Part shown: one piece after another, positions 1 to 64,000 of the stretch | Numbering within the stretch: the first letter of the stretch is position 1 | Layout: each line of letters starts with the position of its first letter | Assembly (NCBI GenBank): GCA_963701185.1 | Contig: OY969569.1 | Coordinates: 245,735 to 309,734, forward strand | Direction: 5' to 3' | Source of the DNA: Candidatus Gottesmanbacteria bacterium | GTDB taxonomy: Bacteria > Patescibacteriota > Microgenomatia > UBA10105 > UBA927 | DNA length: 64,000 nt | Notes under the pieces: generated by a model | Databases searched by the model: none | Seen by the model: only the letters and a program-made list of their open reading frames with translations | What the model was told of the DNA's origin: nothing | Program-made: the position numbers and the translations under genes

Positions 1-56
1 ATGAACGCTCCTTTCGTATGGTTTGACACGGAGTTATTTTGCGATATCATACATGT

Positions 57-395
57 ATGATAAGTCTCATTGTTAGTTGGGTTCTCAATGCTCTTGCCCT
101 GTATATCGTCGCGAAGATTTTGCCGGGTATTCATCTTTTGGATTTCGGAAGTGCGCTGATTGCCGTCATCGTCATCGGCTTGGTGAATGCACTTATTAAA
201 CCGCTCCTTTTTCTGTTGACCCTTCCGGTTACCATAATCACATTTGGACTTTTTGCACTGGTCCTGAATGCATTGATGCTTATGCTCGCCAGCGCTCTGA
301 CACCCGGATTTAAAATCGACGGATTCGGGACGGCACTTCTGGGATCAATACTTCTGTCCATCGTGACGACGATCCTCCATTCTTTGGTCCGCTAG
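57..395 (+). CDS. YvlD/DUF360 (phage_holin_4_2-like) small integral membrane protein
   Basis: The ORF-track start at 39 is a TTG; the first ATG is at 57. The protein has four hydrophobic helices and the motif LNALALYIVAKILPGI typical of the YvlD/DUF360 family. Confidence 0.5.
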   Translation: MISLIVSWVLNALALYIVAKILPGIHLLDFGSALIAVIVIGLVNALIKPLLFLLTLPVTIITFGLFALVLNALMLMLASALTPGFKIDGFGTALLGSILLSIVTTILHSLVR

Positions 396-432
396 TTTTA
401 AATATAGCTTCAAACACGGTACAATAGAGATC

Positions 433-1371
433 ATGGTTTATATCGTGAAGGAGATTTCTTCTCAAGATGCGTGGGATGGGTTTGTGAGAGAGCATGCACC
501 CACGGCGTTATTCCAGGGTTGGGCGTGGGGCGAGGTGGAGAAAAAGATGGGGCATCGCGTGTGGCGGCGGGGATGGTTTGAAAAAAATAAACTTGTGGGG
601 GTAGCGCAAATCGTCAAAGTTTCCGCGCGGCGCGGGACATTCCTGCATCTGCGGCACGGGCCGATTGGGAAAATTAATTTCGAAGATCTTAAAAATTTTG
701 CCAAAACTGAAAAGGCGTGGTTTGTCCGCATCAGCCCGCATGTTCAAAAAGCGCCGTATTCCGGATTGGTTCCGGCTCCGATTCATGCGATGGATGCGGA
801 ACTCTGCTGGGTGTTGGATTTGGATAAAAGTGAAGAGGAGCTATTGGCCGGCATGCGAAAAACGACACGGTACGAAATCAAACACGCGGGTGGAGTCACG
901 GTTAAAAAAAGTAATGATATTGAGCGTTTTTTTGCGCTGTATAACGCAACAAGCGCGAGACATAACTTTGTACAACATAAAGGGATTCGCGAGGAATTTG
1001 AAACTCTGGATTGTGATCTGTTTATTGCTTCCCACCAGGGCCGTGACCTTGCAGCCGCGATCGTCGTGTATTTTGGGGACGAAGCAATTTATCATCACGG
1101 TGCGTCGATTCCGAATAAAGCAGGGGTATCATATGCAGTACAGTGGGAAGCCATACGCGAAGCAAAAAAACGGGGTAAAAAGATATACAATTTTTGGGGT
1201 ATAGCTCCGGATACTAAGATAAATCACCCGTGGCGAGGTATAACATTGTTCAAAACAGGGTTCGGGGGGCGGCAGGTGGAATTTATGCACGCCCAGGACT
1301 ACCTTGTCTCGCCATTTGCAGTCATCCCCAGAACGGTCGAGAGCTTGCGTAAGCGGCTCAAAGGGTATTAA
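433..1371 (+). CDS. FemAB-family peptidoglycan interpeptide-bridge aminoacyltransferase (lipid II:amino acid transferase)
   Basis: ATG at 433. The FemAB-like N-terminus (QDAWDGFV, FQGWAWGEV) and C-terminal HHGASIPNKAGVSYAVQWEAIREAKKRGKKIYNFWG match PF02388-type architecture. Confidence 0.6.
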   Translation: MVYIVKEISSQDAWDGFVREHAPTALFQGWAWGEVEKKMGHRVWRRGWFEKNKLVGVAQIVKVSARRGTFLHLRHGPIGKINFEDLKNFAKTEKAWFVRISPHVQKAPYSGLVPAPIHAMDAELCWVLDLDKSEEELLAGMRKTTRYEIKHAGGVTVKKSNDIERFFALYNATSARHNFVQHKGIREEFETLDCDLFIASHQGRDLAAAIVVYFGDEAIYHHGASIPNKAGVSYAVQWEAIREAKKRGKKIYNFWGIAPDTKINHPWRGITLFKTGFGGRQVEFMHAQDYLVSPFAVIPRTVESLRKRLKGY

Positions 1372-1385
1372 TATATACTATACCT

Positions 1386-1742
1386 ATGAGGGAAATACTC
1401 AGGAAACACACAATATCCTTCAAAAATGCTTATAATGGTCTTCGCTGGGCTATTACATCTCAACCAAACTTTCGGGTTCATCTCGTTCTTTCCGCGATCG
1501 CCATCGGGTTAAGCTGGTTTTTTCGTATCACACGGACGGAGTTTGCCATCATTATTTTTACGATTCTGTTGGGGCTTACGGCTGAACTTATCAATACCGC
1601 ACTTGAGTCCATGACTGATTTAATTACGAAAGAATGGCGGGAGGAAGCACGGGTAGCCAAAGATGTTTCTGCCGGCATGATGCTTACGACTGCCATCGGT
1701 GCGGTTATTATTGCCATTGTCGTATTTGGCAAATACATATAA
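1386..1742 (+). CDS. dgkA: diacylglycerol / undecaprenol kinase
   Basis: 118 aa with three TM helices and DAGK_prokar-like motifs (AYNGLRWA, ESMTDLITKEWREEARVAKDVSAGMML). Confidence 0.7.
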   Translation: MREILRKHTISFKNAYNGLRWAITSQPNFRVHLVLSAIAIGLSWFFRITRTEFAIIIFTILLGLTAELINTALESMTDLITKEWREEARVAKDVSAGMMLTTAIGAVIIAIVVFGKYI

Positions 1743-1747
1743 TCTCT

Positions 1748-2797
1748 ATGGTATTTTTACTTGGTTTAGTATTATTTTCGTGGTTGGTCAGCAGCATCCT
1801 CTATATCCCTTTTATCCGGCTTCTATACAAATGGCGTATGCAGCGGCTTCACCAAAAAACGCTGGATGCGTTTGATAAACATACCCCTATATTTGACCGA
1901 TTTCACGAGAAGAAAGCGGGGACGCCGGTCGGCGGAGGACTGCTCATTATCGGCGTGACTACTGTGCTGTTTCCGCTGGCGGTTCTCCTTATGTACTATT
2001 TTTGGCTTCCGATAACGGCGGTCTACCCGATTGCCAGTGAAATTAAAATTCTCCTGTTTACGTTTGTCTCATTCGGAGCGCTCGGGCTTTTGGACGATAT
2101 AAAAAAAACATTCGTCGGGATTTCTTCAACATTTTTCGGACTCAGGCTCCGGCACAAATTACTGCTGGAGATAGTGTTGGCAGGTGTTATCAGTTTCTGG
2201 ATGATTTATGACCTTAAGATCGATATCTTCTATGTGCCGTTGTTGGGCATTATCCGTTTAGGCTGGTGGTATATACCGTTTGCGACGCTGGTTATCATTT
2301 CATTTGCCAATGCGTTTAACATAACCGACGGACTGGACGGTCTTGCATCGGGACTTCTTATGATCGCCCTTGCGGCCTTCTGGATTATTTCCGGATCGAT
2401 TTTGGACACTCCGCTGTCGGTATTTATCGCCATCTGGCTCGGGAGCCTGATTGCATTTTTATACTTTAATATTTTTCCTGCCCGAATATTCCTGGGCGAT
2501 GTGGGCGCCCTTTCCTTCGGCGCAACGATGGCGGTCGTGGGTCTCATCTTAGGGAAAGCGCCGGCGCTGGTCGTTATCGGCGGGGTATTCGTTATCGAAG
2601 TTGTGTCGTCCTTCGTGCAGTTATTATCCAAGAAGTTTTTGCATAAAAAAGCGTTTTCTGTGGCACCGTTTCATTTGTGGCTCCAATATAACGGGTGGCC
2701 GGAACCGAAAATCGTCATGCGCATGTGGATCGTATCCATTATTCTTGCAATTTTCGGACTCTGGCTTGCCCTGCTCACGAAAGTTCCGGCGGTATGA
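1748..2797 (+). CDS. mraY: phospho-N-acetylmuramoyl-pentapeptide transferase
   Basis: ATG at 1748, just after the dgkA stop. Polytopic membrane protein with the NITDGLDGLA motif, and it sits at the dcw-cluster position. Confidence 0.9.
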   Translation: MVFLLGLVLFSWLVSSILYIPFIRLLYKWRMQRLHQKTLDAFDKHTPIFDRFHEKKAGTPVGGGLLIIGVTTVLFPLAVLLMYYFWLPITAVYPIASEIKILLFTFVSFGALGLLDDIKKTFVGISSTFFGLRLRHKLLLEIVLAGVISFWMIYDLKIDIFYVPLLGIIRLGWWYIPFATLVIISFANAFNITDGLDGLASGLLMIALAAFWIISGSILDTPLSVFIAIWLGSLIAFLYFNIFPARIFLGDVGALSFGATMAVVGLILGKAPALVVIGGVFVIEVVSSFVQLLSKKFLHKKAFSVAPFHLWLQYNGWPEPKIVMRMWIVSIILAIFGLWLALLTKVPAV

Positions 2798-3573
2798 TAG
2801 GGATATTGGATTCCGGTTTCGGCGGGTTGTCAGTCTACCAAAGTATCGTCGCACTGCTTCCTCATGAATCAACTTTGTATATCGGTGACCACGCATATCT
2901 GCCGTACGGAGAAAAGTCCGTCCATGTCATTCAGCAGCGGGTGCTGGCACTTATTCGGTTTCTCATTGGTAAAAACGCGAAGCTTATCGTTATTGCATGC
3001 AATACCGGTACTGTCGCAGGGATTGAACTCTATCGCACGACGTTTCCTCATGTGCCGATTGTCGGAGTTGTTCCTGTTGTCAAAACAGCAGCGGCTATTT
3101 CGAAACGGAGACGATTTGCCGTTCTCTCTACGAGGTTTACTGCAGAAAGCGCTTATCAAAAACGTCTCATTAAAGAGTTTGCCGACGGATGTACAGTTTA
3201 TAATTTTGGGTGTCTGAATTTAGTTGCACTTGTGGAGCAGGGGATGGTAAAGGGACCAAAAATAGAAAAAGAACTTCGACGGATTCTCACTGACAAAATA
3301 CTTAACGATATTGATGTTATTGCCTTAGGGTGTACCCATTATCCGTTTCTGATGCCTGCCATACGTGCTATAGTAGGAAATGACATGACCGTGCTGGATT
3401 CAGGCGGAGCAGTGACACGGCAGGTAGCACGGATTCTGGAACATAACGGCATAAAATCAAAAACTAAAAAATCAACGCATGTATTTTTTTCAACCGGCAG
3501 GGGTGGTGATTATTCAAAAATTGCATCGCTGCTTTTGCATCAAAAAGTTAACGTAACCTATGCAAACATATAA
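2794..3573 (+). CDS. murI: glutamate racemase
   Basis: ATG at 2794 overlaps the mraY TGA (ATGA). MIGILDSGFGGLSV, IACNTG and ALGCTHYP are glutamate racemase signatures. Confidence 0.85.
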   Translation: MIGILDSGFGGLSVYQSIVALLPHESTLYIGDHAYLPYGEKSVHVIQQRVLALIRFLIGKNAKLIVIACNTGTVAGIELYRTTFPHVPIVGVVPVVKTAAAISKRRRFAVLSTRFTAESAYQKRLIKEFADGCTVYNFGCLNLVALVEQGMVKGPKIEKELRRILTDKILNDIDVIALGCTHYPFLMPAIRAIVGNDMTVLDSGGAVTRQVARILEHNGIKSKTKKSTHVFFSTGRGGDYSKIASLLLHQKVNVTYANI

Positions 3574-4927
3574 AAATCGTTTGGTAGCGGTACTCGGATT
3601 GTCTGTCGAGGGAACGGATTCCGTACGGTTTTTCAACGCGGAAGGAGCCCGTGTTTGGTGCTGCGACCGGAGGACCAAAGAAGAACTCGGAGATACGTAC
3701 GATGAATTGAAACCGCTTGCGGAGGGATTTCAGTTAGGCAAGAGGTATTTAGAAGATATTGGCAGATTTGATCTTATTGTACGTACTCCCGGCATGTCTC
3801 TTCGATTGCCGCTTCTTCAGCGGAGAGAGCTTACCAGTTCGACCAAACTGTTTTTTTCTTTATGCGCGGCTCCGATTATCGGTGTAACCGGAACCAAAGG
3901 CAAGGGGACGACGGGTACGCTCATCGCCCGGATGATCGAAGCCGATGGAAAAAAGGTCTGGCTCGGAGGAAATGTCGGAACGCCGCTTTTGTCGAAAGTG
4001 AGAGCTATAAAACCGTCGGATGCGGTCGTTTTGGAGTTGTCGTCGTTTCAGCTTGAGGACTGCAGGCAAAGTCCTCATGTTGCAGTTGTTTTAAAAACTA
4101 CACAGGAACATCTGGCCAATCAGGACAAGCTTGCTTCGAATTTTCATCTCACCAGGGAAACCTACGTGGATGCGAAAAAATCCATCGTACGATATCAAAA
4201 AAAAACTGACGTTGTCATTCTGAATGCCGATGACTCCACCAGTTTGTCGTTTGCCGCAGAAACACCGGCCCGTGTTTTGTGCTTCGGCAGGGTAAAGAAA
4301 ACGACGGATGCGTATGTTGCCGATAGTACGATATACCTTAATGTCAAAAAGAAGCCGCAAAAAGTTTGTTCCCTGGGAGAAATTAAACTCCGCGGCATGC
4401 ATAATCTGGATAATATTGCAGCGGCGGCGCTTGCTGCCAGGGCTACAGGAGTGTCTTTGAATGCAATCCGTCTCGCCGCGATATCCTTTGAGGGCTTGGA
4501 ACACAGACTTGAAACAATCCGTGAAGCCCGCGGCGTCCTTTATGTGAATGATTCGTTTTCTACCGTTCCTGAAACCGCGATTGCGGCAATAGAATCATTT
4601 AACCAGAAGATTATTTTGATTGCAGGCGGATCGGAAAAGGGCTCTGATTTTACGGAATTGGGAAAGGTAATCGCCGCCCATTCTGTGAAGACTCTCATTG
4701 CCATTGGCCGTATGACGGAAAGAATCGTGAAAGCATCCAAAGATGCGGGATTCACAGGAAAGATTATTACGGGAGCCCGTTCCATGCATGACATTGTATC
4801 GATTGCGTCAAAAGAGGCTGCAGCGGGTGATGTGGTACTTCTTTCGCCCGCCTGCGCATCGTTTGACATGTTCAAAAATTATAAGGAACGCGGCAAATTA
4901 TTTAAGCATGAAGTTTCCCTTCTTTAA
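3560..4927 (+). CDS. murD: UDP-N-acetylmuramoylalanine--D-glutamate ligase
   Basis: Mur ligase P-loop GVTGTKGKGTT, the MurD N-terminal Rossmann region, and the position between murI and ftsW. Confidence 0.85.
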   Translation: MQTYKNRLVAVLGLSVEGTDSVRFFNAEGARVWCCDRRTKEELGDTYDELKPLAEGFQLGKRYLEDIGRFDLIVRTPGMSLRLPLLQRRELTSSTKLFFSLCAAPIIGVTGTKGKGTTGTLIARMIEADGKKVWLGGNVGTPLLSKVRAIKPSDAVVLELSSFQLEDCRQSPHVAVVLKTTQEHLANQDKLASNFHLTRETYVDAKKSIVRYQKKTDVVILNADDSTSLSFAAETPARVLCFGRVKKTTDAYVADSTIYLNVKKKPQKVCSLGEIKLRGMHNLDNIAAAALAARATGVSLNAIRLAAISFEGLEHRLETIREARGVLYVNDSFSTVPETAIAAIESFNQKIILIAGGSEKGSDFTELGKVIAAHSVKTLIAIGRMTERIVKASKDAGFTGKIITGARSMHDIVSIASKEAAAGDVVLLSPACASFDMFKNYKERGKLFKHEVSLL

Positions 4928-5999
4928 ATTGAAGAGGCGCCCGTCGGACCGGTGGATGCTGATTGCAGTCGTCATTCTCTCCTTGTTCGGCATTCTCATG
5001 GTCTACGACTCGTCGGTCGCTATCGCCGTTCGGGATTTCGGCAATCAATATTATTATCTCCGGGACCAGTTGAAGTGGCTGATCATCGGGTTTGTCTCTC
5101 TTACCGTATTTTCCTTCATTGATTATCATCAGTGGTACAAAATTGCCCTGCCGATACTTCTGGGAACCATAGTATTACTGCTGGCGGTTTTTTTGCCGGG
5201 CCTCGGCGTACGGGCCCTCGGCGCCCACCGGTGGATTAATTTTGGGTTTTTCGTGCTGCAGCCGGCTGAACTGGCAAAGCTCGTGCTTGTTATCTATCTT
5301 TCTGCCTGGTTTTCTGTCCGCGAACGGGAGCGATTGGGAGCGTTTGCCATTCTTCTCTGCATGGTCGTGGGGTTGGTACTTCTGGAGCCTGATCTGGGAA
5401 CCAGCGTGATTATTATTGCTATTGCGCTTATTTTGTATTTTGCGTCGGGTGCGCCGGTTTTGCATTTTGCCGTCATTGTGCCGGTCCTGGTTGCCGGTAT
5501 CGTGGGACTTGCAATTATTTCTCCGTACCGGATGGCACGCCTCACGACATTTTTGCACCCGGACCGGGATCCCTTGGGATCGTCGTATCACATCCGTCAG
5601 GCGTTATTAGGGTTGGGGTCCGGCGGCTGGTTTGGCGTGGGCGTGGGACAATCGCGCCAAAAATACGAATATCTTCCGGAGGCAAACACGGATTCCATAT
5701 TTGCTATCATAGGAGAAGAGACCGGTTTTGTCGGGTCGGTTGCCGTTATTCTCATGTTTGTCTTTGCGTCCTGGCGGGGGTTCCGGATAGCAAAGCGCGC
5801 CCGCGACGGCTTCGGACGGCTTTTGGCCATCGGTATTACGTCATGGATTTCGGTACAGACGATTATCAATCTCTCTGCGATGGTTGCGCTCATGCCCTTG
5901 ACGGGCGTGCCGCTTCCGTTTGTGTCCTACGGAGGATCCAGTCTTATTATTATGCTTTCGGCTGTTGGTATACTGTTAAATATAAGTAAAGCACAATGA
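4908..5999 (+). CDS. ftsW: SEDS-family lipid II flippase/peptidoglycan polymerase FtsW
   Basis: An internal ATG at 4908 gives a 363 aa polytopic protein. SEDS motifs are present (PDLGT, SGGWFG, LPEANTDSIFA, PLPFVSYGGSS). It lies between murD and murG. Confidence 0.8.
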   Translation: MKFPFFKLKRRPSDRWMLIAVVILSLFGILMVYDSSVAIAVRDFGNQYYYLRDQLKWLIIGFVSLTVFSFIDYHQWYKIALPILLGTIVLLLAVFLPGLGVRALGAHRWINFGFFVLQPAELAKLVLVIYLSAWFSVRERERLGAFAILLCMVVGLVLLEPDLGTSVIIIAIALILYFASGAPVLHFAVIVPVLVAGIVGLAIISPYRMARLTTFLHPDRDPLGSSYHIRQALLGLGSGGWFGVGVGQSRQKYEYLPEANTDSIFAIIGEETGFVGSVAVILMFVFASWRGFRIAKRARDGFGRLLAIGITSWISVQTIINLSAMVALMPLTGVPLPFVSYGGSSLIIMLSAVGILLNISKAQ

Positions 6000-7114
6000 A
6001 ACAAAAACGCACGATTGTCATGACAGGAGGACATGTCACGCCGGCGATTGCGGTCATCGATGCATTGAAGGGAGACTCGTCGATCATATTCTTCGGAAGA
6101 AAGTATGCGACGGAAGGAAACCGTACTCTGTCTGCCGAATACCGGCTGATTACCGAAAGGGGCATTCCGTTTATTTCTCTTACGACCGGACGCCTGCAGC
6201 GTCAATGGACCTGGCAGACTATCCCGTCACTTCTGAAGATTCCTGTCGGGTGCATACAGTCGCTCTGGTATTGTCTGCGGCAGCGGCCCGCTCTGATCGT
6301 CAGTTTCGGCGGATATGTCGCACTGCCGACGGCATTAGCCGCGTGGCTTTGCCGGATTCCTGTTATTACCCACGAACAAACACTTGTCCCGGGGCTTGCC
6401 AACCGGCTGATTGCGGGGCTGGCCAGACGCGTCTGTGTCACGTTTCCTGAAACGCTCTCTCGTTTTCCGAAAGACAAAGCCGTAGTAACCGGCCTGCCGA
6501 TGCGCAAGGAATTATTTACCCCCTCGCCCAAGGCGGGGCCGTTTACGGCGGATCTTTCGCATTATCCGCTGATATATGTGACCGGCGGGGGGACCGGTGC
6601 CCAGTCATTGAACCGATTGTTGTTCCCCGTGCTCGCGTCACTTTTGGCGCACTATACGATTGTTCATCAGGTAGGCGACGCATCTTTTGCCGAAGCGGAA
6701 AAAATACGAACGGAACTTCCTGCCACATGTAAAGACCGGTATATCGTCCGGCTATATATACCAGTTTCGGAGTTGGCATGGGTGTTGTCCCGCGCGGTCA
6801 TCGTTCTTGGGAGGTCCGGCGCCAACACCGTGATGGAATTGGCGGCATTGGGAAAAGTTGCCATATTTGTCCCGCTTCCGTGGTCGGCCGGCGGCGAACA
6901 ACAGAAGAATGCCGCCTGGCTAAGCAGTCACGGTGGAGCAGTTGATCTTGCTCAGCATGAATTAACACCCCGAATTCTTGAGAATAAGATAGATGAGGTT
7001 CAAAAAAATATTGCATTTTTTCAACAACGCGCCTCTGTCTTCGCGGCAGAAGTTCCGCGTGACGGTACTCAGCGGTTCGTGCGTGAAATAGAACATTTGC
7101 TTTCCGCGACATGA
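5996..7114 (+). CDS. murG: UDP-GlcNAc:lipid I N-acetylglucosaminyltransferase
   Basis: GT28 MurG: TGGHVTPAIAV near the N-terminus and YVTGGGTGAQSLN in the C-terminal domain. Confidence 0.85.
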   Translation: MKQKRTIVMTGGHVTPAIAVIDALKGDSSIIFFGRKYATEGNRTLSAEYRLITERGIPFISLTTGRLQRQWTWQTIPSLLKIPVGCIQSLWYCLRQRPALIVSFGGYVALPTALAAWLCRIPVITHEQTLVPGLANRLIAGLARRVCVTFPETLSRFPKDKAVVTGLPMRKELFTPSPKAGPFTADLSHYPLIYVTGGGTGAQSLNRLLFPVLASLLAHYTIVHQVGDASFAEAEKIRTELPATCKDRYIVRLYIPVSELAWVLSRAVIVLGRSGANTVMELAALGKVAIFVPLPWSAGGEQQKNAAWLSSHGGAVDLAQHELTPRILENKIDEVQKNIAFFQQRASVFAAEVPRDGTQRFVREIEHLLSAT

Positions 7115-7815
7115 TGAAATCCAAACGTGCAGTCTTTTTAAGAAAATTCGGCAGGATTGTCGGGTACGTACTTCTTTTCACTGCGTTTCTCGGTGCCGTG
7201 TATTGGGTGGGCATCCGTGCATTTACTGTTAAAAACATTGTTGTCATAGGGGAGAATATCCAAGTGCAGGTGGACGAATCGAAATTGCCCAGAACGCTTT
7301 TCCTGTTTCCTTCCGGCACCATTCGGGCACAGCTTCTTGCGGCAAATCCGATACTTGCGGACATTCAATTTCAAAAAAAATATCCTCATACTTTGGTGAT
7401 TGTCCCGACACTGCGCGCGGCGAGCGTCCGTTTAATTGCCGCGTCCCGTGAGGTGTCGCTGGACGCCGGTGGAATAGTGCTCTCAGATGCGGATGCCTCG
7501 TCACAGAGCCTCCCCCGTCTTGTTGTCCCCATTACGACGCTCCGTATCGGGGAAAAAATTACCGACCGGCGGGTCGCGGCCGCGATTGCTTTCATTATCG
7601 GAATGCGCGCTATCATGCCGGTGCGTGTCGTTTCCGTTGAAGACGAAACCTCCCTACGCGCCAAAAGTGATAAACTAGACATACTATTTCCTCAGGAAGA
7701 GCCTACATCTGCGTTACTGGCTACTTTACAAACGCTTCTTTCGGGGTTTAGAATAAAAGGAACACTGCCCACGTTTATTGATCTGCGGTTTGACAAACCA
7801 ATAATAAAATTTTAG
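7111..7815 (+). CDS. ftsQ: cell division protein FtsQ/DivIB-like (POTRA)
   Basis: An N-terminal TM helix followed by a POTRA-like region, positioned between murG and ftsA. Confidence 0.6.
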   Translation: MMKSKRAVFLRKFGRIVGYVLLFTAFLGAVYWVGIRAFTVKNIVVIGENIQVQVDESKLPRTLFLFPSGTIRAQLLAANPILADIQFQKKYPHTLVIVPTLRAASVRLIAASREVSLDAGGIVLSDADASSQSLPRLVVPITTLRIGEKITDRRVAAAIAFIIGMRAIMPVRVVSVEDETSLRAKSDKLDILFPQEEPTSALLATLQTLLSGFRIKGTLPTFIDLRFDKPIIKF

Positions 7816-7817
7816 GT

Positions 7818-9108
7818 ATGGCGCGAGACCACATAGTATCCGGCATAGATGTCGGAACCAGTAAGATAACGACCCTGATTGCGACGGTTCCTGAAGAAGG
7901 AGATGCCCGTGTCATCGGAGTATCAACAGTTGCGAGCCGCGGCTTGCGGAAGGGCCAAGTGGTCAATATTGAGGAAGCAACGGGTGCAATTTCCGGAGCA
8001 TTGGAGGCAGCCGAACGCATGGCGGGAACGCAGGTTGCCCGGGCATTTCTTTCCGTCGGAGGCGCGCATATTGCATCGCAAAACTCCCACGGTGTGGTCG
8101 CCGTGTCTGAACCGGACAAGGAAATATCGGAAAGCGACGTCAAACGGGTTATTGAAGCGGCGAAAGCCGTATCACTGCCGTCGTCCCGCGAGATACTTCA
8201 TGTACTGCCGCGGGGATATGTTGTTGACAGCCAGGAAGGAATCGTGGATCCCGTCGGGATGACCGGCGTACGGCTTGAAGTTGATACACATTTGGTGACC
8301 GGCGGGGCAACGGCAGTGCGAAATTTACGTAAATGTGTGGAGGATCTTGGTGTTGAAGTGGAAGGTATGGTATTCGGCGGGTTGGCAGCGTCACTTGCAA
8401 CCATTACGGATACGGAAAAGGAATTAGGCGTGGTACTCATTGATATCGGCGGCGGGACAACCGATGTGGCGATTTTTGTTGAGGGGGCCTTGTCCTATTC
8501 ATCCGTCATTCCGATCGGGGCAATTAATATAACCAAAGATTTAGCGGCGGGACTCCGGGTGTCGCTGGAGAGCGCGGAAAAAATTAAATTGTTATTAGGG
8601 AAGACACCCCGTGTTCCGGCTGTTCCGGAAGAAGAAGCAAAGCAAATCCGAAAAAAGCGATGAGGTGGATGTATCCGGCTTGGGGCTTCCGGAGGAACTC
8701 AGAATGCTGTCAAGAAAAACGTTGGTTGAGGGAATTATCAAACCGCGGTTAAACGAAATATTTACGATGGTGGGCTTAGAGATTAAGCGGAGCGGTTTCG
8801 GCGGTATGACGCCGTCGGGGATCGTACTTACCGGCGGAGGCGCTCAGACCGTCGGTGGTGTCGAATCAGCGAGGCGCAATCTCGCCATGTCGGTGCATAT
8901 CGGCGAACCAAAAAAAATTACGGGTCTTGTTGATGAAATCATGACTCCCGCGTATGCCTCAAGCGTCGGCCTTCTGTTGTACGGCGCGAAGGGAGAATCC
9001 GGCGAACAGGGACGCGTATTTGGCGGACTTGGAAAAATCGGAGAAAAGGTGCAAATCAAAGGACTTGCAGGAAAGGTTATTGATCTGGTAAAGTCATTCA
9101 TGCCCTAA
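7818..9108 (+). CDS. ftsA: cell division protein FtsA, apparently interrupted by a single-base frameshift
   Basis: ORF 7818-8663 carries the FtsA N-terminal and central actin-fold domains (GIDVGTSK, DIGGGTTDVA, AEKIK). ORF 8611-9108, in the +1 frame, carries the FtsA C-terminus (SDEVDVSGLGLPEELRMLSRKTLVEGIIKPRLNEI, GIVLTGGGAQ). Removing one A from the A6 run at 8651-8656 gives a continuous reading ...IRKSDEVDV. Confidence 0.85.
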
Positions 9109-9153
9109 GAACAGACACCTGCATTTATTTCTTCTGCCCCCAATAGTATTTTT

Positions 9154-10302
9154 ATGCTGATTAAACCCGACATTGCCCGGTTTGCAAAAATTAAAGTCAT
9201 CGGTATCGGCGGCGGCGGCTGCAATGCTATCAACTCCATGATTGCCGGAAGCCAGATAACCGGGGTGGATTTCTTAGGACTGAATACCGATGCTCAGGCG
9301 CTTCTCACCTGTCAGGCGACGACGAAAGTGCAGATCGGAGAAAATCTTACTCGGGGTCTCGGGGCCGGAGGCGATCCGGACATAGGGAAACAGGCCGCGG
9401 AAGAATCGCGCGAGAAACTCAAGGAATACTTGCGGGATGCGGACATGGTATTTTTGACCTGCGGAGAAGGGGGAGGCACCGGAACGGGAGCAACGCCGAT
9501 TGTTGCTGAAATTGCCAAAGAACTCGGGTCCCTCACGGTGGCGGTTGTTACCAAACCGTTCCATTTTGAGGGAACGCGCCGCATGGTGACTGCAGAAGAA
9601 GGCATCATGAATCTCAAGGATAAGGTGGATACGCTTATCGTCATTCCCAACCAGCGGCTTATGGAAGTGATTGATAAAAAAATGACCCTCCTTGACGCCT
9701 TCCGTGTGACAGATTCGGTTCTGGGGCAGGGTGTTCAGGGCATTGCGGACCTTATCACCATGCCGGGTCTCATCAACGTGGATTTTGCCGATGTCCGGAC
9801 CATTATGACCAGTGCCGGAAGTTCCCTTATGGGGATCGGGACCGGCGTCGGAGAAAATAGAGCCGCCACGGCTGCCCGGACCGCCATCGCCTCTCCGCTT
9901 TTGGAGATTTCCATTGACGGGGCGAAGGGCGTCTTATTTAATATTACCGGCGGGCCGGATCTCACGATGGCTGAGGTGGATGAAGCCGCAAAACAGATTG
10001 CCGCCGCAGTTGATCCTGATGCCAACATCATTTTCGGCGCAACCATTGACCAGAATATGGTGGATCAGGTGAAAATTACCGTGATCGCCACGGGATTTGA
10101 TGAAACAAAAAAACGCCTGCGGGAGTTATCCGGCCAGCCCAGCTACAGCACCATGGCCCAGCCGACACAGACCCGCGTGACCCAAACGTCCAACCAGCCC
10201 CAGCCAAAGGCTGGCCAGCCTTTGGCTGGCCCGCGCGACGATGATCTTCCGCCGGAGGAAGACGAATTCGACATCCCCGCATTCCTGCGGCAGAGAAGTT
10301 AG
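9154..10302 (+). CDS. ftsZ: cell division GTPase FtsZ
   Basis: GIGGGGCNAINSM tubulin signature, the T7 loop region, and the C-terminal conserved peptide DIPAFLRQ. Confidence 0.95.
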   Translation: MLIKPDIARFAKIKVIGIGGGGCNAINSMIAGSQITGVDFLGLNTDAQALLTCQATTKVQIGENLTRGLGAGGDPDIGKQAAEESREKLKEYLRDADMVFLTCGEGGGTGTGATPIVAEIAKELGSLTVAVVTKPFHFEGTRRMVTAEEGIMNLKDKVDTLIVIPNQRLMEVIDKKMTLLDAFRVTDSVLGQGVQGIADLITMPGLINVDFADVRTIMTSAGSSLMGIGTGVGENRAATAARTAIASPLLEISIDGAKGVLFNITGGPDLTMAEVDEAAKQIAAAVDPDANIIFGATIDQNMVDQVKITVIATGFDETKKRLRELSGQPSYSTMAQPTQTRVTQTSNQPQPKAGQPLAGPRDDDLPPEEDEFDIPAFLRQRS

Positions 10303-10320
10303 AATCGCGGCGATAATTAG

Positions 10321-10348
10321 TTGTAGTATTTGTAAATACTTCTATAAT
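10321..10348 (+). promoter_or_regulatory. candidate sigma70-like promoter for the GH130 gene cluster (TTGTAG, 16 nt spacer, TATAAT)
   Basis: TTGTAG at 10321-10326 and TATAAT at 10343-10348, lying 7 nt upstream of the ATG at 10355. Confidence 0.35.
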
Positions 10349-10354
10349 AAAAGT

Positions 10355-11449
10355 ATGCCTGCCGCATCCCCTGCTGTACGTAAGAAAGTTTTGAGATGGG
10401 GTGTGTCGCGTGCCGCGGAGCCAGGAAAACGGAAGCAAAAGAAGCAGACAATCAAAACCATTCTTGTTAAGCATGATGAAAATCCGATAATTTTACCGAA
10501 CAGGGAGAACGGATGGGAAGCGTGGCAGACGTTTAATCCTGGGGCAATACTGCTTAATGATAAAATTCATTTTCTGTATCGGGCAATCGGTGAAGACGGG
10601 ATATCCCGGTTGGGGTATGCCGTTTCAAGCGACGGATTCCATATTGATGACCGTTTATCGTATCCGGCGTATGAGCACAAGATAAAAGACAGGGTATATA
10701 CGCTGTATTCATATTTTTCCGGCGGCAGTTGGGGCGGCGCTGAAGATCCGCGCATTGTCCGTGTGGACAATGAAGATACGCTCTATGTCATGTATACAGC
10801 CTGTGATAACGGACTTCGGGTGGGATTGACATCAATTAGCGTCGATGATTTTTTACATAATCGGTGGCGATGGAAGCCGCCGGTTCTGGTTTCGCCGCCA
10901 GGTGAGATTCATAAAAACTGGTTGATTTTTCCTGAAAAAATCCACGGCAAATACGCTATCCTTCACAGTATCAGGCCGGTAATCCAAATAGAATACGTTG
11001 ATAGTCTGAATTTTGACGATACGGCGTACATCCGTAGTTCTTATGGCGGAGGCCCGCGGACGCGATGTTGGGATAAGTGGCTGCGGGGAGCCGGAGCGCC
11101 TCCCATAAAAACTCGGGAGGGTTGGCTTTTGTTTTATCATGCAATAGATGGTGACTGGAGTAAATATAAGGTGGGAGTCATGCTTCTTGATCTTGATGAT
11201 CCGACAAAAATACTCTGCCGCGCCAAAAAACCGATACTTGAACCGACAGAGTCGTATGAAAACAACGGGTACAAATCCGGCGTCGTGTATGTTTCGGGAG
11301 CGGCCGTAAAAAACGGCAATCTTTTCGTGTATTATGGCTGTGCAGACAATTATATCGGCGTTGCGTATGCGAATCTGGACGAATTTGTCGAGATGCTGAA
11401 AAAAGATGCAACCCCGACACTACGCGTAAAGACGTTAAAGAAAAAGTAA
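10355..11449 (+). CDS. GH130-family glycoside hydrolase/phosphorylase (single beta-propeller domain)
   Basis: ATG at 10355. GH130/DUF377-like motifs include NPGAILLNDKIHFLYRA, RLGYAVSSDGFHI, GAEDPRIV, APPIKTREGWLLFYHA and FVYYGCADNYIG. Confidence 0.7.
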   Translation: MPAASPAVRKKVLRWGVSRAAEPGKRKQKKQTIKTILVKHDENPIILPNRENGWEAWQTFNPGAILLNDKIHFLYRAIGEDGISRLGYAVSSDGFHIDDRLSYPAYEHKIKDRVYTLYSYFSGGSWGGAEDPRIVRVDNEDTLYVMYTACDNGLRVGLTSISVDDFLHNRWRWKPPVLVSPPGEIHKNWLIFPEKIHGKYAILHSIRPVIQIEYVDSLNFDDTAYIRSSYGGGPRTRCWDKWLRGAGAPPIKTREGWLLFYHAIDGDWSKYKVGVMLLDLDDPTKILCRAKKPILEPTESYENNGYKSGVVYVSGAAVKNGNLFVYYGCADNYIGVAYANLDEFVEMLKKDATPTLRVKTLKKK

Positions 11450-11453
11450 TATC

Positions 11454-13376
11454 ATGCTTGTTCAACGATTCAATAAAAATCCTATACTGACGCCCAAAAG
11501 TACATATTTTTGGCAGGCGGAGGCAGTTTTTAACGGCTGCCCGGTAAAAAAGGGAGAAAAAACGTATCTCGTGTACAGGGCCCTTTCCTTGCCGCACTTT
11601 CACCGGCTGGGTCAGCAACGGATGCGCGTTTCCAATATCGGCATTGCCGAAAGTTTTGACGGAATCAATTTTTCCAACCACAAACACTTTATTTTTCCGG
11701 AGTACCCATGGGAAAAATTCGGATGTGAAGATCCGCGGGTCACAAAACTCAATGACAAATACTTTATTTTTTATACGGCCCTATCGGAATATCCGCCGCG
11801 TGCTGACGGGATTAAAATTGCCGTGGCTGTCAGCGAGGACATGGAAACCATTAAAGAAAAACACCTCGTGACGACATTCAATTCCAAAGCCATGGCTCTT
11901 TTTCCGGAAATAATCGACGGAAAAATGTGGGCTATTCTGACAGTCCATACCGATCATCCTCCGGCAAAAATTTGTCTTGCATCATTTGACAACGAAAGTG
12001 ATATGTGGTCCCAACATTATTGGGAGGATTGGTACACAGCATTTGAGGATTCTGCATTGCCTCTTCAACGAAGACCTGAAGATCATATTGAGGTTGGCGC
12101 GCCGCCTTTAAAAACCCGTGACGGCTGGTTAGTCATATATTCGTATATTAAAAATTATTTTTCTCCGGAGAGACTCTTCGGATTTGAGGCAGTGTTGCTT
12201 GATTTACATAATCCTTTAAAAATCATTGGGCACACGGATGCGCCCTTTTTAACGCCGGAAGAGTATTATGAGAAAATGGGAATGATTTCGAATGTCATTT
12301 TTCCTTCCGGGGCCTCGATAGAAAATAATACCGTTCATCTTTATTACGGAGCCGCCGATACCACGTGCTGTCTTGTTGATATAAAGCTTGACTATCTGCT
12401 GAGACGGATAATGAAAAAAGATAGAAATCCCATAAAGTTTCAGCGCCAAAAAGAAAATCCGATTATCACCCCCAACCCGGAACATTCGTGGGAATCCAAA
12501 GCAACTCTTAATCCGGGAGCGATCAGTCTTGAGGGTACGATACATCTTCTGTATCGGGCGATGTCGGAAGACAACACGTCTGTTTTTGGTTACGCGAACA
12601 CGCAGGACGGTATTCACCTTGATCATCGTTCACCGCAACCGGTCTATAGTCCGCGGGAGCCTTTTGAACAAAAATTAGTTCCCGGGGGGAACTCCGGCTG
12701 CGAAGATCCCCGGCTTACGCAAATTGATGACAGAATTTATATGTTCTACACTGCGTTTGACGGAAGAAATTTACCCCGGATAGCTGTGACGTGGATATCC
12801 GTGAAGGATTTTCTGCTCCAGGCATGGAATTGGTCAAAACCACTGCTGATCTCATCACCTGATTTTGCCAACAAAAACGCATGTATTTTTCCGGAAAAAA
12901 TTGACGGGAAGTATTTTATTATCCATCGCTGCGGGAATGACATTGATTTTCATGTGTGTTCGGATTTAAATTTTGATGGCATTTCCTGGTTAGAGGAAAA
13001 CCGTTGGATCGCTCCCCGGAGGGGCATGTGGGACGATGAAAAAATAGGACTGGTAGCGCCGCCGCTTAAAACAGAACAGGGATGGATACTTTTTTATCAC
13101 GGGATTTCTTCGGAAGACCGTTTTTATCGGATAGGCGCGTGTTTGCTGGATTTCGAGAACCCTACGAAAATACTTGCGCGATTAGATAATCCAATCTTAG
13201 AACCGGAAACCGAGTATGAAAAAAAAGGAATCGTCCCGAACGTTGTTTTTCCCTGCGGCGCGGTCATACGGGAAAAAACTATTTTTATGTACTACGGCGG
13301 CGGCGATAAAGTCATCGGCGTCGCAACAATTCCGGTAAACGATTTGCTTGAAAGTCTTGAGTTTTATCGATATTAG
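11454..13376 (+). CDS. tandem double GH130-domain protein
   Basis: 640 aa made of two consecutive GH130-like units. Unit 1 is roughly residues 1-320 (NIGIAESFDG, CEDPRV, APPLKTRDGWLVIY, LYYGAADT). Unit 2 is roughly 330-640 (NPGAISLEGTIHLLYRA, GCEDPRLT, APPLKTEQGWILFYHG, MYYGGGDKVIG). Confidence 0.7.
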   Translation: MLVQRFNKNPILTPKSTYFWQAEAVFNGCPVKKGEKTYLVYRALSLPHFHRLGQQRMRVSNIGIAESFDGINFSNHKHFIFPEYPWEKFGCEDPRVTKLNDKYFIFYTALSEYPPRADGIKIAVAVSEDMETIKEKHLVTTFNSKAMALFPEIIDGKMWAILTVHTDHPPAKICLASFDNESDMWSQHYWEDWYTAFEDSALPLQRRPEDHIEVGAPPLKTRDGWLVIYSYIKNYFSPERLFGFEAVLLDLHNPLKIIGHTDAPFLTPEEYYEKMGMISNVIFPSGASIENNTVHLYYGAADTTCCLVDIKLDYLLRRIMKKDRNPIKFQRQKENPIITPNPEHSWESKATLNPGAISLEGTIHLLYRAMSEDNTSVFGYANTQDGIHLDHRSPQPVYSPREPFEQKLVPGGNSGCEDPRLTQIDDRIYMFYTAFDGRNLPRIAVTWISVKDFLLQAWNWSKPLLISSPDFANKNACIFPEKIDGKYFIIHRCGNDIDFHVCSDLNFDGISWLEENRWIAPRRGMWDDEKIGLVAPPLKTEQGWILFYHGISSEDRFYRIGACLLDFENPTKILARLDNPILEPETEYEKKGIVPNVVFPCGAVIREKTIFMYYGGGDKVIGVATIPVNDLLESLEFYRY

Positions 13377-13385
13377 GTCTGCGTT

Positions 13386-14735
13386 ATGGATATGGAATAT
13401 CTCCTGCGCCCGGATGTGCTTCTGGTTTTTACGTACGCGCCTGCGGGCCTCGGACACCTGCGGGTCACGGATGCCCTACATGACGGGTTGCCCGGCGGCG
13501 CCCATTCGGTACTTTTGGGCGCCGACGATACGCGCATTACCTATTGGCACCGGCTCATAAGCATTAATCCTGTTCTCCGGCGGATCATGGAATGGTTTCA
13601 AAAAGAGGAACAGCAAAGGTGGTTTAGCACGCTGTACGTTTTTGCGCTCCGGCATTCAACGGAGCGCCTCTATCGGCAGATGGAGCATTTACTGAGGACT
13701 CAGTGGCACGATAAAAAGGTCATGGTCGTTCTTTCCACGCACTTCGGACTTGCGCACCAGATTGCTGCCATCCGGCCGCGCCTTGAGAAAAAGTTCAGCA
13801 TGAAAATTGTACTGGTCGTGCAGGTGACGGATGCCACGTCCATGAAGATCTGGTATGTCGCAGGAGCGGATCTTATTACCGTCCCCAGTGAAAAAGTGAA
13901 AACAGAGCTGACGCAGTATGAGGGAAAACCCGGACGCAGCAGAACCGAGATTGCCGTGTTGCCGTACCCGTTAGGCAAAACGCTCGGGATGAGTCTCACG
14001 GGCGGCGAGTACGAACAAAGGCTCCGCCAGTACAACAAGGGTTCGGACGCAAGGATCAACGTCGTCCTGCCGGTTTCGGGGGCGGCAGTGGGACTGGCGT
14101 ATTATGATCAATTAATCCGCCGGCTGACGGAAAGTTCCGTCAGGTTCCGGATGTATCTGGTTGCCAGTAATACGATGCATACCGGGCCGTTTATCAGAAA
14201 AATGGAAGCGAAAAGTTCCGTGACGGTCGTGACTGCAGGATCGGATAAGGAAGTAGTGGATAACTACGAAAAACTTTACGGACGGGAAGTCATAGCCATC
14301 GAGATAGTCAAACCCAGCGAACAGTCCTTTAAGGCACTCCTGTCGCCGACGCAGCGGGGCGGCTCGATCATGCTTTTTATGCAGCCGATCGGGAAACAGG
14401 AAGAGGATAATCTGGCATTTTTAGCCGATCATAAGCTGCTGCCAAATCCGGAAGATCAGGAGAAACTCTCCCGCTATGCGCTGGCCCAGAAGATGCCTGG
14501 CGATGCGGAGTGTTTTGCGTGTCTGGAGCGGGCCCGTGTTTGGAAAGCTCTCCGGCTCACCAACGACCCAACGAAAGATGTAAAAATTATTAATTGGTGC
14601 ATCCGGGTCGGGATATTTGAGACTATGGCAAGACGCCGGGAGGCTATTTCTAAAGATCCGGAGCTTGCCGCAAACGGCGTTGGCCAATTTTGGGAAAAAG
14701 TGGATGTGTTGGTAAAAAAGAAACTGTTGGATTGA
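13386..14735 (+). CDS. GT-B glycosyltransferase, MGDG-synthase/UgtP-like (GT28 family)
   Basis: N-terminal LLVFTYAPAGLGHLRVTDAL resembles UgtP GNGHMQVTQSI. The central VVLSTHF...VVQVTDATSMKIWYVAGADLITVPSEKVK resembles MGDG_synth vvTD..H..W. The C-terminal PVSGAAVG and MQPIGKQEEDNLAFL resemble the UgtP PGQEKEN region. Confidence 0.5.
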   Translation: MDMEYLLRPDVLLVFTYAPAGLGHLRVTDALHDGLPGGAHSVLLGADDTRITYWHRLISINPVLRRIMEWFQKEEQQRWFSTLYVFALRHSTERLYRQMEHLLRTQWHDKKVMVVLSTHFGLAHQIAAIRPRLEKKFSMKIVLVVQVTDATSMKIWYVAGADLITVPSEKVKTELTQYEGKPGRSRTEIAVLPYPLGKTLGMSLTGGEYEQRLRQYNKGSDARINVVLPVSGAAVGLAYYDQLIRRLTESSVRFRMYLVASNTMHTGPFIRKMEAKSSVTVVTAGSDKEVVDNYEKLYGREVIAIEIVKPSEQSFKALLSPTQRGGSIMLFMQPIGKQEEDNLAFLADHKLLPNPEDQEKLSRYALAQKMPGDAECFACLERARVWKALRLTNDPTKDVKIINWCIRVGIFETMARRREAISKDPELAANGVGQFWEKVDVLVKKKLLD

Positions 14736-14758
14736 CAACGATACTGTGGGGGGACATA

Positions 14759-15259
14759 ATGAAAATAATGAGGCTTTCGACTTTGGTGATCGGCAGTTTT
14801 CTTTTCGTTACTATCCCGTTTTCGCAGGTAGTTGCCGCTCGTCCATCCGGTATTCCCACACGGAGACCGACGCCAGTGATGACACAACGGGCGGAGAAAC
14901 TGAATGCCGTCCTTACCCGCATGGTGAGTTTGAGCCGGCAGCGGCTGGATAACTACCGGGCATTCCTGACCAAAGTTCAGACGCGGATTGATAAACTTCA
15001 GGCAGACGGACATGACGTGAGCCGTTTCACCTCGTATATTACCCTGGCACATACCAATATTACTGCGGTAGATACGGCCATTACGCACATGACCCAAACG
15101 TTTGCCGCCCTCGATACCACCTCGGATAGGAAAACAATAATGGTAACAGTCCGGGCAGAGCTCACGAACGTCCGGAAAGCGTTTACCACGCTTCATACCA
15201 CGATGAAGCAGGTGGTGGAGCAGATAATCGATCAACAAACAAAAACACAGGAGAACTAA
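14759..15259 (+). CDS. hypothetical secreted alpha-helical protein (signal peptide)
   Basis: ATG at 14759 (ORF-track 14690 is a TTG extension). Signal peptide MKIMRLSTLVIGSFLFVTIPFSQVVAA, then a Thr/Gln-rich helical region. Confidence 0.4.
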   Translation: MKIMRLSTLVIGSFLFVTIPFSQVVAARPSGIPTRRPTPVMTQRAEKLNAVLTRMVSLSRQRLDNYRAFLTKVQTRIDKLQADGHDVSRFTSYITLAHTNITAVDTAITHMTQTFAALDTTSDRKTIMVTVRAELTNVRKAFTTLHTTMKQVVEQIIDQQTKTQEN

Positions 15260-15260
15260 T

Positions 15261-15494
15261 ATGGCAACAAAAAATACAAATCAGAATATAGCCCTGTTTG
15301 CAGTCATTGCAATCGTCGTGTGGGGTTTTGTCTACTTTTCCATGCGGGCCGGTCCCGGTGCAACGGTAAGTCGCGCGTCGCCCGGCACCACACTGACCGC
15401 CGGTGATGACGGACTCTCGCTGCAGCAGGATCTCAACGGCCTACAAAATGATCCAACGCTTGGGGAAGAAACCCAGCTCAATAGCGTTCAATAG
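15261..15494 (+). CDS. small single-TM membrane protein, hypothetical
   Basis: An RBS-like AGGAG upstream and one hydrophobic helix (IALFAVIAIVVWGFVYF), 77 aa. Confidence 0.35.
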   Translation: MATKNTNQNIALFAVIAIVVWGFVYFSMRAGPGATVSRASPGTTLTAGDDGLSLQQDLNGLQNDPTLGEETQLNSVQ

Positions 15495-15503
15495 GAGGGG
15501 TGT

Positions 15504-16235
15504 ATGAAGGCTGTCAAAACGTTTCTTATCATTGCGGTTTTGAGCCTCGTAGCCGTCACGTCCGCAGTATTGGCGAAAGAGCAGGACGACCGCGGCCCGC
15601 TTACCAAAATTACCTTTATTCATTACAAAAAAGATAAAAATCCGGCAAAGCCAGGGGGAGGCACAAAGCCCGGCTCCACAGCCTGCTACGGGTATTTAGC
15701 CCGCGGCGCAAAATGGAAAACAACGGAGCCGTATATCGTGAACCCGACCAATTCAGAGGGATTAAGTTCATCTCAAGTCTTTAACGCCGTGAGTGCGGGG
15801 GTTCAGGAATGGGATAGTCATCACGCAGGACCGGCAATTTTCGGAACCGGCAGTACCGATTCAAGCGCGGTGTACAACGAGGCGGCGCTGGACAATAAAA
15901 ACGTGGTTGTGTTCGGCGGGGGACTTGCTTCCAATATCATAGCCGTCACCAATGTCTGGGGATATTTCGGCGGTGCGCCGCAAACGAGAGGATTAGTTGA
16001 GTGGGATATGAAATTGAATTCAGTGTTTCAATGGGGCGACGGGGCGACCAACCCTGCTTTGATGGATCTGCAAAATATCGCAACCCATGAGTTGGGCCAC
16101 AGTGCAGGCATGGACGATCTCTATACGACCAGCTGCAACCTGGAAACGATGTACGGCTATTCAACCGAGGGAGACACGATAAAGCGCGATCTCAACACCG
16201 GCGACATCACCGGCCTCCAGGCGTTGTACCAATAA
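15504..16235 (+). CDS. secreted zinc metalloprotease, metzincin (matrixin/snapalysin-like)
   Basis: RBS GGAGGGG; signal peptide; an HELGHSAGMDD zinc-binding motif (HExxHxxGxxD) and a downstream Met-turn-like TMYGY. Confidence 0.7.
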   Translation: MKAVKTFLIIAVLSLVAVTSAVLAKEQDDRGPLTKITFIHYKKDKNPAKPGGGTKPGSTACYGYLARGAKWKTTEPYIVNPTNSEGLSSSQVFNAVSAGVQEWDSHHAGPAIFGTGSTDSSAVYNEAALDNKNVVVFGGGLASNIIAVTNVWGYFGGAPQTRGLVEWDMKLNSVFQWGDGATNPALMDLQNIATHELGHSAGMDDLYTTSCNLETMYGYSTEGDTIKRDLNTGDITGLQALYQ

Positions 16236-16242
16236 GCTTCGG

Positions 16243-16288
16243 GAGAACCAAACAACCCATCAGAAGTTTCCGATGGGCTGGTTTGTTT
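16243..16288. repeat. conserved hairpin-forming intergenic motif, copy 1 (probable bidirectional terminator between convergent genes)
   Basis: GAGAACCAAACAACCCATCAGAAGTTTCCGATGGGCTGGTTTGTTT. It contains an imperfect inverted repeat AACCAAACAACCCATC / GATGGGCTGGTTTGTT, and it is nearly identical to copy 2 over about 40 nt. Confidence 0.55.
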
Positions 16289-16300
16289 AATTAACGTCAA

Positions 16301-16870
16301 TCACTTTACTTTATACGCACCGTATCCAGTTGGGTCCGCGTGAGCAAACCACAGATGTCCGGGTCCGTAACTCGGATCAGTTCCCTGATCCATAATCGTG
16401 GCAAATTGTCCCCAGATACCATATCCGCCCGCGGGTATCAAACTTGGATTTGCCGTATAGTTTCCTACCCAAACAATTTTATAATGCCACACCGCTCCTG
16501 ATCCTCCGGCAACCTTTCCGTTCCATTCATTGTTTTCCCATGCCTGATAGGGCGGATTCGTCCAACCCTCTTTATTTCCGCGGTCCCACTCGGCATTCCA
16601 TTTCATGACCAGTTTATCTTTGGCATATGCGCCGAGATAATCTGCGGGTAATCCTTTTGCAAGTGACCAGCTTTCGCCGGTTCCGTTAAATATTCTGGCC
16701 GTATAGTTGTATCCAAACTCGTTAAATCCGGTACTTGTGCCTTGGACGATTCCCTGATTAATGATTTGTGTAACCACTCCGCTGCTTCCGAGCAAATATG
16801 CAAATACTAAAGCAATGGCAACAAGAAATACCGGCCGTACCGTATTTCCTTTTTTCATTTTAACTTTCAT
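16301..16870 (-). CDS. hypothetical secreted protein (signal peptide, Trp/Gly/Asn-rich)
   Basis: RBS GGAGGTG upstream on the minus strand; N-terminal signal/TM VFLVAIALVFAYLLGSS. Confidence 0.45.
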   Translation of the reverse strand: MKVKMKKGNTVRPVFLVAIALVFAYLLGSSGVVTQIINQGIVQGTSTGFNEFGYNYTARIFNGTGESWSLAKGLPADYLGAYAKDKLVMKWNAEWDRGNKEGWTNPPYQAWENNEWNGKVAGGSGAVWHYKIVWVGNYTANPSLIPAGGYGIWGQFATIMDQGTDPSYGPGHLWFAHADPTGYGAYKVK

Positions 16871-16971
16871 GTGTCACCTCCTCTCAAATAAAGTTCCTAT
16901 AACCACTATATCAGATACTCATATGTGTCCACCACCGCCTACGAGGACTCTCCTCGTAGGTCTAAGGTATC

Positions 16972-17006
16972 GAGAACCAAACAACCCACCGGAAGTTTCC
17001 GATGGG
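16972..17006. repeat. conserved hairpin-forming intergenic motif, copy 2
   Basis: GAGAACCAAACAACCCACCGGAAGTTTCCGATGGG, sitting 3' of minus gene 17026-17889. A perfect 10-bp GC-rich hairpin (CCTACGAGGA ctc TCCTCGTAGG, 16938-16960) lies immediately beside it. Confidence 0.55.
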
Positions 17007-17025
17007 TTGAATGAATAACGAAAAT

Positions 17026-17889
17026 TTACGGAGATACTACCTGTTTACCTGCATGTACATTTGCCTGAACAGAGCTTATACATTCGCCTTGATTTTTGAA
17101 AGATGGGTTAGTAAATTCTTTCCATCCGTCCTTTTTACAATCATCTATTTTTGTCCCGACCCTATGGGCAAAAACTTGAACATTTATGTCGCTACTTTTA
17201 TCCCAACCACCATTACATATTCCGGTAATGGGACCAAGTGAGTTACAGACTTCAGGGTTACTAGATAAACTATTTTGGGGCCAAACAAGCCACCTATCGT
17301 CTGATCCTTGTTGTGTAGTACCACTTAAACCCGCGTTACTTGCATGGTTAAACCAATAATATGAAATTCCTGCTCTCAATGTCCCATCAACAGCGAAGTA
17401 ATATTTATTTCCGCCATCGATTTTAAAATCTAATTTAGTAAAATCATGTTGCCATATTGTACGATCAGCTCCACTTGAGCCTTGGTATGTCAAGGTCGTT
17501 CCAGGATACAAAACCACACTATGAGTGATGTTAGGATTTGAATCATCATTTGTTCCATCAGTTAAATTACCTGATGTTATTTCTGAGATTCCGCCTGTAC
17601 CAGCATATAAACTTATATTGCTAAAGAGGGTTCCTAAAAATTCGGTATTCCCCACACTCCATGTGCGGATGCCTGTTACGACCCACTTCTCTCCAGCTTT
17701 ACCAATAGTAAAATCGTCACCACTCACGTAATCGTTTCCATTCGACCAGGCAACGTTACTTCTTAAAGGTCCAGCAACATTGTTTAAATTTATATTTGGT
17801 AAGCCACGACCTACGACTGGTGGACTAAGTGCAAATACTGGTGTTGCGAGAAATAAAGATGCTACAATTCCAAAAATTATATTTTTCAT
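17026..17889 (-). CDS. secreted protein with conserved C-terminal Cys-x19-Cys tail (CKKDGWKEF...FKNQGECIS)
   Basis: Signal peptide MKNIIFGIVASLFLATPVFA. The C-terminal 30 aa are shared with the protein encoded at 18000-18692. Confidence 0.5.
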   Translation of the reverse strand: MKNIIFGIVASLFLATPVFALSPPVVGRGLPNINLNNVAGPLRSNVAWSNGNDYVSGDDFTIGKAGEKWVVTGIRTWSVGNTEFLGTLFSNISLYAGTGGISEITSGNLTDGTNDDSNPNITHSVVLYPGTTLTYQGSSGADRTIWQHDFTKLDFKIDGGNKYYFAVDGTLRAGISYYWFNHASNAGLSGTTQQGSDDRWLVWPQNSLSSNPEVCNSLGPITGICNGGWDKSSDINVQVFAHRVGTKIDDCKKDGWKEFTNPSFKNQGECISSVQANVHAGKQVVSP

Positions 17890-17932
17890 TTATTTCACCT
17901 CCTTCCCTATAAATTTTTATAACCGATATTTC

Positions 17933-17963
17933 GAACAACCCATCGGATGTTTCCGGTGGGCTG
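17933..17963. repeat. conserved hairpin-forming intergenic motif, copy 3
   Basis: GAACAACCCATCGGATGTTTCCGGTGGGCTG, sitting 3' of minus gene 18000-18692. The stem CCCATCGG/CCGGTGGG is kept with a compensatory/wobble change relative to copy 2. Confidence 0.5.
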
Positions 17964-17999
17964 CATAAAGCAATGCTTTAACTGCAAAATCGTAGTTTA

Positions 18000-18692
18000 T
18001 TAATTTGCCGGCCAATTTTTCTCACCTGTCGCTACGAAGGAAACACAATCTCCTTGGTTTTTAAATACACCAAAATCTTCCCATCCTTCTTTTTTACACT
18101 CATCTTTATTTCCTGGAAGCGCTTCGGTTACGACCACGTTATCTAATACTGGTCCAAAGGCGCCAACAATCTGACTTGCGAACGTTATTGTTGTGCTCGT
18201 TCCTGTAGCTACGAATGAGTAAGTCAAACCTTGTTTCCACTTCATTGGCGATGGATAGTTATTACCTTCAATGGAAGTATCATAACTATAATCTTGGTGA
18301 TTTACCCCATCACTTACTCTAACTACTTTCGGGTTCGGGCTCCAATATGGGTCTGGAGCTGGTAAGTTGCCTGGATTTCCTGATAAATCGAAAGTCACTT
18401 TGTAAGTAGCTCCGGGCACTGTCGTAATAGTTTGACTGATTGATCCCGGTGTAAAACCATTTAAATCAATACTTCTGCTATCATCTGACGCTTCCCAAAG
18501 ACCGCCAATATAATCTACGCTATCCGAATTCACGGTCCAACCGATTATATCCGTAGCCCCTGAATAAAGAGTTATAAAGGTTGATCCAGGATTGGTTCCA
18601 GTTTCAAAACTACCATTAGAAATTAACGATGCTGCATAAACTGTTGTTGCGGACAATAAAAACAGTGCAGTTCCTAAAATTATTTTTTTCAT
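18000..18692 (-). CDS. secreted DUF642 / choice-of-anchor-C-like domain protein with C-terminal Cys-x17-Cys tail
   Basis: Signal peptide. LISNGSFETG...IIGWTV...SIDLNG...ISQTITTVPGATYKVTFDLSGNP matches the DUF642 pattern. The C-terminus KDECKKEGWEDFGVFKNQGDCVSFV is paralogous to that of 17026-17889. Confidence 0.55.
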   Translation of the reverse strand: MKKIILGTALFLLSATTVYAASLISNGSFETGTNPGSTFITLYSGATDIIGWTVNSDSVDYIGGLWEASDDSRSIDLNGFTPGSISQTITTVPGATYKVTFDLSGNPGNLPAPDPYWSPNPKVVRVSDGVNHQDYSYDTSIEGNNYPSPMKWKQGLTYSFVATGTSTTITFASQIVGAFGPVLDNVVVTEALPGNKDECKKEGWEDFGVFKNQGDCVSFVATGEKNWPAN

Positions 18693-18730
18693 TTTTCACC
18701 TCCTCTCTTTTTTTAATTTGCACAAAAAAT

Positions 18731-18746
18731 CCCGTCACGTGACGGG
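18731..18746. promoter_or_regulatory. perfect 16-bp palindrome CCCGTCACGTGACGGG in a divergent promoter region, abutting a TATAAT
   Basis: It sits between the divergent 18000-18692 (-) gene and ileS (+). TATAAT at 18748-18753 is 1 nt downstream. Confidence 0.3.
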
Positions 18747-18867
18747 ATATAATGAGAAACGACTGAGAAATGACACTGCAAATGTCATGGGCCCATAATT
18801 GCAGATATCGGCTGGAATGTCAACATATCAATAATAGCGCTTCTGCTGATATAATAAAGAAATCAGT

Positions 18868-21690
18868 ATGGCAAAGACGCAGACATTCAAACCGGTGACG
18901 GCAGGAGTGAATTTTCCCGAGCTCGAAGAGCGGGTGATCACATACTGGAAAGAGAATAAGATTTTTGAGAAATCCGTCGAGAGCAGGCCTGCGGATAAAA
19001 CATGGACGTTTCTGGACGGCCCGCCGTTTATTACCGGTCTCCCGCACTACGGAACATTACTTTCCAGCATCCCCAAAGATTTATTCCCGAGATATTGGAC
19101 GATGAAAGGGTACCGCGTGCGGCGCGTGTGGGGATGGGATTGCCATGGATTACCGGCGGAAAACAAAGTGGAAACCAAACTGCATCTCAAACGGAAAAAA
19201 GATATTGAGAGCGGGATCGGCGTCCAGAAATTCATTGACGAGTGCAAAACCTACGTTTCGGAAGTTTCCGGCGAATGGGAATGGTACGTTCTGCATATCG
19301 GCCGGTGGGTGGATTTCAAAAATGCCTATAAGACGATGGATACCGATTACATGGAGACAGTGATGTGGGTATTCAAACAGATGTTTGAGAAGAAATTAAT
19401 TTATAAGGGCCTGCGCGTGTCTCTCTACTGCCCGCACGACGTGACACCGATTTCCAATTTTGAAGTGGCGATGGACCCGGATAATTACAAGGAAATTACC
19501 GAGCCGGCGGCGGTCTTCATGTACCAGTCGGAAGAAGCGAAGGATACCTACTATCTTGCGTGGAGTACGACGCCGTGGAATAAAATCGCCACGCCCGCCC
19601 TTGCTGTTAACCCAAAACTGCAATACGTGAAAGTCCAGCAGGGGAATGAAAAATATATTTTAGCTAAATCGACCCTCAGGATGCTCTCCGATAAGCCGTA
19701 TAAAATTCTTGAGGAGTTTGCGGGGCGTACGCTGGTCGGCAAAAGATTTGAGCCGCACTACAACTTTTATACAATCGACGAAGGCAAAAAAGCATTCGTC
19801 ATTATCCCCGGAGATTTCGTGACCGCCGACGAGGGGACGGGGATCGTCACGATTGCCGCTTACGGCGAGGAAGATCTTGCGGTCATGCAAAAAGAGAATA
19901 TTCAAATTGTCCAGCATGTGGACGAAGAAGGCATCATAAAACCGGAGGTCCCCAAGTGGGCCGGGAAATATTATCTTGATGTGGATCCTCTTGTGATTGA
20001 AGATTTAAAGAAACGGGGGCTCATCTACCGCGTGGACGAATATACCCATCCGGTACCGACGTGCTGGCGCTGCCACACGCGCCTCATGTACGCGCCGCAG
20101 AACGCGTGGTACGTTCGGGTGCAGTCCTTAAAGGCAAAAATGAAGGCGACCAATGAGAAGGTGAACTGGGTTCCCGCGCACTTCAAGTACGGCAGATATC
20201 TCAAGAGTTTGGAGAACGCGCCGGACTGGTGCATCTCACGCAGCCGCTACTGGGGTTCGCCGGTTCCGGTGTGGGAATGCAAAAACGGGCATCTGTTCGT
20301 GCCGGGATCTATGAAAGAATTAGAGGAAGCGTCCGGTATGAAGATCACGGATTTGCATAAACCCGGCATCGACGCAGTAACAGTAACCTGCAAAGAGTGC
20401 AAAGAAAAAGCAATCCGCGTGTCAGAGGTGTTGGACAGCTGGATAGAAGCAGGCAGCGCTCTGTTTGCCGAACGGCACTTCCCCTTTAACAAAGACGTAA
20501 AACTTGAAGCATTCTTCCCTCCGGATTTCATCGTCGAGTATACCGGCCAGATCCGTGCGTGGTTTTACGTCCTGCATGTCATAGCCTGCGCCCTCTATGA
20601 TTCGCACGCATTTAAAAACGTCCTGGTGACCGGCGTTATTTTGGGTACGGACGGCAGGAAAATGAGCAAGAACTACAGTAATTATCCGGATCCTAAAGAA
20701 ACGCTTCTTACATACGGCGGGGATGCGCTGCGGCTGTATTTATTGGGGAGCCCGGTCATGCACGGAGAGGATATCCGCATTTCGGAACTTGAGTATAGGA
20801 ACCAGGTGAGGGGCATGCTCTTGCTTTTATGGAATGTGTATAACTTTTTCGTGACGTACGCCGCGATTGATACATGGACGCCGGAAAAATCGCCGGATAG
20901 TAAAAATGTACTGGACCGATGGATCGTTTCGAGATTAAACAGCACGATTGCCGATATCACCGAAAAAGGGTATGAGACATATGATACGCCGGTTATCGTG
21001 TCCGTCGCGTGGGCATTCATGCAGGACTTGTCTTTATGGTACGTGCGAAGGATCCGCGACCGCGTTGGGCCGACTGTCCCGGCGGGAAAAGATAAAAACG
21101 ATGCCTATCAGACATTGTGGCAGGTTCTTACCACGTATACAAAAATCCTTGCGCCGCTTATTCCGTTTGTGACGGAGGAAATATATCGGAATCTTACCGG
21201 AGAAGAGTCTGTACATTTGACTCTCTGGCCGGAGTCAGGGAGTGTGGATGCCGCATTGGAAAAAGAAATGAATCTTGCCCGCCAGGTTGTTGAAAAAGCG
21301 CACGCCATACGTAAAGCTGAAAAACTGAAAGTACGCCAGCCGCTGGCGCTTCTGACCGCGGTTACTCCCGTGGGGTTGTCGGAGGATGTCCGGCGTGTTA
21401 TTGCAGAAGAGGTCAATGTAAAGAAGGTAACCAATACGGTCGGGGAGTTGAAAGTGACATTAGATCTGGAATTGACTGATCAGCTGAAAAATGAAGGCGC
21501 CGCGCGGGAGCTCGTCCGCGACATTCAGAAGATGAGAAAAGAAAAAGGTTGTACAATAGATGCGCATATCACGCTGGTGTTGCCTGGCGACGATCAATCG
21601 CTATCGAAAGACCTTTTGGCATATATACAAAAAGAAACACTTGCGGATACCATTACATGGGGCGACGCACTCACCATATCGACTGGATAG
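18868..21690 (+). CDS. ileS: isoleucyl-tRNA synthetase, type 2 (eukaryote/archaeal-like)
   Basis: FLDGPPFITGLPHYG resembles eukaryotic-type IleRS FYDGPPFATGLPHYGH. WCISRSRYWGSPVPVW is present. GRKMSKNYSNYPDP matches the type-2 KMSK...NYPDP pattern. Confidence 0.8.
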   Translation: MAKTQTFKPVTAGVNFPELEERVITYWKENKIFEKSVESRPADKTWTFLDGPPFITGLPHYGTLLSSIPKDLFPRYWTMKGYRVRRVWGWDCHGLPAENKVETKLHLKRKKDIESGIGVQKFIDECKTYVSEVSGEWEWYVLHIGRWVDFKNAYKTMDTDYMETVMWVFKQMFEKKLIYKGLRVSLYCPHDVTPISNFEVAMDPDNYKEITEPAAVFMYQSEEAKDTYYLAWSTTPWNKIATPALAVNPKLQYVKVQQGNEKYILAKSTLRMLSDKPYKILEEFAGRTLVGKRFEPHYNFYTIDEGKKAFVIIPGDFVTADEGTGIVTIAAYGEEDLAVMQKENIQIVQHVDEEGIIKPEVPKWAGKYYLDVDPLVIEDLKKRGLIYRVDEYTHPVPTCWRCHTRLMYAPQNAWYVRVQSLKAKMKATNEKVNWVPAHFKYGRYLKSLENAPDWCISRSRYWGSPVPVWECKNGHLFVPGSMKELEEASGMKITDLHKPGIDAVTVTCKECKEKAIRVSEVLDSWIEAGSALFAERHFPFNKDVKLEAFFPPDFIVEYTGQIRAWFYVLHVIACALYDSHAFKNVLVTGVILGTDGRKMSKNYSNYPDPKETLLTYGGDALRLYLLGSPVMHGEDIRISELEYRNQVRGMLLLLWNVYNFFVTYAAIDTWTPEKSPDSKNVLDRWIVSRLNSTIADITEKGYETYDTPVIVSVAWAFMQDLSLWYVRRIRDRVGPTVPAGKDKNDAYQTLWQVLTTYTKILAPLIPFVTEEIYRNLTGEESVHLTLWPESGSVDAALEKEMNLARQVVEKAHAIRKAEKLKVRQPLALLTAVTPVGLSEDVRRVIAEEVNVKKVTNTVGELKVTLDLELTDQLKNEGAARELVRDIQKMRKEKGCTIDAHITLVLPGDDQSLSKDLLAYIQKETLADTITWGDALTISTG

Positions 21691-22718
21691 CGGCACTTGT
21701 TCTGCTGTGTATCGGGTCGTTCGGGCTATTCATTCTCCTCACCATCGGCAAAGGATATTTCGTGCCCCAGTTTCTGTTTCTCATTCTGGGATTTGCACTC
21801 CTGTTTGCCATATCTTTCATTGATGCGGCCATTCTGTGGTGGTTTGCACCGATTGGGTATGTCCTCGGGAACATATTTTTGGCGATGTCATACCTTGGAC
21901 CCCATATCCGGGGCGCAACACGATGGATCGTCATTTTCGGCGCCCAGATTCAGCCGTCGGAGTTTGTGAAACCGTTTCTCCTTTTGGCTTTTGCCCATTT
22001 CATGACCACATATACGCCCAGAACCCTGCGGAATATCCCGATACTTTTTGGTTTGTTTATCGTGCCGTTTTTGCTGGTCCTTCGCCAGCCGGATTTGGGC
22101 ACCAGCCTCGTGTATGCAGGGTTCTGGAGCTCGATGCTGCTTGCCGCCGGTCTACCGGTCTGGTTTTTTGCCGGATCCGCGGTTGTCCTGGGCATCTTGC
22201 TTCCGTTTATCTGGTCCCATCTTGCCCCATACCAGCAATCGCGCGTGGAAACGTTTCTTAACCCGTCTCTGGACCCCAAAGGCGCCGGATACAATGCCCT
22301 GCAGGCAATGATTGCCGTGGGTTCAGGTCAATGGTGGGGCCGGGGGCTTGGGCGAGGCACACAGTCACACCTGCGGTTTTTGCCGGAATACCATACGGAT
22401 TTCATTTTCGCAACGCTAGTTGAGGAATTGGGTTTTTTGGGCGGAACACTGCTTTTGGCAGGCTACGCGTTCCTTCTGTACCGGATTATTGCGCCTCTTA
22501 TCAAGGGTATACTGACGGATACCCGCGTATTTATCTATTCATTCGGGCTGTTTGCTATGCTCCTGTCCCAGATATTCATTAATGTCGGCATGAATATGGG
22601 GCTTATTCCGATTACCGGCATCACCCTGCCGTTCGTGTCCTACGGCGGCAGTTCCATCCTGTCGACCGCCGTCGCGTTTGGCCTGCTTTGGGCGATTGCA
22701 AAGGGCACAAATTATTGA
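21657..22718 (+). CDS. rodA: SEDS-family protein RodA (second FtsW/RodA paralogue, outside dcw)
   Basis: The internal ATG at 21657 overlaps the ileS end. Motifs QPDLGTSLV, GSGQWWGRGLG, LPEYHTDFIFA and ITLPFVSYGGSS are present. Confidence 0.75.
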   Translation: MGRRTHHIDWIAALVLLCIGSFGLFILLTIGKGYFVPQFLFLILGFALLFAISFIDAAILWWFAPIGYVLGNIFLAMSYLGPHIRGATRWIVIFGAQIQPSEFVKPFLLLAFAHFMTTYTPRTLRNIPILFGLFIVPFLLVLRQPDLGTSLVYAGFWSSMLLAAGLPVWFFAGSAVVLGILLPFIWSHLAPYQQSRVETFLNPSLDPKGAGYNALQAMIAVGSGQWWGRGLGRGTQSHLRFLPEYHTDFIFATLVEELGFLGGTLLLAGYAFLLYRIIAPLIKGILTDTRVFIYSFGLFAMLLSQIFINVGMNMGLIPITGITLPFVSYGGSSILSTAVAFGLLWAIAKGTNY

Positions 22719-22732
22719 TACAATACGAATCT

Positions 22733-23041
22733 ATGTTCGCTGTTGTTGAGATCGCAGGAAAACAATATCGCGTGAGTGAAAAGGATGTTATTGACGTTTC
22801 CTATATTGAGGAAAAAGAGGGAACAACCTTGACGTTTGACCGTGTCCTTTTGGTGTCTGACGGTAAAAAGAACAAGATCGGAACTCCGACGGTGAAGGGA
22901 ACCACCGTAAAAGCGAAAATCGTGGCGCAGGCAAAGGGAGAAAAACTCAATGTCCGCAGGTATAAGCAGAAAGTCCGCTACCGCAAATCCACAGGCTTCC
23001 GCCCATTGGTCACGAAATTGGAAATACTCTCCATCGGATAA
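22733..23041 (+). CDS. rplU: 50S ribosomal protein L21
   Basis: MFAVVEIAGKQYRVSEKDVIDV...RYKQKVRYRKSTGFRPLVTKLEI is canonical bL21. Confidence 0.9.
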   Translation: MFAVVEIAGKQYRVSEKDVIDVSYIEEKEGTTLTFDRVLLVSDGKKNKIGTPTVKGTTVKAKIVAQAKGEKLNVRRYKQKVRYRKSTGFRPLVTKLEILSIG

Positions 23042-23045
23042 AAGC

Positions 23046-24152
23046 ATGACATCCTATTTATTTATCCTCGGGCGCACTCCCGACCTAGCCTTTTTGGAAC
23101 TGAAGACGTTTCTTCCCGACGTGACGCGTATTGCCGAAGGCGCGGCCAAAAGCGCGAATACAATACCGATACACAAGCTCGGCGGCACGGTAAAGATCGC
23201 CGAAATTATTGGTTCTGTTGACTCGTTAACGCCCGAAAGTCTTGCTCCGTTTGTTGACAGTAATACATTTGGTCTGAGTTTCCTGGCGGATACCCATCCG
23301 TCTGCAAGGACTCTCCTTGAAGGAATCAAAACACTATTGGCCGCAGATGGACGGCATGTGCGGTTTGTTGAGCCGCGCTCAGGAAGCGAGCTGTCCAGTG
23401 TGGTTATCCAAAAACAGCATGTGCAGGAGTATGTGATCGTCAAAAGACAAGAGGAATATGTCGTGGGAAAAACAATAGAAGTTCAGCCGTTTGAAGAGTG
23501 GAACGAGCGGGATTACGGCAGGCCGCACGCGGACCCCAAAGCAGGCATGCTGCCGCCCAAGGTATCGCGCATGGTCGTCAATATTGCAGATCGTTCCCGC
23601 GATGCCGCGCGTACATTGGCCCAAAAAACGCTCCTTGATCCGTTCTGCGGCATGGGAACGGTACTTTCCGAGGCTCTTGTTATGGGGTGGAACGTTGTCG
23701 GCGGTGATCAGTCCGTTCCGGTTATTGAAAAAGCACGGAAGAACCTGCAGTGGCTGATTCAAAAATATCCCGATCTGGGCGTCACATACAGGCTGAACGT
23801 GGCGGATGCCGTGCACATTTCCGGTGTGGTGGACGCAGGCTCTGTTGACGCGATTGTGACGGAGCCCTTCATGGGCCCGACAAAAGTAAAAGACGTGAAA
23901 AATACCATAAAAGGCCTGGAGAAACTGTATATCGGCTGTTTACGGGATTGGCACCTTGTCCTTAAGCCTCGCGGCCTGGTTATGATGGCTCTTCCGAGGT
24001 ACGAGACAGGAGGAAAAACCTACTTCGTGAAAAAAGTTATTGACATGTGTGAAACGCTTGGGTATACTATCGAAGAAGGACCCATAGAATACAGTCGACC
24101 GGGTGCAATTGTTAAACGAATGTTTTATCTTTTTCAGAAAATTAAAAATTAA
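23046..24152 (+). CDS. SAM-dependent RNA (tRNA/rRNA) methyltransferase, Trm11/RlmL-like (UPF0020)
   Basis: Motif I LLDPFCGMGTVLSEA (DPxCGSGT-like) and a downstream TEPFMG (DPPY-like) motif, consistent with N2-guanine or N6-adenine RNA methyltransferases. Confidence 0.5.
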   Translation: MTSYLFILGRTPDLAFLELKTFLPDVTRIAEGAAKSANTIPIHKLGGTVKIAEIIGSVDSLTPESLAPFVDSNTFGLSFLADTHPSARTLLEGIKTLLAADGRHVRFVEPRSGSELSSVVIQKQHVQEYVIVKRQEEYVVGKTIEVQPFEEWNERDYGRPHADPKAGMLPPKVSRMVVNIADRSRDAARTLAQKTLLDPFCGMGTVLSEALVMGWNVVGGDQSVPVIEKARKNLQWLIQKYPDLGVTYRLNVADAVHISGVVDAGSVDAIVTEPFMGPTKVKDVKNTIKGLEKLYIGCLRDWHLVLKPRGLVMMALPRYETGGKTYFVKKVIDMCETLGYTIEEGPIEYSRPGAIVKRMFYLFQKIKN

Positions 24153-24179
24153 AAATTTTAAATTAAAAATTGAGGTAGT

Positions 24180-24437
24180 ATGGCCCACGTAAAAGCAGGC
24201 GGGACAGCCGCAGGAAACAAAGATTCAGTCTCCAAACGTCTTGGCGTTAAGGTCTATGGCGGCCAGATGGCCCAACCGGGGAGTATTATCGTGCGGCAAA
24301 AAGGAACGAAAGTCTATCCCGGGATCGGTGTCCGTTTAGGAAAAGATTTTACTATCTATGCGATCGCCAAGGGCTTCGTCACTTTTTCACAAAAGTTGGG
24401 GAAAAAAGTAGTTTCGGTTCTGCCTACCCAAACATAA
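24180..24437 (+). CDS. rpmA: 50S ribosomal protein L27
   Basis: MAHVKAGGTAAGNKDSVSKRLGVKVYGGQ...GSIIVRQKGTKVYPG is canonical bL27. Confidence 0.9.
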   Translation: MAHVKAGGTAAGNKDSVSKRLGVKVYGGQMAQPGSIIVRQKGTKVYPGIGVRLGKDFTIYAIAKGFVTFSQKLGKKVVSVLPTQT

Positions 24438-24440
24438 GCC

Positions 24441-25250
24441 ATGGCTGATACACAACAGGTTTTGCATCTGGATATTGATGTCATACAAGCCAACCCTCTG
24501 CAGCCCCGCGGGCTCATTTCTCCTGAATCGCTGACCGACTTGGTAAATTCCATCAAAGAACACGGCATCATAGAACCGTTGGTCGTTGCCAAAACACCGG
24601 CGGGGTATCAGATTATCGCCGGAGAACGGCGGTGGCGGGCATCCAAACAGGCAGGCCTGTCTACCGTGCCTGTCATCGTCCGCGAGACAACCGCCCGCGG
24701 CATGCTTGAGATGGCGATCGTGGAAAATGTCCAGCGGGAAGATTTAAACCCCATTGAACGTGCGCAGGCATTCCAGCGGCTCATAGAAGAGTTCGGTCTT
24801 CCGGTTTCCGAGATTGCCAAGCGTGTGGGAAAGAGCGAATCATATGTTTCCAACACCATGCGGTTGATGGCCCTTCCTGATGCCATAAAAGACGGTCTTA
24901 TCTCCGGAGCAATTACCGAAGGTCACGCCAGGGCCATCGCGGGTTTGGGTGAAGTAAAACTCATGGTCGAGGCATACAAGACGATTTTGTCGGAGAGCGC
25001 GTCAGTGCGAAGGGCGGAAGATTTAGCGCGAAGGCTTAAAGCGTCGATTGATAAAAAACCCCTTCATCGGGTGGAGCGCATCCACAGCGATGAACTGGAT
25101 GCCATGGCTAAAGATTTAGCCCAGTCAGTCAACGGGTTGGTAAAAATTACGCAGTCGAAAGTAGAAGCACGGCTGGTATTTGTCATCCGCGGAAATCTGG
25201 AGACCACGAGTAAAATCCTCAAGACAATCCACGAACACCTTAAGTTGTAA
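24441..25250 (+). CDS. parB: chromosome partitioning protein ParB/Spo0J
   Basis: ParB box IAGERRWRASKQAGL and an HTH region LPVSEIAKRVGKSESYVSNTMRL. Confidence 0.85.
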   Translation: MADTQQVLHLDIDVIQANPLQPRGLISPESLTDLVNSIKEHGIIEPLVVAKTPAGYQIIAGERRWRASKQAGLSTVPVIVRETTARGMLEMAIVENVQREDLNPIERAQAFQRLIEEFGLPVSEIAKRVGKSESYVSNTMRLMALPDAIKDGLISGAITEGHARAIAGLGEVKLMVEAYKTILSESASVRRAEDLARRLKASIDKKPLHRVERIHSDELDAMAKDLAQSVNGLVKITQSKVEARLVFVIRGNLETTSKILKTIHEHLKL

Positions 25251-25812
25251 GGAGACCGTACGCCGGACGATTAATTGGTCCCATCTGCGAGAATGGAAAA
25301 TAGCGGAAAATTGCAACGCCGATAAAATCCTCTTTGGCAACGGGTCCGAATTCCCGTGAATCGGAACTGTGCGGGCGGTTGTCCCCTGCGACAAAATATG
25401 TTCCCGGCGGAACGACGATAGATTTTCCTTCGGAGAGATATGATCCGCCGAAAATTGTTGTCCCCTGCGCCAAATACGGTTCATCTATCTTTTTTTCGTT
25501 GACCCAGAAGGCATTATCCCGGAGTGTAACTATGTCGCCGGGCAGGCCTATCACCCGTTTGATGTAATCGATTTCCTTGTTTGCCGGGGATTTGAATATG
25601 ACAACGTCGCCGCGGATGGGATCCCGGAATTTATACAGAATTTTATTGGTCAGGATATATTCACCGTTATGGAAATTCGGTTCCATGGATGCGCCGTTTA
25701 TTTCCTGCGGCGACATGATAAAGAGATACACCATGACCAAAAGTGCCAAAACAACGACAATACCCTGTACAAAATCAAAAAAAGCGGCTATCGCGCGTTT
25801 AATTCCATCCAT
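25240..25812 (-). CDS. lepB: signal peptidase I
   Basis: S26 motifs GASMEPN (SM box), RGDVVIF, KRVIGLPGD and GDNRPHSSDSR. Confidence 0.85.
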   Translation of the reverse strand: MDGIKRAIAAFFDFVQGIVVVLALLVMVYLFIMSPQEINGASMEPNFHNGEYILTNKILYKFRDPIRGDVVIFKSPANKEIDYIKRVIGLPGDIVTLRDNAFWVNEKKIDEPYLAQGTTIFGGSYLSEGKSIVVPPGTYFVAGDNRPHSSDSREFGPVAKEDFIGVAIFRYFPFSQMGPINRPAYGLLTT

Positions 25813-25858
25813 ACATAAAGTTTACGTGATATAATAAGAAGCGTCAAGGAAGGAAAAT

Positions 25859-25931
25859 GGGCGGTTAGCTCAGCTGGTAGAGCGTTTCATTGACATTGAA
25901 AAGGTCATAGGTTCAAGTCCTATACCGCCCA
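25859..25931 (+). tRNA. tRNA-Val (anticodon GAC)
   Basis: GGGCGGT-TA-GCTC-AGCTGGTA-GAGC-G-TTTCA-TTGACAT-TGAAA-AGGTC-ATAGG-TTCAAGT-CCTAT-ACCGCCC-A, a 73 nt cloverleaf with no encoded CCA. Confidence 0.85.
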
Positions 25932-25935
25932 CTGT

Positions 25936-26274
25936 ATGTGGAAGATTATTATTTGGCCATTATTCATTTTTGTACTGCACGGATATATTATTTACCTTTT
26001 TAAATTTCACTATCCGTCCGGACTTGGGCTTGAGCTTGCAGGCGCAGGTATCTTCGAAATTCTTCTTATTATGTCTCTCCTTTGTTATCTAGGTTTAATC
26101 GCACTGTACGTTCTAGTCCAAACATTTCGTAAAAAGGATATTACATTATGGTTTTGCATCTTTGTAGGCATACTATCCGTGCCAGTGAGTCTGTTTATGA
26201 CTCGATATATCACGTTATTGCGTATTGCAGATTACATTTTCAATTCGGATTGGTGGTGGCTGGGATTAATATAG
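25936..26274 (+). CDS. hypothetical membrane protein (low-GC)
   Basis: 112 aa with three hydrophobic helices and no recognisable motifs. It is the first gene of the low-GC block after tRNA-Val. Confidence 0.35.
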   Translation: MWKIIIWPLFIFVLHGYIIYLFKFHYPSGLGLELAGAGIFEILLIMSLLCYLGLIALYVLVQTFRKKDITLWFCIFVGILSVPVSLFMTRYITLLRIADYIFNSDWWWLGLI

Positions 26275-26279
26275 AGGTG

Positions 26280-28688
26280 CTACTGAATCGGATCCTCGAG
26301 AGGATTGTCGGTGTCAAATTTTATAGTTTTGATTTTTGGGAGACGGTTTTTTAATTGATATTCCTTCCACAGAATTTTTCCATTGGACAAAAATTGGGCA
26401 ACGATCAACCGTGTAGTGTCGGTTCCCGGCAGAACTACTAATTTATATTTTCCGGATTTTGGATTAGCAAAAACCTGCAGATTCCTTTCATCCTTCGTCA
26501 TGTGTCCTTCGGGATCTACGATCCAGAAGTCGGCCGGATACCCGATGACAAAAAGGCCGGATATCGGTGCGCGGGATGGAGGTTCCATGTTTGCCGTAAT
26601 AGATTGAATGGTTTGCGGTGCAGCCCCAAGAAACTCCAATACTTTTTCTATTCCCTGAGCCGATGACAGAAGATCCATATGACTGACGGATATGACGCGT
26701 GTATTATCGGCATCGGGAATTTCGCTGCTTGTCAAAAGGACGGTTCCATCGCCGTCCATCGTGGTCGTGCGTGAAATTGGTTTGCCATCTGCCCAATCAC
26801 CAGGAGAATCATGTTTATCTGCCGGGTTCACGCGATATCCGACAGTTGTTTCCTGCGCGTTTCCACGAAGAGTAGCAACTGTCGTATTATAAAAATTTGT
26901 AAAAGAAGATGTTAAAAAATTATTTTTAGCATTCATATCTAGATAATTTTTTAGTCCTGCATCGTCAGTAATGTAATTAAAAACCGGTAGCAGATTATTT
27001 ATGGACGGGAAATATGTCTGTATAACCTCTTTGTCGGTAGTTAGGTGCCGGATTCCACAATTCTTTTGGACTAACGTTAATAGGAATTTCCATCCGAGGT
27101 CTCCTTCCCAGATCTGACCCGCTTCCCACGTCGGATATGCCGCAATTGTCCCCAGATGAGGAGATCCAACGGATAAAAATTTCTCCATTTTATTTGTTGA
27201 CTGTTCCTGTGTTATGTATGACCGGGCTAGAAGCCCTCCCATGCTATGGCCGACGACCCCAACTTTTTCATGCCACCCGGGTGTCGCATTATTGATGAAA
27301 GAAGCCAGCGCCGGTTCGTTTTCGGCAACGGGCTTGCGCCAATCATACGGATAGAGCGTGGGAAGCCAGCCTGCTTTTGTCAGAGCGTCCAGGAGCGGAT
27401 TATAGACGGGGCGGGCAAGATGGAACAATGTCCACTCCCCCGTATAGTCATTGAGTTTGCAATTGATCAGTGCATCAGGATTCCAACTTGCCGTGACTCC
27501 GGGAATTACCACGATTTTCTTTGTCGGAGGAGGTGGAGGTGTGGGAGTGGGAGTTGCTGTGGGTGTGGGAGTTGGTGTTGGAGTGGGAGTAGAAGTTGGC
27601 GTTGGAGTGGGGAGCGGAGGCGCAGTCGGCACAGAAGCAGGATCCGGTGTAGGGAGTATTGACGCGCTCGCCGTCGCGTACCCTATGCGCCAATGGTACC
27701 CGTCGTACCCCGAATACCACATTTTAAGGATATCTTCTTTTAAAATCGTTGATGCGAACATATATGTTTGGTCGAATTTTCCGCCAGTGCCAGTTAATAC
27801 AGGATTAAGTTCGTTTGGCTTAACCCAATTAATACCATCAACGGAATAAGCATAGACAATTCGAGTTGGCATGTCTCCAGCAGCTGCCCCATACCACATA
27901 TGATAAATTCCACCAGAAAAGAGTACTGCGGGGAAACTTAGATTATTTAATTCCCAAATTGTAGTTGGGCTGAGAACCGGATTGTTATTGTTTTGTTTAA
28001 TCCAAATGACTCCATCAGTGGAAGTAGCGTATCCTATACGCCAAAAAGGACTACTACCGAGATCATTTTCGTTTGTAGCAGCGTACCACATATGATAAAC
28101 GCCGTTATTATAGATTATTGCTCTACCCCTTGCGGTGCCGCCCGCGTCCCATGATCCAGGAGTTCCAGTCATAACCCAATTTAATTTTGTCCAATTAAAG
28201 CCATCTTGAGATGTTGCATATCGAGTTCGGAAACGATCAGGCCCACTTTGCCAGTGGTCAGAATTTTGTGAGGTAAACCACATTTTATAAATAGAGCTGC
28301 TTGTATCGTATATAACGGGAGAATCGTTTGTTTCTTTTTCCCAACCGTCAGTTGAACCTGGGGGTATAATTGGTATAGGACTTCTTGTCCAATTAGTAAG
28401 ATCACCTGATGATGATGCGTATCCTATTTTCCAACCAGAACCACCATTTGCGGTATACCAAACGTTATAGATATTGTTTAATTTAAGTACAATAGGTTCA
28501 TCTACCTGATATGAATCCCATCCAGATAAACTTTCACTAAATATTGGATTGTCTGGATATTTTTGCCATTCGGATGCAAATACTTTTTGATTCAAAAAGA
28601 GGTAAAATAGAAAACCTAAAAGGCTAAAACAATAAAAAAGCTTAAAGCAGTATATAATATATTTCGACACTAGATAAACTAATATCAT
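26280..28688 (-). CDS. large secreted/membrane-anchored multidomain protein: GH43/GH130-type beta-propeller, Pro/Thr linker, alpha/beta-hydrolase (lipase-like GHSMGG)
   Basis: An N-terminal hydrophobic anchor. Five propeller-blade-like repeats (WKIGYASSSGDLTNW, TRYATSQDGFNW, FWRIGYATSTDGVIW, RIVYAYSVDGINW, HWRIGYAT). A PT linker PTPTPTSTPTPTPTPTPTATPTPTPPPPP. A lipase nucleophile elbow VGHSMGGLLA in a PGAP1/LCAT-like alpha/beta-hydrolase region. Confidence 0.6.
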   Translation of the reverse strand: MILVYLVSKYIIYCFKLFYCFSLLGFLFYLFLNQKVFASEWQKYPDNPIFSESLSGWDSYQVDEPIVLKLNNIYNVWYTANGGSGWKIGYASSSGDLTNWTRSPIPIIPPGSTDGWEKETNDSPVIYDTSSSIYKMWFTSQNSDHWQSGPDRFRTRYATSQDGFNWTKLNWVMTGTPGSWDAGGTARGRAIIYNNGVYHMWYAATNENDLGSSPFWRIGYATSTDGVIWIKQNNNNPVLSPTTIWELNNLSFPAVLFSGGIYHMWYGAAAGDMPTRIVYAYSVDGINWVKPNELNPVLTGTGGKFDQTYMFASTILKEDILKMWYSGYDGYHWRIGYATASASILPTPDPASVPTAPPLPTPTPTSTPTPTPTPTPTATPTPTPPPPPTKKIVVIPGVTASWNPDALINCKLNDYTGEWTLFHLARPVYNPLLDALTKAGWLPTLYPYDWRKPVAENEPALASFINNATPGWHEKVGVVGHSMGGLLARSYITQEQSTNKMEKFLSVGSPHLGTIAAYPTWEAGQIWEGDLGWKFLLTLVQKNCGIRHLTTDKEVIQTYFPSINNLLPVFNYITDDAGLKNYLDMNAKNNFLTSSFTNFYNTTVATLRGNAQETTVGYRVNPADKHDSPGDWADGKPISRTTTMDGDGTVLLTSSEIPDADNTRVISVSHMDLLSSAQGIEKVLEFLGAAPQTIQSITANMEPPSRAPISGLFVIGYPADFWIVDPEGHMTKDERNLQVFANPKSGKYKLVVLPGTDTTRLIVAQFLSNGKILWKEYQLKNRLPKIKTIKFDTDNPLEDPIQ
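27521..27645. repeat. GT-rich (plus-strand) hexanucleotide-like tandem repeat encoding the Pro/Thr linker
   Basis: The plus-strand run ggaggaggtggaggtgtgggagtgggagttgctgtgggtgtgggagttggtgttggagtgggagtagaagttggcgttggagtgggg is the reverse complement of the (ACN CCN)n Thr-Pro repeats. Confidence 0.6.
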
Positions 28689-28704
28689 AGTAAAAGGTGT
28701 TTGT

Positions 28705-30006
28705 ATGTACGATAGATTACATATTACTCAAGCTAAAATGATAGAAAACAGATTATTGAATAAATTATTTATTAATACTTCGAGCCAAATTGTTGCGAAA
28801 ATAGTAACAGTTATTTTGGGATTTTTGACGATTAGCCTTTTAACACGTTATCTCGGTGTGGAAAAGTATGGAATATATAATTTAGTTTTCGCGTATCTTG
28901 CATTTTTTGGAATTTTTGCTGATTTTGGCCTGCAGCTAACTCTTGTGCGAGATTTATCGAGTGACACAAAATCTGCCGAAAAGTTGAAATCCAGTTATTT
29001 TTCGCTTAAAGTGATTTTCACTTTTGTTTCAATATTGTTAGCTCTTATTACGCTCATATTTTTCCCTTACTCACAAACGATAAAGATGTCAATACTTGTT
29101 GGGTCCCTCGCAGTAGGAGCTGGTCAGATGAATGCCTACGGTGCTTCCGCACTTCAGTCAAAGGTTAAGCTCGATCTTGTCGCGCTTCTGGAAGTAATTA
29201 ATCGCATTGCGACAGTAATAGCAATCATTATTTTTGTTCTATTGCACCGTGGATTATATGCAATTATTCTTTCAGTTCTTATAGGTAACATACTTAGCAC
29301 GTTATTAAATATTTACTTAACACCTGATTTTTTCCGTTTAACTTCTATACCCTCGTTCGACTTGATTAAAAAAATAATTAAAGTTTCATTTCCCGTGGGT
29401 ATTACATCTTTGTTATCCGTACTTTATTTTAAAGTTGATACGTTGATGCTATCAGTGATGAAATCGACGGTTGACGTTGGTATATACAGTCTTTCCTACA
29501 AGTTGTTCGAAAATATTATAATGCTATGGCTGTTTTATATGGCTAGTTTATATCCTTTGATGGCTGGTTATATTAACAAGAATGATACTAAAAACCTTGT
29601 TTTAATACTAAAGACATCGATTATAGTACTTTCAGTATTTGTTTTAGTTATTCTATCAGTCGGATATTTCTTCGCGCCTCTCGTAATTGATATCCTTGGT
29701 GGGAAAAATTTTATTGAAAGCATTTTACCGTTTAGAGTATTATTGATTGCACTGCCTTTCGTGTTTATGAATAATATTTTCTATTACCTATTTCTATCGT
29801 TCTCGAAAATTAAGATAATATTCTGGGTTTTGATCAGTTCTTTAGTCATTAATTTATTAATTAATATGTTTCTTATTCCTCGTTATGGCTATATAGGAAC
29901 CAGCGCATCAACTGTGCTGACCGAGTTTTTAGTGAGTATACTCTATTGTGTATTTTTTCTGAAAATGAGGTTGCTTAGCTTTCAAACTGCCCCGAATTAT
30001 AAGTAA
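28705..30006 (+). CDS. polysaccharide/O-antigen flippase (Wzx, MOP superfamily)
   Basis: About 12 TM helices and a PST-family N-terminus (IVAKIVTVILGFLTISLLTRYLGVEKYGIYNLVFAYLAFFGIFADFGLQ). Very low GC. Confidence 0.7.
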   Translation: MYDRLHITQAKMIENRLLNKLFINTSSQIVAKIVTVILGFLTISLLTRYLGVEKYGIYNLVFAYLAFFGIFADFGLQLTLVRDLSSDTKSAEKLKSSYFSLKVIFTFVSILLALITLIFFPYSQTIKMSILVGSLAVGAGQMNAYGASALQSKVKLDLVALLEVINRIATVIAIIIFVLLHRGLYAIILSVLIGNILSTLLNIYLTPDFFRLTSIPSFDLIKKIIKVSFPVGITSLLSVLYFKVDTLMLSVMKSTVDVGIYSLSYKLFENIIMLWLFYMASLYPLMAGYINKNDTKNLVLILKTSIIVLSVFVLVILSVGYFFAPLVIDILGGKNFIESILPFRVLLIALPFVFMNNIFYYLFLSFSKIKIIFWVLISSLVINLLINMFLIPRYGYIGTSASTVLTEFLVSILYCVFFLKMRLLSFQTAPNYK

Positions 30007-30007
30007 T

Positions 30008-30739
30008 GTGAATCCATTCAAAATATTTAATAACAAGATATCATATGCCGGTATTTCCTCCGATATGGATAAGGAGTTTAATAGAATTTATAGCATTACG
30101 AAGAGATATACAATGACATCGATCGAGAGGATGTACTCAATGTATAAAGCAACAGAATATGTCATAAACGCTCGTATAGTCGGTGATGTAGTTGAATGCG
30201 GGATTTGGAGAGGTGGAAGTTCCATGATTGCAGCGATAACCATGCGGAAGCTACATAATTTGCAGAAGAAAATTTACCTATACGATACGTACGCCGGAAT
30301 GACTAAACCAAGCAAGTTTGATAAATCAGTAGGTAGTGATAACCACGCCACCGATTATTGGAATAAAAATAAATCTGGTGATATCAACAAATGGTGCTAT
30401 TCATCACTTGATGAAGTAAAATCCAACCTGTATAAAACTGGTTACCCTAAAAATAAACTACTGTTCATAGAAGGCGACGTTGAGAAAACTATACCGAAGA
30501 TTATACCGAAGAAAATCTCACTTTTGAGATTGGATACCGATTGGTATAAATCAACCTACCATGAGCTGAATTATTTGTATCCCTTACTAACGCCTGGCGG
30601 TGTACTGATTCTTGATGATTACGGTCATTGGCGAGGTGCGAGGAGGGCGACAGACGAGTATTTTAAAAGAAAGGGAATACATATTTTTTTAATCAGAATC
30701 GATTACACAGGAAGAATTGCAATAAAATATGGCAAATAA
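30008..30739 (+). CDS. TylF/MycF-family (macrocin-O-methyltransferase-like) sugar O-methyltransferase
   Basis: GTG start at 30008. VVECGIWRGGS, LRLDTDWYKSTYHELNYLYPLLTPGGVLILDDYG is the TylF-family (PF05711) pattern. Confidence 0.6.
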   Translation: MNPFKIFNNKISYAGISSDMDKEFNRIYSITKRYTMTSIERMYSMYKATEYVINARIVGDVVECGIWRGGSSMIAAITMRKLHNLQKKIYLYDTYAGMTKPSKFDKSVGSDNHATDYWNKNKSGDINKWCYSSLDEVKSNLYKTGYPKNKLLFIEGDVEKTIPKIIPKKISLLRLDTDWYKSTYHELNYLYPLLTPGGVLILDDYGHWRGARRATDEYFKRKGIHIFLIRIDYTGRIAIKYGK

Positions 30740-31394
30740 GAACATCTCATGGTTTTCGCCAGATAAGTTAATAAAGGACTTACAGTGGGATTATCTATCG
30801 GAAGCGTCTAAGTTTGCGCGAGGAGAGATGCTAGATGTAGGATGCGGTAAAATGCCTTATAAAGCTATTTTTATGCCTAGAGTTAGTAAATATATCGGCA
30901 TTGATAAGTATAACCGGGATGCTGACATTAAGAAAGACTTTTTGAAAGCAACGATTTTTGATAAATCGTTCGACACTGTACTATGTACACAAGTTTTAGA
31001 GCATATTCCTGAACCACAAAAGTTTTTAGAAAAGATTAACAAGGTGTTAAAAAAGAATGGCGTTCTTATTTTAACAGTGCCTTTCACGGGCCATCTACAC
31101 GAGGTTCCCCGAGACTATTACCGCTATACAAAGTATGGGCTTCGGTATATGCTCAAGAATGCGAATTTTAGAATCGTCTATATTAAGGCGGAAGGGAATT
31201 GGATTACCTCAATAGGACAGGAGATTATTTCTTACATCGAGCCTACGTTTAACCGTTTTTTACTTAAGTATCCCAAACGATTATTTCAATTAGGCGTTCT
31301 TTTACTGACTAAAGGTTTTTCAAAGCTGCCTGAACGATTTACTAAATCACAATATAGCGTTATTAACTATATTGTCGTTGCCAAAAAGCAGTAA
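30729..31394 (+). CDS. class I SAM-dependent methyltransferase
   Basis: Motif I MLDVGCGKMPY and a post-I FDTVLCTQVLEHI region, as in Methyltransf_11/23. Confidence 0.6.
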   Translation: MANKNISWFSPDKLIKDLQWDYLSEASKFARGEMLDVGCGKMPYKAIFMPRVSKYIGIDKYNRDADIKKDFLKATIFDKSFDTVLCTQVLEHIPEPQKFLEKINKVLKKNGVLILTVPFTGHLHEVPRDYYRYTKYGLRYMLKNANFRIVYIKAEGNWITSIGQEIISYIEPTFNRFLLKYPKRLFQLGVLLLTKGFSKLPERFTKSQYSVINYIVVAKKQ

Positions 31395-31397
31395 TCC

Positions 31398-32549
31398 ATG
31401 AAAATTTTGTTTATACGAAACGCTGATAGGTTTAGCGGTTCCGAAAAATATGATATTAACTTATTCTCGGAGTTTATCAAGTACCCTTCACTCAACGTAT
31501 ATTTTTTAACGAATTTAAAATTTTTTGCCAGACGAGCATCACAACTCGGAGTAACAACTAAGGTTATTTCATGGGGCTCAGAGGGAATTGGAACAAAAAA
31601 GCAATTACTATTAGCTCTTACAAAGCTCCCAATAATTCTTCCGAGATATATCTCGATAATTCATAAGTTTGAAAAGAATGGACGTTTTGATCTCATTTGT
31701 CTTCAATCGATGACAGAGAAGATATTTCTTACTCCGATACTTAAGATACAGGGATACAAGATACTTTGGACCGAACAAGGGCCAATTTATGCAACTCAGA
31801 TGTCAAAAGTAATTAAGTTTTTATATAGGCAGGTAAGCATTTTCGTCGATAAAATACTTGCGGTATCCAAGGATACAAAAAAGGATCTTATTCGTGGCGG
31901 AGTGTCTGCAAAAAAAATTACTGCGATTTATATTGGGATAGACATAAATAAATTTAAGCCGTTAAGTACGATTAAAATTAATACCTTAAAAAGGAGGTTT
32001 CAAATTAGTCGGAACTCTTTCGTTCTGGGTTATCTAGGGACAGTGACTGATGAAAAAGGCATAGAAGACTTTGTTTTAGTATCAAATATGTTGTTTAAAC
32101 AAGATAAGAATTTTCATTTTGTTATTATTGGGGATGGACCATTACTTCCATGGGTGAAACAGTCTATAAAAAGGTTAAAAATGACAAAGAATTACATGTG
32201 TAGTGGTTTTGTTGAAGATGTTACTAAATATTTAGGCGTTATAGATATATTATTTTTGCCCACACGTCATTACGAAGGTCTCCCTTTAGCCATATTAGAG
32301 GCACAATCAATGGGTAAGATAGTTATAACCAGCACGATGGGCGGCAATCATGAAATTGTTCAGAATGGTATAAATGGTTTTCTCTTTAGCGGCCTGAATA
32401 AAGCCTCCATTGTTAAACGTATCATCACCATGCGTCTTTCCAAATCAAACATGTTAGAGTTGAACAGGCAGGCGCGTAAGAATATAATGAAACGATTCAA
32501 TATTGAAGTTCAAAAGAAGAAATTCGTTCAATTTCTCCAAAACATATGA
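31398..32549 (+). CDS. glycosyltransferase family 4
   Basis: GT4 C-terminal motif EGLPLAILEAQSMGKIVITSTMGGNHEIVQNGINGFLF. Confidence 0.75.
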   Translation: MKILFIRNADRFSGSEKYDINLFSEFIKYPSLNVYFLTNLKFFARRASQLGVTTKVISWGSEGIGTKKQLLLALTKLPIILPRYISIIHKFEKNGRFDLICLQSMTEKIFLTPILKIQGYKILWTEQGPIYATQMSKVIKFLYRQVSIFVDKILAVSKDTKKDLIRGGVSAKKITAIYIGIDINKFKPLSTIKINTLKRRFQISRNSFVLGYLGTVTDEKGIEDFVLVSNMLFKQDKNFHFVIIGDGPLLPWVKQSIKRLKMTKNYMCSGFVEDVTKYLGVIDILFLPTRHYEGLPLAILEAQSMGKIVITSTMGGNHEIVQNGINGFLFSGLNKASIVKRIITMRLSKSNMLELNRQARKNIMKRFNIEVQKKKFVQFLQNI

Positions 32550-33625
32550 TTATCGGTGTAGATGCGGGGGCATTGTCCGTACGTGATGACCGCCTGAAGG
32601 TGGGCGTGTATCGCGTCACGTTAAATCTGTTGCGTGAGCTCGGGAAAATCGATACAACAAATGAATACCGCCTCTATACTTTTTTGCCTATTCCTGCGCC
32701 ACAGATGAAAGAATTCGGCCCGCGGATGAAAAACGTGATCGTGCGGCCTGTGATCGGCTGGTCCATGATCCAGGTACCCATTGAGCTGCGGCGCCATCCT
32801 GTTGATGTTTTTTTAGGGTTATCCCAAATGATACCGTTTTCCTCAGCCCGTAATATCGGTTTCGTATATGACCTCGGATTTTTGCGGTACCCTGGTGCAT
32901 ATCCCGGGTCGCTTGCACGTCTGGAGGCGCAGACAAGACAGTTGGTCAAGCGATCGGACCATATTATTACCATTTCCAAATCGGCTGAATCAGATATTGT
33001 CAACGCGTACGGAATAGACAAAAAACGCATAACGGTTAACTATCCCGGGATAGACCACAGGTTTACGGCACGCGGCGCCAAACATAAGGGAAAACCGTAT
33101 ATCCTGTATGTCGGTGCACTCAAGCGCGGGAAAAATATCCCGTTTGCTATCCGTGCATTTAAAAAATTTTTGGACGGCAGCAAGAAACAGTATGATTTTT
33201 TATTGGTCGGCGGTGATTATTGGGCAGACAAAACAATTCCGCACATAATAGAGGAGCTGGGATTGTGGGATAAGGTAAAATTGGCAGGGTTTGTTCCCGA
33301 TTCTGATTTGCCTACCTATTACCGCGGGGCCAGCGCGCTTTTTCTTACATCTCTCTGGGAGGGGTTTTGCCTACCCGCTACCGAAGCTATGAAAAGCGGC
33401 TGTCCCATCGTTTATGCCCGGACCGGATCCCTGCCGGAGATTGTTGGCGATGCAGGATTGATATTTGCCAAGGGAGACGAAACCGAAGCGGCCGACGCAC
33501 TTGCAAAGATCACTTCCACCGCTTTACTGCGGAAGCAATTGGTCAGGGCCGGCATAGAGCGGAGTAAGCAGTTTACCTGGCGTGCGTTTGCACAAAGCGT
33601 CCACCGCATCATTGCCAAATCATGA
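32546..33625 (+). CDS. glycosyltransferase family 4
   Basis: EGFCLPATEAMKSGCPIVYARTGSLPEIVGDAGLIF. GC returns to about 50% from here on. Confidence 0.75.
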   Translation: MIIGVDAGALSVRDDRLKVGVYRVTLNLLRELGKIDTTNEYRLYTFLPIPAPQMKEFGPRMKNVIVRPVIGWSMIQVPIELRRHPVDVFLGLSQMIPFSSARNIGFVYDLGFLRYPGAYPGSLARLEAQTRQLVKRSDHIITISKSAESDIVNAYGIDKKRITVNYPGIDHRFTARGAKHKGKPYILYVGALKRGKNIPFAIRAFKKFLDGSKKQYDFLLVGGDYWADKTIPHIIEELGLWDKVKLAGFVPDSDLPTYYRGASALFLTSLWEGFCLPATEAMKSGCPIVYARTGSLPEIVGDAGLIFAKGDETEAADALAKITSTALLRKQLVRAGIERSKQFTWRAFAQSVHRIIAKS

Positions 33626-34698
33626 AAGTCGCCGTCGTCCGCGGAAAATTTCTGAACAAATACGAAATGCAGTTTTTTGAGCCGCTTGTCAATCGCTTTG
33701 ATATCACTGCATTCGGATCACTGACAAGCTTCCATGACCGGTTCCGCTTTCCCGCGGTCAAGCTTCTTTCACCCATGGATATCCCTGATTTCCCGTACAA
33801 AATGCCGGTATTAAACAGATTGTTTATCGATGCGCATTATTTGTTTGGATTGGAAGGGAAGCTCCGCGGATTTGACCTTGTGCACACAGCGGAAACCTAT
33901 TTCCATTACACCCAACAATGCCTGAATGCCAAAAAGAAAGGGTATGTCAAAAAAGTCATTGCCACGGTATTGGAAAATATTCCCTTTAATAACGAAGGCA
34001 TTCCCGGCAGACGTGCATTTAAAGCGCGCGCAAGACAGGAGCTTGACCACATGATCGCATTGACCAATAAGACGAAGGCAGCACTGCTTCTTGAAGGAGC
34101 TGACCCTAAAAAGATTACCGTCATCAGCCATTTTATCGATACAAAAAGATTTTCTCCGGGCAGAAGTCGAATTCACAAAAAACTCGTTATACTTTTTGTC
34201 GGAAGGCTGGAATGGTATAAGGGAATATTTGATTTTATACAAGCTGCGGAGATGCTTCGCGCCGAAGGCTTCCACCTAACGTTTCGCGTGATCGGGACGG
34301 GCAGTGAAGCAAATAAAATTCCCCAGTGGATTGAAAAACGACATGCGATGTATGACGAGATGCCGTCTGTGTATAACGGCGCTGATATATTTATTGCCCC
34401 CAGCAAGCCCACACCGACGTATGAAGAGCAGTACTGTACGGCGCTTCTTGAGGCGCAGGCTTCAGGCCTGGCCATTGTGACCACCAGAAGCGGCGGCATA
34501 CCGGAGAATATCGGAGACGCCGGTATCGTGGTCGAGCCCGGGGATGTGTCGGCGATTGCACAAGCGGTAAAAAGCTATATATTAAACCCTCAGAAGCGAC
34601 TGGTATATGGTGTTGCTGCGCGTGAACGGGCAATACGCGTGCATGACGCGAGGATAGGCGCAAAAAAACTTGCGGGTCTCTACCGCTCCCTGTTTTAA
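33622..34698 (+). CDS. glycosyltransferase family 4
   Basis: EEQYCTALLEAQASGLAIVTTRSGGIPENIGDAGIVVEPGD. Confidence 0.75.
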   Translation: MKVAVVRGKFLNKYEMQFFEPLVNRFDITAFGSLTSFHDRFRFPAVKLLSPMDIPDFPYKMPVLNRLFIDAHYLFGLEGKLRGFDLVHTAETYFHYTQQCLNAKKKGYVKKVIATVLENIPFNNEGIPGRRAFKARARQELDHMIALTNKTKAALLLEGADPKKITVISHFIDTKRFSPGRSRIHKKLVILFVGRLEWYKGIFDFIQAAEMLRAEGFHLTFRVIGTGSEANKIPQWIEKRHAMYDEMPSVYNGADIFIAPSKPTPTYEEQYCTALLEAQASGLAIVTTRSGGIPENIGDAGIVVEPGDVSAIAQAVKSYILNPQKRLVYGVAARERAIRVHDARIGAKKLAGLYRSLF

Positions 34699-35717
34699 GG
34701 CCGCAACAGCAAGAAGGAAATAATGAGCGATGCATTGACAAGAGTCAGTGGGATGACAACAATCGTGAGGAAGTAAAATTGGGTCCATTTGTAATGAGCC
34801 AGCCAGGTAAAAATAGGAGCAATGCCGAAGGCAAGAATCGGCAAGGTACTCACAAACATCCTGCCGCTGTAGGAAGCGCCCTGCCACCACGTACTCCAAC
34901 TGGCTACGGTGTACAGTTCCAGAAGAAAGACAAGAAGCATCATCCGTCTTTTTTTCGTGATGAGTCCGATTGTGCCAAGGAGTGTTATCGGAGTCCACAG
35001 ATATAAGCCGTTTCGTAATCCAAACAGGACTCCGAGTATGTGCGGTCGGAAAAAGTTGAAACCTTCATGTAATAAATAGGGACTTATCCAAAACCTGCCC
35101 GCGGTATGTTGCCAAGCAAGGAATTGTGGTGAAAATACAAGAAGAAAGCCGGCAATAATCAATACAATATTCTTCTTCGTGATGGAAGGAAGAAGAAGTA
35201 TTGTATAGATGAGGTCCTGGGTACGCATCAAACCAAGGAGGCCGAGTGCGGCACCGATACTAAACCAGGATTTTTGCTTTTGCAGCAAAAGCGAGAGGAA
35301 TACGACGGCCGCAAAAAAAGTAAGTGCGTGGGAATTGACCACATCTATTGATCCATAAAAGAGAAGATTACTTGCTCCGGCAATTGAGGCAACTGCCATA
35401 ATGCTTACGGTTTCGCTGAAATATTTTAGCAACAGGCGCCATAAGAGGAGGAGCGAAAATATCGTTGCCAGTACACTGGTGAAACCGACGACTATTTCAT
35501 TGCGGGTCAGAAGATATGCCGGAGTCCAAAATAGCGCAGGTCCTACTGAATATTTACTCGGTTGCAGAGTAAGCCATCCGTAATAATATGTGCCGTCGCC
35601 GTAGACGGTTTTATTAAGATACGCGGCGTGGGCAAAGAATCCGGTCAGGTAAACCGTGCAGATGCAAAGAAAAATCGACAGCGGCGATATCTTAGTCAAA
35701 AGCTTCATTACCGGCAA
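34695..35717 (-). CDS. polytopic integral membrane protein, possible GT-C-type glycosyltransferase/glycan polymerase
   Basis: 340 aa with at least 9 predicted TM helices and no soluble domain. It sits among glycosyltransferase genes. Confidence 0.35.
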   Translation of the reverse strand: MPVMKLLTKISPLSIFLCICTVYLTGFFAHAAYLNKTVYGDGTYYYGWLTLQPSKYSVGPALFWTPAYLLTRNEIVVGFTSVLATIFSLLLLWRLLLKYFSETVSIMAVASIAGASNLLFYGSIDVVNSHALTFFAAVVFLSLLLQKQKSWFSIGAALGLLGLMRTQDLIYTILLLPSITKKNIVLIIAGFLLVFSPQFLAWQHTAGRFWISPYLLHEGFNFFRPHILGVLFGLRNGLYLWTPITLLGTIGLITKKRRMMLLVFLLELYTVASWSTWWQGASYSGRMFVSTLPILAFGIAPIFTWLAHYKWTQFYFLTIVVIPLTLVNASLIISFLLLRP

Positions 35718-35732
35718 TGATATAATGGGACA

Positions 35733-36518
35733 GTGGTTAGTGCAATTGTATTATCCCATAATGACCAGGATTCGGTGGTGCGGACCCTCGCGAGCCTTTT
35801 CTGGTGTGATGAAATAATCGTTATTGACGATTTCTCCACGGACGAAACGGTTTCCCGGGCAAAAAAATTTACGCCAAACATTTACCGGCATCATTTACAC
35901 GATGATTTTTCCGCGCAGAGGAATTTCGGGTTGACAAAAGTCGGAGGGCCCGCCTCGACTCGCGGCGAGCCGACGCGAGGCGGGGAGTGGGTTCTTTTTG
36001 TCGATAGCGATGAAGTCGTTTCAGCCGAGCTGGCTGATGAAATTAAAAAATCATTGGAAATTGACTGTGCGGGATTTTACATGAAACGTCAGGATTGGCT
36101 TTTCGGAAAACCGCTTGGTCACGGGGAAACAGGTAAAGTGCGTTTATTACGGTTGGCAAAAAAGAATGCAGGGAAATGGGAGAGAACAGTTCATGAAGTA
36201 TGGCATGTCAGCGGGATGACCGGTGAGCTTGATCATCCGCTTGATCATTTCCCCCACCAATACGTCGCACAATTTATAAGTGACATAAATCACTATTCAA
36301 CCCTCAACGCGCGGTATTTGTATTCAAAAAATGTGCATGCATTCTGGTGGCATATCATTGCGTATCCCAGTCTCAAATTTTTTGTGGATTATATCTGGTA
36401 TTTAGGATTCCTGGACGGCACTGCTGGGGCAGTTGTGGCTCTTATGATGAGTTTTCATTCATTTTTGTCCCGTGCAAAACTCTGGCTGTTATGGCACAAA
36501 CGAGAAAAAACATCCTAA
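35733..36518 (+). CDS. glycosyltransferase family 2
   Basis: GTG start. The GT2 N-terminus AIVLSHNDQDSVVRTLASL, then IIVIDDFSTDET and the DxD-like FVDSDEVV. Confidence 0.65.
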   Translation: MVSAIVLSHNDQDSVVRTLASLFWCDEIIVIDDFSTDETVSRAKKFTPNIYRHHLHDDFSAQRNFGLTKVGGPASTRGEPTRGGEWVLFVDSDEVVSAELADEIKKSLEIDCAGFYMKRQDWLFGKPLGHGETGKVRLLRLAKKNAGKWERTVHEVWHVSGMTGELDHPLDHFPHQYVAQFISDINHYSTLNARYLYSKNVHAFWWHIIAYPSLKFFVDYIWYLGFLDGTAGAVVALMMSFHSFLSRAKLWLLWHKREKTS

Positions 36519-37906
36519 TACTTTCCGTTTTCTATCTTATTTCCCGCTGCATCTTTTTAACGAGATACCCGGTTTTTAATGATGAGTCGATATATCTTCG
36601 GGAAGCCTGGATAATGACACACGTTCCGCATCAACTCTGGTTTTCGCTTTCGGACACCGGAAAACAGCCGCTTCTCATCTGGCTCTATGGACTTGCCTGG
36701 CAGGTTATCGGGGATCCGCTCCTTTCCGGGCGCCTGGTGTCCGTGTTCATCGGTTTGACGACGGTATGGGCAGTGTATCTCTTGGGAGGTTGGACTGCGG
36801 GTATTCTTCTGGTTGCGGCTCCGATGTTTGTATTTTTTGACCGGCTTGCATTGGCGGACAGCGCACTGGCGGCGGTGTTTGCATGGCTTTTGGTGGTATT
36901 GGTGAAGCTTCGGAAACGGAATGTCTGCCGTAGCGCAGTTTTTGCCGGCATATTGGTAGGGATAAGTTTTTGGATTAAGTCAACGGGATTTCTTTTCATC
37001 CTGATAACCGTCACAGAATTTGCATATCTCTGGTGGAGTCAAAAAAGGGACATTTCGACCATCCTGGCACTGGTAGTTTTTATTGCTGTCGCCAGTTGGA
37101 TCGGGTTCCCACTCTTTATCCGGCCGGAGGCACTTCGAATTTTTCAAACGGCCCATCTGTATACATATTCTGTTAAAGAACTTATGGCACTTCGTTTTGT
37201 AAACGTGGGACGCAATATTCTGCACGCGTTTATTGACTACACGGCGTATATATCTCCGATTGTTGTCTTAGCATGTATTGTGTCTTTGCGGCATGTGTCC
37301 CACAAAAAACGAATTCTTATAACTGCATGGCTCTTGTCGTTGGCTGTGGTTGTTGTCTTTGGTATAAGTGTTCATGCGCGGTATATACTTTTTACGGCCG
37401 TTCCCGTTATTGTCCTGTCGTCTTTTGTACTCTCCGCCCGCAAGATTCTTCTCGGTATTACCATGGCGTGTATGACCGTTCTGTCCGCAATTCTCATTAT
37501 AGACCCGCCCACATTTTTTCATATATTTCCCGGAACTCATCTGCAGGGTGAATCGTACGGATATGTGGACGGCTGGCCGTCGGGGTATGGTACGAAAGAA
37601 GCATTTGCGGCGATTAATGCGGACCGGCAGGGTGAGCCTGCGATCATTGCAATCCGTTTTGACTCCGGAAATCCGGAGGATGCTATGATTGTGTATGCGA
37701 AAGAGTATCGCAATCTTGCGGTGAAATATCTGGACCCCTGGCAGCCGGAGGCACGCGCAGTTCTTATGGCATCACGGACGCAGCGTGTCTATTTTGTGAC
37801 ACGGCAGGGGCAGTATAATGGATTTGAGCGGTATCTTATCCCGATGGCGCAATTTCTGAAACCGGGCGGTAAAGACAAAGTAGAACTTTTTCGTGTGCGC
37901 ATATGA
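36491..37906 (+). CDS. GT-C family glycosyltransferase (ArnT/PMT-like, dolichyl-phosphate-mannose-protein mannosyltransferase fold)
   Basis: The internal ATG at 36491 overlaps the GT2 end. Polytopic N-terminus with LTRYPVFNDESIYL (DE loop motif) and a soluble C-terminal domain. Confidence 0.55.
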   Translation: MAQTRKNILILSVFYLISRCIFLTRYPVFNDESIYLREAWIMTHVPHQLWFSLSDTGKQPLLIWLYGLAWQVIGDPLLSGRLVSVFIGLTTVWAVYLLGGWTAGILLVAAPMFVFFDRLALADSALAAVFAWLLVVLVKLRKRNVCRSAVFAGILVGISFWIKSTGFLFILITVTEFAYLWWSQKRDISTILALVVFIAVASWIGFPLFIRPEALRIFQTAHLYTYSVKELMALRFVNVGRNILHAFIDYTAYISPIVVLACIVSLRHVSHKKRILITAWLLSLAVVVVFGISVHARYILFTAVPVIVLSSFVLSARKILLGITMACMTVLSAILIIDPPTFFHIFPGTHLQGESYGYVDGWPSGYGTKEAFAAINADRQGEPAIIAIRFDSGNPEDAMIVYAKEYRNLAVKYLDPWQPEARAVLMASRTQRVYFVTRQGQYNGFERYLIPMAQFLKPGGKDKVELFRVRI

Positions 37907-39000
37907 AGCTGCTAAAATTACTATTTTTGGCCAGTTTACTATTGGGTCAGATCGGCGGTCTATCGCCACTGGCGGGTGTTGTTATCTATATTCATGATAT
38001 CCTTCTGGCGTTTCTTGTCGCTTTTTCAATAAAAAAAATCCACCGGGGAAAATTATTTGTTCCGATTGCCCTTTTCATTGTTTCCTGTCTCCTGTCTCTT
38101 GCCGCAAATAGCACCCGCTTTTCCCTGCCTGAATTATTGACGGGGAGTTTGTATCTCGTCCGCTGGACGTTGTATGCAGCTCTTTATTTCGTGGTCAGTG
38201 ATAATCGTGTTGATGCCAAGTTCTGGCTCCGCAACCTGTTTGCTGTCGGCGTCGGATTTGGAATCATAGGTCTTGTGCAATTTTTCCTGTATCCGGATTT
38301 ACGGAATCTCATGTATCTCGGGTGGGACCCGCATTATTATCGTTTGTTCTCGACGCTTTTGGATCCGAACTTTATGGGGATTATTCTGGTATTCACCATA
38401 CTTATAGGTTTCAGCCTGAAGATAAAACACCGAGTGTGGTTTATATCCGGTCAATTGATTTCGTTTATCGCACTGCTGTTGACGTATTCGCGCAGCAGCT
38501 TTCTTGCATTAGGGGTAGCAATCGTTGTATGGGCTCTTGTGCAAAAACGCTGGACGTTGTGTATCGTTTTAACCGCGTTTGCAGGGCTCGTTCTCATTCT
38601 CCCTCACGGGAACACGCTGAATTTGCTTCGGCCGGATTCCACCTTCGCCCGCGTGGGGAACTGGCAGGAAAGTTTCACAATGATTGCCAAAGCGCCGGTA
38701 TTCGGATACGGGTTCGATACGCTCCGATACGTACGTCCCGTGACCGGAGACTTTGTGTCAAAAGCCGCCTCAGGCGCGGACAGCAGTCTTTTGTTTGTGT
38801 GGGCAACGTCCGGCCTTTTTGGGCTGGCTGCGTATGTGTATCTGTTGATTTCAATGATCAGGATAGGGAAGAAATCCGTTTTATACCTTGCCTGTGTTGC
38901 GGCACTTGTTGTTCACAGTTTATTTGTCAACAGCCTGTTCTATCCGTGGGTGATGATCTGGATGTGGGTGCTTACCGGTGCCGCTATTTATGATACGTGA
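37903..39000 (+). CDS. O-antigen ligase/polymerase-like (Wzy_C) membrane protein
   Basis: Polytopic protein. LLTYSRSSFLALGVAIVVWAL resembles the Wzy_C signature, with a large periplasmic loop. Confidence 0.6.
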   Translation: MKLLKLLFLASLLLGQIGGLSPLAGVVIYIHDILLAFLVAFSIKKIHRGKLFVPIALFIVSCLLSLAANSTRFSLPELLTGSLYLVRWTLYAALYFVVSDNRVDAKFWLRNLFAVGVGFGIIGLVQFFLYPDLRNLMYLGWDPHYYRLFSTLLDPNFMGIILVFTILIGFSLKIKHRVWFISGQLISFIALLLTYSRSSFLALGVAIVVWALVQKRWTLCIVLTAFAGLVLILPHGNTLNLLRPDSTFARVGNWQESFTMIAKAPVFGYGFDTLRYVRPVTGDFVSKAASGADSSLLFVWATSGLFGLAAYVYLLISMIRIGKKSVLYLACVAALVVHSLFVNSLFYPWVMIWMWVLTGAAIYDT

Positions 39001-39697
39001 CCTTGCGCTGGATGGTCGTCTGATTTCCGGAAGCGTCAGTTGCTACAATCTTAAGAATATTATCCCCCTCGTTTAACGGATAACTGTAGCTGAAGGAATT
39101 GTCGGTTTTAATAACCACCATCCGGTCGTTAATCGTGACCGTGACATTATCGTCCGTCATGCCCGTTACCGTGACCGCATTGGGATCTCCGGTGACCGTC
39201 GAATTATCCGTCGGGTCGCTCACGACGAGTTTTGGCGGAGTGTTGCCGTAATTAACGGACACGATGTTGGACAGGTCGCTCACATTCCCTTTCGTATCCG
39301 TCAGTTTTGCGCTGATGGTATTTGAGCCGTTCACCAGCGGAATGCCTGACAGGATAAACGTTCCGTCCTTCCGGACAGCGGTCTGTTTGAATTCCTTACC
39401 ATTGACATACAGGATGACGGTAAGCTCCGCCTGTCCCTTACCGGTAGCGGAAATAGTTGCGCTGTTGGTGGCGCTCGTCGGCGGGTCGAGAGTCGGCGGC
39501 AGGATGATGGTTTGCGCCTGTTGCGTGGTTGCCGGTGAGCCGCCCCTCAATTTTTCCACCAACAGACTAAATCCGATAAGCGCTTTCACGCCGAAGGCGA
39601 GAATGAGGACGAATATGCCGATGATGCCGACAATAGCAAGAACGAGCCGACGCTTTTCTTTGCGGTCCGACACTCTCGATAATCTTGAATATGCCAT
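38984..39697 (-). CDS. membrane-anchored extracellular protein with Ig-like/beta-sandwich repeats, hypothetical
   Basis: N-terminal TM LVLAIVGIIGIFVLILAFGV, then Thr/Asn-rich beta-strand repeats (VTVTG, VTVTIND). Confidence 0.4.
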   Translation of the reverse strand: MAYSRLSRVSDRKEKRRLVLAIVGIIGIFVLILAFGVKALIGFSLLVEKLRGGSPATTQQAQTIILPPTLDPPTSATNSATISATGKGQAELTVILYVNGKEFKQTAVRKDGTFILSGIPLVNGSNTISAKLTDTKGNVSDLSNIVSVNYGNTPPKLVVSDPTDNSTVTGDPNAVTVTGMTDDNVTVTINDRMVVIKTDNSFSYSYPLNEGDNILKIVATDASGNQTTIQRKVTYHK

Positions 39698-39700
39698 ATG

Positions 39701-39771
39701 AGCCTCCTGTCAGAATCGAACTGACATCTACGGTTTACGATACCGCTGCTCTGCCACTGAGCTAAGGAGGC
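39701..39771 (-). tRNA. tRNA-Thr (anticodon CGT)
   Basis: Reverse complement reads GCCTCCT-TA-GCTC-AGTGGCA-GAGC-A-GCGGT-ATCGTAA-ACCGT-AGAT-GTCAG-TTCGATT-CTGAC-AGGAGGC-T, 71 nt. Confidence 0.8.
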
Positions 39772-39776
39772 AGTTG

Positions 39777-39847
39777 AGCGGGTGAAGGGAATCGAACCCT
39801 CGTCTCATCCTTGGGAAGGACGTATTCTGCCATTGAACCACACCCGC
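39777..39847 (-). tRNA. tRNA-Gly (anticodon CCC)
   Basis: Reverse complement reads GCGGGTG-TG-GTTC-AATGGCA-GAAT-A-CGTCC-TTCCCAA-GGATG-AGAC-GAGGG-TTCGATT-CCCTT-CACCCGC-T. It ends 5 nt upstream of tRNA-Thr, so the two are probably co-transcribed. Confidence 0.8.
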
Positions 39848-39882
39848 AAATGAAAAAAGCGTAAGGCCTTTTTCATTATACC

Positions 39883-40428
39883 TCAAGGCATCACCAGGAC
39901 GTTTCCCGGATGGATGATCCCCGGATTTTCAAGTTTATTTGCTGATGCTATATCAACCCATCTGTACCCGTTGCTATATTCTTTAAGCGCTATGTTCCAC
40001 AAATCGTCTCCTGCCACCACGGTATAGCTGGCATCTTTTGCTTTGTCGGTTATCGATGCGGCGGAAATTGCAGGAGTTGCAACTCCTTTGGGTGCCACAT
40101 CCGGGATTGTCAGGGTAGTTCCCGCCTCGATAAGGTCAGGGTTACCCACATTGTTCGCATCCCGAATATCTACCCAGTTATAGCCGCTCTTGTAATACGT
40201 TGTTGAAATTGTCCAAAGCGATTCACCGGCTGCTACGGTATGTTTTGCAGGAAGAGACGTTGATCCGTTTGTTTGTTCAGCCGCTTTCTGGGTGGTTGCC
40301 GCCGATTGTGTTCTGGATTTGACGTAATTGACGATTGTCATACCGATCACCAATACGACTGCCAATCCCAAGATGAGAGATACGATAGAATCGGTTGAAT
40401 CAAATTTCTTAACCAGTGTTTTCCACAT
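39883..40428 (-). CDS. membrane-anchored tandem LysM-domain protein
   Basis: N-terminal TM helix, then two LysM repeats (HTVAAGESLWTISTTYYKSGYNWVDIRDAN...AGTTLTIP and YTVVAGDDLWNIALKEYSNGYRWVDIASAN...PGNVLVMP). Confidence 0.75.
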   Translation of the reverse strand: MWKTLVKKFDSTDSIVSLILGLAVVLVIGMTIVNYVKSRTQSAATTQKAAEQTNGSTSLPAKHTVAAGESLWTISTTYYKSGYNWVDIRDANNVGNPDLIEAGTTLTIPDVAPKGVATPAISAASITDKAKDASYTVVAGDDLWNIALKEYSNGYRWVDIASANKLENPGIIHPGNVLVMP

Positions 40429-40473
40429 GTCGTGTTTCCTCCGTTCCAGGCAGATGTGAATGAGCAGTAATGA

Positions 40474-40551
40474 TGGCGGGACCGACCGGGTTCGGACCGG
40501 CGACCTTCTCCTTGACAGGGAGACGCTCTAACCAGGCTGAGCTACGATCCC
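40474..40551 (-). tRNA. tRNA-Asp (anticodon GTC), CCA encoded
   Basis: Reverse complement reads GGGATCG-TA-GCTC-AGCCTGGTTA-GAGC-G-TCTCC-CTGTCAA-GGAGA-AGGTC-GCCGG-TCCGAAC-CCGGT-CGGTCCC-G-CCA. The acceptor and T stems each contain one G-U pair. Confidence 0.75.
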
Positions 40552-40594
40552 AAACAACTTGGTCAATTATACTAAATATGGTACGCTAATCAAA

Positions 40595-42346
40595 ATGACC
40601 AATCTTGAGATAGCGGAATTACTTCGAAGAGTCGCTGCGGCGTATGAAATCCTCGGTGAAAACAGATTCCGTATTATCGCCTACGAACGTGCGGCCGACA
40701 GCATTGAACACCTCACGAGCGAGCTCAAGGATTACTGGGATGATAAGAAGCTGACTGAGATCCCCGGAGTCGGCGAGACGCTTGCTTCCCATTTAGATGA
40801 GTTATTCCGGACCGGACATTCGAAACATTTCGACAGTGTGATGGCCAAACTCCCGGCTGCCGTGTTTCCGCTGCTTCTTGTGCCCGGTATCGGGCCCAAA
40901 AAAGCGTATAAGTTAGTTCAGATATTAAAGCTATTGAACGAAAAAACCGTCATCAATGATCTTGAAAAAGCTGCAAAACAGCACAAAATAGCCCCGATAG
41001 AAGGTTTTGGTGAGAAATCTGAAAAGCTCATCCTTGCCAATATCGAAATATACAGAAAAGGCCAAATTAAAGAAAATCGTATGGCACTGCCGATCGCCGA
41101 CAGTATCGCCGCCGATATTATCGCTTTCTTAAAGAAATTACCTTCAGCCAAACGTGTCGACGCTTTGGGAAGCCTCCGTCGTCAGGTATCAACGATTGGA
41201 GATATAGACATCGCAGTCGCAACAACAAATCCGAAGGAAATCCTTGCCCATTTTCTGACGTACCCGCACGAGGAGATTATTGAGGAAGGTCCCACCGGTG
41301 CCTCTGTGCGGCTCCATAACGGGCGTCAGGTAGATCTCCGGGTCCAGAAGCCGGAACTTTACGGAGCAATGCTCCAGTATTTTACCGGAGGAAAAAATCA
41401 TAACATTGCGCTCCGGTCCTTTGCCCTGTCGCGGGGCTTATCACTCAATGAATACGGCATCAAACACGTTTCGAGCGGTAAAGTGGACGGCTTTGCTTCA
41501 GAAGAATCTTTCTATAAAGCCATAGGTCTTAAGTTTATCCCCCCGGAATTGCGGGAGGATAAAGGGGAAATTGCCGCAGCCAGTGAGCACAAACTCCCAC
41601 ATCTGGTTGAGCTTCCGGATATTAAAGGAGACCTTCATATTCATACGAATTATGATTTGGAACCGTCGCATGATATCGGTGCAAATTCGTTCTCCGATTA
41701 TCTGGATCGCGCGGCGGCATTGGGATATGAGTACATCGGTATAAGCGATCACAATCCGAGTATCGCAAACCACTCGGAACAACAAATTATTGAAATCATG
41801 AAGCGCCGTAAAGATGCATATGAGCACAAATATTCCTCACGAATACATTATGTACTCTTATGTGAGGTAGATATCCTTCCGGACGGGAAATTAGCGTTGC
41901 CTGAGGGAGCGTTTGCATATGTCGACGGCGTGATCGCTTCTTTGCATTCAAGTTTTACTCAGGACCGAAAGACGGTGACGAAACGGATTATTACCGGACT
42001 TACCGGAAATCCGAAAGTCCGGATATTCGGTCATCCTACCGCGCGGCTACTTGGGAGCCGGGAAGGAGTGGATGCTGATTGGAAGGAAGTTTTTGCCGTG
42101 TGCAAAGAACATGATATCGCACTTGAAATCAATGCCGGGCCCGGACGCCTGGATCTGCCTGATACGCTCGTTTATGATGCGGTGAAAGAAAAACTAAAAT
42201 TCGCAATCGGCACGGATGCACACGCGGTTGCCGGCATGGATCTCATGAAATACGGCGTATCAGTAGCCCGCCGCGGATGGGCAACAAAACATGACATTGT
42301 CAATTGCTTGCAGTATAATGAATTTCGGAGGTGGCTATGCAAATAA
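40595..42346 (+). CDS. polX: DNA polymerase X family protein with C-terminal PHP (3'-5' exonuclease/phosphoesterase) domain
   Basis: ATG at 40595. Pol-beta-like fingers/palm with HhH (IPGVGETLASHL, VPGIGPKKAYKL) and the nucleotidyltransferase motif GSLRRQVSTIGDIDIAVAT. C-terminal PHP motifs HIHTNYD, SDHN. Confidence 0.8.
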   Translation: MTNLEIAELLRRVAAAYEILGENRFRIIAYERAADSIEHLTSELKDYWDDKKLTEIPGVGETLASHLDELFRTGHSKHFDSVMAKLPAAVFPLLLVPGIGPKKAYKLVQILKLLNEKTVINDLEKAAKQHKIAPIEGFGEKSEKLILANIEIYRKGQIKENRMALPIADSIAADIIAFLKKLPSAKRVDALGSLRRQVSTIGDIDIAVATTNPKEILAHFLTYPHEEIIEEGPTGASVRLHNGRQVDLRVQKPELYGAMLQYFTGGKNHNIALRSFALSRGLSLNEYGIKHVSSGKVDGFASEESFYKAIGLKFIPPELREDKGEIAAASEHKLPHLVELPDIKGDLHIHTNYDLEPSHDIGANSFSDYLDRAAALGYEYIGISDHNPSIANHSEQQIIEIMKRRKDAYEHKYSSRIHYVLLCEVDILPDGKLALPEGAFAYVDGVIASLHSSFTQDRKTVTKRIITGLTGNPKVRIFGHPTARLLGSREGVDADWKEVFAVCKEHDIALEINAGPGRLDLPDTLVYDAVKEKLKFAIGTDAHAVAGMDLMKYGVSVARRGWATKHDIVNCLQYNEFRRWLCK

Positions 42347-42891
42347 TTTGGATACTTATTGGTGTCGTTGGTGTTTTAGTCGTATATGTCTGGTCTTTGT
42401 ACAACGGGCTGGTAACGCTGAAAATGCGCATTGATGAAGCGTGGAGTCAGATCGACGTGCAGCTCAAGCGCCGCGCTGATCTTATCCCGAACCTCGTGGA
42501 GACGGTTAAAGGGTATGCAAAACATGAAAAAACCATTATGGATTCTGTAACCCGCGCGCGTGCATCAATGCTTTCGGCTAAATCAATGGATTCCAAAGCC
42601 AAAGCGAGCGACGCGCTTTCCGGCGCGCTCGGAAAACTGTTGGCGATTGCGGAAAATTATCCGCAGCTCAAAGCAAACGACAGTTTTATCCAACTCCAGA
42701 AAGAGCTTTCGGATACGGAGGATAAGGTGGCGTATTCCCGTCAGTATTACAATAGTTCCGTTTTGGAATTTAATACAAAGATCCAGGTATTTCCCAATTC
42801 CATGCTGGCATCAGGATTAGGATTCAGCGGTAAGGAATTCTTCGGGGCCAGTGAAGCGGACCGGCAGCCGGCGAAGGTGAAGTTCGAATAA
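42331..42891 (+). CDS. lemA: LemA family protein
   Basis: N-terminal TM followed by the LemA core LYNGLVTLKMRIDEAWSQIDVQLKRRADLIPNLVETVKGYAKHE. Confidence 0.85.
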   Translation: MAMQIIWILIGVVGVLVVYVWSLYNGLVTLKMRIDEAWSQIDVQLKRRADLIPNLVETVKGYAKHEKTIMDSVTRARASMLSAKSMDSKAKASDALSGALGKLLAIAENYPQLKANDSFIQLQKELSDTEDKVAYSRQYYNSSVLEFNTKIQVFPNSMLASGLGFSGKEFFGASEADRQPAKVKFE

Positions 42892-42902
42892 TGTTGTTTG
42901 TC

Positions 42903-42934
42903 ATCCCCGCGCATGCGGGGATCTGCCTTTTTTT
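42903..42934 (+). terminator. rho-independent terminator after lemA (ATCCCCGC gcat GCGGGGAT, then T7)
   Basis: A perfect 8-bp GC-rich stem at 42903-42922, then CTGCC and TTTTTTT at 42928-42934. Confidence 0.7.
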
Positions 42935-42952
42935 CCGAAAATACCAAAACCG

Positions 42953-42973
42953 ATTCCCGATCAGGTCGGGAAT
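42953..42973 (+). promoter_or_regulatory. second hairpin (ATTCCCGA tcagg TCGGGAAT) 13 nt upstream of the htpX start
   Basis: An inverted-orientation near-copy of the terminator hairpin arms. It is flanked by TTTGTCAT (42897-42904) and ATGACAAA (42973-42980), so it may act as a 5'-UTR element. Confidence 0.3.
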
Positions 42974-42985
42974 GACAAATAGACT

Positions 42986-43885
42986 ATGACCATCTCTTCT
43001 CAGATCAATTCCAATGTTATAAAGACTTATATATTTATGACGCTGTTTGTGGCGTTTGTGGTACTGGCTTCCTACGTCATGGGCAATGCGCTCGGGTACG
43101 GGAATTCCTGGATGATTATTGCGGTGCTGTTTTCCGTGATTTCCAGTCTTGTCAGCTACTATTGGGGTGCGGATATGGTTCTGGCAATGTCCCACGCGCG
43201 GCCCGCCGACCGCCAGCGCGACTTTGATTTTTTTACTGTCGCGGAAAATCTTGCGATTGCCGCAGGTATTCCAAAACCCAAATTATATGTCATAGACGAT
43301 ACGGCGATGAACGCATTCGCCACCGGCCGCGACCCCCAGCATGCCGTCGTTTGCGCCACGAGCGGTATTCTTTCGCGTCTGGAGAGGCGGGAACTGGAAG
43401 GGGTTATCGCCCATGAACTTTCCCATATTAAAAACTTCGATACGCGGCTTATGGCGGTTGTTGCGGTGCTTGTGGGTTCTGTCGCATTTTTGGCAGACAT
43501 GTTTATGCGGACGCTCTGGTGGGGCGGCGGGCGCAGGAGTAGGGATAATGATAATAATCTTGGCGGGATTCTTATGATCGCGGGTATCGTATTAGCCATT
43601 TTATCGCCGATTATCGCCACACTGATCCAGCTTGCTGTGTCGCGGAAACGCGAGTATCTTGCCGACGCGTCGGGTGCGCTGCTGACTCGATATCCCGAAG
43701 GCCTTGCGCGGGCACTGGAAAAAATATCGAAAGATAAGGAAGTCCTGGAGGCGGCAACAAATGCGACGGCGCACTTATTTATTGCCAACCCGTTCAAAGG
43801 AAAAAATTTCGGCGCCTGGTTCTCCAGCATGTTCGATACCCACCCGCCGATTGCCGAGCGGATAAAAATTTTACGCGCATTATGA
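42986..43885 (+). CDS. htpX: membrane zinc metalloprotease HtpX (M48)
   Basis: HELSH zinc motif, four TM segments, and the C-terminal FDTHPPIAERI. Confidence 0.85.
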   Translation: MTISSQINSNVIKTYIFMTLFVAFVVLASYVMGNALGYGNSWMIIAVLFSVISSLVSYYWGADMVLAMSHARPADRQRDFDFFTVAENLAIAAGIPKPKLYVIDDTAMNAFATGRDPQHAVVCATSGILSRLERRELEGVIAHELSHIKNFDTRLMAVVAVLVGSVAFLADMFMRTLWWGGGRRSRDNDNNLGGILMIAGIVLAILSPIIATLIQLAVSRKREYLADASGALLTRYPEGLARALEKISKDKEVLEAATNATAHLFIANPFKGKNFGAWFSSMFDTHPPIAERIKILRAL

Positions 43886-45099
43886 ACCTTCGGACAAAGC
43901 TAGCCATGGTGGCAGGAAAATTAGTTTCTTTTGTGAGCACAACGTTCCGCTTAGGAGCAGGTGCAACGTGGCCGGGGGAAATAGCACTCCGGATACAACC
44001 CCGTATTCTTCATATTCTGGCGCGACGGAAACGCATTATTCTGGTTGCAGGCACGAATGGAAAAACGACAACCGTTAAAATGATTAAAACCATTCTCGGA
44101 AAAGACGCCGTTTCCAATACCTCGGGAGCTAATCTTGATAACGGCCTTATGTCCACGTTTATCCGGTACCCGAACGCCGGGTATTATATTTTTGAAGTCG
44201 ATGAGGCAACATTACCGAATGTTCTGAAGGATCTTACCCCGGAGGTTATAGTACTGACCAATCTCTTCCGCGACCAGCTGGATCGCTACGGGGAGGTGGA
44301 TACCATTGCCGAGAAGTGGCTCGTGGCACTCGGAGGGATAGAGCGCCAGACCAATGTTATCGTCAATAGCGACGATCCCCACCTCGCCTTTATCGGATCC
44401 AAAATTACGGCGCCCGTGAAATACTTCGGATTGGAAGATCCGTCATTATTTTTGCCCAAAATGCAGCATGCAACGGATACGATTTATTGCCCCAACTGCG
44501 GCGCGCGTCTTACGTTTGCGGGTGTGTACTATTCGCATTTAGGCAAATGGGCTTGCGGGACATGTTCATTCGTCCCTCCGAAAGAAGATATGATCGCAGC
44601 GGATATCGTAAGTCCTTTGGAGGGCGTGTATAACATCTATAATACTCTTGCTGCGGCGCTTACCGCGGAAACTGTCGGTATGAGTAAGGAAAAAATACGT
44701 GAAGGGTTAAAAAAATTCACCCCTGCATTTGGCAGAATGGAACGAATAGGGAATATAACGATTTTACTATCAAAAAACCCAACTGGTTTTAATGAATCCT
44801 TGCGCACTGTTGCACAGTCGAAAGATAAAGCACCGATATTTCTTGTTTTAAACGACAGAATTCCAGATGGGCGGGATGTTTCATGGATTTGGGACGTCGA
44901 TTTTGAAGCGTATCGGAAGTTTCCAAAATATTACGTCAGCGGGGACAGGGCACTCGATATGGCGCTGCGGTTAAAATACGCGGGGATTCAATCAACAATC
45001 GTTGAGGATATTCCTCACGAAAATACGTTGTGGATTTTGCCCACGTATTCAGCAATGCTTGAAATACGAAAAAAACTTACGGGGAGAAAAATACTATGA
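43882..45099 (+). CDS. murT: lipid II isoglutaminyl synthase, Mur-ligase-like subunit MurT
   Basis: Mur ligase P-loop AGTNGKTTT, a Cys4 ribbon (CPNCGARL...CGTC) and a C-terminal DUF1727-like region. A gatD-type gene follows immediately. Confidence 0.7.
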   Translation: MNLRTKLAMVAGKLVSFVSTTFRLGAGATWPGEIALRIQPRILHILARRKRIILVAGTNGKTTTVKMIKTILGKDAVSNTSGANLDNGLMSTFIRYPNAGYYIFEVDEATLPNVLKDLTPEVIVLTNLFRDQLDRYGEVDTIAEKWLVALGGIERQTNVIVNSDDPHLAFIGSKITAPVKYFGLEDPSLFLPKMQHATDTIYCPNCGARLTFAGVYYSHLGKWACGTCSFVPPKEDMIAADIVSPLEGVYNIYNTLAAALTAETVGMSKEKIREGLKKFTPAFGRMERIGNITILLSKNPTGFNESLRTVAQSKDKAPIFLVLNDRIPDGRDVSWIWDVDFEAYRKFPKYYVSGDRALDMALRLKYAGIQSTIVEDIPHENTLWILPTYSAMLEIRKKLTGRKIL

Positions 45100-45818
45100 A
45101 AGTAACAATAGGCTGGTTATATCCGGAACTGATGAGTACCTACGGAGACCGTGGCAATATTATCGTTCTGACCAAGCGGTGTGAATGGCGGGGAATTAAG
45201 GTTACTGTATTGCCCATTGCTTTCAAAACAACCGATAAAGACATTGAGTCGTGCGATATCATATTCGGAGGCGGGGCACAGGACCGTCAGCAGGGGATTC
45301 TTATTGATGACCTGCGGCAGAAAGGACCGATCCTCAAAAAAATGTTCGGGCGGGGGATTCCGGGATTATTCGTCTGCGGCGCGCCGCAACTATTAGGTCA
45401 CTACTATATGACTGGGGACGGAAAAAAGCTTGAAGGCTTGGGAATATTCGATATGGTAAGCAAGCATGCCGGTACACGATGTATTGGAAACACGGTTGCA
45501 AAATTACCGGACGGAAAGACAATAGTTGGATTCGAGAACCACGGAGGCCGGACATATCTTGGTAAAGGAGTTAAACCCTTTGCCAAAGTTATCAAAGGTT
45601 GTGGAAATAACGGAAAAGACGGGACGGAAGGGGCGGTCTACAAAAACTGCATCGCCACCTACTCCCACGGCCCGTTTCTGCCGAAAAACCCCCACATCGC
45701 CGACAGGCTGATTTCCACAGCACTGGAAATAAAATACAAAAGGAAAATTTCACTGAAACCTCTCGATGACTCATTGGAATGGCAAGCCCACGACGCAATA
45801 CTGCAGCGGTTTACTTAA
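45096..45818 (+). CDS. gatD: lipid II isoglutaminyl synthase glutaminase subunit GatD (CobB/CobQ-like GATase)
   Basis: GATase1-like with the FVCGAPQLLGHYY nucleophile-Cys region and SHGPF (His). Its start overlaps murT. Confidence 0.7.
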   Translation: MKVTIGWLYPELMSTYGDRGNIIVLTKRCEWRGIKVTVLPIAFKTTDKDIESCDIIFGGGAQDRQQGILIDDLRQKGPILKKMFGRGIPGLFVCGAPQLLGHYYMTGDGKKLEGLGIFDMVSKHAGTRCIGNTVAKLPDGKTIVGFENHGGRTYLGKGVKPFAKVIKGCGNNGKDGTEGAVYKNCIATYSHGPFLPKNPHIADRLISTALEIKYKRKISLKPLDDSLEWQAHDAILQRFT

Positions 45819-46098
45819 TCCCCACAAAATCGATTTTGCGATAGACTTTGCGGATTTCGTCCCAGAATTTTTGGGAGAGATTGCTCGAAAACTTTCCGTA
45901 CTGGCCTGATTCAGTTTTTCCGCAGAGAATCCGCTCATATTCACGGATAACGTCCAATACTTCCGAGCCGATTTGGTTAAACCGGGCCTTATTCATATCG
46001 GGGTTGAGGACAAATGCATCGTGGACAGCAGTAAAATTATCAAACAGCTCTTTATTTTCATCAATCATCCGTTGAAACATCGTCTGATATTTTTGCAT
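45811..46098 (-). CDS. hypothetical small helical protein
   Basis: 95 aa, minus strand, the only antisense gene in this block. No recognisable motif. Confidence 0.3.
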   Translation of the reverse strand: MQKYQTMFQRMIDENKELFDNFTAVHDAFVLNPDMNKARFNQIGSEVLDVIREYERILCGKTESGQYGKFSSNLSQKFWDEIRKVYRKIDFVGIK

Positions 46099-46124
46099 AG
46101 ACCGATTATAGCAAATGTTCTATA

Positions 46125-46454
46125 ATGGCGGTATCTATGACAACTGCAAAAATAAAAAAATTTACCCCGGAAGACGTCCACAAAATAGCGAAACTTGCCA
46201 ATATTCCTGTTACCGTCCGCGAAGAATCCGTACTGACAGACGGGTTCAATACGACAATGAAGGTTGTTGATACGCTCTTTTCCGTAGATGTGACAGGCGT
46301 GCCGCCGACCAGTCAGGTCACAGGACTCGAAAATGTTTTCCGTGAAGATGAGATTGACCCAACCCGCCAGTTCACCCAGGACGAAGCTCTCGCCAACGCC
46401 CCGCGTAAACATAACGGCTATTTTGTCGTGGATCAGATCCTTGAGGACGATTAA
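46125..46454 (+). CDS. gatC: Asp/Glu-tRNA amidotransferase subunit C
   Basis: GatC-like DVHKIAKLANIP...VTGV.PT and its position immediately upstream of gatA. Confidence 0.75.
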   Translation: MAVSMTTAKIKKFTPEDVHKIAKLANIPVTVREESVLTDGFNTTMKVVDTLFSVDVTGVPPTSQVTGLENVFREDEIDPTRQFTQDEALANAPRKHNGYFVVDQILEDD

Positions 46455-46456
46455 GT

Positions 46457-47839
46457 ATGAAACTGAATACGCTGACACTCAAAGATGCGATTGAAAAATT
46501 ACGGCATAAAGAAATTTCTCTGCCCGAATTGTATCGGGATATTGACGATGCGATAGCAGAGAAGAATGCCCGGTTAAATATTTACCTCACACGAAACAAT
46601 ACCGCGCTGGCAGAAGCGGAAAAACTATCCTCAAAACCATTAGCAGGAGCGCCTATTGCGGTCAAAGATAACTTTTTGACGATGGGTATGAAAACAACTG
46701 CATCTTCGAACGTACTGAAAGATTTCATACCCCCTTTTGATGCAACGGTTGTTTCCCGTCTGAAAGGCGCGGGCGGCGTTGTTGTCGGCAAAACGAACAT
46801 GGATGCCTGGGCCCACGGTTCAAGCACGGAAACATCGGATTTCGGCCCAACGAAGAATCCCAGAAATCCGGAGTATTTGCCGGGCGGCTCCAGCGGCGGG
46901 AGTGCGGCGGCAGTTGCGGCAGATTTATGTCTTGCGGCAATCGGCAGTGAAACCGCAGGGTCCATACGGCAACCCTCTTCATGGTGCGGGGTCGTGGGTT
47001 TGAAGCCGACCTACGGGCGTGTAAGCCGTTCAGGGATCGTTGCTATGGCATCCTCGACTGATTCGCCCGGACCGATCGGGAAGACCGTGGAAGACTGTGC
47101 AATGCTTTTGAATGTTGTTGCCGGACATGATATCTATGATGCCACAACCTCGCCTGCTCCGGCACCGGATTTTACCAAGTCCATAAAAAACGGGGTGAAA
47201 AAAATGAAGATTGGTGTGTGTTATACGGACCATAAAAAATTGAAAGGTACGGACGCGGCAAAATCAGTAGAAGCGGCAGGGAAAGTATTCGAACGGCTGG
47301 GAGCAAACGTAGAAATGGCAAGGGTGATGCCTCCGGATCCTGCCATTGCGGTGTATACCGTCGTACAGCGCAGCGAAGTCAGCAGTAATTTAGCACGGTA
47401 CGATGGTATACGGTATGACCGAGGCCGTTTGCTTTTCGGAGACGAAGCCAAACGCAGGATCATGCTCGGAACGTTTACGTTGTCAAAAGGATATGCAGAC
47501 CGGTATTACACGACCGCGCAAAAAGTCCGGAGTTTGTACATTAAAAATTATCAGCAATTGTTTGAGGAATATGATCTTTTAATCGCGCCAACGAGCCCGG
47601 GCTATGCGCAAAAGCTGGGAGCAACGAAAGACAACCCGATGTACGGTGAACTTGAGGATATGCTGCTTGAGCCCAGCTCCATTTCCGGTTTGCCGGGCGT
47701 GAGCGTTCCCTGCCGCCGTGATCCGAAAACAAATTTATATCTTGGACTTAATATCATTGCCAATTATTGGCAGGAAGAAAAAATGATTACCGCGGCCTAC
47801 GCATTTGAACAGGAGTTAGCCTTGAAGACTGTCTTATGA
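46457..47839 (+). CDS. gatA: Asp/Glu-tRNA amidotransferase subunit A
   Basis: Amidase signature GGSSGGSAAAVAADLCLAAIGSETAGSIRQP. Confidence 0.9.
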   Translation: MKLNTLTLKDAIEKLRHKEISLPELYRDIDDAIAEKNARLNIYLTRNNTALAEAEKLSSKPLAGAPIAVKDNFLTMGMKTTASSNVLKDFIPPFDATVVSRLKGAGGVVVGKTNMDAWAHGSSTETSDFGPTKNPRNPEYLPGGSSGGSAAAVAADLCLAAIGSETAGSIRQPSSWCGVVGLKPTYGRVSRSGIVAMASSTDSPGPIGKTVEDCAMLLNVVAGHDIYDATTSPAPAPDFTKSIKNGVKKMKIGVCYTDHKKLKGTDAAKSVEAAGKVFERLGANVEMARVMPPDPAIAVYTVVQRSEVSSNLARYDGIRYDRGRLLFGDEAKRRIMLGTFTLSKGYADRYYTTAQKVRSLYIKNYQQLFEEYDLLIAPTSPGYAQKLGATKDNPMYGELEDMLLEPSSISGLPGVSVPCRRDPKTNLYLGLNIIANYWQEEKMITAAYAFEQELALKTVL

Positions 47840-49122
47840 AATACGAACCGGTCATCGGGATGGAAATACATGTGGAGCTAGGCACCAAAAGCAAGATGTT
47901 TTGCGGGTGTCCTGCTGATCACTTTGCTAAAAAACCCAATACCCAAACGTGCCCCGTGTGCCTGGCAATGCCGGGCGGGCTTCCCGTACCGAATAAGAAA
48001 GCAATTGAATGGACAATAAAACTGGGATTAGCGCTCGGGTGCGAGATTCCGCTCGTGAGCAAATTTGACCGGAAGAATTATTTTTATCCCGATTTGCCCA
48101 AAGGCTACCAGATCTCCCAATACGATCAGCCGCTCGCGATTAACGGAAAAATCGGTGATGTCCGGATTCACAGGGTTCATCTTGAAGAAGATACCGGAAA
48201 GCTTGTTCATTCCAAGAATATGACACTCATCGATTTTAATCGGAGCGGCGTGCCGCTTGTTGAAATAGTGACGGAGCCTGATATCCGAAGCGGCGACCAG
48301 GCAAAGGCATTTCTGAAGAAACTCTATCAGATCGTGCGTTACATCGGTATATCCGAGGCGGACATGGAAAAGGGGTCCATGCGGCTGGAGCCCAATATTT
48401 CCGTGAGACAGGCCGGTTCAAAAGCCTTGCCGACGTACAAAGTCGAAGTAAAAAATATCAACTCATTTAATTTCGTCAAAAAGGCCATTGAATATGAGGT
48501 GAAGCGGCATATTGCTTTGTTGGAACAAGGAAAAACGCCCGTGCAGGAAACACGCGGCTGGATGGAAGGGAAGAACGAAACGGTTTCCCAGCGTATGAAG
48601 GAAGAAGCCAATGACTACCGGTATTTTCCCGAGCCGGATATACCTCCCATGAGATGGGAGAAATCACAAATATCCAATATCCAATCTCAAATATCCGAAC
48701 TGCCGGATAAAAAAATAGAAAGATTCAAAAAACAATATCTTCTCAATGATTACGATGCGGGGCTCCTGACGGATACCAAGGAGCTGGCGGATTATTTTGA
48801 AGAATGCGTGAAGCTTGAGGCGGTTCCGGCAAAAAAACTCGCCAACTGGATTATCAACAAAAAAGTAAATATTAACGACGTATTACCGGCGGCTTTAGTG
48901 AAATCCGTCGTGAAGGCATCCGAGGTTTCATCCGTTTCCGACACAGAATTGGAAAATGTGATACAACAGGTTATCGAACAAAATCCAAAAGCGGTCGGGG
49001 ATTACAAAAACGGTAAAGAACAGGCGCTCGGTTTTTTAATCGGGTCCGTCATGCGGTCCACCGCAAAAAAAGCAGACGTTTCACAAATTAAAAAATTGCT
49101 GGTACATCAATTAAAATCCTAA
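47836..49122 (+). CDS. gatB: Asp/Glu-tRNA amidotransferase subunit B
   Basis: GatB motifs MKYEPVIGMEIHVEL, CPVCLAMPGGLP and RSGVPLVEIVTEPD. Confidence 0.9.
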   Translation: MKYEPVIGMEIHVELGTKSKMFCGCPADHFAKKPNTQTCPVCLAMPGGLPVPNKKAIEWTIKLGLALGCEIPLVSKFDRKNYFYPDLPKGYQISQYDQPLAINGKIGDVRIHRVHLEEDTGKLVHSKNMTLIDFNRSGVPLVEIVTEPDIRSGDQAKAFLKKLYQIVRYIGISEADMEKGSMRLEPNISVRQAGSKALPTYKVEVKNINSFNFVKKAIEYEVKRHIALLEQGKTPVQETRGWMEGKNETVSQRMKEEANDYRYFPEPDIPPMRWEKSQISNIQSQISELPDKKIERFKKQYLLNDYDAGLLTDTKELADYFEECVKLEAVPAKKLANWIINKKVNINDVLPAALVKSVVKASEVSSVSDTELENVIQQVIEQNPKAVGDYKNGKEQALGFLIGSVMRSTAKKADVSQIKKLLVHQLKS

Positions 49123-49129
49123 TTGCGTT

Positions 49130-49825
49130 ATGGCAGAACTTAAACTTGATCAGTTGTCCCCAAAATCCCAAAAAAGTCCGTTTGCTCCGGTAATTTTTGC
49201 CGAAGCGAGCGCATTATCAAAGAAAAGACCCGGGGAATCACTCGCGGCTCTGGAGGCACATGCCCGCGACAGGGTTGCATTCGGTGAATATTCAGAACGG
49301 TTACGCAGAGAAACTGACACCGATATGTTGACCGGCGCACTGTCGCGGAAGGCAATATTCCGGAGTATCAGAGAGGATTTAGCCGAAGCAAACAGAAAAA
49401 AAACACATGTACAGATACTCTTTATGGATCTCAAGGGATTAAAATGGTTTAACGACCAATTCGGCCATAACGCCGGGGATGAAGCGCTGCAAATATTTGT
49501 GCGGGAAGTAAAAAAGCACATCCGCGGTTACGATAAAATCGGAAGGTATGGCGGCGATGAATTTATTGTTGTACGAAAAAACGGTCCCTTGAGCGCTGAT
49601 CGGGTCGTGAAAGATATCGGTGACTCTTTTAGCCAATTAGAAGCCCCCTTCAACAGATTGGGTGCCGTGGTGGGGGTTGCTGATTTTAGCAAAGAAAGAG
49701 GACCAACGACAGCAGAGGAACTTATTCATCAGGCCGATCAGGCATTTTATTATGCAAAACAACATAATATAGACACACCGGTTGTTTGGGAGCCGTCCAT
49801 GGCTTCCATTGTCGTTCCGAAATAG
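49130..49825 (+). CDS. GGDEF-domain diguanylate cyclase (no sensor domain)
   Basis: Intact active site RYGGDEF and an upstream I-site RGYD (RxxD). About 65 aa of N-terminal non-domain sequence. Confidence 0.8.
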   Translation: MAELKLDQLSPKSQKSPFAPVIFAEASALSKKRPGESLAALEAHARDRVAFGEYSERLRRETDTDMLTGALSRKAIFRSIREDLAEANRKKTHVQILFMDLKGLKWFNDQFGHNAGDEALQIFVREVKKHIRGYDKIGRYGGDEFIVVRKNGPLSADRVVKDIGDSFSQLEAPFNRLGAVVGVADFSKERGPTTAEELIHQADQAFYYAKQHNIDTPVVWEPSMASIVVPK

Positions 49826-49826
49826 C

Positions 49827-52800
49827 ATGAGCGAATTTGTTCACCTCCACACGCACAGCGAGTTTTCACTTCTGGATGGTCTGGGGAAACTGGATCATCT
49901 TATTGAACGTGCCAAATCTTACGGCATGGACGCGTTGGGATTAACAGACCATGGTGCCATGTACGGATCATTCAAGTTTTATCTCAAGGCCAAGGCCGCG
50001 GGCATCAAGCCGATTATCGGCGTGGAAACGTACGTAGCCCGCCGCAGCCGGTTTGATCGCGAGGGGAAAATCGACACGGACCCATACCACCTTATTCTTC
50101 TTGCGAAGAACGAAACCGGCTACAAAAATCTCATGAAGCTGGTGACCCATGCGCACCTTGAAGGGTATTATTACAAACCGCGCATTGACTGGGAACTCCT
50201 GACGGAACATCATGACGGGCTTATCTGCACCAGCGGCTGCCTGCGGGGACAGCTCGCGTCGCTTCTTATAGAAGGAAAAGAAAAGGAAGCGGAGCGGATA
50301 GCCGGTCAGTACGCCGCGTTGTTCGGAACTGATCAGTATTACATTGAGATTCAGAAACATCCGAACATTCCGATTATTGATGAGGTGAATGAAAAACTCA
50401 TAAAACTATCCAGAAATCTCGGCATTCCCCTGGTTGCGACCAATGATATTCATTATGTAGATCCGGACGATGCTGAAGCGCAGGAAATACTCCTGTGCGT
50501 CCAGACGCAGCATACGATAGTGGAGAAAAACAGGGCCCTTTCCATGCTCGCCTCGCCGGATTTTTATATGCGCAGTCCCGATGAAATGAAGGGCCTGTTT
50601 ATCCAGTACCCGGAGGCAATAGCCAACACGGTGAAAATTGCGGGGATGTGTGATCTTACCCTATCCGTCGGGAAATGGATATTACCCCATTACCCGCTCG
50701 TAAACGGCGGAACACCGGCTATGCATTTGGAGCAGATGGTTTGGGAGCGGGCCAAAACGAAATTCCCGGCACTCACGCAGGAAATTAAGGAACGTATCAC
50801 CTATGAACTGGGGATTATCAATGCAAAAGGATATTCAACCTATTTTCTCATCGTCCAGGATTTCGTCAACTGGGCGAAAAATAACAATATTGCCGTCGGT
50901 CCGGGGCGAGGATCAGCGGCAGGATCGGTCATTTCCTATATTCTTAACATCACCGGTTTAAATCCTCTCTATTTTAATCTTCCGTTTGAACGTTTTCTTA
51001 ATCCGTCACGTCCGAGTCCTCCGGATATTGATCTGGATTTTGAAGATGACCGGAGGGACGAAGTTATTGCGTATGTCACGGCACGATACGGATCGGATAA
51101 AGTAGCCCAGATTATTACCTTCGGAACCATGGAAGCCAGAGGCGCAATCCGGGATGCAGGCCGCGCCCTCGGTATGCCCTACGCGGCGCCGGATCGGATC
51201 AGTAAGATGATTCCGGCCGGATTTCAGGGAAGTCCCATGACGATTGAGAAAGCGCTGGAACAGTCTGCGGAGCTTGCGCTTGCGTACAAAACCGAACCGG
51301 AAACGAAACGTCTGTTGGATGTTGCGCGCCGCCTCGAAGGGGTCGCCCGACATGCATCAGTTCATGCGGCAGGCGTTGTCATTGCCGACAAGCCGCTTGT
51401 CGAGTACACCCCGCTTCAGAAGGAAAGCAAGGGAGAGCGGATTATTACGCAGTATGACATGTATACCGTGGGTGAAGATGGCGTCGGACTCCTCAAAATG
51501 GATTTCCTGGGTTTACGAAACCTCACGATTATGTCGCAGGCGCTCAGGTTTATTAAAGAGGTTCGCGGGGAAACCGTTGATTTGGAAAAGATATCTCTTG
51601 ATAACAAAAAGACCTATCAGATGCTCGCAAGCGGGGAAACAACCGGAGTATTTCAACTTGAGTCTGCGGGTATGCGCCGTTACATCAAAGAACTCAAACC
51701 GACGAATATTTTCGATGTCATGGCGATGGTCGCGCTTTTTCGTCCCGGACCGATGGCGACCATACCGGAATTTATCAAACGAAAACACAATCCGGCAACT
51801 ATTACCTATCCGGATCCGAGACTCAAGGATGTGCTGAAACAGTCCTATGGCATTATCGCCTATCAGGACGACGTACTTTTGACGGCTATTACGCTTGCCG
51901 GGTATACCTGGGGGGACGCGGATAAACTGAGAAAAGCAGTCGGTAAAAAAATTCCGACAGAAATGAAAAAACAAAAGGAAAAATTTATTGAAGGATGTGT
52001 GAAAAACGGGTTAACACGACTCAAGGCTGAAGATATATTTAATCTGATTGAGCCGTTTGCCGGATACGGATTTAATAAAGCGCACGCCGCCTGTTATGCC
52101 ACTATTGCCTATGAGACCGCGTATTTGAAGGCAAATTATCCTGTGGAGTTTATGACGGCAGTATTAACCGCGGAATCGCGCGCCAATACCGGACCAGCGC
52201 GGGACGAAAGGATTGCGAACATGGTCGCCGAATGCAGGAGGACCGGACTCATACTCCTTCCTCCGGATATCAACACATCAGATATTGAATTTACCATCGA
52301 AGATGGAAAAATTCGTTTCGGACTGTCCGCAGTCAAAAATGTCGGATCCGCGGCCATCGAAAGCATTCTGGCGGCGCGCAGTGTCTCCCGGTTTGTAAGC
52401 CTCTCTGATATTATTTCCCGCGTTGATACGTCTAAAGTGAACAAAAAAACGTTCGAAAGTCTTATTAAAACCGGCGCCATGGACGCCTTCGGTTCACGCG
52501 CATCTATGTTATCAGCGTTCACACAACTTTTGGAACAGGCTCATAAGCATAAAAAGGCGGTTGCCTCAGGCCAGGTCGGACTATTTGCCGAAGATGATGC
52601 ATCGCAGGTCTTTTCCGATGTTCTGGCGGATATCCCCGAGCTTTCCCAGTCGGAACTCTTAGGATTTGAGAAGGAATTGCTTGGTTTTTATCTTACGACC
52701 CATCCGTTGGAACCGCACCGTAAAATGTTCGCAGCAAAATCGTTTACCCCTGTCGCCGACCTTACGAGCGGAAATATCGGGGAACGTGTGCGTATTGCAG

Positions 52801-53030
52801 GCATCATTGTCAGTATAAAAAAGATCATCACGCGCGCGGGAAACCATGAAATGGCATTTGCGCGCCTGGAGGATTTGACCGGAACGATAGAAGTCGTTGT
52901 GTTCCCAAAAATCTACGCGTTGACTGCTGATTTGTGGAAACCTGACCGCGTGGTGGAACTTTCGGGGAAACTGGATCAAAAAGAAGACCGTCTCACGATA
53001 TTAGCTGATGATGTCAAACTGCTGATTTAG
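49827..53030 (+). CDS. dnaE: DNA polymerase III alpha subunit
   Basis: ATG at 49827. PHP domain FVHLHTHSEFSLLDG; pol III alpha fingers/palm (GPGRGSAAGS, KMDFLGLRNLT); a C-terminal OB fold. Confidence 0.9.
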   Translation: MSEFVHLHTHSEFSLLDGLGKLDHLIERAKSYGMDALGLTDHGAMYGSFKFYLKAKAAGIKPIIGVETYVARRSRFDREGKIDTDPYHLILLAKNETGYKNLMKLVTHAHLEGYYYKPRIDWELLTEHHDGLICTSGCLRGQLASLLIEGKEKEAERIAGQYAALFGTDQYYIEIQKHPNIPIIDEVNEKLIKLSRNLGIPLVATNDIHYVDPDDAEAQEILLCVQTQHTIVEKNRALSMLASPDFYMRSPDEMKGLFIQYPEAIANTVKIAGMCDLTLSVGKWILPHYPLVNGGTPAMHLEQMVWERAKTKFPALTQEIKERITYELGIINAKGYSTYFLIVQDFVNWAKNNNIAVGPGRGSAAGSVISYILNITGLNPLYFNLPFERFLNPSRPSPPDIDLDFEDDRRDEVIAYVTARYGSDKVAQIITFGTMEARGAIRDAGRALGMPYAAPDRISKMIPAGFQGSPMTIEKALEQSAELALAYKTEPETKRLLDVARRLEGVARHASVHAAGVVIADKPLVEYTPLQKESKGERIITQYDMYTVGEDGVGLLKMDFLGLRNLTIMSQALRFIKEVRGETVDLEKISLDNKKTYQMLASGETTGVFQLESAGMRRYIKELKPTNIFDVMAMVALFRPGPMATIPEFIKRKHNPATITYPDPRLKDVLKQSYGIIAYQDDVLLTAITLAGYTWGDADKLRKAVGKKIPTEMKKQKEKFIEGCVKNGLTRLKAEDIFNLIEPFAGYGFNKAHAACYATIAYETAYLKANYPVEFMTAVLTAESRANTGPARDERIANMVAECRRTGLILLPPDINTSDIEFTIEDGKIRFGLSAVKNVGSAAIESILAARSVSRFVSLSDIISRVDTSKVNKKTFESLIKTGAMDAFGSRASMLSAFTQLLEQAHKHKKAVASGQVGLFAEDDASQVFSDVLADIPELSQSELLGFEKELLGFYLTTHPLEPHRKMFAAKSFTPVADLTSGNIGERVRIAGIIVSIKKIITRAGNHEMAFARLEDLTGTIEVVVFPKIYALTADLWKPDRVVELSGKLDQKEDRLTILADDVKLLI

Positions 53031-53083
53031 ACAGCGATTGTAATCTTTTATTATAACGCAAATCAGCGGAAAAAAGAAAGATG

Positions 53084-53136
53084 TTGACTTTGAGGGCGGC
53101 TATTCACTAAAATTCGCTTAGCCTTGTGATAGAATG
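53084..53136 (+). promoter_or_regulatory. candidate atp-operon promoter(s): TTGACT, 18 nt spacer, TAAAAT, and an extended -10 TGaTAGAAT
   Basis: TTGACT at 53084-53089 and TAAAAT at 53108-53113. TG at 53127-28 precedes TAGAAT at 53130-35. The operon starts about 20-70 nt downstream. Confidence 0.4.
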
Positions 53137-53153
53137 ACTAACAGGGTTGTTGT

Positions 53154-53420
53154 GTGGTTGAACAATACGATATCACGCTGAAGGATGGGTTTCGGGGGGC
53201 AAAAAACCGCCGGAAACGCAGGACTTCTCAACCAGACAATGCGTGGTATTATTTAGGGTTGGTAGGACAAATAGGATACGTTGTCGCCCTTCCTGTTGCA
53301 GGAGGTGCAATAGTAGGTTCATTACTTGATCACAGGGCGTTGGGAATAGGTATCGGGTTTGTGATTTCAGCAGCCGGGTTTGTGAGAATCATACAGAAAA
53401 TAATGAGATTCCGGAAATAA
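53154..53420 (+). CDS. AtpZ/AtpI-like small membrane protein preceding atpB
   Basis: GTG start; two TM helices (WYYLGLVGQIGYVVALPVAGGAIVGSLL...); conserved position upstream of F0 subunit a. Confidence 0.45.
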   Translation: MVEQYDITLKDGFRGAKNRRKRRTSQPDNAWYYLGLVGQIGYVVALPVAGGAIVGSLLDHRALGIGIGFVISAAGFVRIIQKIMRFRK

Positions 53421-53427
53421 TTTTGAT

Positions 53428-54171
53428 ATGCCACAAATTTCACTCGCAGCGGAAAAAATCGGGTCCGTATTCGGATTATCCATCACTAATTCACTGCTGT
53501 CGACGTGGATCGTGATGGCGATTTTAGTTGTATTTTCACTTGCCGCGACCCGCAATATGACGATGGTCCCAAGCGGCCTTCAGTCAATTGCGGAAATGAT
53601 TATCGGCGGATTGTATGATTTCTTTACATCCGTGGTAGGCACGTATATTAAACAGCTTTTCCCCCTCATTGCCTCATTTTTCCTCTTTATCGTGGTCGCT
53701 AATTGGTTTGGTTTGCTTCCGGGAGTCGGGACTGTCGGATTTTACGAAGGGGAAAAATTTGTACCCCTCCTTCGGGGTTCGAATGCGGATTTGAATATGA
53801 CGCTCGCCCTTGCCATCGTTTCCATTGTCGCGATCCAGTACTTCGGGTTTCAAATGCTTGGTTTTCATTACAGTACACGCTATATAAATTTTAAAGGCCC
53901 CATTGATTTCTTTCTGGGTTTTCTGGAAATCATATCCCAACTTGCAGATGTCGTGTCATTTGCGTTCCGGTTATTCGGCAACATATTTGCCGGCGAGGTG
54001 CTTCTGACCGTCATTGCTTTTCTCATGCCGTTTATCGTGCCCCTGCCGTTTATGGCACTTGAACTGTTTGTCGGATTTATCCAGGCGCTGGTATTTTCCA
54101 TGTTGACGGCTGTATTTTTGAAGGTTGCGGTGTCGCATGGGGCGGAAGAACACGTTAAACATGCGGCGTAA
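53428..54171 (+). CDS. atpB: ATP synthase F0 subunit a
   Basis: About 5 TM helices and the conserved Arg region AFRLFGNIFAGEVLL. Confidence 0.9.
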   Translation: MPQISLAAEKIGSVFGLSITNSLLSTWIVMAILVVFSLAATRNMTMVPSGLQSIAEMIIGGLYDFFTSVVGTYIKQLFPLIASFFLFIVVANWFGLLPGVGTVGFYEGEKFVPLLRGSNADLNMTLALAIVSIVAIQYFGFQMLGFHYSTRYINFKGPIDFFLGFLEIISQLADVVSFAFRLFGNIFAGEVLLTVIAFLMPFIVPLPFMALELFVGFIQALVFSMLTAVFLKVAVSHGAEEHVKHAA

Positions 54172-54189
54172 GTTAGGAGGTGAGTATTC

Positions 54190-54417
54190 GTGGATCAAGA
54201 AACAATTAAATTAATTATGACTGGTGTTACCGTTGCAGTTGGAGGTATTGTGCCTGCAATGGCAATTGGAATGCTTTCTGCAAAAGCGATGGAAGCAATC
54301 GGAAGAAATCCGGAGGCTGCTGACGGAATTCGAACGACGATGATATTAGGATTGGCATTTGCTGAAGCGATCGCTATTTATTCATTAGTGGCTGGCCTGA
54401 TTATCAAATTCGTGTAA
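54190..54417 (+). CDS. atpE: ATP synthase F0 subunit c
   Basis: GTG start with RBS AGGAGGTGAG. A hairpin proteolipid with the GRNPE loop and carboxylate helix LGLAFAEAIAIYSLV. Confidence 0.9.
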   Translation: MDQETIKLIMTGVTVAVGGIVPAMAIGMLSAKAMEAIGRNPEAADGIRTTMILGLAFAEAIAIYSLVAGLIIKFV

Positions 54418-54443
54418 GGGGGGGCCCATGAAAGGATACCGTT

Positions 54444-54941
54444 ATGGAGCAGTTAGGCATTGAGCCGAAATTACTTTTAGCTCAAATAGTCAATTTTCTG
54501 ATTATATTTTTTGTGCTATCGAAGCTTCTCTATAAGCCGATCCTTGACATGCTGGAGAAGAGAAAGAAGGAGATAACAGCAGGACTTGAACTGACTGAAA
54601 AGCTGCGGGCAGAGGAAGAAAAGACGAATGTACGGAAAGAGAAGGTATTAGATGAGGCCCGCAGGGAAGCGCGAAATATCGTGGAAGCGGGCAAGAAAGA
54701 GGCGGAGGCCCAGGCCCGCGACATTATTGAGGCCGCCCATACTCAGGCGCAAGGCATCATAGCAAAAGGAAAAGACGATATCGTTGAACTTCGCGCGGGT
54801 ATGGAGAAAGACGTCCGTAAAGCAGCGGTAGATATTGCCCAGGCAATGACGAAACAGCTACTGTCGCAGATTCTTTCTTCTGCTGATCAGCATAAGCTGA
54901 TACAAAAACACATCAAGGAACTGGAAAGGGTGAGTGCATGA
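54444..54941 (+). CDS. atpF: ATP synthase F0 subunit b
   Basis: N-terminal TM followed by a long charged coiled coil. Confidence 0.8.
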   Translation: MEQLGIEPKLLLAQIVNFLIIFFVLSKLLYKPILDMLEKRKKEITAGLELTEKLRAEEEKTNVRKEKVLDEARREARNIVEAGKKEAEAQARDIIEAAHTQAQGIIAKGKDDIVELRAGMEKDVRKAAVDIAQAMTKQLLSQILSSADQHKLIQKHIKELERVSA

Positions 54942-55294
54942 AAATGCTGTCAAAAGACGCACGGGGATTTATCGAAGGCGTCGCCTCGTATATCAGAAGT
55001 GACGCACGCGCCAAAAGCGTCGTACCCAAAGTGCAGTCGCTTATAACGAAAGTTACTGCATCCGCGAAAAAAGAAGAAAATGCAGAGGTGAAAAGTGCGG
55101 TGTCATTGGTTGCGCCGGAGAAGAAACGTATCGATGCATTGCTGGAGAAGCTTTTAGGGCATCCTGTACAGTGTCAGTATAATATTGATACCTCTCTTGT
55201 AGGGGGCATTCAAATTCAGGTTGCGGATTGGATTGTCGATTCAAGTCTCGCGACTCAGCTGACTTCCATTGCACATTCAGTTACATCCATATGA
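54938..55294 (+). CDS. atpH: ATP synthase F1 subunit delta (short, 118 aa)
   Basis: The C-terminal delta/OSCP-like [26 protein letters not shown], positioned between b and alpha. Confidence 0.65.
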
Positions 55295-56799
55295 AAAACG
55301 ATTACACCAGTGATATAGCGGGTGAATTAGTCAAAAAGATAGCGCAGTTTGAACCGAAAGTCCGTGCGGCTCGGATCGGACACGTCATATCCGTTGCCGA
55401 CGGTGTTGCCAGGGTATCAGGAATCCCACAGGTTGCCCTCATGGAGCGAGTCCAGTTTGAAAGCGGGATTGCCGGGCTTGCAATTAACCTGGAAGAAGAT
55501 GTCGTCGGTGTGATCGTTTTAGGCGACTATCTATCTATAAAAGAAGGTGATGAGGTAACCGCCACAGGTAAGCTTCTGTCCATGCCGGTCGGCGAATCAT
55601 TTTTAGGACGCGTGGTTAATCCGATCGGAGAGGCTCTGGACGGAGGCCATCAGATAAAACCAAAAACAATGTACCCGATAGAAAAAGTTGCGCCTTCCGT
55701 CACCAGCCGCCGGAGCGTTAAGACGCCCATCCAAACCGGCATTAAAGCGATTGATGCCATGATTCCGATCGGACGCGGGCAACGGGAGCTCATCATCGGC
55801 GACCGGAATACCGGAAAAACATCGATCGTTGTTGATACGATTATTAATCAAAAAAAAGAGAACGTTGTCTGTATCTACGTCGCCATCGGCCAGAAAACAT
55901 CCCGTATCGCCCAGGTTATCCGGGATCTTACCGAGCATGGGGCTCTTGACCATACGATTGTGGTAGTCGCCTCTGCCAGTGATTCGGCGGCTTACCAATA
56001 TCTTGCACCGTACGCAGGATGTGCGTTAGGTGAATATTTTATGGATCAGGGCCGTGATGCCCTTATTATCTACGACGATTTGACGAAACATGCGTGGGCG
56101 TACCGGCAAATATCATTAATTTTGCGAAGACCGTCAGGTCGCGAGGCATACCCCGGTGATGTTTTTTACCTCCACAGCCGCCTTCTTGAACGCGCTTGCC
56201 GGCTTGATGAGAAACACGGAGGCGGATCTCTTACTGCCCTTCCCATTATTGAAACACTGGCCAACGATATGTCCGCCTATATTCCGACCAACGTTATTTC
56301 CATTACCGACGGGCAGCTCTTTTTGGAATCGGACCTCTTTAACGCGGGCCAGCGGCCTGCCATCAACGTGGGTATTTCCGTTTCCCGCGTCGGGGGAGAG
56401 GCACAGATTAAAGCGATGAAAAAGGTAGCAGGAACCCTGAAGCTGGATCTTGCACAGTACCGGTCGCTGGCGGCTTTTGCGCAGTTTAGCTCTGATGTTG
56501 ACGAGGCGACTAAAAAACAAATTGAACGAGGGAGCCGTATGATGGAACTTCTCAAACAGGGTTTATTTGTTCCTATGCCGGTTGAAGAACAGATTGCAAG
56601 CATTTGGGCCGGTACCAGCGGGTATCTTGATGACATACCGGTTGCCAAAGTCGGATCGTTTGAACAAGGATTCTTAGCGTTTTTAAACTCAAAGTACAAG
56701 AAAACCCTTTCCGCGATTGTTAAAGAAAAGGTTGTGACTCCGGAAATTGAGTCCAAGCTCAAAGAGGCGGTCGGGGATTTCAAAAAGGAGTTTACCTAA
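55291..56799 (+). CDS. atpA: ATP synthase F1 subunit alpha
   Basis: ATG at 55291 overlaps the atpH stop. Walker [10 protein letters not shown] and the alpha-specific regions. Confidence 0.95.
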
Positions 56800-56802
56800 C
56801 CT

Positions 56803-57654
56803 ATGGCAAACATCCGTTTAATCAAAAACCGCATTAAGTCAGCAAAAAATATAGCCCAGATTACCAAAGCAATGGAATTGGTTTCCGCGTCTAAAATGCG
56901 TAAAGCCCAAGCTGAGGCCATCGCCGGCAAGCTGTACGCGCAAAAAATCCGTGATATGGTGTTTTCGCTTGCTTCCCGCGCCGATATCAGCAATCACCCG
57001 CTTCTGCGGAAGAATATCGCGGAAACACAAAAACATCTGGTAATCCTTATTTCTACAAATAAAGGATTGTGCGGAGGGTTAAACATTACGTTGTTCCGAT
57101 TCATGATGAAAGAGTACCCATCGTTGACCAATCTGGAATTTGTGTCGCTGGGAAAAAAAGGCACCAACTTTATTACCCAGACGCACGCAGTCCTCAAGGC
57201 AGATTTTTCGGCGAAAATTCCCTTTGTTGATTGCGTACCGGCCGTCACCCAGCTTTTGACCGAAGCATTTTTGCGTGGCGCAATATCCGGTGTTGATATT
57301 GTCTATAACGAATTCATTTCCGCATTACAGCAAATTCCACGTAAGAAAACCCTTTTACCGTTAACACTGAACGAACTGGCAGAAGAACAAACAAGCACTG
57401 AATTTCTCATCGAGCCGAGTGTGCGGGAAGTTTTTGACGCACTTCTTCCGCATTACTTGGAGAATCAGGTGCGGGATGCAGTTCTTCAGGCGAACGCAAG
57501 TGAACACAGCGCACGGATGGTCGCGATGCGCAGCGCGACAGACAACGCAATCTCATTTATGGAAGAGTTGACGCTGGTATACAACAAAGCCAGACAGGAA
57601 AAAATAACGTATGAAATATCCGATATGGTTACAGCGAGACTCGCGACTGAATAA
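56803..57654 (+). CDS. atpG: ATP synthase F1 subunit gamma
   Basis: N- and C-terminal gamma coiled-coil helices (IKNRIKSAKNIAQITKAMELVSASKMRKAQ ... ITYEISDMVTARLA). Confidence 0.9.
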   Translation: MANIRLIKNRIKSAKNIAQITKAMELVSASKMRKAQAEAIAGKLYAQKIRDMVFSLASRADISNHPLLRKNIAETQKHLVILISTNKGLCGGLNITLFRFMMKEYPSLTNLEFVSLGKKGTNFITQTHAVLKADFSAKIPFVDCVPAVTQLLTEAFLRGAISGVDIVYNEFISALQQIPRKKTLLPLTLNELAEEQTSTEFLIEPSVREVFDALLPHYLENQVRDAVLQANASEHSARMVAMRSATDNAISFMEELTLVYNKARQEKITYEISDMVTARLATE

Positions 57655-57672
57655 TTAAATAAAAGGAGATAG

Positions 57673-59492
<1,820 letters not shown>

Positions 59493-59530
59493 CAGACTTG
59501 GGGACGGTGCGATACACTGGCTAACACCGT

Positions 59531-59989
59531 ATGAAAGTTAAAGATGTGATGAGTGCATCTACCGTTACCGTATCCCCGGCGGCTTCATTTCATGAAATAT
59601 GGAAATCCATATTTAAAAAGAAAATCCATGCGCTTCCCGTTGTTAACCAAAAGAACGTCCTTGTCGGTATTCTGACCCGCGAAGAGCTTTTAGAAAAATT
59701 GTACCCGGATTACATGGATTTGTTTGCCTCGGGCGACGAATTTCCGGATCTTGAGGATATGGAACGGAAGGCAACGGAATTTTCAAGTCTGACGGCAGCG
59801 GATCTCATGCGCAAACACGTCGTTTTTGCTCATGAAGATACACCGGTTATGCGGGCGCTTTCCCGCCTGATTGTACGCCGCATTCATCAGATGCCGGTTG
59901 TGACGGAAAAAGGTTTAGTGGTGGGAATGGTCACCAAAGGCGATATTTTTTATGCTCTTTTTAAAACACGCGGCAAAAACAAAAAGTAA
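59531..59989 (+). CDS. CBS-pair domain protein
   Basis: Two CBS motifs (VKDVMSASTVTVSPAASFHEI...HALPVV and AADLMRKHVVFAHEDTPVMRALSRL...HQMPVV). Confidence 0.7.
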   Translation: MKVKDVMSASTVTVSPAASFHEIWKSIFKKKIHALPVVNQKNVLVGILTREELLEKLYPDYMDLFASGDEFPDLEDMERKATEFSSLTAADLMRKHVVFAHEDTPVMRALSRLIVRRIHQMPVVTEKGLVVGMVTKGDIFYALFKTRGKNKK

Positions 59990-59999
59990 TGTTATTTGT

Positions 60000-60605
60000 G
60001 TGTCTCATCCTCTGATTGCACATTCCCTTACGGTTCTACGTGATTACAGAACAACAACAGAAGAATTCCGGAGACACGCGGACATCGTATCAAAAATTAT
60101 CCTCATCGAAGCGATGAAACGCCTTTCAACGAACATCAAACGTATTAAAACCCCTCTGGCTCCGTTTGCAGGCAGGGAACTGAACGACAAAGTGATCGTT
60201 GTACCGGTACTCCGTGCAGGTCTTGCCATGCTTATTGCGCTTCGGGATTTTCTTCCTGCCGTGTCCGTCGGATTTATCGGACTCGAGCGCGACGAACAAA
60301 CCGCCCAGGCGAGGGAATATTATCAGAAAATGCCCGCAATATTTGCCTCGCATATTGTGATGGTAATCGATCCCATGCTGGCCACCGGCGGATCGTTTGA
60401 TGCTACCGTCGCCGCGCTCAAAAAGAGAGGGGCAAAACGAATGGTTGTTGTCTCTATCATATCGGCGCCGGAAGGCATAACATTTTTACAAAAACGGCAT
60501 CCTGACGTTCTCATTATTACCGGAGCTATCGATGATCATCTCAATCTAAAAAAGTTTATCGTACCGGGTTTGGGCGACTTCGGCGACCGCTACTTCGGAA
60601 CGTGA
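60000..60605 (+). CDS. upp: uracil phosphoribosyltransferase
   Basis: A GTG at 60000, 11 nt after the CBS stop, gives VSHPLIAHSLTVLRD, which aligns with Upp N-termini. The PRPP motif VMVIDPMLATGGS and the C-terminal GDFGDRYFGT are present. The ORF-track ATG at 59952 would overlap the CBS gene by 38 nt. Confidence 0.85.
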   Translation: MSHPLIAHSLTVLRDYRTTTEEFRRHADIVSKIILIEAMKRLSTNIKRIKTPLAPFAGRELNDKVIVVPVLRAGLAMLIALRDFLPAVSVGFIGLERDEQTAQAREYYQKMPAIFASHIVMVIDPMLATGGSFDATVAALKKRGAKRMVVVSIISAPEGITFLQKRHPDVLIITGAIDDHLNLKKFIVPGLGDFGDRYFGT

Positions 60606-60616
60606 AAAATTGACTC

Positions 60617-60762
60617 TTGACACACCGCTCATTCCTTGCGTAGACTATAACCCCAGGGACGCATACACAGATGAATACCTGGGATTATTCAGCACAACAA
60701 GCAATTTTTGCAAGCAAAAACGAAGTATCGGAGCCGCAAGGCTCTTTTTTTTGGGTTTTTTT
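60617..60762 (+). promoter_or_regulatory. argG leader: candidate promoter (TTGACA 60617-22, 18 nt, TAGACT 60641-46), a CCCAGG/CCTGGG stem-loop, then a GAGCC-gcaa-GGCTC hairpin with T8/T7 run (60731-60762)
   Basis: A promoter-like element, about 100 nt of structured leader, and an intrinsic-terminator-like hairpin with U-tract, all upstream of the strong RBS AAGGAGGG and the argG ATG at 60790. Confidence 0.35.
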
Positions 60763-60789
60763 CATATAAATGTTTATGTAAGGAGGGAT

Positions 60790-62409
60790 ATGCAAAAAGA
60801 TTCGTACACAAAAGTGTCATCATATGAAGGCAGGATCGGTGAAGTAAAAAAGGTGGTGCTTCTTTATTCCGGCGGGCTGGACACCTCCTGTATGCTGAAA
60901 TGGATCGGGGATACGTACAAAGCGGAAGTTATTGCGCTTACCATGGATTTGGGGCAACAGGGGGACGATTTGGAAGCAATACGGAAAAAAGCACTAAAGT
61001 TGGGAGCAACCAAAGCGTATGTCATTGACGCAAGAGATGAATTTGCAAATGAGTATCTTGCACCGCTTATTAAGGCAAACGGTTCCTACCAGGGTGATTA
61101 TCATATTTCCACAGTCAGCCGGTATCTCATGGCAAAATGGTGTGTGGTCATTGCGTATCGTGAAAAAGCGGATGCGATAGCCCACGGATGTACCGGGAAA
61201 GGAAACGACCAGGTACGCATTGACGCGACGGTACTTACTCTTGATCCGAATATGAAGATTATTGCGCCGGTGCGCGAGTGGAACATGAGCAGGGATGATG
61301 AAATTGATTATGCAAAAAAATACGGGATCCAAACAACCGTGCGGAAAGATTTTCCGTACTCAAGCGATGATAATATGTGGGGAGTAACGTGGGAAGGCGG
61401 AGAAATTGAAGATCCACAGTATATACCCAAAACAGACCGGTTTCTGATTGCAACAACATTGCTCAATAAAACCCCGAATACTCCGGACTACGTCACCATA
61501 GGATTTCAAAAGGGTATTCCCGTGACCTTGAATAAAAAACGGATGAAACTTTCCGAACTTATTATGCGGCTCAACCATATTGCGGGCCGCCACGGCGTGG
61601 GAGTCGTTCATCATCTGGAAGACAGACTCGTCGGACTAAAAAACCGCGGGGTCTATGAGTTGCCGGGAGGCCACACCATTATCGAGGCACACAGAAATTT
61701 GGAAAAATATGTGTGCACGCGTCAGGAAAACGAACTGAAAGCGATGATGGATATCCGATGGGGATACCTGTGTTATCTGGCGCAGTGGAGCGACCCCGTT
61801 ATGGCGGACCTCAACGCATTTAATGATAAAATCAACGAAAAGGTTGCCGGAGAGGTAACCGTACGGTTATATAAAGGGGCGGCGACAACCGTAGCCATGA
61901 CCTCGCCGTTCGGGCTTCACTTTGCTTCCTTTAACCAGGGGGAAGGGGCAGAGTATAACATACAAACTTCCGCGCCGTTTATAGAAACGTACAGCATGCA
62001 GCCCCGCCTGGCAGCACAGCGGGCGGAGAAGACAGCATTTATCTCCCTGGGGCCGAAGGATAAAAAACGGCTGCTGCCGAGTGTAAAGAAGCTTGCCCAG
62101 CTCGGGTATCAGCTTTTTGCGACGGACCAAACACACGTCTATTTAATGGAACAAGGTGTCACAAACCTGCTGGTTCATAAGCTCAGTTCCGGACAGCGGC
62201 CGAATCTGAAGGATGTGTTGTATACAAGAGGCTTTGATCTTATTATCAACACTCCCTCCGGTCACGGAAAATCTGAAGAAACCGACGGGAGCTTTATACG
62301 GAAGCGCGCTGTCGAAACTCATGCAACGCTCTGCACGCAATATGATGTTGCCGCACATGTCGTGGATAAACTCTATCAGGGGAAATTCGGCCGACCCCTG
62401 AAGACATAA
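60790..62409 (+). CDS. argG: argininosuccinate synthase fused to a C-terminal CarB-type MGS-like (allosteric) domain
   Basis: ATG at 60790 with RBS AAGGAGGG. ArgG motifs LYSGGLDTSCMLKWI and GCTGKGNDQVRIDAT. The C-terminal about 130 aa (KTAFISLGPKDKKRLLPSVKKLAQLGYQLFATDQTHVYLMEQGV...LIINTPSGHG...IRKRAVETHATLCT) resemble the MGS-like allosteric domain of the carbamoyl-phosphate synthase large chain. Confidence 0.8.
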   Translation: MQKDSYTKVSSYEGRIGEVKKVVLLYSGGLDTSCMLKWIGDTYKAEVIALTMDLGQQGDDLEAIRKKALKLGATKAYVIDARDEFANEYLAPLIKANGSYQGDYHISTVSRYLMAKWCVVIAYREKADAIAHGCTGKGNDQVRIDATVLTLDPNMKIIAPVREWNMSRDDEIDYAKKYGIQTTVRKDFPYSSDDNMWGVTWEGGEIEDPQYIPKTDRFLIATTLLNKTPNTPDYVTIGFQKGIPVTLNKKRMKLSELIMRLNHIAGRHGVGVVHHLEDRLVGLKNRGVYELPGGHTIIEAHRNLEKYVCTRQENELKAMMDIRWGYLCYLAQWSDPVMADLNAFNDKINEKVAGEVTVRLYKGAATTVAMTSPFGLHFASFNQGEGAEYNIQTSAPFIETYSMQPRLAAQRAEKTAFISLGPKDKKRLLPSVKKLAQLGYQLFATDQTHVYLMEQGVTNLLVHKLSSGQRPNLKDVLYTRGFDLIINTPSGHGKSEETDGSFIRKRAVETHATLCTQYDVAAHVVDKLYQGKFGRPLKT

Positions 62410-63359
62410 TGAAGAATATTCTTATTTCGAAAATCAGACAGCGTGGCGGTTGGGTTAACACACATGCACACTTTGACCGCGCGTACACAGCGTCGCCCAA
62501 AATTCTTCTGAAAGCGCATGCGCTCATGGAGCAAAAATGGACAATGGTAGATGCCATGAAGAGAGCCTCTGCGGAAGAGGATTACGCGGTTCGTATTGAA
62601 AAAGCCGTGACCGGTATGATTTCCCAGGGGGTTTCTGTCTGTGGGACATTTATCGACGTAGATCCGCTTACGGAACTTCGGGCGCTGCATGCGGCGCTAT
62701 ACGTGAAAAAAAAGTATGCCGGAAAGATACGCCTGTTGATCATCAACCAAGTTCTGAAAGGAGTCATTAGCCCACGCGTCCGGCAATGGGCCTACAAGGC
62801 CATCCCGGATGTCGATATCATCGGAGGTTTGCCTTCCCGCGACCGTCCGGAGGATAAAAAACATCTGGACATTCTCTTTTCATGGGCAAAAGAAACCGGC
62901 AAAATGGTCCATGTGCATATCGATCAGGAAAATAATCCCGAAGAGCGGGATACCATGATGCTCGCCAAACGTACTATTACATATGGCTTGGAGGGCAGGG
63001 TTGTCGCCATACACGCGATTTCCCTTGCCGCGCAGAATAAGCGCGTACGAAAGGAGACATATCACGTCATGAAAGAGGCAGGCCTCTCCGTCATCGTTTG
63101 TCCGTCAGCAGCACTTTCCATGAAACCGGTTGCCGGTTTAAGCGAAATACACAACAGTATCGCACCCGTCGGAGAACTTTTGGAAGCAGGTATTCCTGTG
63201 GCCCTCGGAACGGACAATATTGCGGACATATACCAACCGCTGGTAGACGGAGACATGTATACGGAGTTGCGCTTTTTGGCGGAAGCGAACAGATTTTACG
63301 ATCTCAACGCTTTGGCGACTATCTCATCCGCACATGGGAGAAAGGCACTGGGGATCTGA
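62409..63359 (+). CDS. amidohydrolase-superfamily metal-dependent hydrolase (dihydroorotase/cytosine-deaminase-like)
   Basis: Metal-ligand motifs NTHAHFD (HxH), HVHIDQ and ALGTDN(I)AD. At 316 aa it is short for canonical CodA or PyrC. Confidence 0.5.
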   Translation: MKNILISKIRQRGGWVNTHAHFDRAYTASPKILLKAHALMEQKWTMVDAMKRASAEEDYAVRIEKAVTGMISQGVSVCGTFIDVDPLTELRALHAALYVKKKYAGKIRLLIINQVLKGVISPRVRQWAYKAIPDVDIIGGLPSRDRPEDKKHLDILFSWAKETGKMVHVHIDQENNPEERDTMMLAKRTITYGLEGRVVAIHAISLAAQNKRVRKETYHVMKEAGLSVIVCPSAALSMKPVAGLSEIHNSIAPVGELLEAGIPVALGTDNIADIYQPLVDGDMYTELRFLAEANRFYDLNALATISSAHGRKALGI

Positions 63360-63362
63360 TCT

Positions 63363-64000
63363 ATGCAGCCGATCTATGACCCGCTAAAAACATATGAGGA
63401 AAATTGTGCACGCGGTCCGTTTGGATTGTTTTCCGGAAAACCCGCAAAAAAATTTCCACAGGGTCAACAAGTCAATTTATTAGGGTTTTCTCTGGACGTT
63501 CCGTTCGGTATAGGCGCCGGAACGTTACCCACCTCTAAATTTGTCACAGCCGCATGGCGGTGGGGATTTAGTATCGCGACCTATAAGACCGTTCGGTCCG
63601 ACGCGCAGTCAGCTCATCCGTTTCCGAATATTGTTAAAGTACGCACAAAAAACGGTGAGGTTCATCCCGGAGAGACGGTACTTGCTGATTTTGATATCCG
63701 GCATGTCAATATCGACCGGGACGGAATAACCAATTCGTTCGCCGTGCCGTCACAACAACCGGCTCAGTGGATTGCGGATGCCGCCAAAGCGCAGAAAACA
63801 CCGCACAAAGGCTCGGTGATGATTTTAAGTTTTATGGGCACCAAATGGGAGGGAAAAGACCGCAGGAATTTTGTTGATGATTTTACCCGCTGCTGTCGCC
63901 TTGCGCGCCGCGCCCACCCCGATATTCTTGAGGTTAATTTATCCTGTCCGAATTTCGGCGCGGAGGGTTTAGTGTGTAATGACATACCGATGTCGCGTGA
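63363..64000 (+). CDS. dihydroorotate dehydrogenase-family flavoenzyme (PyrD/PreA-like), 3' truncated by window end
   Basis: A continuous ORF from ATG 63363 to the window edge. The DHODH class-1-like VPFGIGAGT and the catalytic loop NLSCPN are present. Confidence 0.65.
   Translation, partial: MQPIYDPLKTYEENCARGPFGLFSGKPAKKFPQGQQVNLLGFSLDVPFGIGAGTLPTSKFVTAAWRWGFSIATYKTVRSDAQSAHPFPNIVKVRTKNGEVHPGETVLADFDIRHVNIDRDGITNSFAVPSQQPAQWIADAAKAQKTPHKGSVMILSFMGTKWEGKDRRNFVDDFTRCCRLARRAHPDILEVNLSCPNFGAEGLVCNDIPMSR

Follow-up and report, generated by a model that had tools for sequence, protein, structure and literature searches.

Three adjoining genes at positions 10355-14735 of the window (the whole 64-kb stretch of DNA analysed) quite probably belong to two independent units that abut one another: a GH130 system of two genes and three domains, found in CPR bacteria and directed at beta-1,2-mannosides, and a GT-B glycosyltransferase that was inherited separately. 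The features discussed below are as follows.

10355-11449, + strand: single-domain GH130 protein, A (364 aa; PF04041 match, E 6e-41)
11454-13376, + strand: tandem GH130 protein, B (640 aa; PF04041 matched once per half)
11454-12443, + strand: B1, the N-terminal GH130 domain of B (residues 1-330; PF04041 match, E 4e-42)
12444-13376, + strand: B2, the C-terminal GH130 domain of B (residues 331-640; PF04041 match, E 9e-57)
13386-14735, + strand: GT, a GT-B glycosyltransferase-like protein (449 aa; AF2 model and Foldseek)

An earlier note, made from the sequence alone, had described this arrangement as three GH130 domains, one single and two in tandem, followed at close range by a GT-B gene. The description was correct: PF04041 matches A once and each half of B separately, and the genes share a strand, separated by 4 nt (A/B) and 9 nt (B/GT). 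The DNA itself is repetitive across the three GH130 domains (a 25-nt repeat, for instance, occurs at 10926, 11899 and 12886), and an independent assembly, L001, carries A, B and GT with identical sequence. All three genes lie in the interval between ftsZ and ileS, which is variable in gene content. Minus-strand ORFs that overlap A, B and GT are without support and were taken as spurious. A promoter and terminator scan of 9000-16000 gave signals not above shuffled expectation, and an Rfam search of 9000-19000 gave no match. A DUF1361 homologue was also sought in the 64-kb window; the one match was marginal and implausible (E 2e-4), to a secreted protein.

The three GH130 domains and their active sites

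GH130 phosphorylases are recognized by a phosphate-binding Arg/His pair (R168/H231 in Uhgb_MP, R202/H261 in Uhgb_MS; Li et al. 2020, PMC7660257). Every GH130 phosphorylase has the Arg, by which the group is told apart from hydrolases, and replacement of this Arg in Uhgb_MS (R202A) lowers phosphorylase activity 16-fold and abolishes transferase activity as well (PMC12814180). Some groups tolerate a His-to-Tyr change in the phosphate site (PMC7660257); substitution of the basic phosphate ligands by carboxylates is, by a known GH130 rule, the mark of beta-1,2-mannosidases (PMC4599007). Specificity for beta-1,2 linkages, as in GH130_3, GH130_4 and GH130_6, goes with Glu rather than Tyr beside the catalytic Asp and with Lys at the position of Uhgb_MP R150 or BT3780 K199 (PMC4599007, PMC7660257). 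The reference for the proton-donor Asp was Uhgb_MP D104 or BT3780 D142, in the motif G-x-[EY]-D-P-R.

Scores to PF04041 (gathering score 26 bits) were 140.8 bits for A, 144.6 for B1 and 192.9 for B2. Each domain has the beta-1,2 signature Glu and Lys (E130/K187 in A, E92/K145 in B1, E417/K474 in B2) together with the proton-donor Asp (D131, D93 and D418), which does not vary in any of the 63 single-domain or 178 tandem orthologues. The earlier note had asked whether the active sites are intact, and the answer is divided: the catalytic Asp is in place in A, B1 and B2, but the canonical Arg/His pair is found only in B2. The signature of B2 is complete (Arg368, Glu417-Asp418, Lys474, His491-Arg492, Lys530, His549, Asp618), all seven signature residues being invariant in 178/178 family members, as is the phosphate pair R492/H549 in particular; B2 aligns with Teth514_1788 over its full length at 206 bits.

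In A the Glu130-Asp131 pair, Lys187, the phosphate His262 and Asp331 are kept, and the position of the phosphate-binding Arg is taken by Ser205, with a basic residue, Arg207, two positions downstream (H204-S-I-R207-P in the alignment to 9fj8). This position varies among the 63 A orthologues (R 26, S 22, G 7, N 6, A 2), of which 21 have the full Arg/His pair; D131, E130 and K187 are invariant in all of them. The best PDB sequence match of A is Teth514_1788, a 1,2-beta-oligomannan phosphorylase (9fj8, E 1e-48). Against the beta-1,2-mannobiose phosphorylase equivalog NF052550, A scores 192.2 bits versus a cut-off of 450. Inspected by eye only, its N-terminus, MPAASPAVRKKVLRWGVSRAAEPGKRKQKK, has no hydrophobic segment.

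Of the three domains B1 has diverged furthest, with 28-31% identity to A and B2. It retains the sugar-site residues Arg42, Glu92-Asp93, Lys145 and Asp302 (alignments to 9fj8 and 7fip), all of them in 178/178 tandem proteins. The phosphate ligands are gone: Ser230 is at the His position (168 of 178) and a Thr is at the Arg position, where the register is ambiguous, HMMER pointing to Thr166 (conserved in 174) and the strand register of the model to Thr163. Three carboxylates that are close in sequence to the former phosphate site, Asp167, Asp210 and Glu213, are each conserved in 177/178. Position 168 is Lys or Arg in 111/178 homologues and His in the window protein. The AF2 model places a helical insertion at about residues 181-200. 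B1 is far nearer GH130_6 than GH130_3 (E 8e-40 versus 7e-11), and 5A7V (BT3780) ranks only 12th-15th among the PDB sequence matches of B1 and A.

The AF2 model of the whole of B is confident (pLDDT 93, pTM 0.85), and so is the single fixed orientation in which it sets the two domains. Its best structural match is 9gph/9fj8, at 38% identity and a TM-score of 0.88-0.90 that is normalised to the ~300-residue target and does not specify which half of B is aligned. The propeller starts at residue 3 and, by eye only, there is no hydrophobic N-terminal segment. Against NF052550, B reaches 444.6 bits, a sum over two domains that is below the cut-off of 450; NF058598 (GH130_3 beta-1,2-mannosidases) scores far below its own cut-off (203 versus 550).

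That the tandem is unusual, as the earlier note held, is true in that it is rare among catalogued GH130s, although GH130-GH130 fusions are already in CAZy (PMC7660257). Within CPR it is widespread and highly conserved, with 63-86% full-length identity across Levy-, Harrison-, Jorgensen-, Wolfe- and Zambryskibacteria. Of 52 evaluable loci, 45 have a single-domain GH130 gene upstream of it, in the same orientation and no more than 300 nt away, typically at a spacing of a few nt. Compared with the nearest relative, A and B are 78-86% identical, a divergence similar to that of IleRS (79%). Across CPR the pair is about as well conserved as an aminoacyl-tRNA synthetase, a sign that its role may be central. 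The earlier note also placed a fourth GH130-like propeller at 26280-28688. This gene is on the minus strand, unlike the trio; its PF04041 match is marginal (26.4 bits versus a cut-off of 26), and it has Ser-Phe where the alignment to Teth514_1788 leads one to expect the catalytic Glu-Asp.

The glycosyltransferase and its relation to the GH130 pair

GT is a member of a small, unannotated GT-B family that is distantly related to MGDG synthase. The AF2 model (pLDDT 89.2, pTM 0.88) has a GT-B fold, and the top Foldseek PDB match is the Arabidopsis GT28 galactolipid synthase MGD1 (4wyi, E 3e-8), after which come UDP-GlcNAc 2-epimerases, TreT, plant UGTs and MurG; there are 104 matches at E<=0.001 and, among the matches listed, all are GT-B proteins. 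Sequence models give a different picture. No match at E<=0.1 was found to PF06925 (MGDG_synth) or PF04101 (Glyco_tran_28_C), nor any NCBIfam match; against the UgtP model NF010135, GT reaches 12 bits where the cut-off is 500. Among 36 GT homologues, 15 do reach PF06925, at 25.2-29.4 bits (cut-off 25), and none matches PF04101. The MGDG synthase/UgtP likeness put forward in the earlier note therefore holds for the fold, which is nearest to MGD1, but fails for the Pfam GT28 models and for UgtP; this partly undermines the glycolipid hypothesis, which the note had made to depend on a GT28 match to 13386-14735.

In a search of 1.84 billion proteins the family profile reaches 318 representatives (at 50% identity), of which 257 have E<=1e-10; the family is sharply bounded, and its matches do not trail off into many weak ones. 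Its taxa are mostly Microgenomates and WWE3, with some Anaerolineae. Searched against PDB sequences the profile gave chance matches only, and hhalign against the window's own MurG gave a probability of 0.6%. The family-invariant residues are G21-x-G23-H24, H119, H124, T148-D149, S231-G-A-A, K309-P-S-E312-Q and G336-x-Q-E-x-D-N342. The motifs quoted in the earlier note are indeed present and fall in these invariant columns (G21, G23, H24; T148, D149). The catalytic base is probably His24, and the nucleotide-sugar site is probably formed by K309 with Q338-E339-N342. The product of this compact family may be a membrane glycolipid, in bacteria unable to synthesise their own lipids. Only a few close relatives, L002 and L005 among them, have a PGI/PMI-type isomerase directly upstream of GT.

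Do the GH130 genes and GT form a functional module? The earlier note proposed that sugar-1-phosphate from the GH130 enzymes is converted to a nucleotide sugar with which the adjacent GT builds or remodels a glycolipid or glycan. Such a salvage route has a published precedent in Thermoanaerobacter, where a homologous GH130 pair clusters with a mannose-1-phosphate guanylyltransferase and a GT4 mannosyltransferase (PMC4264767). The shared strand and short gaps, the lack of any terminator or promoter above chance between the genes, and the nearness of the GT fold to MGD1 also fit. Synteny, however, contradicts the proposal: a GH130 gene is within 8 kb of a GT homologue in 0/81 loci, and GT is beside the tandem GH130 in 0/80. 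Among the closest relatives, this ftsZ-ileS interval contains either the GH130 pair or GT but not both. In L165 and L163 (tandem 80-86% identical) the order is ftsZ...GH130-GH130x2 and GT is absent, whereas in L003 and L166 (GT 69-72% identical) GT lies between orthologous 115-aa and 195-aa genes and GH130 is absent. Also against the proposal, GT homologues have no conserved neighbour, the commonest cluster being an ABC ATPase in 15/82 loci, and the window has no nucleotidyltransferase gene. Such a module is thus very improbable. Most likely GT came to stand beside the GH130 pair by chance in this lineage, the two being separately inherited. The 9-nt gap and common strand make co-transcription of GT with the GH130 genes probable in the window organism, which leaves a small probability to a local functional link. 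The case is a caution for annotation: tight spacing in a streamlined genome does not here mean a shared pathway.

Proposed function of the GH130 unit

From the residue patterns and conservation described above, we infer that the GH130 unit acts in the cytoplasm on beta-1,2-mannosides. B2 would be a canonical inverting phosphorylase, Asp418 protonating the leaving group via the substrate O3 and phosphate held by Arg492 and His549 attacking C1, with release of alpha-mannose-1-phosphate. This could pass through PMM and PMI to glycolysis, or to nucleotide-sugar synthesis. In other CPR loci, a PF01050 mannose-6-phosphate isomerase cupin is near the pair in 20, a PF03332/HAD-IIB PMM-like gene in 14 and an rfaE-domain-II-like nucleotidyltransferase in 14, each of these in at most a quarter of tandem loci. 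In the 64-kb window itself, homologues of PMI, PMM and nucleotidyltransferase were sought and none was found, which counts against this reading. Hexose would be activated in this way without ATP, in organisms without sugar kinases. CPR bacteria (Patescibacteria) have very few carbohydrate-active enzymes, and sugar kinases are often missing.

What, then, do A and B1 do? In both, the mannose-binding site and catalytic Asp are whole and the phosphate pocket is remodelled, with Ser in A and with Thr/Ser plus conserved Asp/Glu in B1. For both, the likeliest role is a non-canonical step on the substrate of B2. B1 is most likely hydrolase-like, because carboxylates in place of the basic phosphate ligands give beta-1,2-mannosidases, and from the sequence we infer a hydrolase-type role for Asp167, Asp210 and Glu213.

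A and B1 might still use phosphate, via the basic residue two positions downstream (Arg207 in A, Lys/Arg168 in 111/178 B1 homologues), which would be on the same strand face as the canonical Arg, since it follows it by two residues. All three domains would then be working phosphorylases that differ in chain-length or acceptor specificity, with shifted basic residues replacing Arg/His. The Teth514_1788/1789 pair is a parallel; the sugar-site residues and catalytic Asp are invariant in A, B1 and B2, a third of A-type orthologues (21/63) have the full pair, and the His-to-Tyr change is tolerated in some GH130 groups (PMC7660257). This is nonetheless rather unlikely: B1 lacks both ligands and has the hydrolase-associated pattern of Asp167, Asp210 and Glu213 (PMC4599007), the window B1 carries His168 and not Lys or Arg, and no GH130 phosphorylase is known without the Arg, whose loss in Uhgb_MS R202A costs 16-fold in phosphorylase activity (PMC12814180). 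It is equally doubtful that B1 is catalytically dead, serving as a carbohydrate-binding domain or as a pseudo-dimer partner of B2 in place of a homodimer. Teth514_1788 and Uhgb_MS form dimers, and contacts across the dimer interface shape their donor site (PMC12814180); the fixed arrangement of the domains in the AF2 model (pTM 0.85) and the divergence of B1 (28-31% identity to A and B2) would fit a dead domain. But Asp93 and every tested sugar-contacting residue are invariant (178/178) and the three nearby carboxylates nearly so (177/178), a conservation that exceeds the needs of a scaffold.

A further possibility is a mannogen-like cycle in which A, B1 or both are nucleotide-sugar-dependent beta-1,2-mannosyltransferases that make an intracellular beta-1,2-mannan, and B2 mobilises the mannan as mannose-1-phosphate. 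The parallel is the Leishmania GT108 MTP system, where the Arg/His switch sets transferase-only enzymes apart from phosphorylases. Beta-1,2-specific GH130 phosphorylases show measurable GDP-Man transferase activity, and GT108 enzymes without the Arg are transferases only (PMC12814180). The PMI, PMM-like HAD and sugar-1-phosphate nucleotidyltransferase-like genes beside the pair in other CPR loci, and the strong conservation and apparently cytoplasmic location of the proteins, point the same way. Such a cycle is distinctly unlikely, however: R202A in Uhgb_MS also kills transferase activity (PMC12814180), the neighbouring nucleotidyltransferase scores 88 bits versus a family cut-off of 181, and a catabolic reading accounts for the same neighbours. 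At its fullest, and with as little probability, the CPR triad would be a self-contained beta-1,2-mannan reserve in which A and B1 polymerise mannose from a nucleotide sugar, or trim and prime the chain, and B2 mobilises it as mannose-1-phosphate without ATP. If true, ultra-small bacteria without hexokinase would have a storage carbohydrate and a kinase-free entry to glycolysis, and the triad would be the bacterial equivalent of the Leishmania MTP system, or perhaps its source. We know of no report of beta-1,2-mannan from CPR bacteria, nor of any evidence for mannogen in them.

On the reading that we prefer, two abutting units of which the GH130 pair acts on beta-1,2-mannosides, that pair has an asymmetric, uncharacterised architecture: a predicted canonical phosphorylase domain with two remodelled-pocket domains, one of them fused to B2. 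The triad could show how GH130 enzymes switch among phosphorylase, hydrolase and transferase chemistry, and could show a route to phosphorylated hexose in CPR organisms.

Comparison with known systems

GT shares its GT-B fold with MGD1 (PDB 4WYI/4X1T), and its Gly-rich N-terminal loop ends in the invariant H24 (G-L-G-H24). We take its VTD-x(n)-W and K-P-S-E-Q / G-x-Q-E-x-x-N motifs to resemble the TD and K..E / GQE..N motifs of MGD1 and UgtP. Identity to MGD1 is 13-15%, however, and the TM-score only 0.5/0.64; GT exceeds the solved MGD1 chains by ~60-110 aa and has an insertion of four helices at residues 49-105, and UDP-GlcNAc 2-epimerases almost equal MGD1 in Foldseek score.

B1 shows, in sequence, the residue pattern of the GH130_3 enzymes BT3780 and BACOVA_03624 (PDB 5A7V, 3QC2), in which carboxylates stand in for phosphate ligands and the Asp, the Glu141-type and the Lys199-type residues are kept (PMC4599007). 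GH130_3 is recognised by a pair of carboxylates (Glu227/Glu268 in BT3780) placed under C1 as catalytic base, and usually by a signal peptide. These enzymes are secreted or periplasmic and single-domain, whereas B1 makes up the N-terminal half of a fusion that appears to be cytoplasmic.

The Leishmania GT108 proteins MTP1-7 (PDB 6Q4Y, 6Q50) have a five-bladed propeller and a beta-1,2-mannan substrate, and their paralogues differ at the phosphate Arg, which splits transferase from phosphorylase activity (PMC12814180). The replacement is His in GT108 but Ser or Thr in A and B1, and GT108 is structurally remote from B (Foldseek E 4e-9 to 8e-9, 13-15% identity).

The closest known system is the beta-1,2-mannoside phosphorylases Teth514_1788/1789 (X-514; PDB 9FJ8/9GPH, 7FIP), which gives the best sequence and structure matches for A, B1 and B2 (E 1e-48 to 8e-40, 37-38% identity, TM 0.87-0.90, target-normalised). 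The window locus differs in that two paralogues are fused in one 640-aa chain, that A and B1 lack the canonical phosphate Arg and B1 the His also, and that no ABC transporter, GH5, ManC or GT4 lies alongside. As in the window, the Teth514 genes are adjacent paralogues; their products are cytoplasmic, as those of the window appear to be, the beta-1,2 signature Glu and Lys are common to both systems, and B2 has every catalytic and phosphate residue of Teth514_1788/1789.

The GH130 genes and their conservation in CPR bacteria

The earlier note had described one single-domain and one tandem-fused GH130 gene with a closely spaced glycosyltransferase-like gene downstream. Annotation of the stretch gave the following ORFs (Pfam matches are to Glyco_hydro_130).

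10355-11449, + strand: A, 364 aa, one match (E 6e-41)
11454-13376, + strand: B, 640 aa, a match in each half, namely B1 (residues 1-330, E 4e-42) and B2 (residues 331-640, E 9e-57)
13386-14735, + strand: GT, 449 aa, the glycosyltransferase-like gene

The gaps are 4 nt between A and B and 9 nt between B and GT. The paralogy of A, B1 and B2 can be seen even in the DNA, as repeats about 975 nt apart, and L001, which is a separate assembly of this organism, carries all three genes with zero differences across this stretch. The ORF positions, Pfam domains, DNA repeats and identical L001 genes therefore confirm the observation; the interpretation placed on it is partly supported, as described below.

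Immediately 5' of A is a division/cell-wall cluster (murG 5996-7114, ftsQ, ftsA, ftsZ 9154-10302). The ftsA gene (7818-9108) reads as a pair of overlapping ORFs (7818-8663 and 8611-9108) because the window has an extra C at 8643 that L001, with an intact FtsA (429 aa), lacks; there is a second 1-nt indel nearby at 9148. An indel from sequencing or assembly is more probable here than a real pseudogene. The contig, 995 kb long, has its nearest relatives among Gottesmanbacteria-like Microgenomates, which are CPR bacteria. In the window (1-64000), 31 of the 32 two-kb bins have positive GC skew and nearly all genes are on the + strand, a picture like the one-directional strand disparity that PMC7143001 reports for Ch65, another Microgenomates genome.

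Is a tandem GH130 unusual, as the earlier note held? Among catalogued members it is rare: only six of 1592 CAZy GH130 entries are multi-modular, GH130-GH130 being one of the two combinations listed (Li et al. 2020, PMC7660257), and no member with this fusion is known to have been characterised. In CPR bacteria, however, the tandem is common and remarkably conserved. Nearly all of the best 120 database clusters for B are ~640 aa long, with query coverage of 98-100% and identity of 63-86%; an outlier is a 1110-aa protein with a C-terminal extension (51% identity). The clusters are labelled as coming from, among others, Levy-, Harrison-, Jorgensen-, Wolfe- and Zambryskibacteria. A and B are 80-85% identical to their counterparts in the nearest relative of this genome, a divergence similar to that of IleRS (79%).

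Of 80 metagenome loci with the tandem, 52 have enough upstream sequence to judge. In 45 of these a single-domain GH130 gene precedes the tandem on the same strand at a distance of up to 300 nt, typically with a gap of a few nt, and in three more such a gene lies farther upstream; what is conserved as a unit is therefore the A+B pair, with three GH130 domains. In some relatives the tandem is lengthened at its C-terminus by a conserved ~430 aa to a total of 1060-1115 aa (L092 1628-4834; L096 7992-11213; L098 7872-11219; L106 1730-4912; P0226). This extension has no Pfam match and points to a further partner activity. In several loci (L093, L095, L103, L109, L117, L120, L128, L134) the upstream 'single' gene has an extra N-terminal region of ~270-310 aa, making 606-654 aa in total. 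The region has no Pfam match in L093; in L128 it is a degenerate GH130 propeller (PF04041, E 1e-16), and at least some loci therefore have four GH130-type domains.

Active sites and predicted function of the GH130 pair

The closest matches of all three domains, in sequence and in structure alike, are Teth514_1788 and Teth514_1789, beta-1,2-mannoside phosphorylases of Thermoanaerobacter (GH130_6). E-values against PDB sequences range from 1e-48 to 8e-40, and the AlphaFold model of B (pLDDT 93.3, pTM 0.85) matches 9GPH/9FJ8 with a TM score of 0.88-0.90, normalised to the ~300-residue target, at 38% identity. Active sites were read from pairwise alignments by the residue criteria of Li et al. 2020 (PMC7660257), Cuskin et al. 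2015 (PMC4599007) and a 2025 ACS Catalysis paper (PMC12814180), and conservation was scored across orthologues, 178 of the tandem and 63 of the single-domain protein.

The earlier note had left it to be seen whether every domain kept its catalytic residues. The proton-donor Asp is kept in all three (A D131, B1 D93, B2 D418), as are the Glu/Lys that mark beta-1,2 linkage specificity (A E130/K187, B1 E92/K145, B2 E417/K474) and, in the sugar site, the N-terminal Arg and the C-terminal Asp; none of these residues varies in any orthologue. The canonical phosphate-site Arg/His pair, in contrast, is found in B2 alone (H491-R492 and H549, invariant), where an invariant Lys530 occupies the position of a third phosphate-stabilising Arg. 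In B1 the Arg position is Thr (T166 if the HMMER alignment is followed, T163 if strand register is; both are conserved) and the His position is Ser230 in 168 of 178 sequences; invariant Asp167, Asp210 and Glu213 are predicted to lie around the former phosphate ligands, and there is a helical insertion at ~181-200. In A, Ser205 stands in place of the Arg, and His262 is retained; the 63 orthologues have R (26), S (22) or G/N/A (15) at the Arg position. B is a hitherto uncharacterised GH130 fusion whose active sites are asymmetric, and it is conserved throughout CPR bacteria.

According to PMC12814180, every GH130 phosphorylase has the phosphate-site Arg, which sets these enzymes apart from hydrolases; enzymes with carboxylates in place of the basic phosphate ligands are, as PMC4599007 shows, beta-1,2-mannosidases. 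Our reading of the residues is that B2 would be a bona fide beta-1,2-mannoside phosphorylase, B1 hydrolase-like or otherwise non-phosphorolytic, and A a variant whose phosphate site is weakened or shifted. A rival reading makes all three domains phosphorylases, like their closest characterised relatives. A basic residue does stand two positions past the missing Arg, R207 in A and K/R168 in 111 of 178 B1 homologues (His168 in the window), and might compensate for it; the Thr and Ser at the B1 phosphate positions bear on the other side. B1 could alternatively be a dead scaffold, a reading to be set against its invariant donor Asp and linkage-specificity residues.

Taking B2 as the phosphorylase and B1 as non-phosphorolytic, we propose that A and B form a cytoplasmic beta-1,2-mannoside-processing system. 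Phosphorolysis by B2 would give alpha-Man-1-P, and A and B1 would carry out altered chemistry on the same kind of substrate, most likely hydrolysis in the case of B1. The alpha-Man-1-P could then be converted by phosphomannomutase (PMM) and mannose-6-phosphate isomerase (PMI) to fructose-6-P, or go to nucleotide sugars. In other CPR genomes a PF01050 mannose-6-phosphate isomerase cupin is near the pair at 20 loci and a PMM-like HAD-IIB protein (PF03332) at 14; a small nucleotidyltransferase closest to heptose-1-phosphate adenylyltransferase (14 loci) and DUF1361 (8 loci) also recur. The 64-kb window has none of these four genes. The recurrent neighbours support mannose-phosphate metabolism. 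A further rival reading is a mannogen-like cycle of synthesis and mobilisation. Glucokinase is absent from related Microgenomates (PMC7143001), so that phosphorolysis would yield a phosphorylated hexose without ATP.

Other features of the window

15504-16235: secreted-looking matrixin-like M10 peptidase, near the two motif-bearing proteins below
16301-16870: secreted-looking protein, also near them
17026-17889 and 18000-18692, - strand: secreted proteins, one with DUF642, with a common C-terminal Cys-containing motif
26280-28688, - strand: 802-aa protein with a hydrophobic N-terminus, GH130-like propeller, Pro/Thr-rich linker and LCAT/PGAP1-like lipase domain
28705-30006: Wzx-like multi-pass membrane protein, within a low-GC island

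The 26280-28688 fusion had been taken to hold a fourth GH130/GH43-like propeller. The propeller is indeed weakly GH130-like (26.4 bits), but Ser-Phe stands where the catalytic Glu-Asp aligns, and this minus-strand gene is outside the GH130 unit. The protein is probably secreted, and its joining of a degenerate GH130-like propeller to an alpha/beta-hydrolase (the lipase domain, after the linker) is an unusual combination. The island at 28000-32500 (GC 0.34-0.36 versus ~0.48 elsewhere) also encodes two methyltransferase-like proteins and glycosyltransferases, and has the look of a surface-glycan cluster gained by horizontal transfer. The motif common to 17026-17889 and 18000-18692 (C-K-K-[DE]-G-W-x-[DE]-F ... 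F-K-N-Q-G-[DE]-C-[IV]-S; 51% identity over 39 aa) might serve both proteins as a module for anchoring or sorting.

The glycosyltransferase and its relation to the GH130 pair

The earlier note had assigned GT to a UgtP/MGDG-synthase-like GT28. No GT28 HMM matches 13386-14735: a Pfam search gave nothing but a chance-level Glyco_transf_4 (E 0.09), and the NCBIfam UgtP model reached 12 bits where its cut-off requires 500. PDB sequences gave no match either, with the family profile included. The likeness nevertheless survives at the level of family and fold, since 15 of 36 GT homologues reach the MGDG_synth (PF06925) threshold (25-29 bits, cut-off 25, profile positions ~51-169) and the AlphaFold model (pLDDT 89, pTM 0.88) is a GT-B fold closest to MGD1. 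Family invariants include G21-x-G23-H24, T148-D149, S231-G-A-A, K309-P-S-E-Q and G336-x-Q-E-x-D-N, which would correspond to the loop with the catalytic His and to the nucleotide-sugar motifs in enzymes of the MGDG-synthase/UgtP type. Run against 1.84 billion representatives, the family profile had 318 matches at E<=0.001 and no spill into canonical GT28 families. The family is compact, its members coming chiefly from Microgenomates and WWE3, with some Anaerolineae. We file GT as a GT-B enzyme predicted to work like GT28, though not demonstrably one of its members; it belongs to an unannotated MGDG-synthase-like GT-B family.

Do GT and the GH130 genes form a sugar-1-phosphate salvage or glycan module, as had been suggested? 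Such coupling is not supported. In 81 GT-homologue loci (80 species-representative genomes and one metagenome contig) no GH130 gene lies within 8 kb of the GT homologue and there is no other conserved neighbour; none of the 80 tandem loci has GT nearby. What decides the matter is the gene order in the closest relatives. In L165 (tandem 80% identical) it is murG-ftsQ-ftsA-ftsZ-x-GH130-GH130x2-ileS-ftsW, without GT; in L163 and L164 (tandem 86% identical) the tandem is followed by 119-aa and 195-aa genes; and L003 and L166 (GT 69-72% identical) have the orthologous 115-aa gene, then GT and then the 195-aa gene, with GH130 absent. The ftsZ-ileS interval is thus variable, the GH130 pair and GT having been gained or lost independently. 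Among the compared loci the pair abuts GT in this genome only; the genes are probably co-transcribed in this organism, but their adjacency reflects compaction and not a conserved pathway.

In L002 and L005 (the latter labelled Shapirobacteria) a 328-aa gene (L002 7018-8004, L005 7013-7999) is directly upstream of, or overlaps, a GT homologue of 55-57% identity. It is annotated in L002 as a bifunctional PGI/PMI-type isomerase (bact-PGI_C), and genes for diacylglycerol kinase and PAP2 lie within 5 kb of it in that locus. These isomerase and lipid-gene neighbours are anecdotal, not being conserved across the GT family.

A Thermoanaerobacter cluster that combines a GH130 pair with ManC and a GT4 (PMC4264767) makes GH130-GT coupling reasonable in principle but is inapplicable to the window's GT. 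The best PDB match to the GT model is Arabidopsis MGD1 (E 3e-8), which shares the GT-B fold at 13-15% identity and is followed by UDP-GlcNAc 2-epimerases, TreT, plant UGTs and MurG.

Follow-up and report, generated by a model that had tools for sequence, protein, structure and literature searches.

A homologous hairpin past the stop codons of accessory secretome genes in Candidatus Gottesmanbacteria: a probable family of intrinsic terminators

Introduction

Why does the same short palindrome stand after each of three consecutive genes? The locus in question holds genes D, C and B between an M10 peptidase gene (gene A) and ileS on the 995-kb chromosome of a member of Candidatus Gottesmanbacteria (CPR/Microgenomates), and we analyzed it within a 64-kb stretch of that chromosome, hereafter the window. 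A first-pass annotation had described three copies of the motif and had offered as explanations a family-specific terminator, a 3′-UTR element or a small REP- or MITE-like repeat. To our knowledge, the mobile-element biology and the transcription signals of Gottesmanbacteria are almost unstudied, and nothing useful was found in the literature on the terminators of CPR bacteria and on those of morons.

Results

The core AACAACCCAYCRGAWGTTTCCGRTGGG is present three times in the window (16251-16277, 16980-17006 and 17934-17960), where none is expected. As not one of 100 shuffled sequences yielded three matches, a chance repeat is ruled out and the three copies described in the first pass are real. 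They lie within 1.8 kb of each other, and copies 1 and 2 are near-identical across approximately 35-40 nt, close to the 40 nt first given. A count with a covariance model, which had been proposed as a check, returned three copies in the 64 kb, all at gene 3′ ends, and no fourth even with filters off. Each window copy directly follows the gene of a signal-peptide protein, as had been claimed, and the hairpin described below starts 16-36 nt past the stop codons of genes B, C and D on the minus strand (Table 1).

Several origins of the repeat were tried and rejected. No Rfam 15 family matched the motif, only four tRNAs reached the gathering score in the window, and a permissive search of positions 16150-18900 gave no match with E<0.05; a known RNA family is therefore ruled out, as is a tRNA-derived sequence. 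The motif is not a by-product of gene duplication, since the upstream proteins are unrelated save for a 39-aa C-terminal domain (CKKDGW...NQGEC) common to C and D, and the DNA similarity around the copies is confined to 27-35 nt including the hairpin. Conservation of the motif alongside gene C orthologues was likewise ruled out, as it is missing from four loci with gene C homologues. The family of gene B is highly conserved across CPR bacteria.

Table 1. Positions of the genes, hairpins, tails and putative promoter elements in the window.
Feature	Position	Strand	Description
Gene A	15504..16235	+	243-aa secreted M10 (matrixin-like) peptidase; converges on copy 1
Copy 1 tail	16243..16252	-	U-rich, UUUGGUUCUC
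Copy 1	16253..16280	-	12-bp hairpin CAGCCCAUCGGA-AACU-UCUGAUGGGUUG; starts 20 nt past the gene B stop codon
Gene B	16301..16870	-	189-aa secreted or membrane-anchored protein, no Pfam match
Gene B -10 box	16905..16913	-	putative extended -10 box TGATATAGT, 34 nt upstream of the ATG; from sequence and alignment
Extra hairpin	16938..16960		perfect 10-bp GC hairpin CCTACGAGGA-CTC-TCCTCGTAGG, no U-tract
Copy 2 tail	16972-16981	-	UUUGGUUCUC
Copy 2	16982..17009	-	fully paired 12-bp hairpin CAACCCAUCGGA-AACU-UCCGGUGGGUUG; starts 16 nt past the gene C stop codon
Gene C	17026..17889	-	287-aa signal-peptide protein, no Pfam match
Gene C -10-like box	17916..17921	-	putative TATAAA, at the position homologous to the gene B -10 box
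Copy 3	17936..17963	-	hairpin CAGCCCACCGGA-AACA-UCCGAUGGGUUG, one C.A mismatch; starts 36 nt past the gene D stop codon
Gene D	18000..18692	-	230-aa signal-peptide protein with DUF642

The functional strand of the hairpin is the minus strand, that is, the sense strand of genes D, C and B. The motif as first quoted, although real, was the plus strand and hence the reverse complement of the RNA-sense hairpin, and the functional strand had not been named. On the sense strand the hairpin has 12 bp, CA(A/G)CCCAYCGGA-AACW-UCYGRUGGGUUG, and is followed in the window copies by tails of the UUUGGUU type. In copies 1 and 2 the minus strand forms 12 pairs with no mismatch (10-11 Watson-Crick pairs and 1-2 G.U pairs), and the sense strand of copy 3 has a single C.A mismatch; the plus-strand fold carries A.C mismatches. 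Folding the copies, as had been suggested, gave a stable predicted structure for all three, better on the minus strand. The bare sense-strand hairpins range from -15.5 to -19.8 kcal/mol; copy 1 folds at -22.1 kcal/mol on the minus strand (z -4.4) against -14.2 kcal/mol on the plus strand (z -0.55), copy 2 at -19.8 kcal/mol in sense against -15.7 kcal/mol in antisense, and z-scores in context are between -4.4 and -7.2 for these two copies. The sense strand had the lower minimum free energy in 8 of 10 cases, by 3-9 kcal/mol, and 96.8% of its cells were paired compared with 87.0% in antisense, a difference owing to G.U pairs. Since such pairs break exact seeds, a hairpin search by exact-seed repeats was uninformative and was replaced by a 40-nt sliding RNAfold scan of the 64 kb, in which copies 1 and 2 were among the most stable local folds. 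Compensatory changes had also been reported among the window copies; this was overstated, as only one-sided G.U/A.U changes are present and no true double change.

The three copies differ in their surroundings. Copy 1 lies between genes A and B, which are convergent, and forms a symmetric 17-bp stem together with its flanks (16246-16285); the extended arm that had been noted is present. Copies 1 and 2 have the tail UUUGGUUCUC, conform to the rule of the terminator scan and rank top in each 20-kb block, in a scan whose total terminator count is at chance level; copy 3, with the weak tail UUCGAAAUAU, is not called. The GGTTCTC stretch of the copy 1 tail is conserved: it recurs after copy 2 and, in a form with an insertion, in one copy from another genome (L001). 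Across the hairpin family the U-run comprises 3-4 U's and is then interrupted by G, and the tails are poor in copy 3, in the L018 copy and in one of two L097 copies (L097b), so that termination efficiency is uncertain. The additional GC hairpin that had been described next to copy 2 is there as well; it sits in a 41-nt stretch which, by alignment, is missing from the orthologous intergenic region of L097.

Six further homologous copies were found in related Gottesmanbacteria and metagenome contigs (L001, L018, L019, L222 and two in L097). All six share the sense strand with the preceding gene and lie 18-26 nt past its stop codon, and with the window copies nine of nine are in the sense orientation, 16-36 nt past the stop. 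Two looser look-alikes are positioned 14-19 nt past the stop codon. The look-alikes L012, L041 and L224 share only CAACCC...GGGTTGTTT, may be generic terminators and were left out of the family. The nine copies are homologous, not convergent. The genes upstream of them are mostly unrelated and mostly encode signal-peptide or membrane proteins; the association with secreted proteins put forward in the first-pass annotation is therefore a tendency and not a rule, as one copy follows the gene of a cytoplasmic methyltransferase.

The module is rare. Each genome sampled had 1-3 copies, a 446-kb contig had one, and loci of about 20 kb from five Gottesmanbacteria had none or one. The strict motif had no match in 185,579 reference genomes (GTDB representatives), closed Gottesmanbacteria chromosomes included, and one match in the JGI metagenomes. 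In other Gottesmanbacteria the module recurs upstream of ileS, in the same hypervariable locus, as well as at the border of an element with a serine recombinase that is inserted in comM, and in an M10-peptidase/B cluster elsewhere. The copies of the window, L018 and L019 are all in the variable region beside ileS. Gene B lies between two copies both in the window and in L097, and at the place of hairpin-B-hairpin in L097 there is a single copy in L018, the downstream TP-rich gene being the same. The L001 copy matches copy 2 at 35 of 35 nt, with no further DNA in common, and some 105 nt separate it from the junction of a serine-recombinase element that has integrated there. One Logan contig breaks off precisely at copy 2.

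Among the homologous copies neither the base of the stem nor the first U's change, whereas the loop and the top of the stem vary by indels, a gradient that is expected of a terminator. Support from covariation is weak, as the only compensatory pair is one that changes from G-C to A-U, and as much is attained in 68 of 500 shuffles. In six of eight copies there is almost no change in the outer 10 bp or in a U.G wobble at pair 8. Genomes that agree at only 47-64% of third codon positions, and whose synonymous sites are saturated, still have hairpins that are 86-100% identical. Sequence conservation thus exceeds structural need, and a partner that recognizes the sequence, or recent transfer, could account for the excess.

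In the window, homology also continues past the hairpin. By alignment, the D-C and C-B spacers correspond as far as the -10-like box and the ribosome-binding site (RBS), and such boxes together with strong RBSs lie downstream of copies 2 and 3. The promoter-like sequence and RBS of gene B are retained in L097, where the -10 box reads TGCTATAGT. The repeated unit appears to be a terminator-promoter-RBS junction, with promoter activity predicted from sequence, and because copies 2 and 3 are also upstream of B and C, these two may have a 5′ role.

Discussion

Our preferred reading, to which we give a probability of about 0.65, is that the hairpins are a lineage-restricted family of homologous intrinsic terminators, forming part of a terminator-promoter-RBS junction that moves together with accessory genes of the secretome. 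Most probably the hairpin itself is a commonplace signal to stop transcription that was copied together with such genes. The earlier proposal of a family-specific terminator or 3′-UTR element is supported by the stable strand-specific fold, the sense position past the stop codon, the U-rich tail and the existence of nine like copies. Read on the minus strand, the window copies would act as terminators of the Rho-independent type and end the transcription of D, C and B, three successive units. In the mRNA, the 12-bp hairpin with its G+C-rich lower stem (CCC/GGG), followed by UUG-UUUGGUU, would cause RNA polymerase to pause and release the transcript, and would protect the 3′ end. Copy 1 has gained an A-rich 5′ flank that makes the structure symmetric, and owing to this symmetry could stop the convergent gene A too, as a bidirectional terminator. 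Copy 3 is probably leaky, given its mismatch and poor U-tract, with some D transcripts reaching C. Because the same module follows unrelated genes in other Gottesmanbacteria, it would seem to spread and persist in the company of accessory genes, mostly of the secretome, that are exchanged horizontally as a pool.

If this reading is true, its value is mainly one of annotation, as it would delimit the units in which a small island of accessory secretome genes is transcribed in a CPR bacterium, and recognizable intrinsic terminators would be rare in this stretch and concentrated on accessory genes. A sequence-conserved terminator module on different cargo across species could also serve to trace gene-cassette exchange among Gottesmanbacteria. 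The finding is ordinary overall, its one oddity being strong sequence conservation despite saturated synonymous sites.

The hairpin could instead be a 3′-UTR element bound sequence-specifically by an RNA-binding protein or nuclease, chiefly a tag on accessory secretome transcripts for stability, processing or localization, with termination secondary or absent; the nearly frozen outer stem and pair-8 wobble, the synonymous saturation between the same genomes, the weak U-tracts and the predominance of signal-peptide and membrane proteins upstream are all consistent with such a tag. We nevertheless regard it as unlikely, given that one copy stands behind the gene of a cytoplasmic methyltransferase, that no candidate binding protein was identified, that constraint greatest at the bottom of the stem is equally expected of a terminator, and that the bias toward secreted proteins is confounded by the accessory-island setting and the shared ancestry of the copies. 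A broader version, in which a sequence-specific module marks exchanged accessory, mostly secretome, genes, either as a protein-recognized tag at mRNA 3′ ends or as a DNA anchor for swaps at hotspots (upstream of ileS, elements inserted in comM), stays compatible with a stem frozen despite synonymous saturation and with copies at cassette-like boundaries; we consider it quite unlikely. A palindromic operator, through which a dimeric transcription factor would control the downstream genes C and B, would fit the near-palindromic DNA and the location of copies 3 and 2, 47 and 112 nt upstream of the respective start codons. It is extremely improbable, however, as no gene follows on the same strand after copy 1, the L001 copy and others, half-site spacing varies (total lengths of 24, 26, 28 and 30 nt), and the consistent G.U-type asymmetry on the sense strand points to RNA rather than duplex DNA.

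Two further readings make the repeat an element of DNA. Escherichia coli REP/BIME and pneumococcal BOX/RUP are extragenic repeats, of which REP and BOX have tens to hundreds of copies in both orientations, often in clustered mosaics, and repeats of this type can stabilize the upstream mRNA. The hairpin resembles them as a short, imperfect extragenic palindrome at gene 3′ ends whose sequence is common to unrelated loci in several genomes, and both the 35-nt identity of L001 and copy 2 with nothing else shared and the contig break at copy 2 would suit a small mobile repeat inserting in intergenic DNA near gene ends. It differs from them in having 1-3 copies per sampled genome (three within 1.8 kb in the window, one in the 446-kb contig, the strict form absent from the GTDB representatives) and in being oriented like the upstream gene in every case. 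Among the ORFs of window positions 1-43 kb there is no gene for a transposase or a RAYT-like protein, and no terminal inverted repeats or target-site duplications surround the unit, which consists of one 28-nt hairpin plus about 10 nt with flanks that do not align between copies, compared with 50 bp or more for a MITE. Copy number and anatomy rule out a REP or MITE as such, and even a repeat merely akin to these, as had been suggested, is very improbable. The hairpin might instead be a cassette boundary, an attC-like recombination site or homology anchor for gene swaps upstream of ileS. The directly oriented array of three gene-hairpin units, the flanking of B by two copies, the L018/L097 difference, the shared position beside ileS and the proximity of the L001 copy to the recombinase-element junction argue for this, and integron attC arrays likewise combine a conserved stem base and a variable top with strand-specific folding. 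Against it, the hairpin measures 28 nt as opposed to 57-141 nt, has at most one mismatch and no extrahelical bases, and lacks the R″/R′ core sites (RYYYAAC/GTTRRRY) in copies 1 and 3; on inspection of the sequence, GTTGAAT occurs only after copy 2 and in L001, and R″ is absent. Neither a recombinase nor an integrase, of integrons or otherwise, was found among the ORFs of positions 1-43 kb, the genes have promoter-like boxes and RBSs of their own, the L001 hairpin is off the att junction itself, and a cassette boundary gives no role to the U-rich tail and the fixed distance from the stop codon. Core sites, size and the lack of an integrase in positions 1-43 kb rule out attC proper, and a boundary of any such kind seems very unlikely.

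The intrinsic-terminator reading can itself be set against known systems. As in intrinsic terminators generally, a stable stem-loop with a G+C-rich base and a U-rich run after it lies a few tens of nucleotides past the stop codon on the sense strand, and copy 1 has the A-tract/hairpin/U-tract symmetry of bidirectional terminators. The U-tract is, however, short and interrupted by G, and unlike ordinary terminators, each of which has its own unrelated sequence, those described here repeat one hairpin in different species and behind unrelated genes. Inverted pairs of the Neisseria DUS and Haemophilus USS double as terminators, and the single sequences are massively over-represented, also inside genes. 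The module is similar to such pairs in that a terminator hairpin of lineage-specific sequence is built from a conserved 10-12-mer together with the inverted copy; in contrast, its 7-8-mer half-sites occur in the window outside the three hairpins at about the number expected from composition, so that an uptake-signal sequence is ruled out. In the phage moron, an accessory gene carries its own promoter and factor-independent terminator. The locus differs from morons in having no phage genes in the window locus, the motif is absent from the phage database, and viral contigs contain no close relatives of B and C. A phage origin of the motif was rejected, as a strict viral scan gave three generic look-alike terminators only and the phage record collection gave no match; a loose viral scan returned at least 120 stretches, about the number expected by chance on a rough estimate, with generic hairpins of unrelated phages among the matches listed. 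The cargo here is mostly secreted proteins, with the L001 copy at the end of an integrated serine-recombinase element. Like morons, the units would be self-contained, each with a putative promoter, RBS, gene and terminator, and genes C and D have a lower G+C content than their surroundings (39% vs. 50%).

A repeated hairpin at the ends of secreted-protein genes

The first-pass annotation had described a hairpin motif recurring at three gene ends in the window, and this repeat is real: a window search placed the core AACAACCCAYCRGAWGTTTCCGRTGGG at three positions (see table), and none of 100 dinucleotide-preserving shuffles of the window contained a match. A covariance model based on these copies found no fourth one in the 64 kb, with default filters or with filters off; its next-best match, at 15 bits, lies within ileS. 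The surrounding DNA is chromosomal (dcw cluster, ftsA, ftsZ, ileS, rodA/ftsW, parB, lepB and glycosyltransferase genes) and belongs to a 995-kb contig of a Candidatus Gottesmanbacteria bacterium (CPR/Microgenomates), with an IleRS 86%, 81% and 76% identical to those of three Gottesmanbacteria MAGs. All four neighbouring genes A to D encode N-terminal signal peptides or signal anchors, and along the minus strand one meets D, copy 3, C, copy 2, B and copy 1 in turn, followed by the end of gene A, which is convergent with B. Across C and D the G+C content drops from about 50% to about 39%. Copy 1 does have the extended arm, and the additional 10-bp GC hairpin beside copy 2 is also present as claimed.

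Features of the window around and beyond the three hairpin copies (window numbering)
Feature	Position	Strand	Description
Gene A	15504-16235	+	secreted M10 peptidase
Gene B	16870-16301	-	189 aa, without Pfam match
Gene C	17889-17026	-	287 aa, without Pfam match
Gene D	18692-18000	-	230 aa, DUF642
Core of copy 1	16251-16277	- (sense)	hairpin starts 20 nt past stop codon of B; 3' tail UUUGGUUCUC
Core of copy 2	16980-17006	- (sense)	hairpin starts 16 nt past stop codon of C; 3' tail UUUGGUUCUC
Core of copy 3	17934-17960	- (sense)	hairpin starts 36 nt past stop codon of D; 3' tail UUCGAAAUAU
GC hairpin beside copy 2	16938-16960		in 41-nt indel (entered under 16961-17001)
C-terminal domain of C	17026-17140		about 35 aa
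C-terminal domain of D	18000-18110		about 35 aa
Region compared upstream of ileS	14735-18868		gene content variable
Hairpin upstream of D	18729-18748	-	perfect 8-bp palindrome ATCCCGTCAC/GTGACGGGAT, then UUUUUUGUG
Promoter-like site upstream of D	18823-18795	-	TTGACA-17-TGcAATTAT
ftsZ	9154-10302		
Palindrome in ftsZ	10195-10234		CCAGCCAAAGGCTGG|CCAGCCTTTGGCTGG, 30 nt, perfect
First LemA-side hairpin	42903-42922	+	ATCCCCGC-GCAT-GCGGGGAT
Second LemA-side hairpin	42953-42973	-	ATTCCCGA-CCTGA-TCGGGAAT

Fold and functional strand

Read on the minus strand, the copies share the form CA(A/G)CCCAYCGGA-AACW-UCYGRUGGGUUG, with 12 bp in the stem and 4 nt in the loop. On this strand the stem is fully paired (12/12) in copies 1 and 2, with one or two G.U pairs that become A.C mismatches on the plus strand. 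Bare-hairpin energies for copies 1, 2 and 3 were -18.2, -19.8 and -15.5 kcal/mol in sense and -10.1, -15.7 and -16.4 kcal/mol in antisense; copy 3, with a C.A mismatch in sense, is the exception to the sense-strand preference. When 40-nt segments were folded in a sliding scan along the entire window on both strands, copies 2 and 1 came out among the approximately five most stable loci, and they were the two best sites of a terminator scan; terminator-like sites in the window occurred at chance level (30 vs 24.5, 26 vs 22.1 and 27 vs 23.4).

When eight copies were aligned, sense pairing covered 96.8% of cells and antisense pairing 87.0%. The earlier claim of compensatory stem changes is overstated: one pair changes from G-C to A-U, while of the 12 pairs 6 are invariant and 3 show one-sided changes, and the covariation level was equalled in 68/500 shuffles. 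Since covariation is weak, support for the fold comes from stability, strand asymmetry and consistent placement. Most variation among the aligned copies, including indels, falls in the loop and top two pairs, the bottom ten pairs and first U's being almost invariant. The motif had no Rfam match.

Relatives in other genomes

The strict motif was absent from 185,579 GTDB representative genomes and matched once in JGI metagenomes, at locus L001. This copy is identical to copy 2 at 35/35 positions, with no other DNA common to the two loci; it follows the stop codon of an unrelated signal-peptide gene (276 aa) by 26 nt and lies about 105 nt in from the end of an element that has a large serine recombinase and is inserted in comM. 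The comM fragment finds its closest match (74%) in a Gottesmanbacteria protein. At L001 1-625 this element interrupts comM (a Mg-chelatase-like ATPase gene) at the Walker-B region. Many database comM homologues are C-terminal fragments of 204-220 aa starting at the same point, which suggests that CPR bacteria commonly have insertions at this site.

Among 80 ileS loci from related genomes (1.4 Mb), two held clear copies, both in the same hypervariable region as those of the window. The L018 copy follows a methyltransferase gene at a distance of 3.3 kb from ileS, and the L019 copy, with a 10-bp stem and GAAA loop, follows an 85-aa gene at 360 nt from ileS, both on the upstream side. The closest relative, L017, had no copy upstream of ileS, and its genes there are entirely different from those of the window. 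Gene content just upstream of ileS was completely different in each Gottesmanbacteria genome examined (the window, L017, L018 and L019), with a conserved 449-aa gene at the far side in the window and L018; the region behaves as an accessory-gene hotspot.

In L097, a contig with a homologue of B, that gene stands between two hairpins (hairpin-B-hairpin), which are the orthologues of copies 2 and 1. In locus L222 the copy lies 3' of a gene whose 245-aa secreted product shares the CKKxGW...NQGxC C-terminal domain of C and D; next come an M10 peptidase gene and a homologue of B. The looser look-alikes in L012, L041 and L224 share only CAACCC...GGGTTGTTT with the motif and may be generic terminators.

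B homologues were examined in L012, L016, L097, L222 and L224; the cluster that contains B has 26 members at a nominal 90% identity, from several CPR lineages, a Liptonbacteria MAG among them. In L222 B neighbours an M10 peptidase gene again, and in L012 a tRNA gene lies immediately upstream of it. B has the look of a small secreted protein that is passed on by horizontal exchange. The C-terminal domain of about 35 aa in C, D and L222 (1380-1497), D(D/E)CKK(D/E/G)GW..F..P.FKNQG(E/D)C(I/V)S.V, had no Pfam match and joins otherwise unrelated proteins; because some distant C homologues have a PEP-CTERM domain in its place, it may serve in sorting or anchoring.

Interpretation of the motif

The most likely explanation of the motif is that its copies are homologous intrinsic terminators, forming a small, lineage-restricted family on accessory, mostly secretome genes. 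The proposed family-specific terminator is supported by the stable sense fold and by placement: in 9/9 copies the hairpin is in sense with the upstream gene and lies 16-36 nt past the stop codon of that gene. Copy 1 would be adapted to bidirectional use, and copy 3 is probably a leaky terminator. The REP/MITE-like repeat offered as an alternative is not supported, given the low copy number, the fixed orientation, the lack of TIR or TSD, and the absence of a transposase from window 1-43 kb. An uptake sequence is disfavoured by half-sites that are not enriched outside the hairpins, an attC site by the absence of core sites and appropriate size and of an integrase from window 1-43 kb, and an operator by variable half-site spacing and by copies with no downstream gene. 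Viral and phage searches gave no evidence of a phage link for the motif or for genes B and C.

The proteins encoded upstream of the copies are unrelated, except for a 39-aa C-terminal domain common to C and D, and DNA similarity between copy loci is limited to the hairpin, except in the D-C and C-B intergenic regions, whose alignment extends through a -10-like box (TATAAA / TGATATAGT) to the RBS AGGAGGTGA. As the -10 box and RBS of gene B are also conserved in L097, the repeated unit would be a terminator-promoter-RBS junction. Third-codon-position identity to the window is 52% for L018, 47% for L019 and 64% for L097 (gene B), whereas hairpin identity is 86-100%, which would point to either strong purifying selection on the hairpin module or its recent exchange. 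A shared terminator family is ordinary biology; the single mild oddity is that one hairpin is reused and strongly conserved across genes and species, and this leaves room, at a small probability, for a sequence-specific partner or a cassette-boundary role.

Other hairpins in the window

The L097 intergenic region orthologous to that of copy 2 is well conserved apart from the 41-nt indel, so that the GC hairpin is missing there; the indel is bordered by GGT/GGTGG, and the hairpin has no U-tract. The hairpin upstream of D lies between a good promoter-like site and the RBS of D, so that the presumed leader of D has a terminator-like element within it. L001 repeats this layout (hairpin, U7, GUG, then GGAGGAGGTGAAAAAT) ahead of its secreted-protein gene. 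The D leader hairpin could act in attenuation, or it could have been the terminator of an upstream gene since lost. Two terminator-like hairpins between the LemA gene and the next gene share with it the design AT(T)CCC...GGG(A)AT, and the three may form a second small terminator-sequence family. The most stable local fold of the window (-26 kcal/mol) is the palindrome inside the 3' end of ftsZ, just before an overlapping GH130 ORF. Finally, a 1765-bp short-read Logan contig (L002) identical to the D-C part of the window has its start within the hairpin upstream of D and its end exactly within copy 2. Both hairpins are therefore break points of the assembly graph, consistent with palindromic or repeated k-mers.

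Follow-up and report, generated by a model that had tools for sequence, protein, structure and literature searches.

Two adjacent genes encoding secreted proteins, referred to here as B and A, are located on the reverse strand of the window, i.e. the whole stretch of 64,000 nucleotides of Candidatus Gottesmanbacteria DNA that was analysed (Table 1). As inferred from the translations, both proteins begin with Sec-type signal peptides; the one in B was recognised from its basic n-region, hydrophobic core and V-Y-A cleavage-type motif. B contains exactly two cysteines (C199 and C216) and A contains four. The intergenic stretch between B and A is devoid of a terminator-like site and therefore the two genes may constitute one transcript. 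The promoter-like site upstream of B is regarded as weak, since such sites are rarer than in shuffled sequence. A near-identical copy of the terminator-like hairpin that follows A occurs at 16243-16280.

Table 1. Coordinates of genes B and A, their protein regions and the flanking sites in the window
Feature	Position	Strand	Description
Gene B	18000..18692	(-)	230 aa, secreted DUF642 / choice-of-anchor C protein with C-terminal two-Cys module; ORF confirmed
B signal peptide	18633..18692	(-)	aa 1-20, MKKIILGTALFLLSATTVYA; inferred from translation
B DUF642 / choice-of-anchor C domain	18129..18626	(-)	aa 23-188; PF04862 and TIGR04362 profiles
B two-Cys module	18003..18125	(-)	aa 190-230, EALPGNKDECKKEGWEDFGVFKNQGDCVSFVATGEKNWPAN; module HMM and AlphaFold
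Gene A	17026..17889	(-)	287 aa, secreted; unannotated beta-rich domain and two-Cys module; ORF confirmed
A signal peptide	17830..17889	(-)	aa 1-20, MKNIIFGIVASLFLATPVFA; inferred from translation
A N-terminal beta-rich domain	17158..17814	(-)	aa 26-244, ends ...GWDKSSDINVQVFAHRV; strands in AlphaFold model
A two-Cys module	17044..17157	(-)	aa 245-282, GTKIDDCKKDGWKEFTNPSFKNQGECISSVQANVHAGK; BLASTP, hhalign and module HMM
Terminator-like hairpin and T-run	16972..17009	(-)	17 nt past the A stop
Promoter-like site upstream of B	18795..18823	(-)	TTGACA-17-AATTAT with TG; consensus scan only, weak

Passenger domains of the two proteins

Judged by its profile scores, protein B is a true member of the DUF642 / choice-of-anchor C family, as the first-pass annotation had recognised. 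It lies above both curated cutoffs, with 81.2 bits against the Pfam family DUF642 (PF04862; cutoff 27, E 9.3e-23, profile positions 2-156 of 157) and 142.9 bits against the NCBIfam family choice_anch_C (TIGR04362; cutoff 120, profile positions 2-157 of 157). This domain forms the passenger of B and not its tail; in B and in 112 of the 120 best relatives of B it is followed by a two-Cys module instead of a PEP-CTERM, LPXTG or T9SS signal.

Protein A has no family match in Pfam or NCBIfam, and a weak match to Choline_bind_1 (Pfam, E 0.39) covers residues 155-170, outside the tail. The AlphaFold model of full-length A (pLDDT 91) has its strands between residues 26 and 244, and a Foldseek comparison of the model with the PDB yielded weak and inconsistent beta-sandwich matches only (TM <0.3). 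A total of 251 homologues of A were identified. Among 120 C-termini of the A family, 54 carry the module; other A homologues end in PEP-CTERM (PF07589; P0270, P0272, P0297-P0299 and P0302), in a TM segment followed by RRR (P0208, P0209, P0212, P0221 and P0258) or, in many proteins, without any tail. The suggestion that the tail takes the place of recognised anchors is thus borne out in the A family, and the N-terminal domain of A, as far as its sequence relatives indicate, behaves as an unnamed family of the 'choice-of-anchor' type.

The shared two-Cys module

The likeness between A and B is confined to their last ~40-48 residues. BLASTP aligned only A236-274 with B185-220 (20 of 39 residues identical, E 5e-8), and when the A-family and B-family profiles were compared using hhalign, the tail alone was aligned (48 columns, probability 98%, E 2.2e-13). 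The first-pass annotation had described the two adjacent secreted proteins as sharing a C-terminal tail and as unrelated elsewhere, which agrees with these alignments, and the tail strings it quoted are correct. Its pattern Cys-x(17-19)-Cys is right about the two cysteines and needs a small correction of their spacing, the intervening residues numbering 16 in B (C199-C216), 18 in A (C251-C270) and 21 in the close relatives of A. A six-frame search of the window with a regular expression detected two copies of the module only, those of A and B. The module HMM matched residues 190-230 of B with 83 bits, a score inflated by the presence of B among the seed members, and the tail of A with 56 bits; the latter is a divergent variant that lacks the ATGGKNPP end. 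The two tails terminate in ...GEKNWPAN and ...AGKQVVSP and the consensus in ...GGKNPPAG. Since the DNA of the two tails differs at many wobble positions, their likeness reflects selection at the protein level, and recent gene conversion between them is ruled out.

A search of 1.84 billion proteins with the tail profile identified 6,554 cluster representatives at E<=1e-3, of which 2,143 remain at E<=1e-10, with the matched clusters distributed among Thermoleophilia, Acidimicrobiia, Patescibacteria (CPR), Chloroflexota, Acidobacteriota and some Proteobacteria. More than 565 module loci were found in the GTDB species genomes, in Thermoleophilia, Acidimicrobiia, Saccharimonadia, Daviesbacteria, Acidobacteriota, Chloroflexota and Proteobacteria. 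The majority of the genome matches belong to the Actinomycetota and hence the tail is not specific to CPR organisms, to which it had earlier been linked. The carriers span monoderm and diderm lineages and include Dehalococcoidia; several module loci occur per MAG, and as many as 4 module ORFs share a 20-kb stretch. The modules of Saccharimonadia and Actinomycetota share 80-89% identity with the consensus, and cultured Saccharimonadia are episymbionts of Actinomycetota. Among 2.9 million viral contigs the module was detected in one, on an ordinary secreted carrier and not on a lysin or tail fibre.

The consensus of the module is LPTSKDQCKNGGWxxxGVFKNQGDCVSFVATGGKNPPAG, in which C, W, F, G and C are invariant and K, G, K, N, Q, D, V and S are conserved to at least 90%; both cysteines are invariant across 146 representatives. 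Within families, conservation of the module is only modestly above that of the passenger (65 vs 53% in B and 61 vs 60% in A), and the notion of its exceptional conservation was dropped. Searches against Pfam-A with A and B, with 38 trimmed modules (E<=10) and with 146 carriers revealed nothing on the module, and neither did searches of the tail against NCBIfam with A, B and the 146 carriers. The best match of the tail profile to PDB sequences (E 0.28) is noise, and the motif strings are printed in no paper that was searched. The novelty claimed for the tail is therefore upheld: it is neither private to the pair nor matched by a known HMM, the two outcomes named beforehand as counting against it, and is instead widespread. 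On the basis of these sequence comparisons, the module is an undescribed, unnamed and very large family of small domains of soil and groundwater bacteria.

Structure prediction, which the first-pass annotation had recommended, gave a confident three-helix mini-fold for the isolated B module (AlphaFold pLDDT 87.6), with helices at KDEC, GWED and QGDCVSFVA. In the model of full-length A the module helices (248-251, 255-258 and 267-282) fall on the same motifs as in B. A comparison of the module fold with PDB structures returned no match. The module is hydrophilic (mean Kyte-Doolittle hydropathy -0.7 to -0.9); its best 15-residue window scores 0.35-0.62 as compared to 1.84 in the PEP-CTERM tail of the A homologue P0272, and it contains neither a hydrophobic helix nor a basic or Arg cluster. 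The two invariant cysteines probably form a disulfide that staples the module.

Carriers and genomic context of the module

In 134 of the 146 top representatives (92%) the module lies within 5 residues of the C-terminus, and 13 of them have 2-3 modules in tandem, with PT-rich or acidic linkers in between. Pro/Thr-rich or acidic linkers also often join it to the passenger. Internal copies were observed in L022 and P0111. Extensions beyond the module comprise 50-70 residues; long His/Lys-rich ones follow it in approximately one in four of the 120 best-matching homologues of B, as judged by eye, and in a few homologues of A as well. Other proteins (P0020, P0026, P0030, P0033 and P0037) consist of a signal peptide, a linker and a stand-alone module, and in a Saccharimonadia MAG one copy belongs to an S26-like signal peptidase, where it is preceded by two TM segments. 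None of the sampled proteins has a module followed by a TM-type anchor. Of the 116 top representatives with an initial Met, 89 passed a crude test for a hydrophobic stretch, employed as a proxy for the signal peptide.

The partners of the module fall into over 20 Pfam families, in addition to many families without annotation. In the 146 carriers, the Pfam partner domains are adhesin-like and include TSP3, He_PIG, FG-GAP, Calx-beta, PKD, Big and beta-propellers, and the NCBIfam partners include the choice-of-anchor C and choice-of-anchor R domains. 'Omp28_seleno' also appears among the NCBIfam matches of module carriers.

The first-pass annotation had suggested a search for a co-occurring, dedicated processing enzyme. 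All-against-all clustering of the ORFs in 77 genome loci revealed no conserved neighbour enzyme; the clusters obtained were limited to an antisense shadow ORF, NTF2/SnoaL-like arrays specific to single lineages, and ABC ATPases. Within the window, too, there is no conserved enzyme neighbour, an aminoacyl-tRNA synthetase being the only neighbour with homologues in the 77 loci, and no sortase was detected by tblastn with two CPR sortases and their cluster partners. In two of the four CPR contexts of B homologues, these lie in gene clusters with a sortase and a giant adhesin. At the locus L079, the adjacent sortase has its own canonical LPSTG adhesin substrate next door. A transglutaminase-core gene is also found at this locus, with uvrB, uvrA and two small ORFs between it and the carrier gene; its proximity looks incidental.

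Probable role of the module

The most likely function of the tail is to tether or dock its carriers outside the cell, because it is placed where related proteins carry membrane or wall anchors. The explanation favoured here, with confidence evenly balanced for and against, is that it represents an autonomous, non-covalent docking or retention domain acting outside the cytoplasm and not a cleaved sorting signal. Following Sec export and removal of the signal peptide, the module, including ...FKNQGDCVSFVATGGK, would stay on the mature protein as a self-folding unit of three short helices held by the putative disulfide between the invariant cysteines. Attached usually to the C-terminus of many unrelated secreted beta-rich (lectin-, adhesin- and propeller-like) domains, it would bind a conserved partner (a polymer of the envelope, or a protein acting as receptor or scaffold) and so keep its carrier at or near the cell surface, a role that PEP-CTERM, LPXTG or TM+Arg anchors play in homologues of other lineages. 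Thus, the first-pass interpretation is supported with respect to the shared module and its novelty and is not supported with respect to a sortase- or exosortase-type signal, while the anchoring or surface-attachment role that it proposed is still the most plausible function, now for a folded binding domain instead of a processed signal.

Docking is favoured by the tandem, internal, extended, stand-alone and membrane-protein copies, which are domain-like and not signal-like, by the alternation of the module with anchors in the A homologues, by its adhesin-like partners and by the clusters with a sortase and a giant adhesin in two of the four CPR contexts. Other observations weigh against it. 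A single common envelope ligand is hard to name for carriers that are monoderm, diderm and Dehalococcoidia; phages might be expected to borrow a generic wall-binding domain more often than the viral contigs indicate; the predominantly terminal position would be explained by a terminal signal too; and the module, being only slightly more conserved than the passenger, gives no sign of exceptional constraint.

Dockerins, which serve as plugs docking proteins onto a scaffold, offer by analogy the mechanism favoured for the module. They resemble it in being small, mostly C-terminal, largely helical, sometimes duplicated, associated with PT-rich linkers and present on many secreted proteins. However, dockerins have a duplicated F-hand held by calcium, which the module lacks and for which the disulfide would substitute; the dockerin profile PF00404 has no match in 38 module sequences (E<=10) or the 146 carriers, and a cohesin-like partner was not identified. 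The SLH, LysM, GW, CWB2 and choline-binding repeats are likewise modular, repeatable and usually terminal, and mediate non-covalent retention at the envelope, whereas the module is much smaller, occurs in diderms also and is near-absent from viral contigs. None of these repeat families gave a profile match on the tail or a PDB fold match.

As a more tentative extension, the FKNQGDC module may, as a folded, non-hydrophobic C-terminal domain, be the tag of an unrecognised surface-display system common to Patescibacteria, Thermoleophilia, Acidimicrobiia and Chloroflexota. The candidates for a dedicated partner recognising it would be a receptor or scaffold, an enzyme for cross-linking or a protease for processing. 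Such a system, which is considered possible though doubtful, would follow the logic of dockerin-cohesin pairs or of the T9SS CTD using unrelated components. In episymbiotic CPR bacteria, the module might even mediate attachment to actinobacterial hosts bearing the same module. If the partner is a dedicated machine, it would represent a new class of prokaryotic protein-sorting or display systems.

The module is found on thousands of secreted proteins in lineages with almost no experimental cell biology, i.e. CPR/Patescibacteria, Thermoleophilia, Acidimicrobiia, Dehalococcoidia and soil Acidobacteriota. As it is found where homologues have PEP-CTERM or membrane anchors, it marks likely alternative surface retention or external docking; a named profile would at once give an annotation to a large number of surface proteins now listed as 'hypothetical' and help in the search for the partner by phylogenetic profiling, and at 40 residues the module is readily accessible to NMR and binding assays.

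Among the alternatives to docking, a ligand-targeting domain is rather unlikely but retains the most weight. The module would then work in the manner of a very small carbohydrate- or matrix-binding module and bring secreted lectin- or enzyme-like proteins to a target outside the cell, for instance a polymer of plant or microbial origin, a mineral or metal or, in the case of epibiotic CPR bacteria, the host cell surface. The PT-rich linkers and tandem copies are reminiscent of CBM architecture, the partners include DUF642 and other lectin-like beta-sandwiches, the His-rich stretches that follow the module are potential binders of metals or minerals, an environmental ligand is easier to reconcile with a spread over monoderm and diderm soil bacteria, and the modules of the Saccharimonadia are as close to the consensus as those of the Actinomycetota, on which cultured Saccharimonadia live as episymbionts. 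However, the alternation with PEP-CTERM and TM anchors within the same family points to association with the cell, proteins made of a signal peptide and a stand-alone module have nothing to target, the copy on a membrane peptidase-like protein is a misfit, and no similarity to CBMs was seen in Pfam or the PDB.

A genuine C-terminal sorting signal, which a dedicated enzyme or secretion machine would recognise and remove, is an improbable reading of the tail. Its analogues would be LPXTG with sortase, PEP-CTERM with exosortase, MYXO-CTERM with myxosortase and the folded T9SS CTD cleaved by PorU. The module was compared with the tripartite C-terminal sorting signals using Haft's eight attributes, and attributes 2, 3, 6, 7 and 8 are observed in it. 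These include a majority of carriers with an N-terminal signal peptide (attribute 6), many carrier pairs that are dissimilar outside the signal (7) and homologues elsewhere that lack the signal or have a different one (8). The module also resembles these signals in its usual C-terminal place on signal-peptide proteins, its multiple copies per genome and locus, its invariant signature residues including Cys, its unrelated and choice-of-anchor passengers, and its absence from, or replacement by PEP-CTERM in, some homologues; moreover, a sortase gene adjoins B homologues in two CPR genomes. For attribute 1, the position, the picture is mixed, the 134 of 146 terminal cases being set against 13 multi-copy proteins and some internal or long-extended forms. 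The mechanistic attributes, namely a strongly hydrophobic stretch long enough for a transmembrane helix (4) and a cluster of 2-5 basic residues, mostly Arg, at the end (5), are absent from the module, which consists of ~40 hydrophilic residues predicted to fold. Where such signals have one Cys, it lies in a short motif, whereas the module has two Cys, 16-21 residues apart. The tandem, internal and stand-alone copies, the 50-70 residue extensions and the copy on an already membrane-embedded, peptidase-like protein further argue against the sortase- or exosortase-like sorting tag proposed earlier; no conserved neighbour enzyme was found in the 77 loci or the window and no sortase in the latter, and the L079 sortase already has its LPSTG substrate adjacent.

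The T9SS CTD resembles the module in being a folded, non-hydrophobic C-terminal domain on unrelated secreted and choice-of-anchor proteins. It adopts an Ig-like beta-sandwich fold, spans about 70-100 residues and is not known outside T9SS-bearing Bacteroidota. The module differs in having ~40 residues, a predicted all-helical fold, tandem forms and carriers mainly among Actinomycetota, CPR and Chloroflexota, and no T9SS CTD family is present among the Pfam and NCBIfam matches of the module sequences and carriers.

A module devoid of any targeting role, serving as a stabilising cap or a self-association element for oligomerisation or cross-linking, is very unlikely. Copies might, for example, pair with each other, or cross-links through the invariant Lys and Gln might join them into a surface layer. 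Small helical disulfide-stapled units are typical of oligomerisation pegs and the module would fit this type; the FKNQGDC loop has invariant K, N, Q and D, and, with many paralogues per genome, module-module contacts could build assemblies. However, the one transglutaminase-core gene near a carrier looks incidental, and since many A homologues are without any tail, the attached domain does not depend on the module for its stability. Finally, a trivial origin of the similarity, by a chance low-complexity match or as a feature private to two recent paralogues, has a negligible probability, for nothing spoke for it after testing other than the presence of only two copies in the window, and it is refuted by the pairwise and profile-profile E-values (5e-8 and 2e-13), by the unrelated N-terminal domains of A and B, by the divergence of the two tails at synonymous sites and by the breadth of a module borne by 6,554 cluster representatives.

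The common C-terminal module of two adjacent secreted proteins

Genes A and B were both recovered as open reading frames where the first-pass annotation had placed them; they share a strand, are separated by 110 bp and encode proteins with Sec-type signal peptides at their N-termini. Protein B matches DUF642 (PF04862, 81 bits against a cutoff of 27) and TIGR04362 'choice-of-anchor C' (142.9 bits against a cutoff of 120) over residues 23-188, both above cutoff, in agreement with the identity proposed earlier. Protein A matched no Pfam or NCBIfam family; its beta-rich N-terminal domain (residues 26-244) ends ...GWDKSSDINVQVFA. The BLASTP alignment of A with B is confined to the last ~40 residues (20/39 identical, E 5e-8), and a profile-profile comparison of the A and B families (112 and 74 sequences) aligned the tail only (48 columns, probability 98%, E 2.2e-13). 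Thus, the proteins are unrelated outside the tail, which, as had been claimed, is common to both. The two-cysteine character of the tail was also borne out; B has 16 residues between the cysteines and A has 18, one fewer than had been counted. Recent DNA copying between the two tails is ruled out by differences at many third-codon positions. A six-frame regular-expression search of the 64-kb window returned no further copies of the module.

Positions C, K, G, W, F, K, N, Q, G, D, C, V and S of the module are invariant or nearly so. A confident AlphaFold2 model (mean pLDDT 87.6), obtained with an alignment of 38 trimmed sequences, predicts three short helices, on KDxC, GWxx and QGDCVSFVA; an independent model of full-length A (pLDDT 91) places helices 248-251, 255-258 and 267-282 on the same motifs. 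Protein B has exactly two cysteines, both within the tail, and A has four. A disulfide is likely to join the two module cysteines, given that they never vary, that both proteins have an even number of cysteines and that the module lies outside the cytoplasm. The tail is hydrophilic (mean Kyte-Doolittle -0.7 to -0.9, with no 15-residue window above 0.62); by comparison, the PEP-CTERM tail found in one A homologue reaches 1.84. The hexapeptide SFVATG occurs twice in B, at residues 159-164 (18213-18230, in DUF642) and 218-223 (18036-18053, in the module), probably by chance.

Coordinates of the features discussed, in the window unless another locus is named
Feature	Position	Strand	Remarks
Gene A	17026-17889	-	ORF, 287 aa
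Gene B	18000-18692	-	ORF, 230 aa
Third minus-strand gene	16301-16870	-	189 aa; N-terminal membrane anchor or signal; rich in W, G, Y, N
Terminator-like hairpin and T-run	16972-17009	-	3' of gene A; near-identical to the next, 35-38 nt
Terminator-like hairpin and T-run	16243-16280	-	3' of the 189-aa gene; 35-38 nt
GC-rich hairpin and TTTTT in leader of B	18729-18748	-	between promoter-like site 18795-18823 and start codon 18692
Secreted metalloprotease-like protein	15504-16235	+	243 aa
GH130 (mannoside phosphorylase-like) gene pair	10241-13376	+	~5 kb from gene B
Adhesin/sortase cluster with B homologue	L079 1454-8741		Daviesbacteria GCA_028715175.1
Adhesin/sortase cluster with B homologue	L083 3580-9436

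Distribution, novelty and deployment of the module

A profile made from the two tail sequences retrieved 46 short proteins with the almost constant sequence LPTSKDQCKNGGWKTYGVFKNQGDCVSFVATGGKNPPAG. With the 38-sequence alignment (43 positions), HMMER searches of 1.84 billion cluster representatives gave 6,554 matches at E<=1e-3 and 2,143 at E<=1e-10; the tail is therefore not private to the two neighbours, and the first circumstance that would have weakened the idea of a novel tag does not hold. Nor does the second, identity with a known domain: the module sequences had no match in Pfam-A at E<=10, the tail had none among the PDB sequences, and no Pfam or NCBIfam family is common to the 146 best carriers. 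The motif strings were found printed in no paper in a literature search. The tail is almost certainly an autonomous, widespread and unnamed extracytoplasmic mini-domain. Modular domains for surface retention and docking are already known as a kind, but none of them is related to this module in sequence or predicted fold; it constitutes a domain family not described before, though no new principle.

Little-studied phyla carry the module in great abundance. A GTDB scan of one genome per species listed more than 565 confirmed loci, and the best 77 of these, all from MAGs, represent Thermoleophilia (Thermoleophilaceae, Solirubrobacterales, Gaiellaceae), Acidimicrobiia, Saccharimonadia and Daviesbacteria (CPR), Acidobacteriota, Chloroflexia/Dehalococcoidia and a few Proteobacteria. 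Genomes often have several loci, and as many as four ORFs with the module were observed in a 20-kb stretch.

Among the 146 best representatives, the module lies at most five residues from the C-terminus in 134, and is present in two copies in 10 and in three copies in 3, the tandem copies being separated by Pro/Thr-rich or acidic linkers; P0051, for example, has DUF642, He_PIG repeats and then three modules. Internal copies (L022, P0111) and stand-alone proteins in which the module is preceded only by a signal peptide and a linker (P0020, P0026, P0030, P0033, P0037) were also identified. About one quarter of the best 120 B homologues, as judged by eye, carry long His/Lys/Thr-rich extensions past the module, which indicates that a free C-terminus is not needed. 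Extensions of 50-70 low-complexity residues occur in many of the B homologues P0365-P0433, and His/Asp/Gly-rich ones of the same length in the A homologues P0214, P0216, P0220, P0223, P0225 and P0226; they may serve metal or polymer binding. Most partner domains have no family assigned; those annotated are typical adhesin or lectin modules of extracellular proteins, among them DUF642, choice-of-anchor R, TSP3, He_PIG, FG-GAP, Calx-beta, PKD, Big domains and beta-propellers. Three module-bearing members of P0047-P0192 match NCBIfam NF045500 'Omp28-related selenoprotein' (best E 2e-19). A Saccharimonadia protein (L007 9302-10129, JBGPNM010000005.1) has an S26-like signal peptidase region with a GSMQPAI motif and two TM segments followed by a C-terminal module; it appears to be a peptidase with a putative docking tag, its PF10502 match (22.1 bits) being just under the Pfam cutoff of 22.9.

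The unnamed N-terminal domain family of A (251 matches) behaves like a 'choice-of-anchor' family. The module ends 54 of the best 120 A homologues, usually as the long-loop variant CK.GGW..LVR.DG..FKNQGDC[IV][QS]Y.NTGK; six end in PEP-CTERM (three flagged PF07589), five in a hydrophobic helix with RRR, and many stop a few residues past the domain. No sampled protein has a TM-type anchor after the module. The presence of the module in 112 of the best 120 B homologues marks DUF642-plus-module as an established lineage. Members named 'choice-of-anchor C family protein' by NCBI are from Daviesbacteria, Minisyncoccia, Dehalococcoidia and Chloroflexi, the first two being the nearest named relatives of B.

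Sorting-signal attributes and probable function

The module was compared with the eight attributes of C-terminal sorting signals listed by Haft. It lies mostly near the C-terminus (attribute 1), occurs several times per genome (2), has invariant signature residues (3), is borne by unrelated carriers (7) with signal peptides (6), and has homologues of its carriers without it or with another signal (8); it lacks the transmembrane helix (4) and the terminal Arg cluster (5). These last two are the basis of the known mechanism, in which the membrane holds the signal for the enzyme.

A non-covalent docking or retention function is the preferred reading, at about even chances. The module would remain on the mature protein and bind a conserved partner, thereby filling the role of the covalent or membrane anchors of homologues. 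Its closest mechanistic analogues would include the dockerins and the wall-binding modules SLH and LysM, to none of which families it belongs. Against docking or retention, the carriers differ greatly in envelope, phages almost never carry the module (one match in 2.9 million viral contigs), and within families it is only slightly more conserved than the passenger domain. The sole viral match (L085 3551-4135, IMGVR_UViG_3300045996_002969) belongs to the common 'QDSVTG' family of carriers and has 194 aa, with a signal peptide. Its gene is wedged, on the opposite strand, between genes for terminase-like and portal/capsid-protease-like products and has the look of a moron-type insertion into a phage or prophage genome.

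Targeting of the carriers to an external ligand or host surface is an unlikely alternative. That the module is a true processed sorting signal with a machine of its own is rather improbable: the folded CTD of T9SS substrates demonstrates that a non-hydrophobic folded signal can exist, but the helix and Arg cluster are absent, and the tandem, internal, extended and stand-alone forms are hard to reconcile with cleavage. A self-association, cross-linking or stabilising element is the least probable of these.

ORF clustering over the 77 loci detected no dedicated enzyme gene near the module genes, only a shadow ORF, Thermoleophilia-specific NTF2/SnoaL-like arrays and generic ABC ATPases being recurrent. 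The neighbours of A and B (GH130 pair, M10-like metalloprotease, the unannotated 189-aa membrane-anchored protein, IleRS, RodA/FtsW, a ParB-like protein by eye, signal peptidase I) have, except for IleRS, no counterparts near other carriers. The boldest reading, that the tag serves a display or docking system of its own, is a tentative and somewhat doubtful proposal. The 64-kb window contains no sortase. In two of the four CPR contexts of B homologues (L079, L083), the gene, a close homologue of B, lies beside a sortase, a membrane protein of ~300-310 aa and a giant adhesin, which in L079 ends in a canonical LPSTG signal; this is read as joint membership in a surface-structure gene cluster and not as evidence that the module is a sortase substrate. 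A sigma-70-family sigma factor (Sigma70_r2 and r4_2) and a DUF5667 protein precede the L079 cluster.

Genomic surroundings

As judged by eye from the N-terminal 60 residues of the ORFs, the window encodes a division/cell-wall cluster, IleRS, GatA/B, DnaE and ATP synthase. It looks like the chromosome of a small-genome Patescibacteria (CPR) member, and its exact proteins are located on one NCBI contig of 995 kb. A surface-polysaccharide cluster at 28705-39000 encodes a Polysacc_synt flippase, TylF-type and other methyltransferases, three GT4 and one GT2, PMT_2-like proteins and a Wzy_C/O-antigen-ligase-like protein, and could supply a surface polymer; the low GC of its first 4 kb (34-36% against ~47% elsewhere) suggests horizontal acquisition.

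The two terminator-like hairpins, CCCATCGGAAACTTC[TGA/CGG]TGGGTTGTTTGGTTCTC, differ at three sites, of which two fall in the 3' arm and one close to the stem's 5' end, and each keeps 12 predicted pairs; their likeness had no equal in 100 shuffles, and they may represent a small repeat element or a 3' cassette that has been duplicated. The leader hairpin of B may act as an attenuator, unless it is a chance match. The 189-aa gene shares a lower-GC patch with A and B (43% against ~48-52% in the flanks); its product falls in no Pfam/NCBIfam family, and the surroundings of other module genes encode no homologue of it. The metalloprotease-like product matches matrixin (PF00413, 30.6 bits) in the zinc-site half only, and weakly, far sub-threshold, NF041905 'myxosortase-dependent metalloprotease'. 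A GH130 pair similar to that of the window, ~3 kb from a B homologue on a different contig (L082 11952-15751, GCA_009772315.1), points to local synteny between related genomes.

Tandem arrays of up to nine proteins of ~130-140 aa, NTF2/SnoaL-like by eye and without signal peptides, adjoin module genes, often within 100 bp, at 16 Thermoleophilia loci (including L002, L004, L012, L029, L044 and L055) and at none of the 9 CPR loci sampled. IleRS (18868-21690, + strand) divergently adjoins a module gene in the window, as does a related class-I aminoacyl-tRNA synthetase at five Acidimicrobiia loci (L039, L042, L043, L052, L058); with one orthologous locus and the window involved, this adjacency is probably a coincidence.
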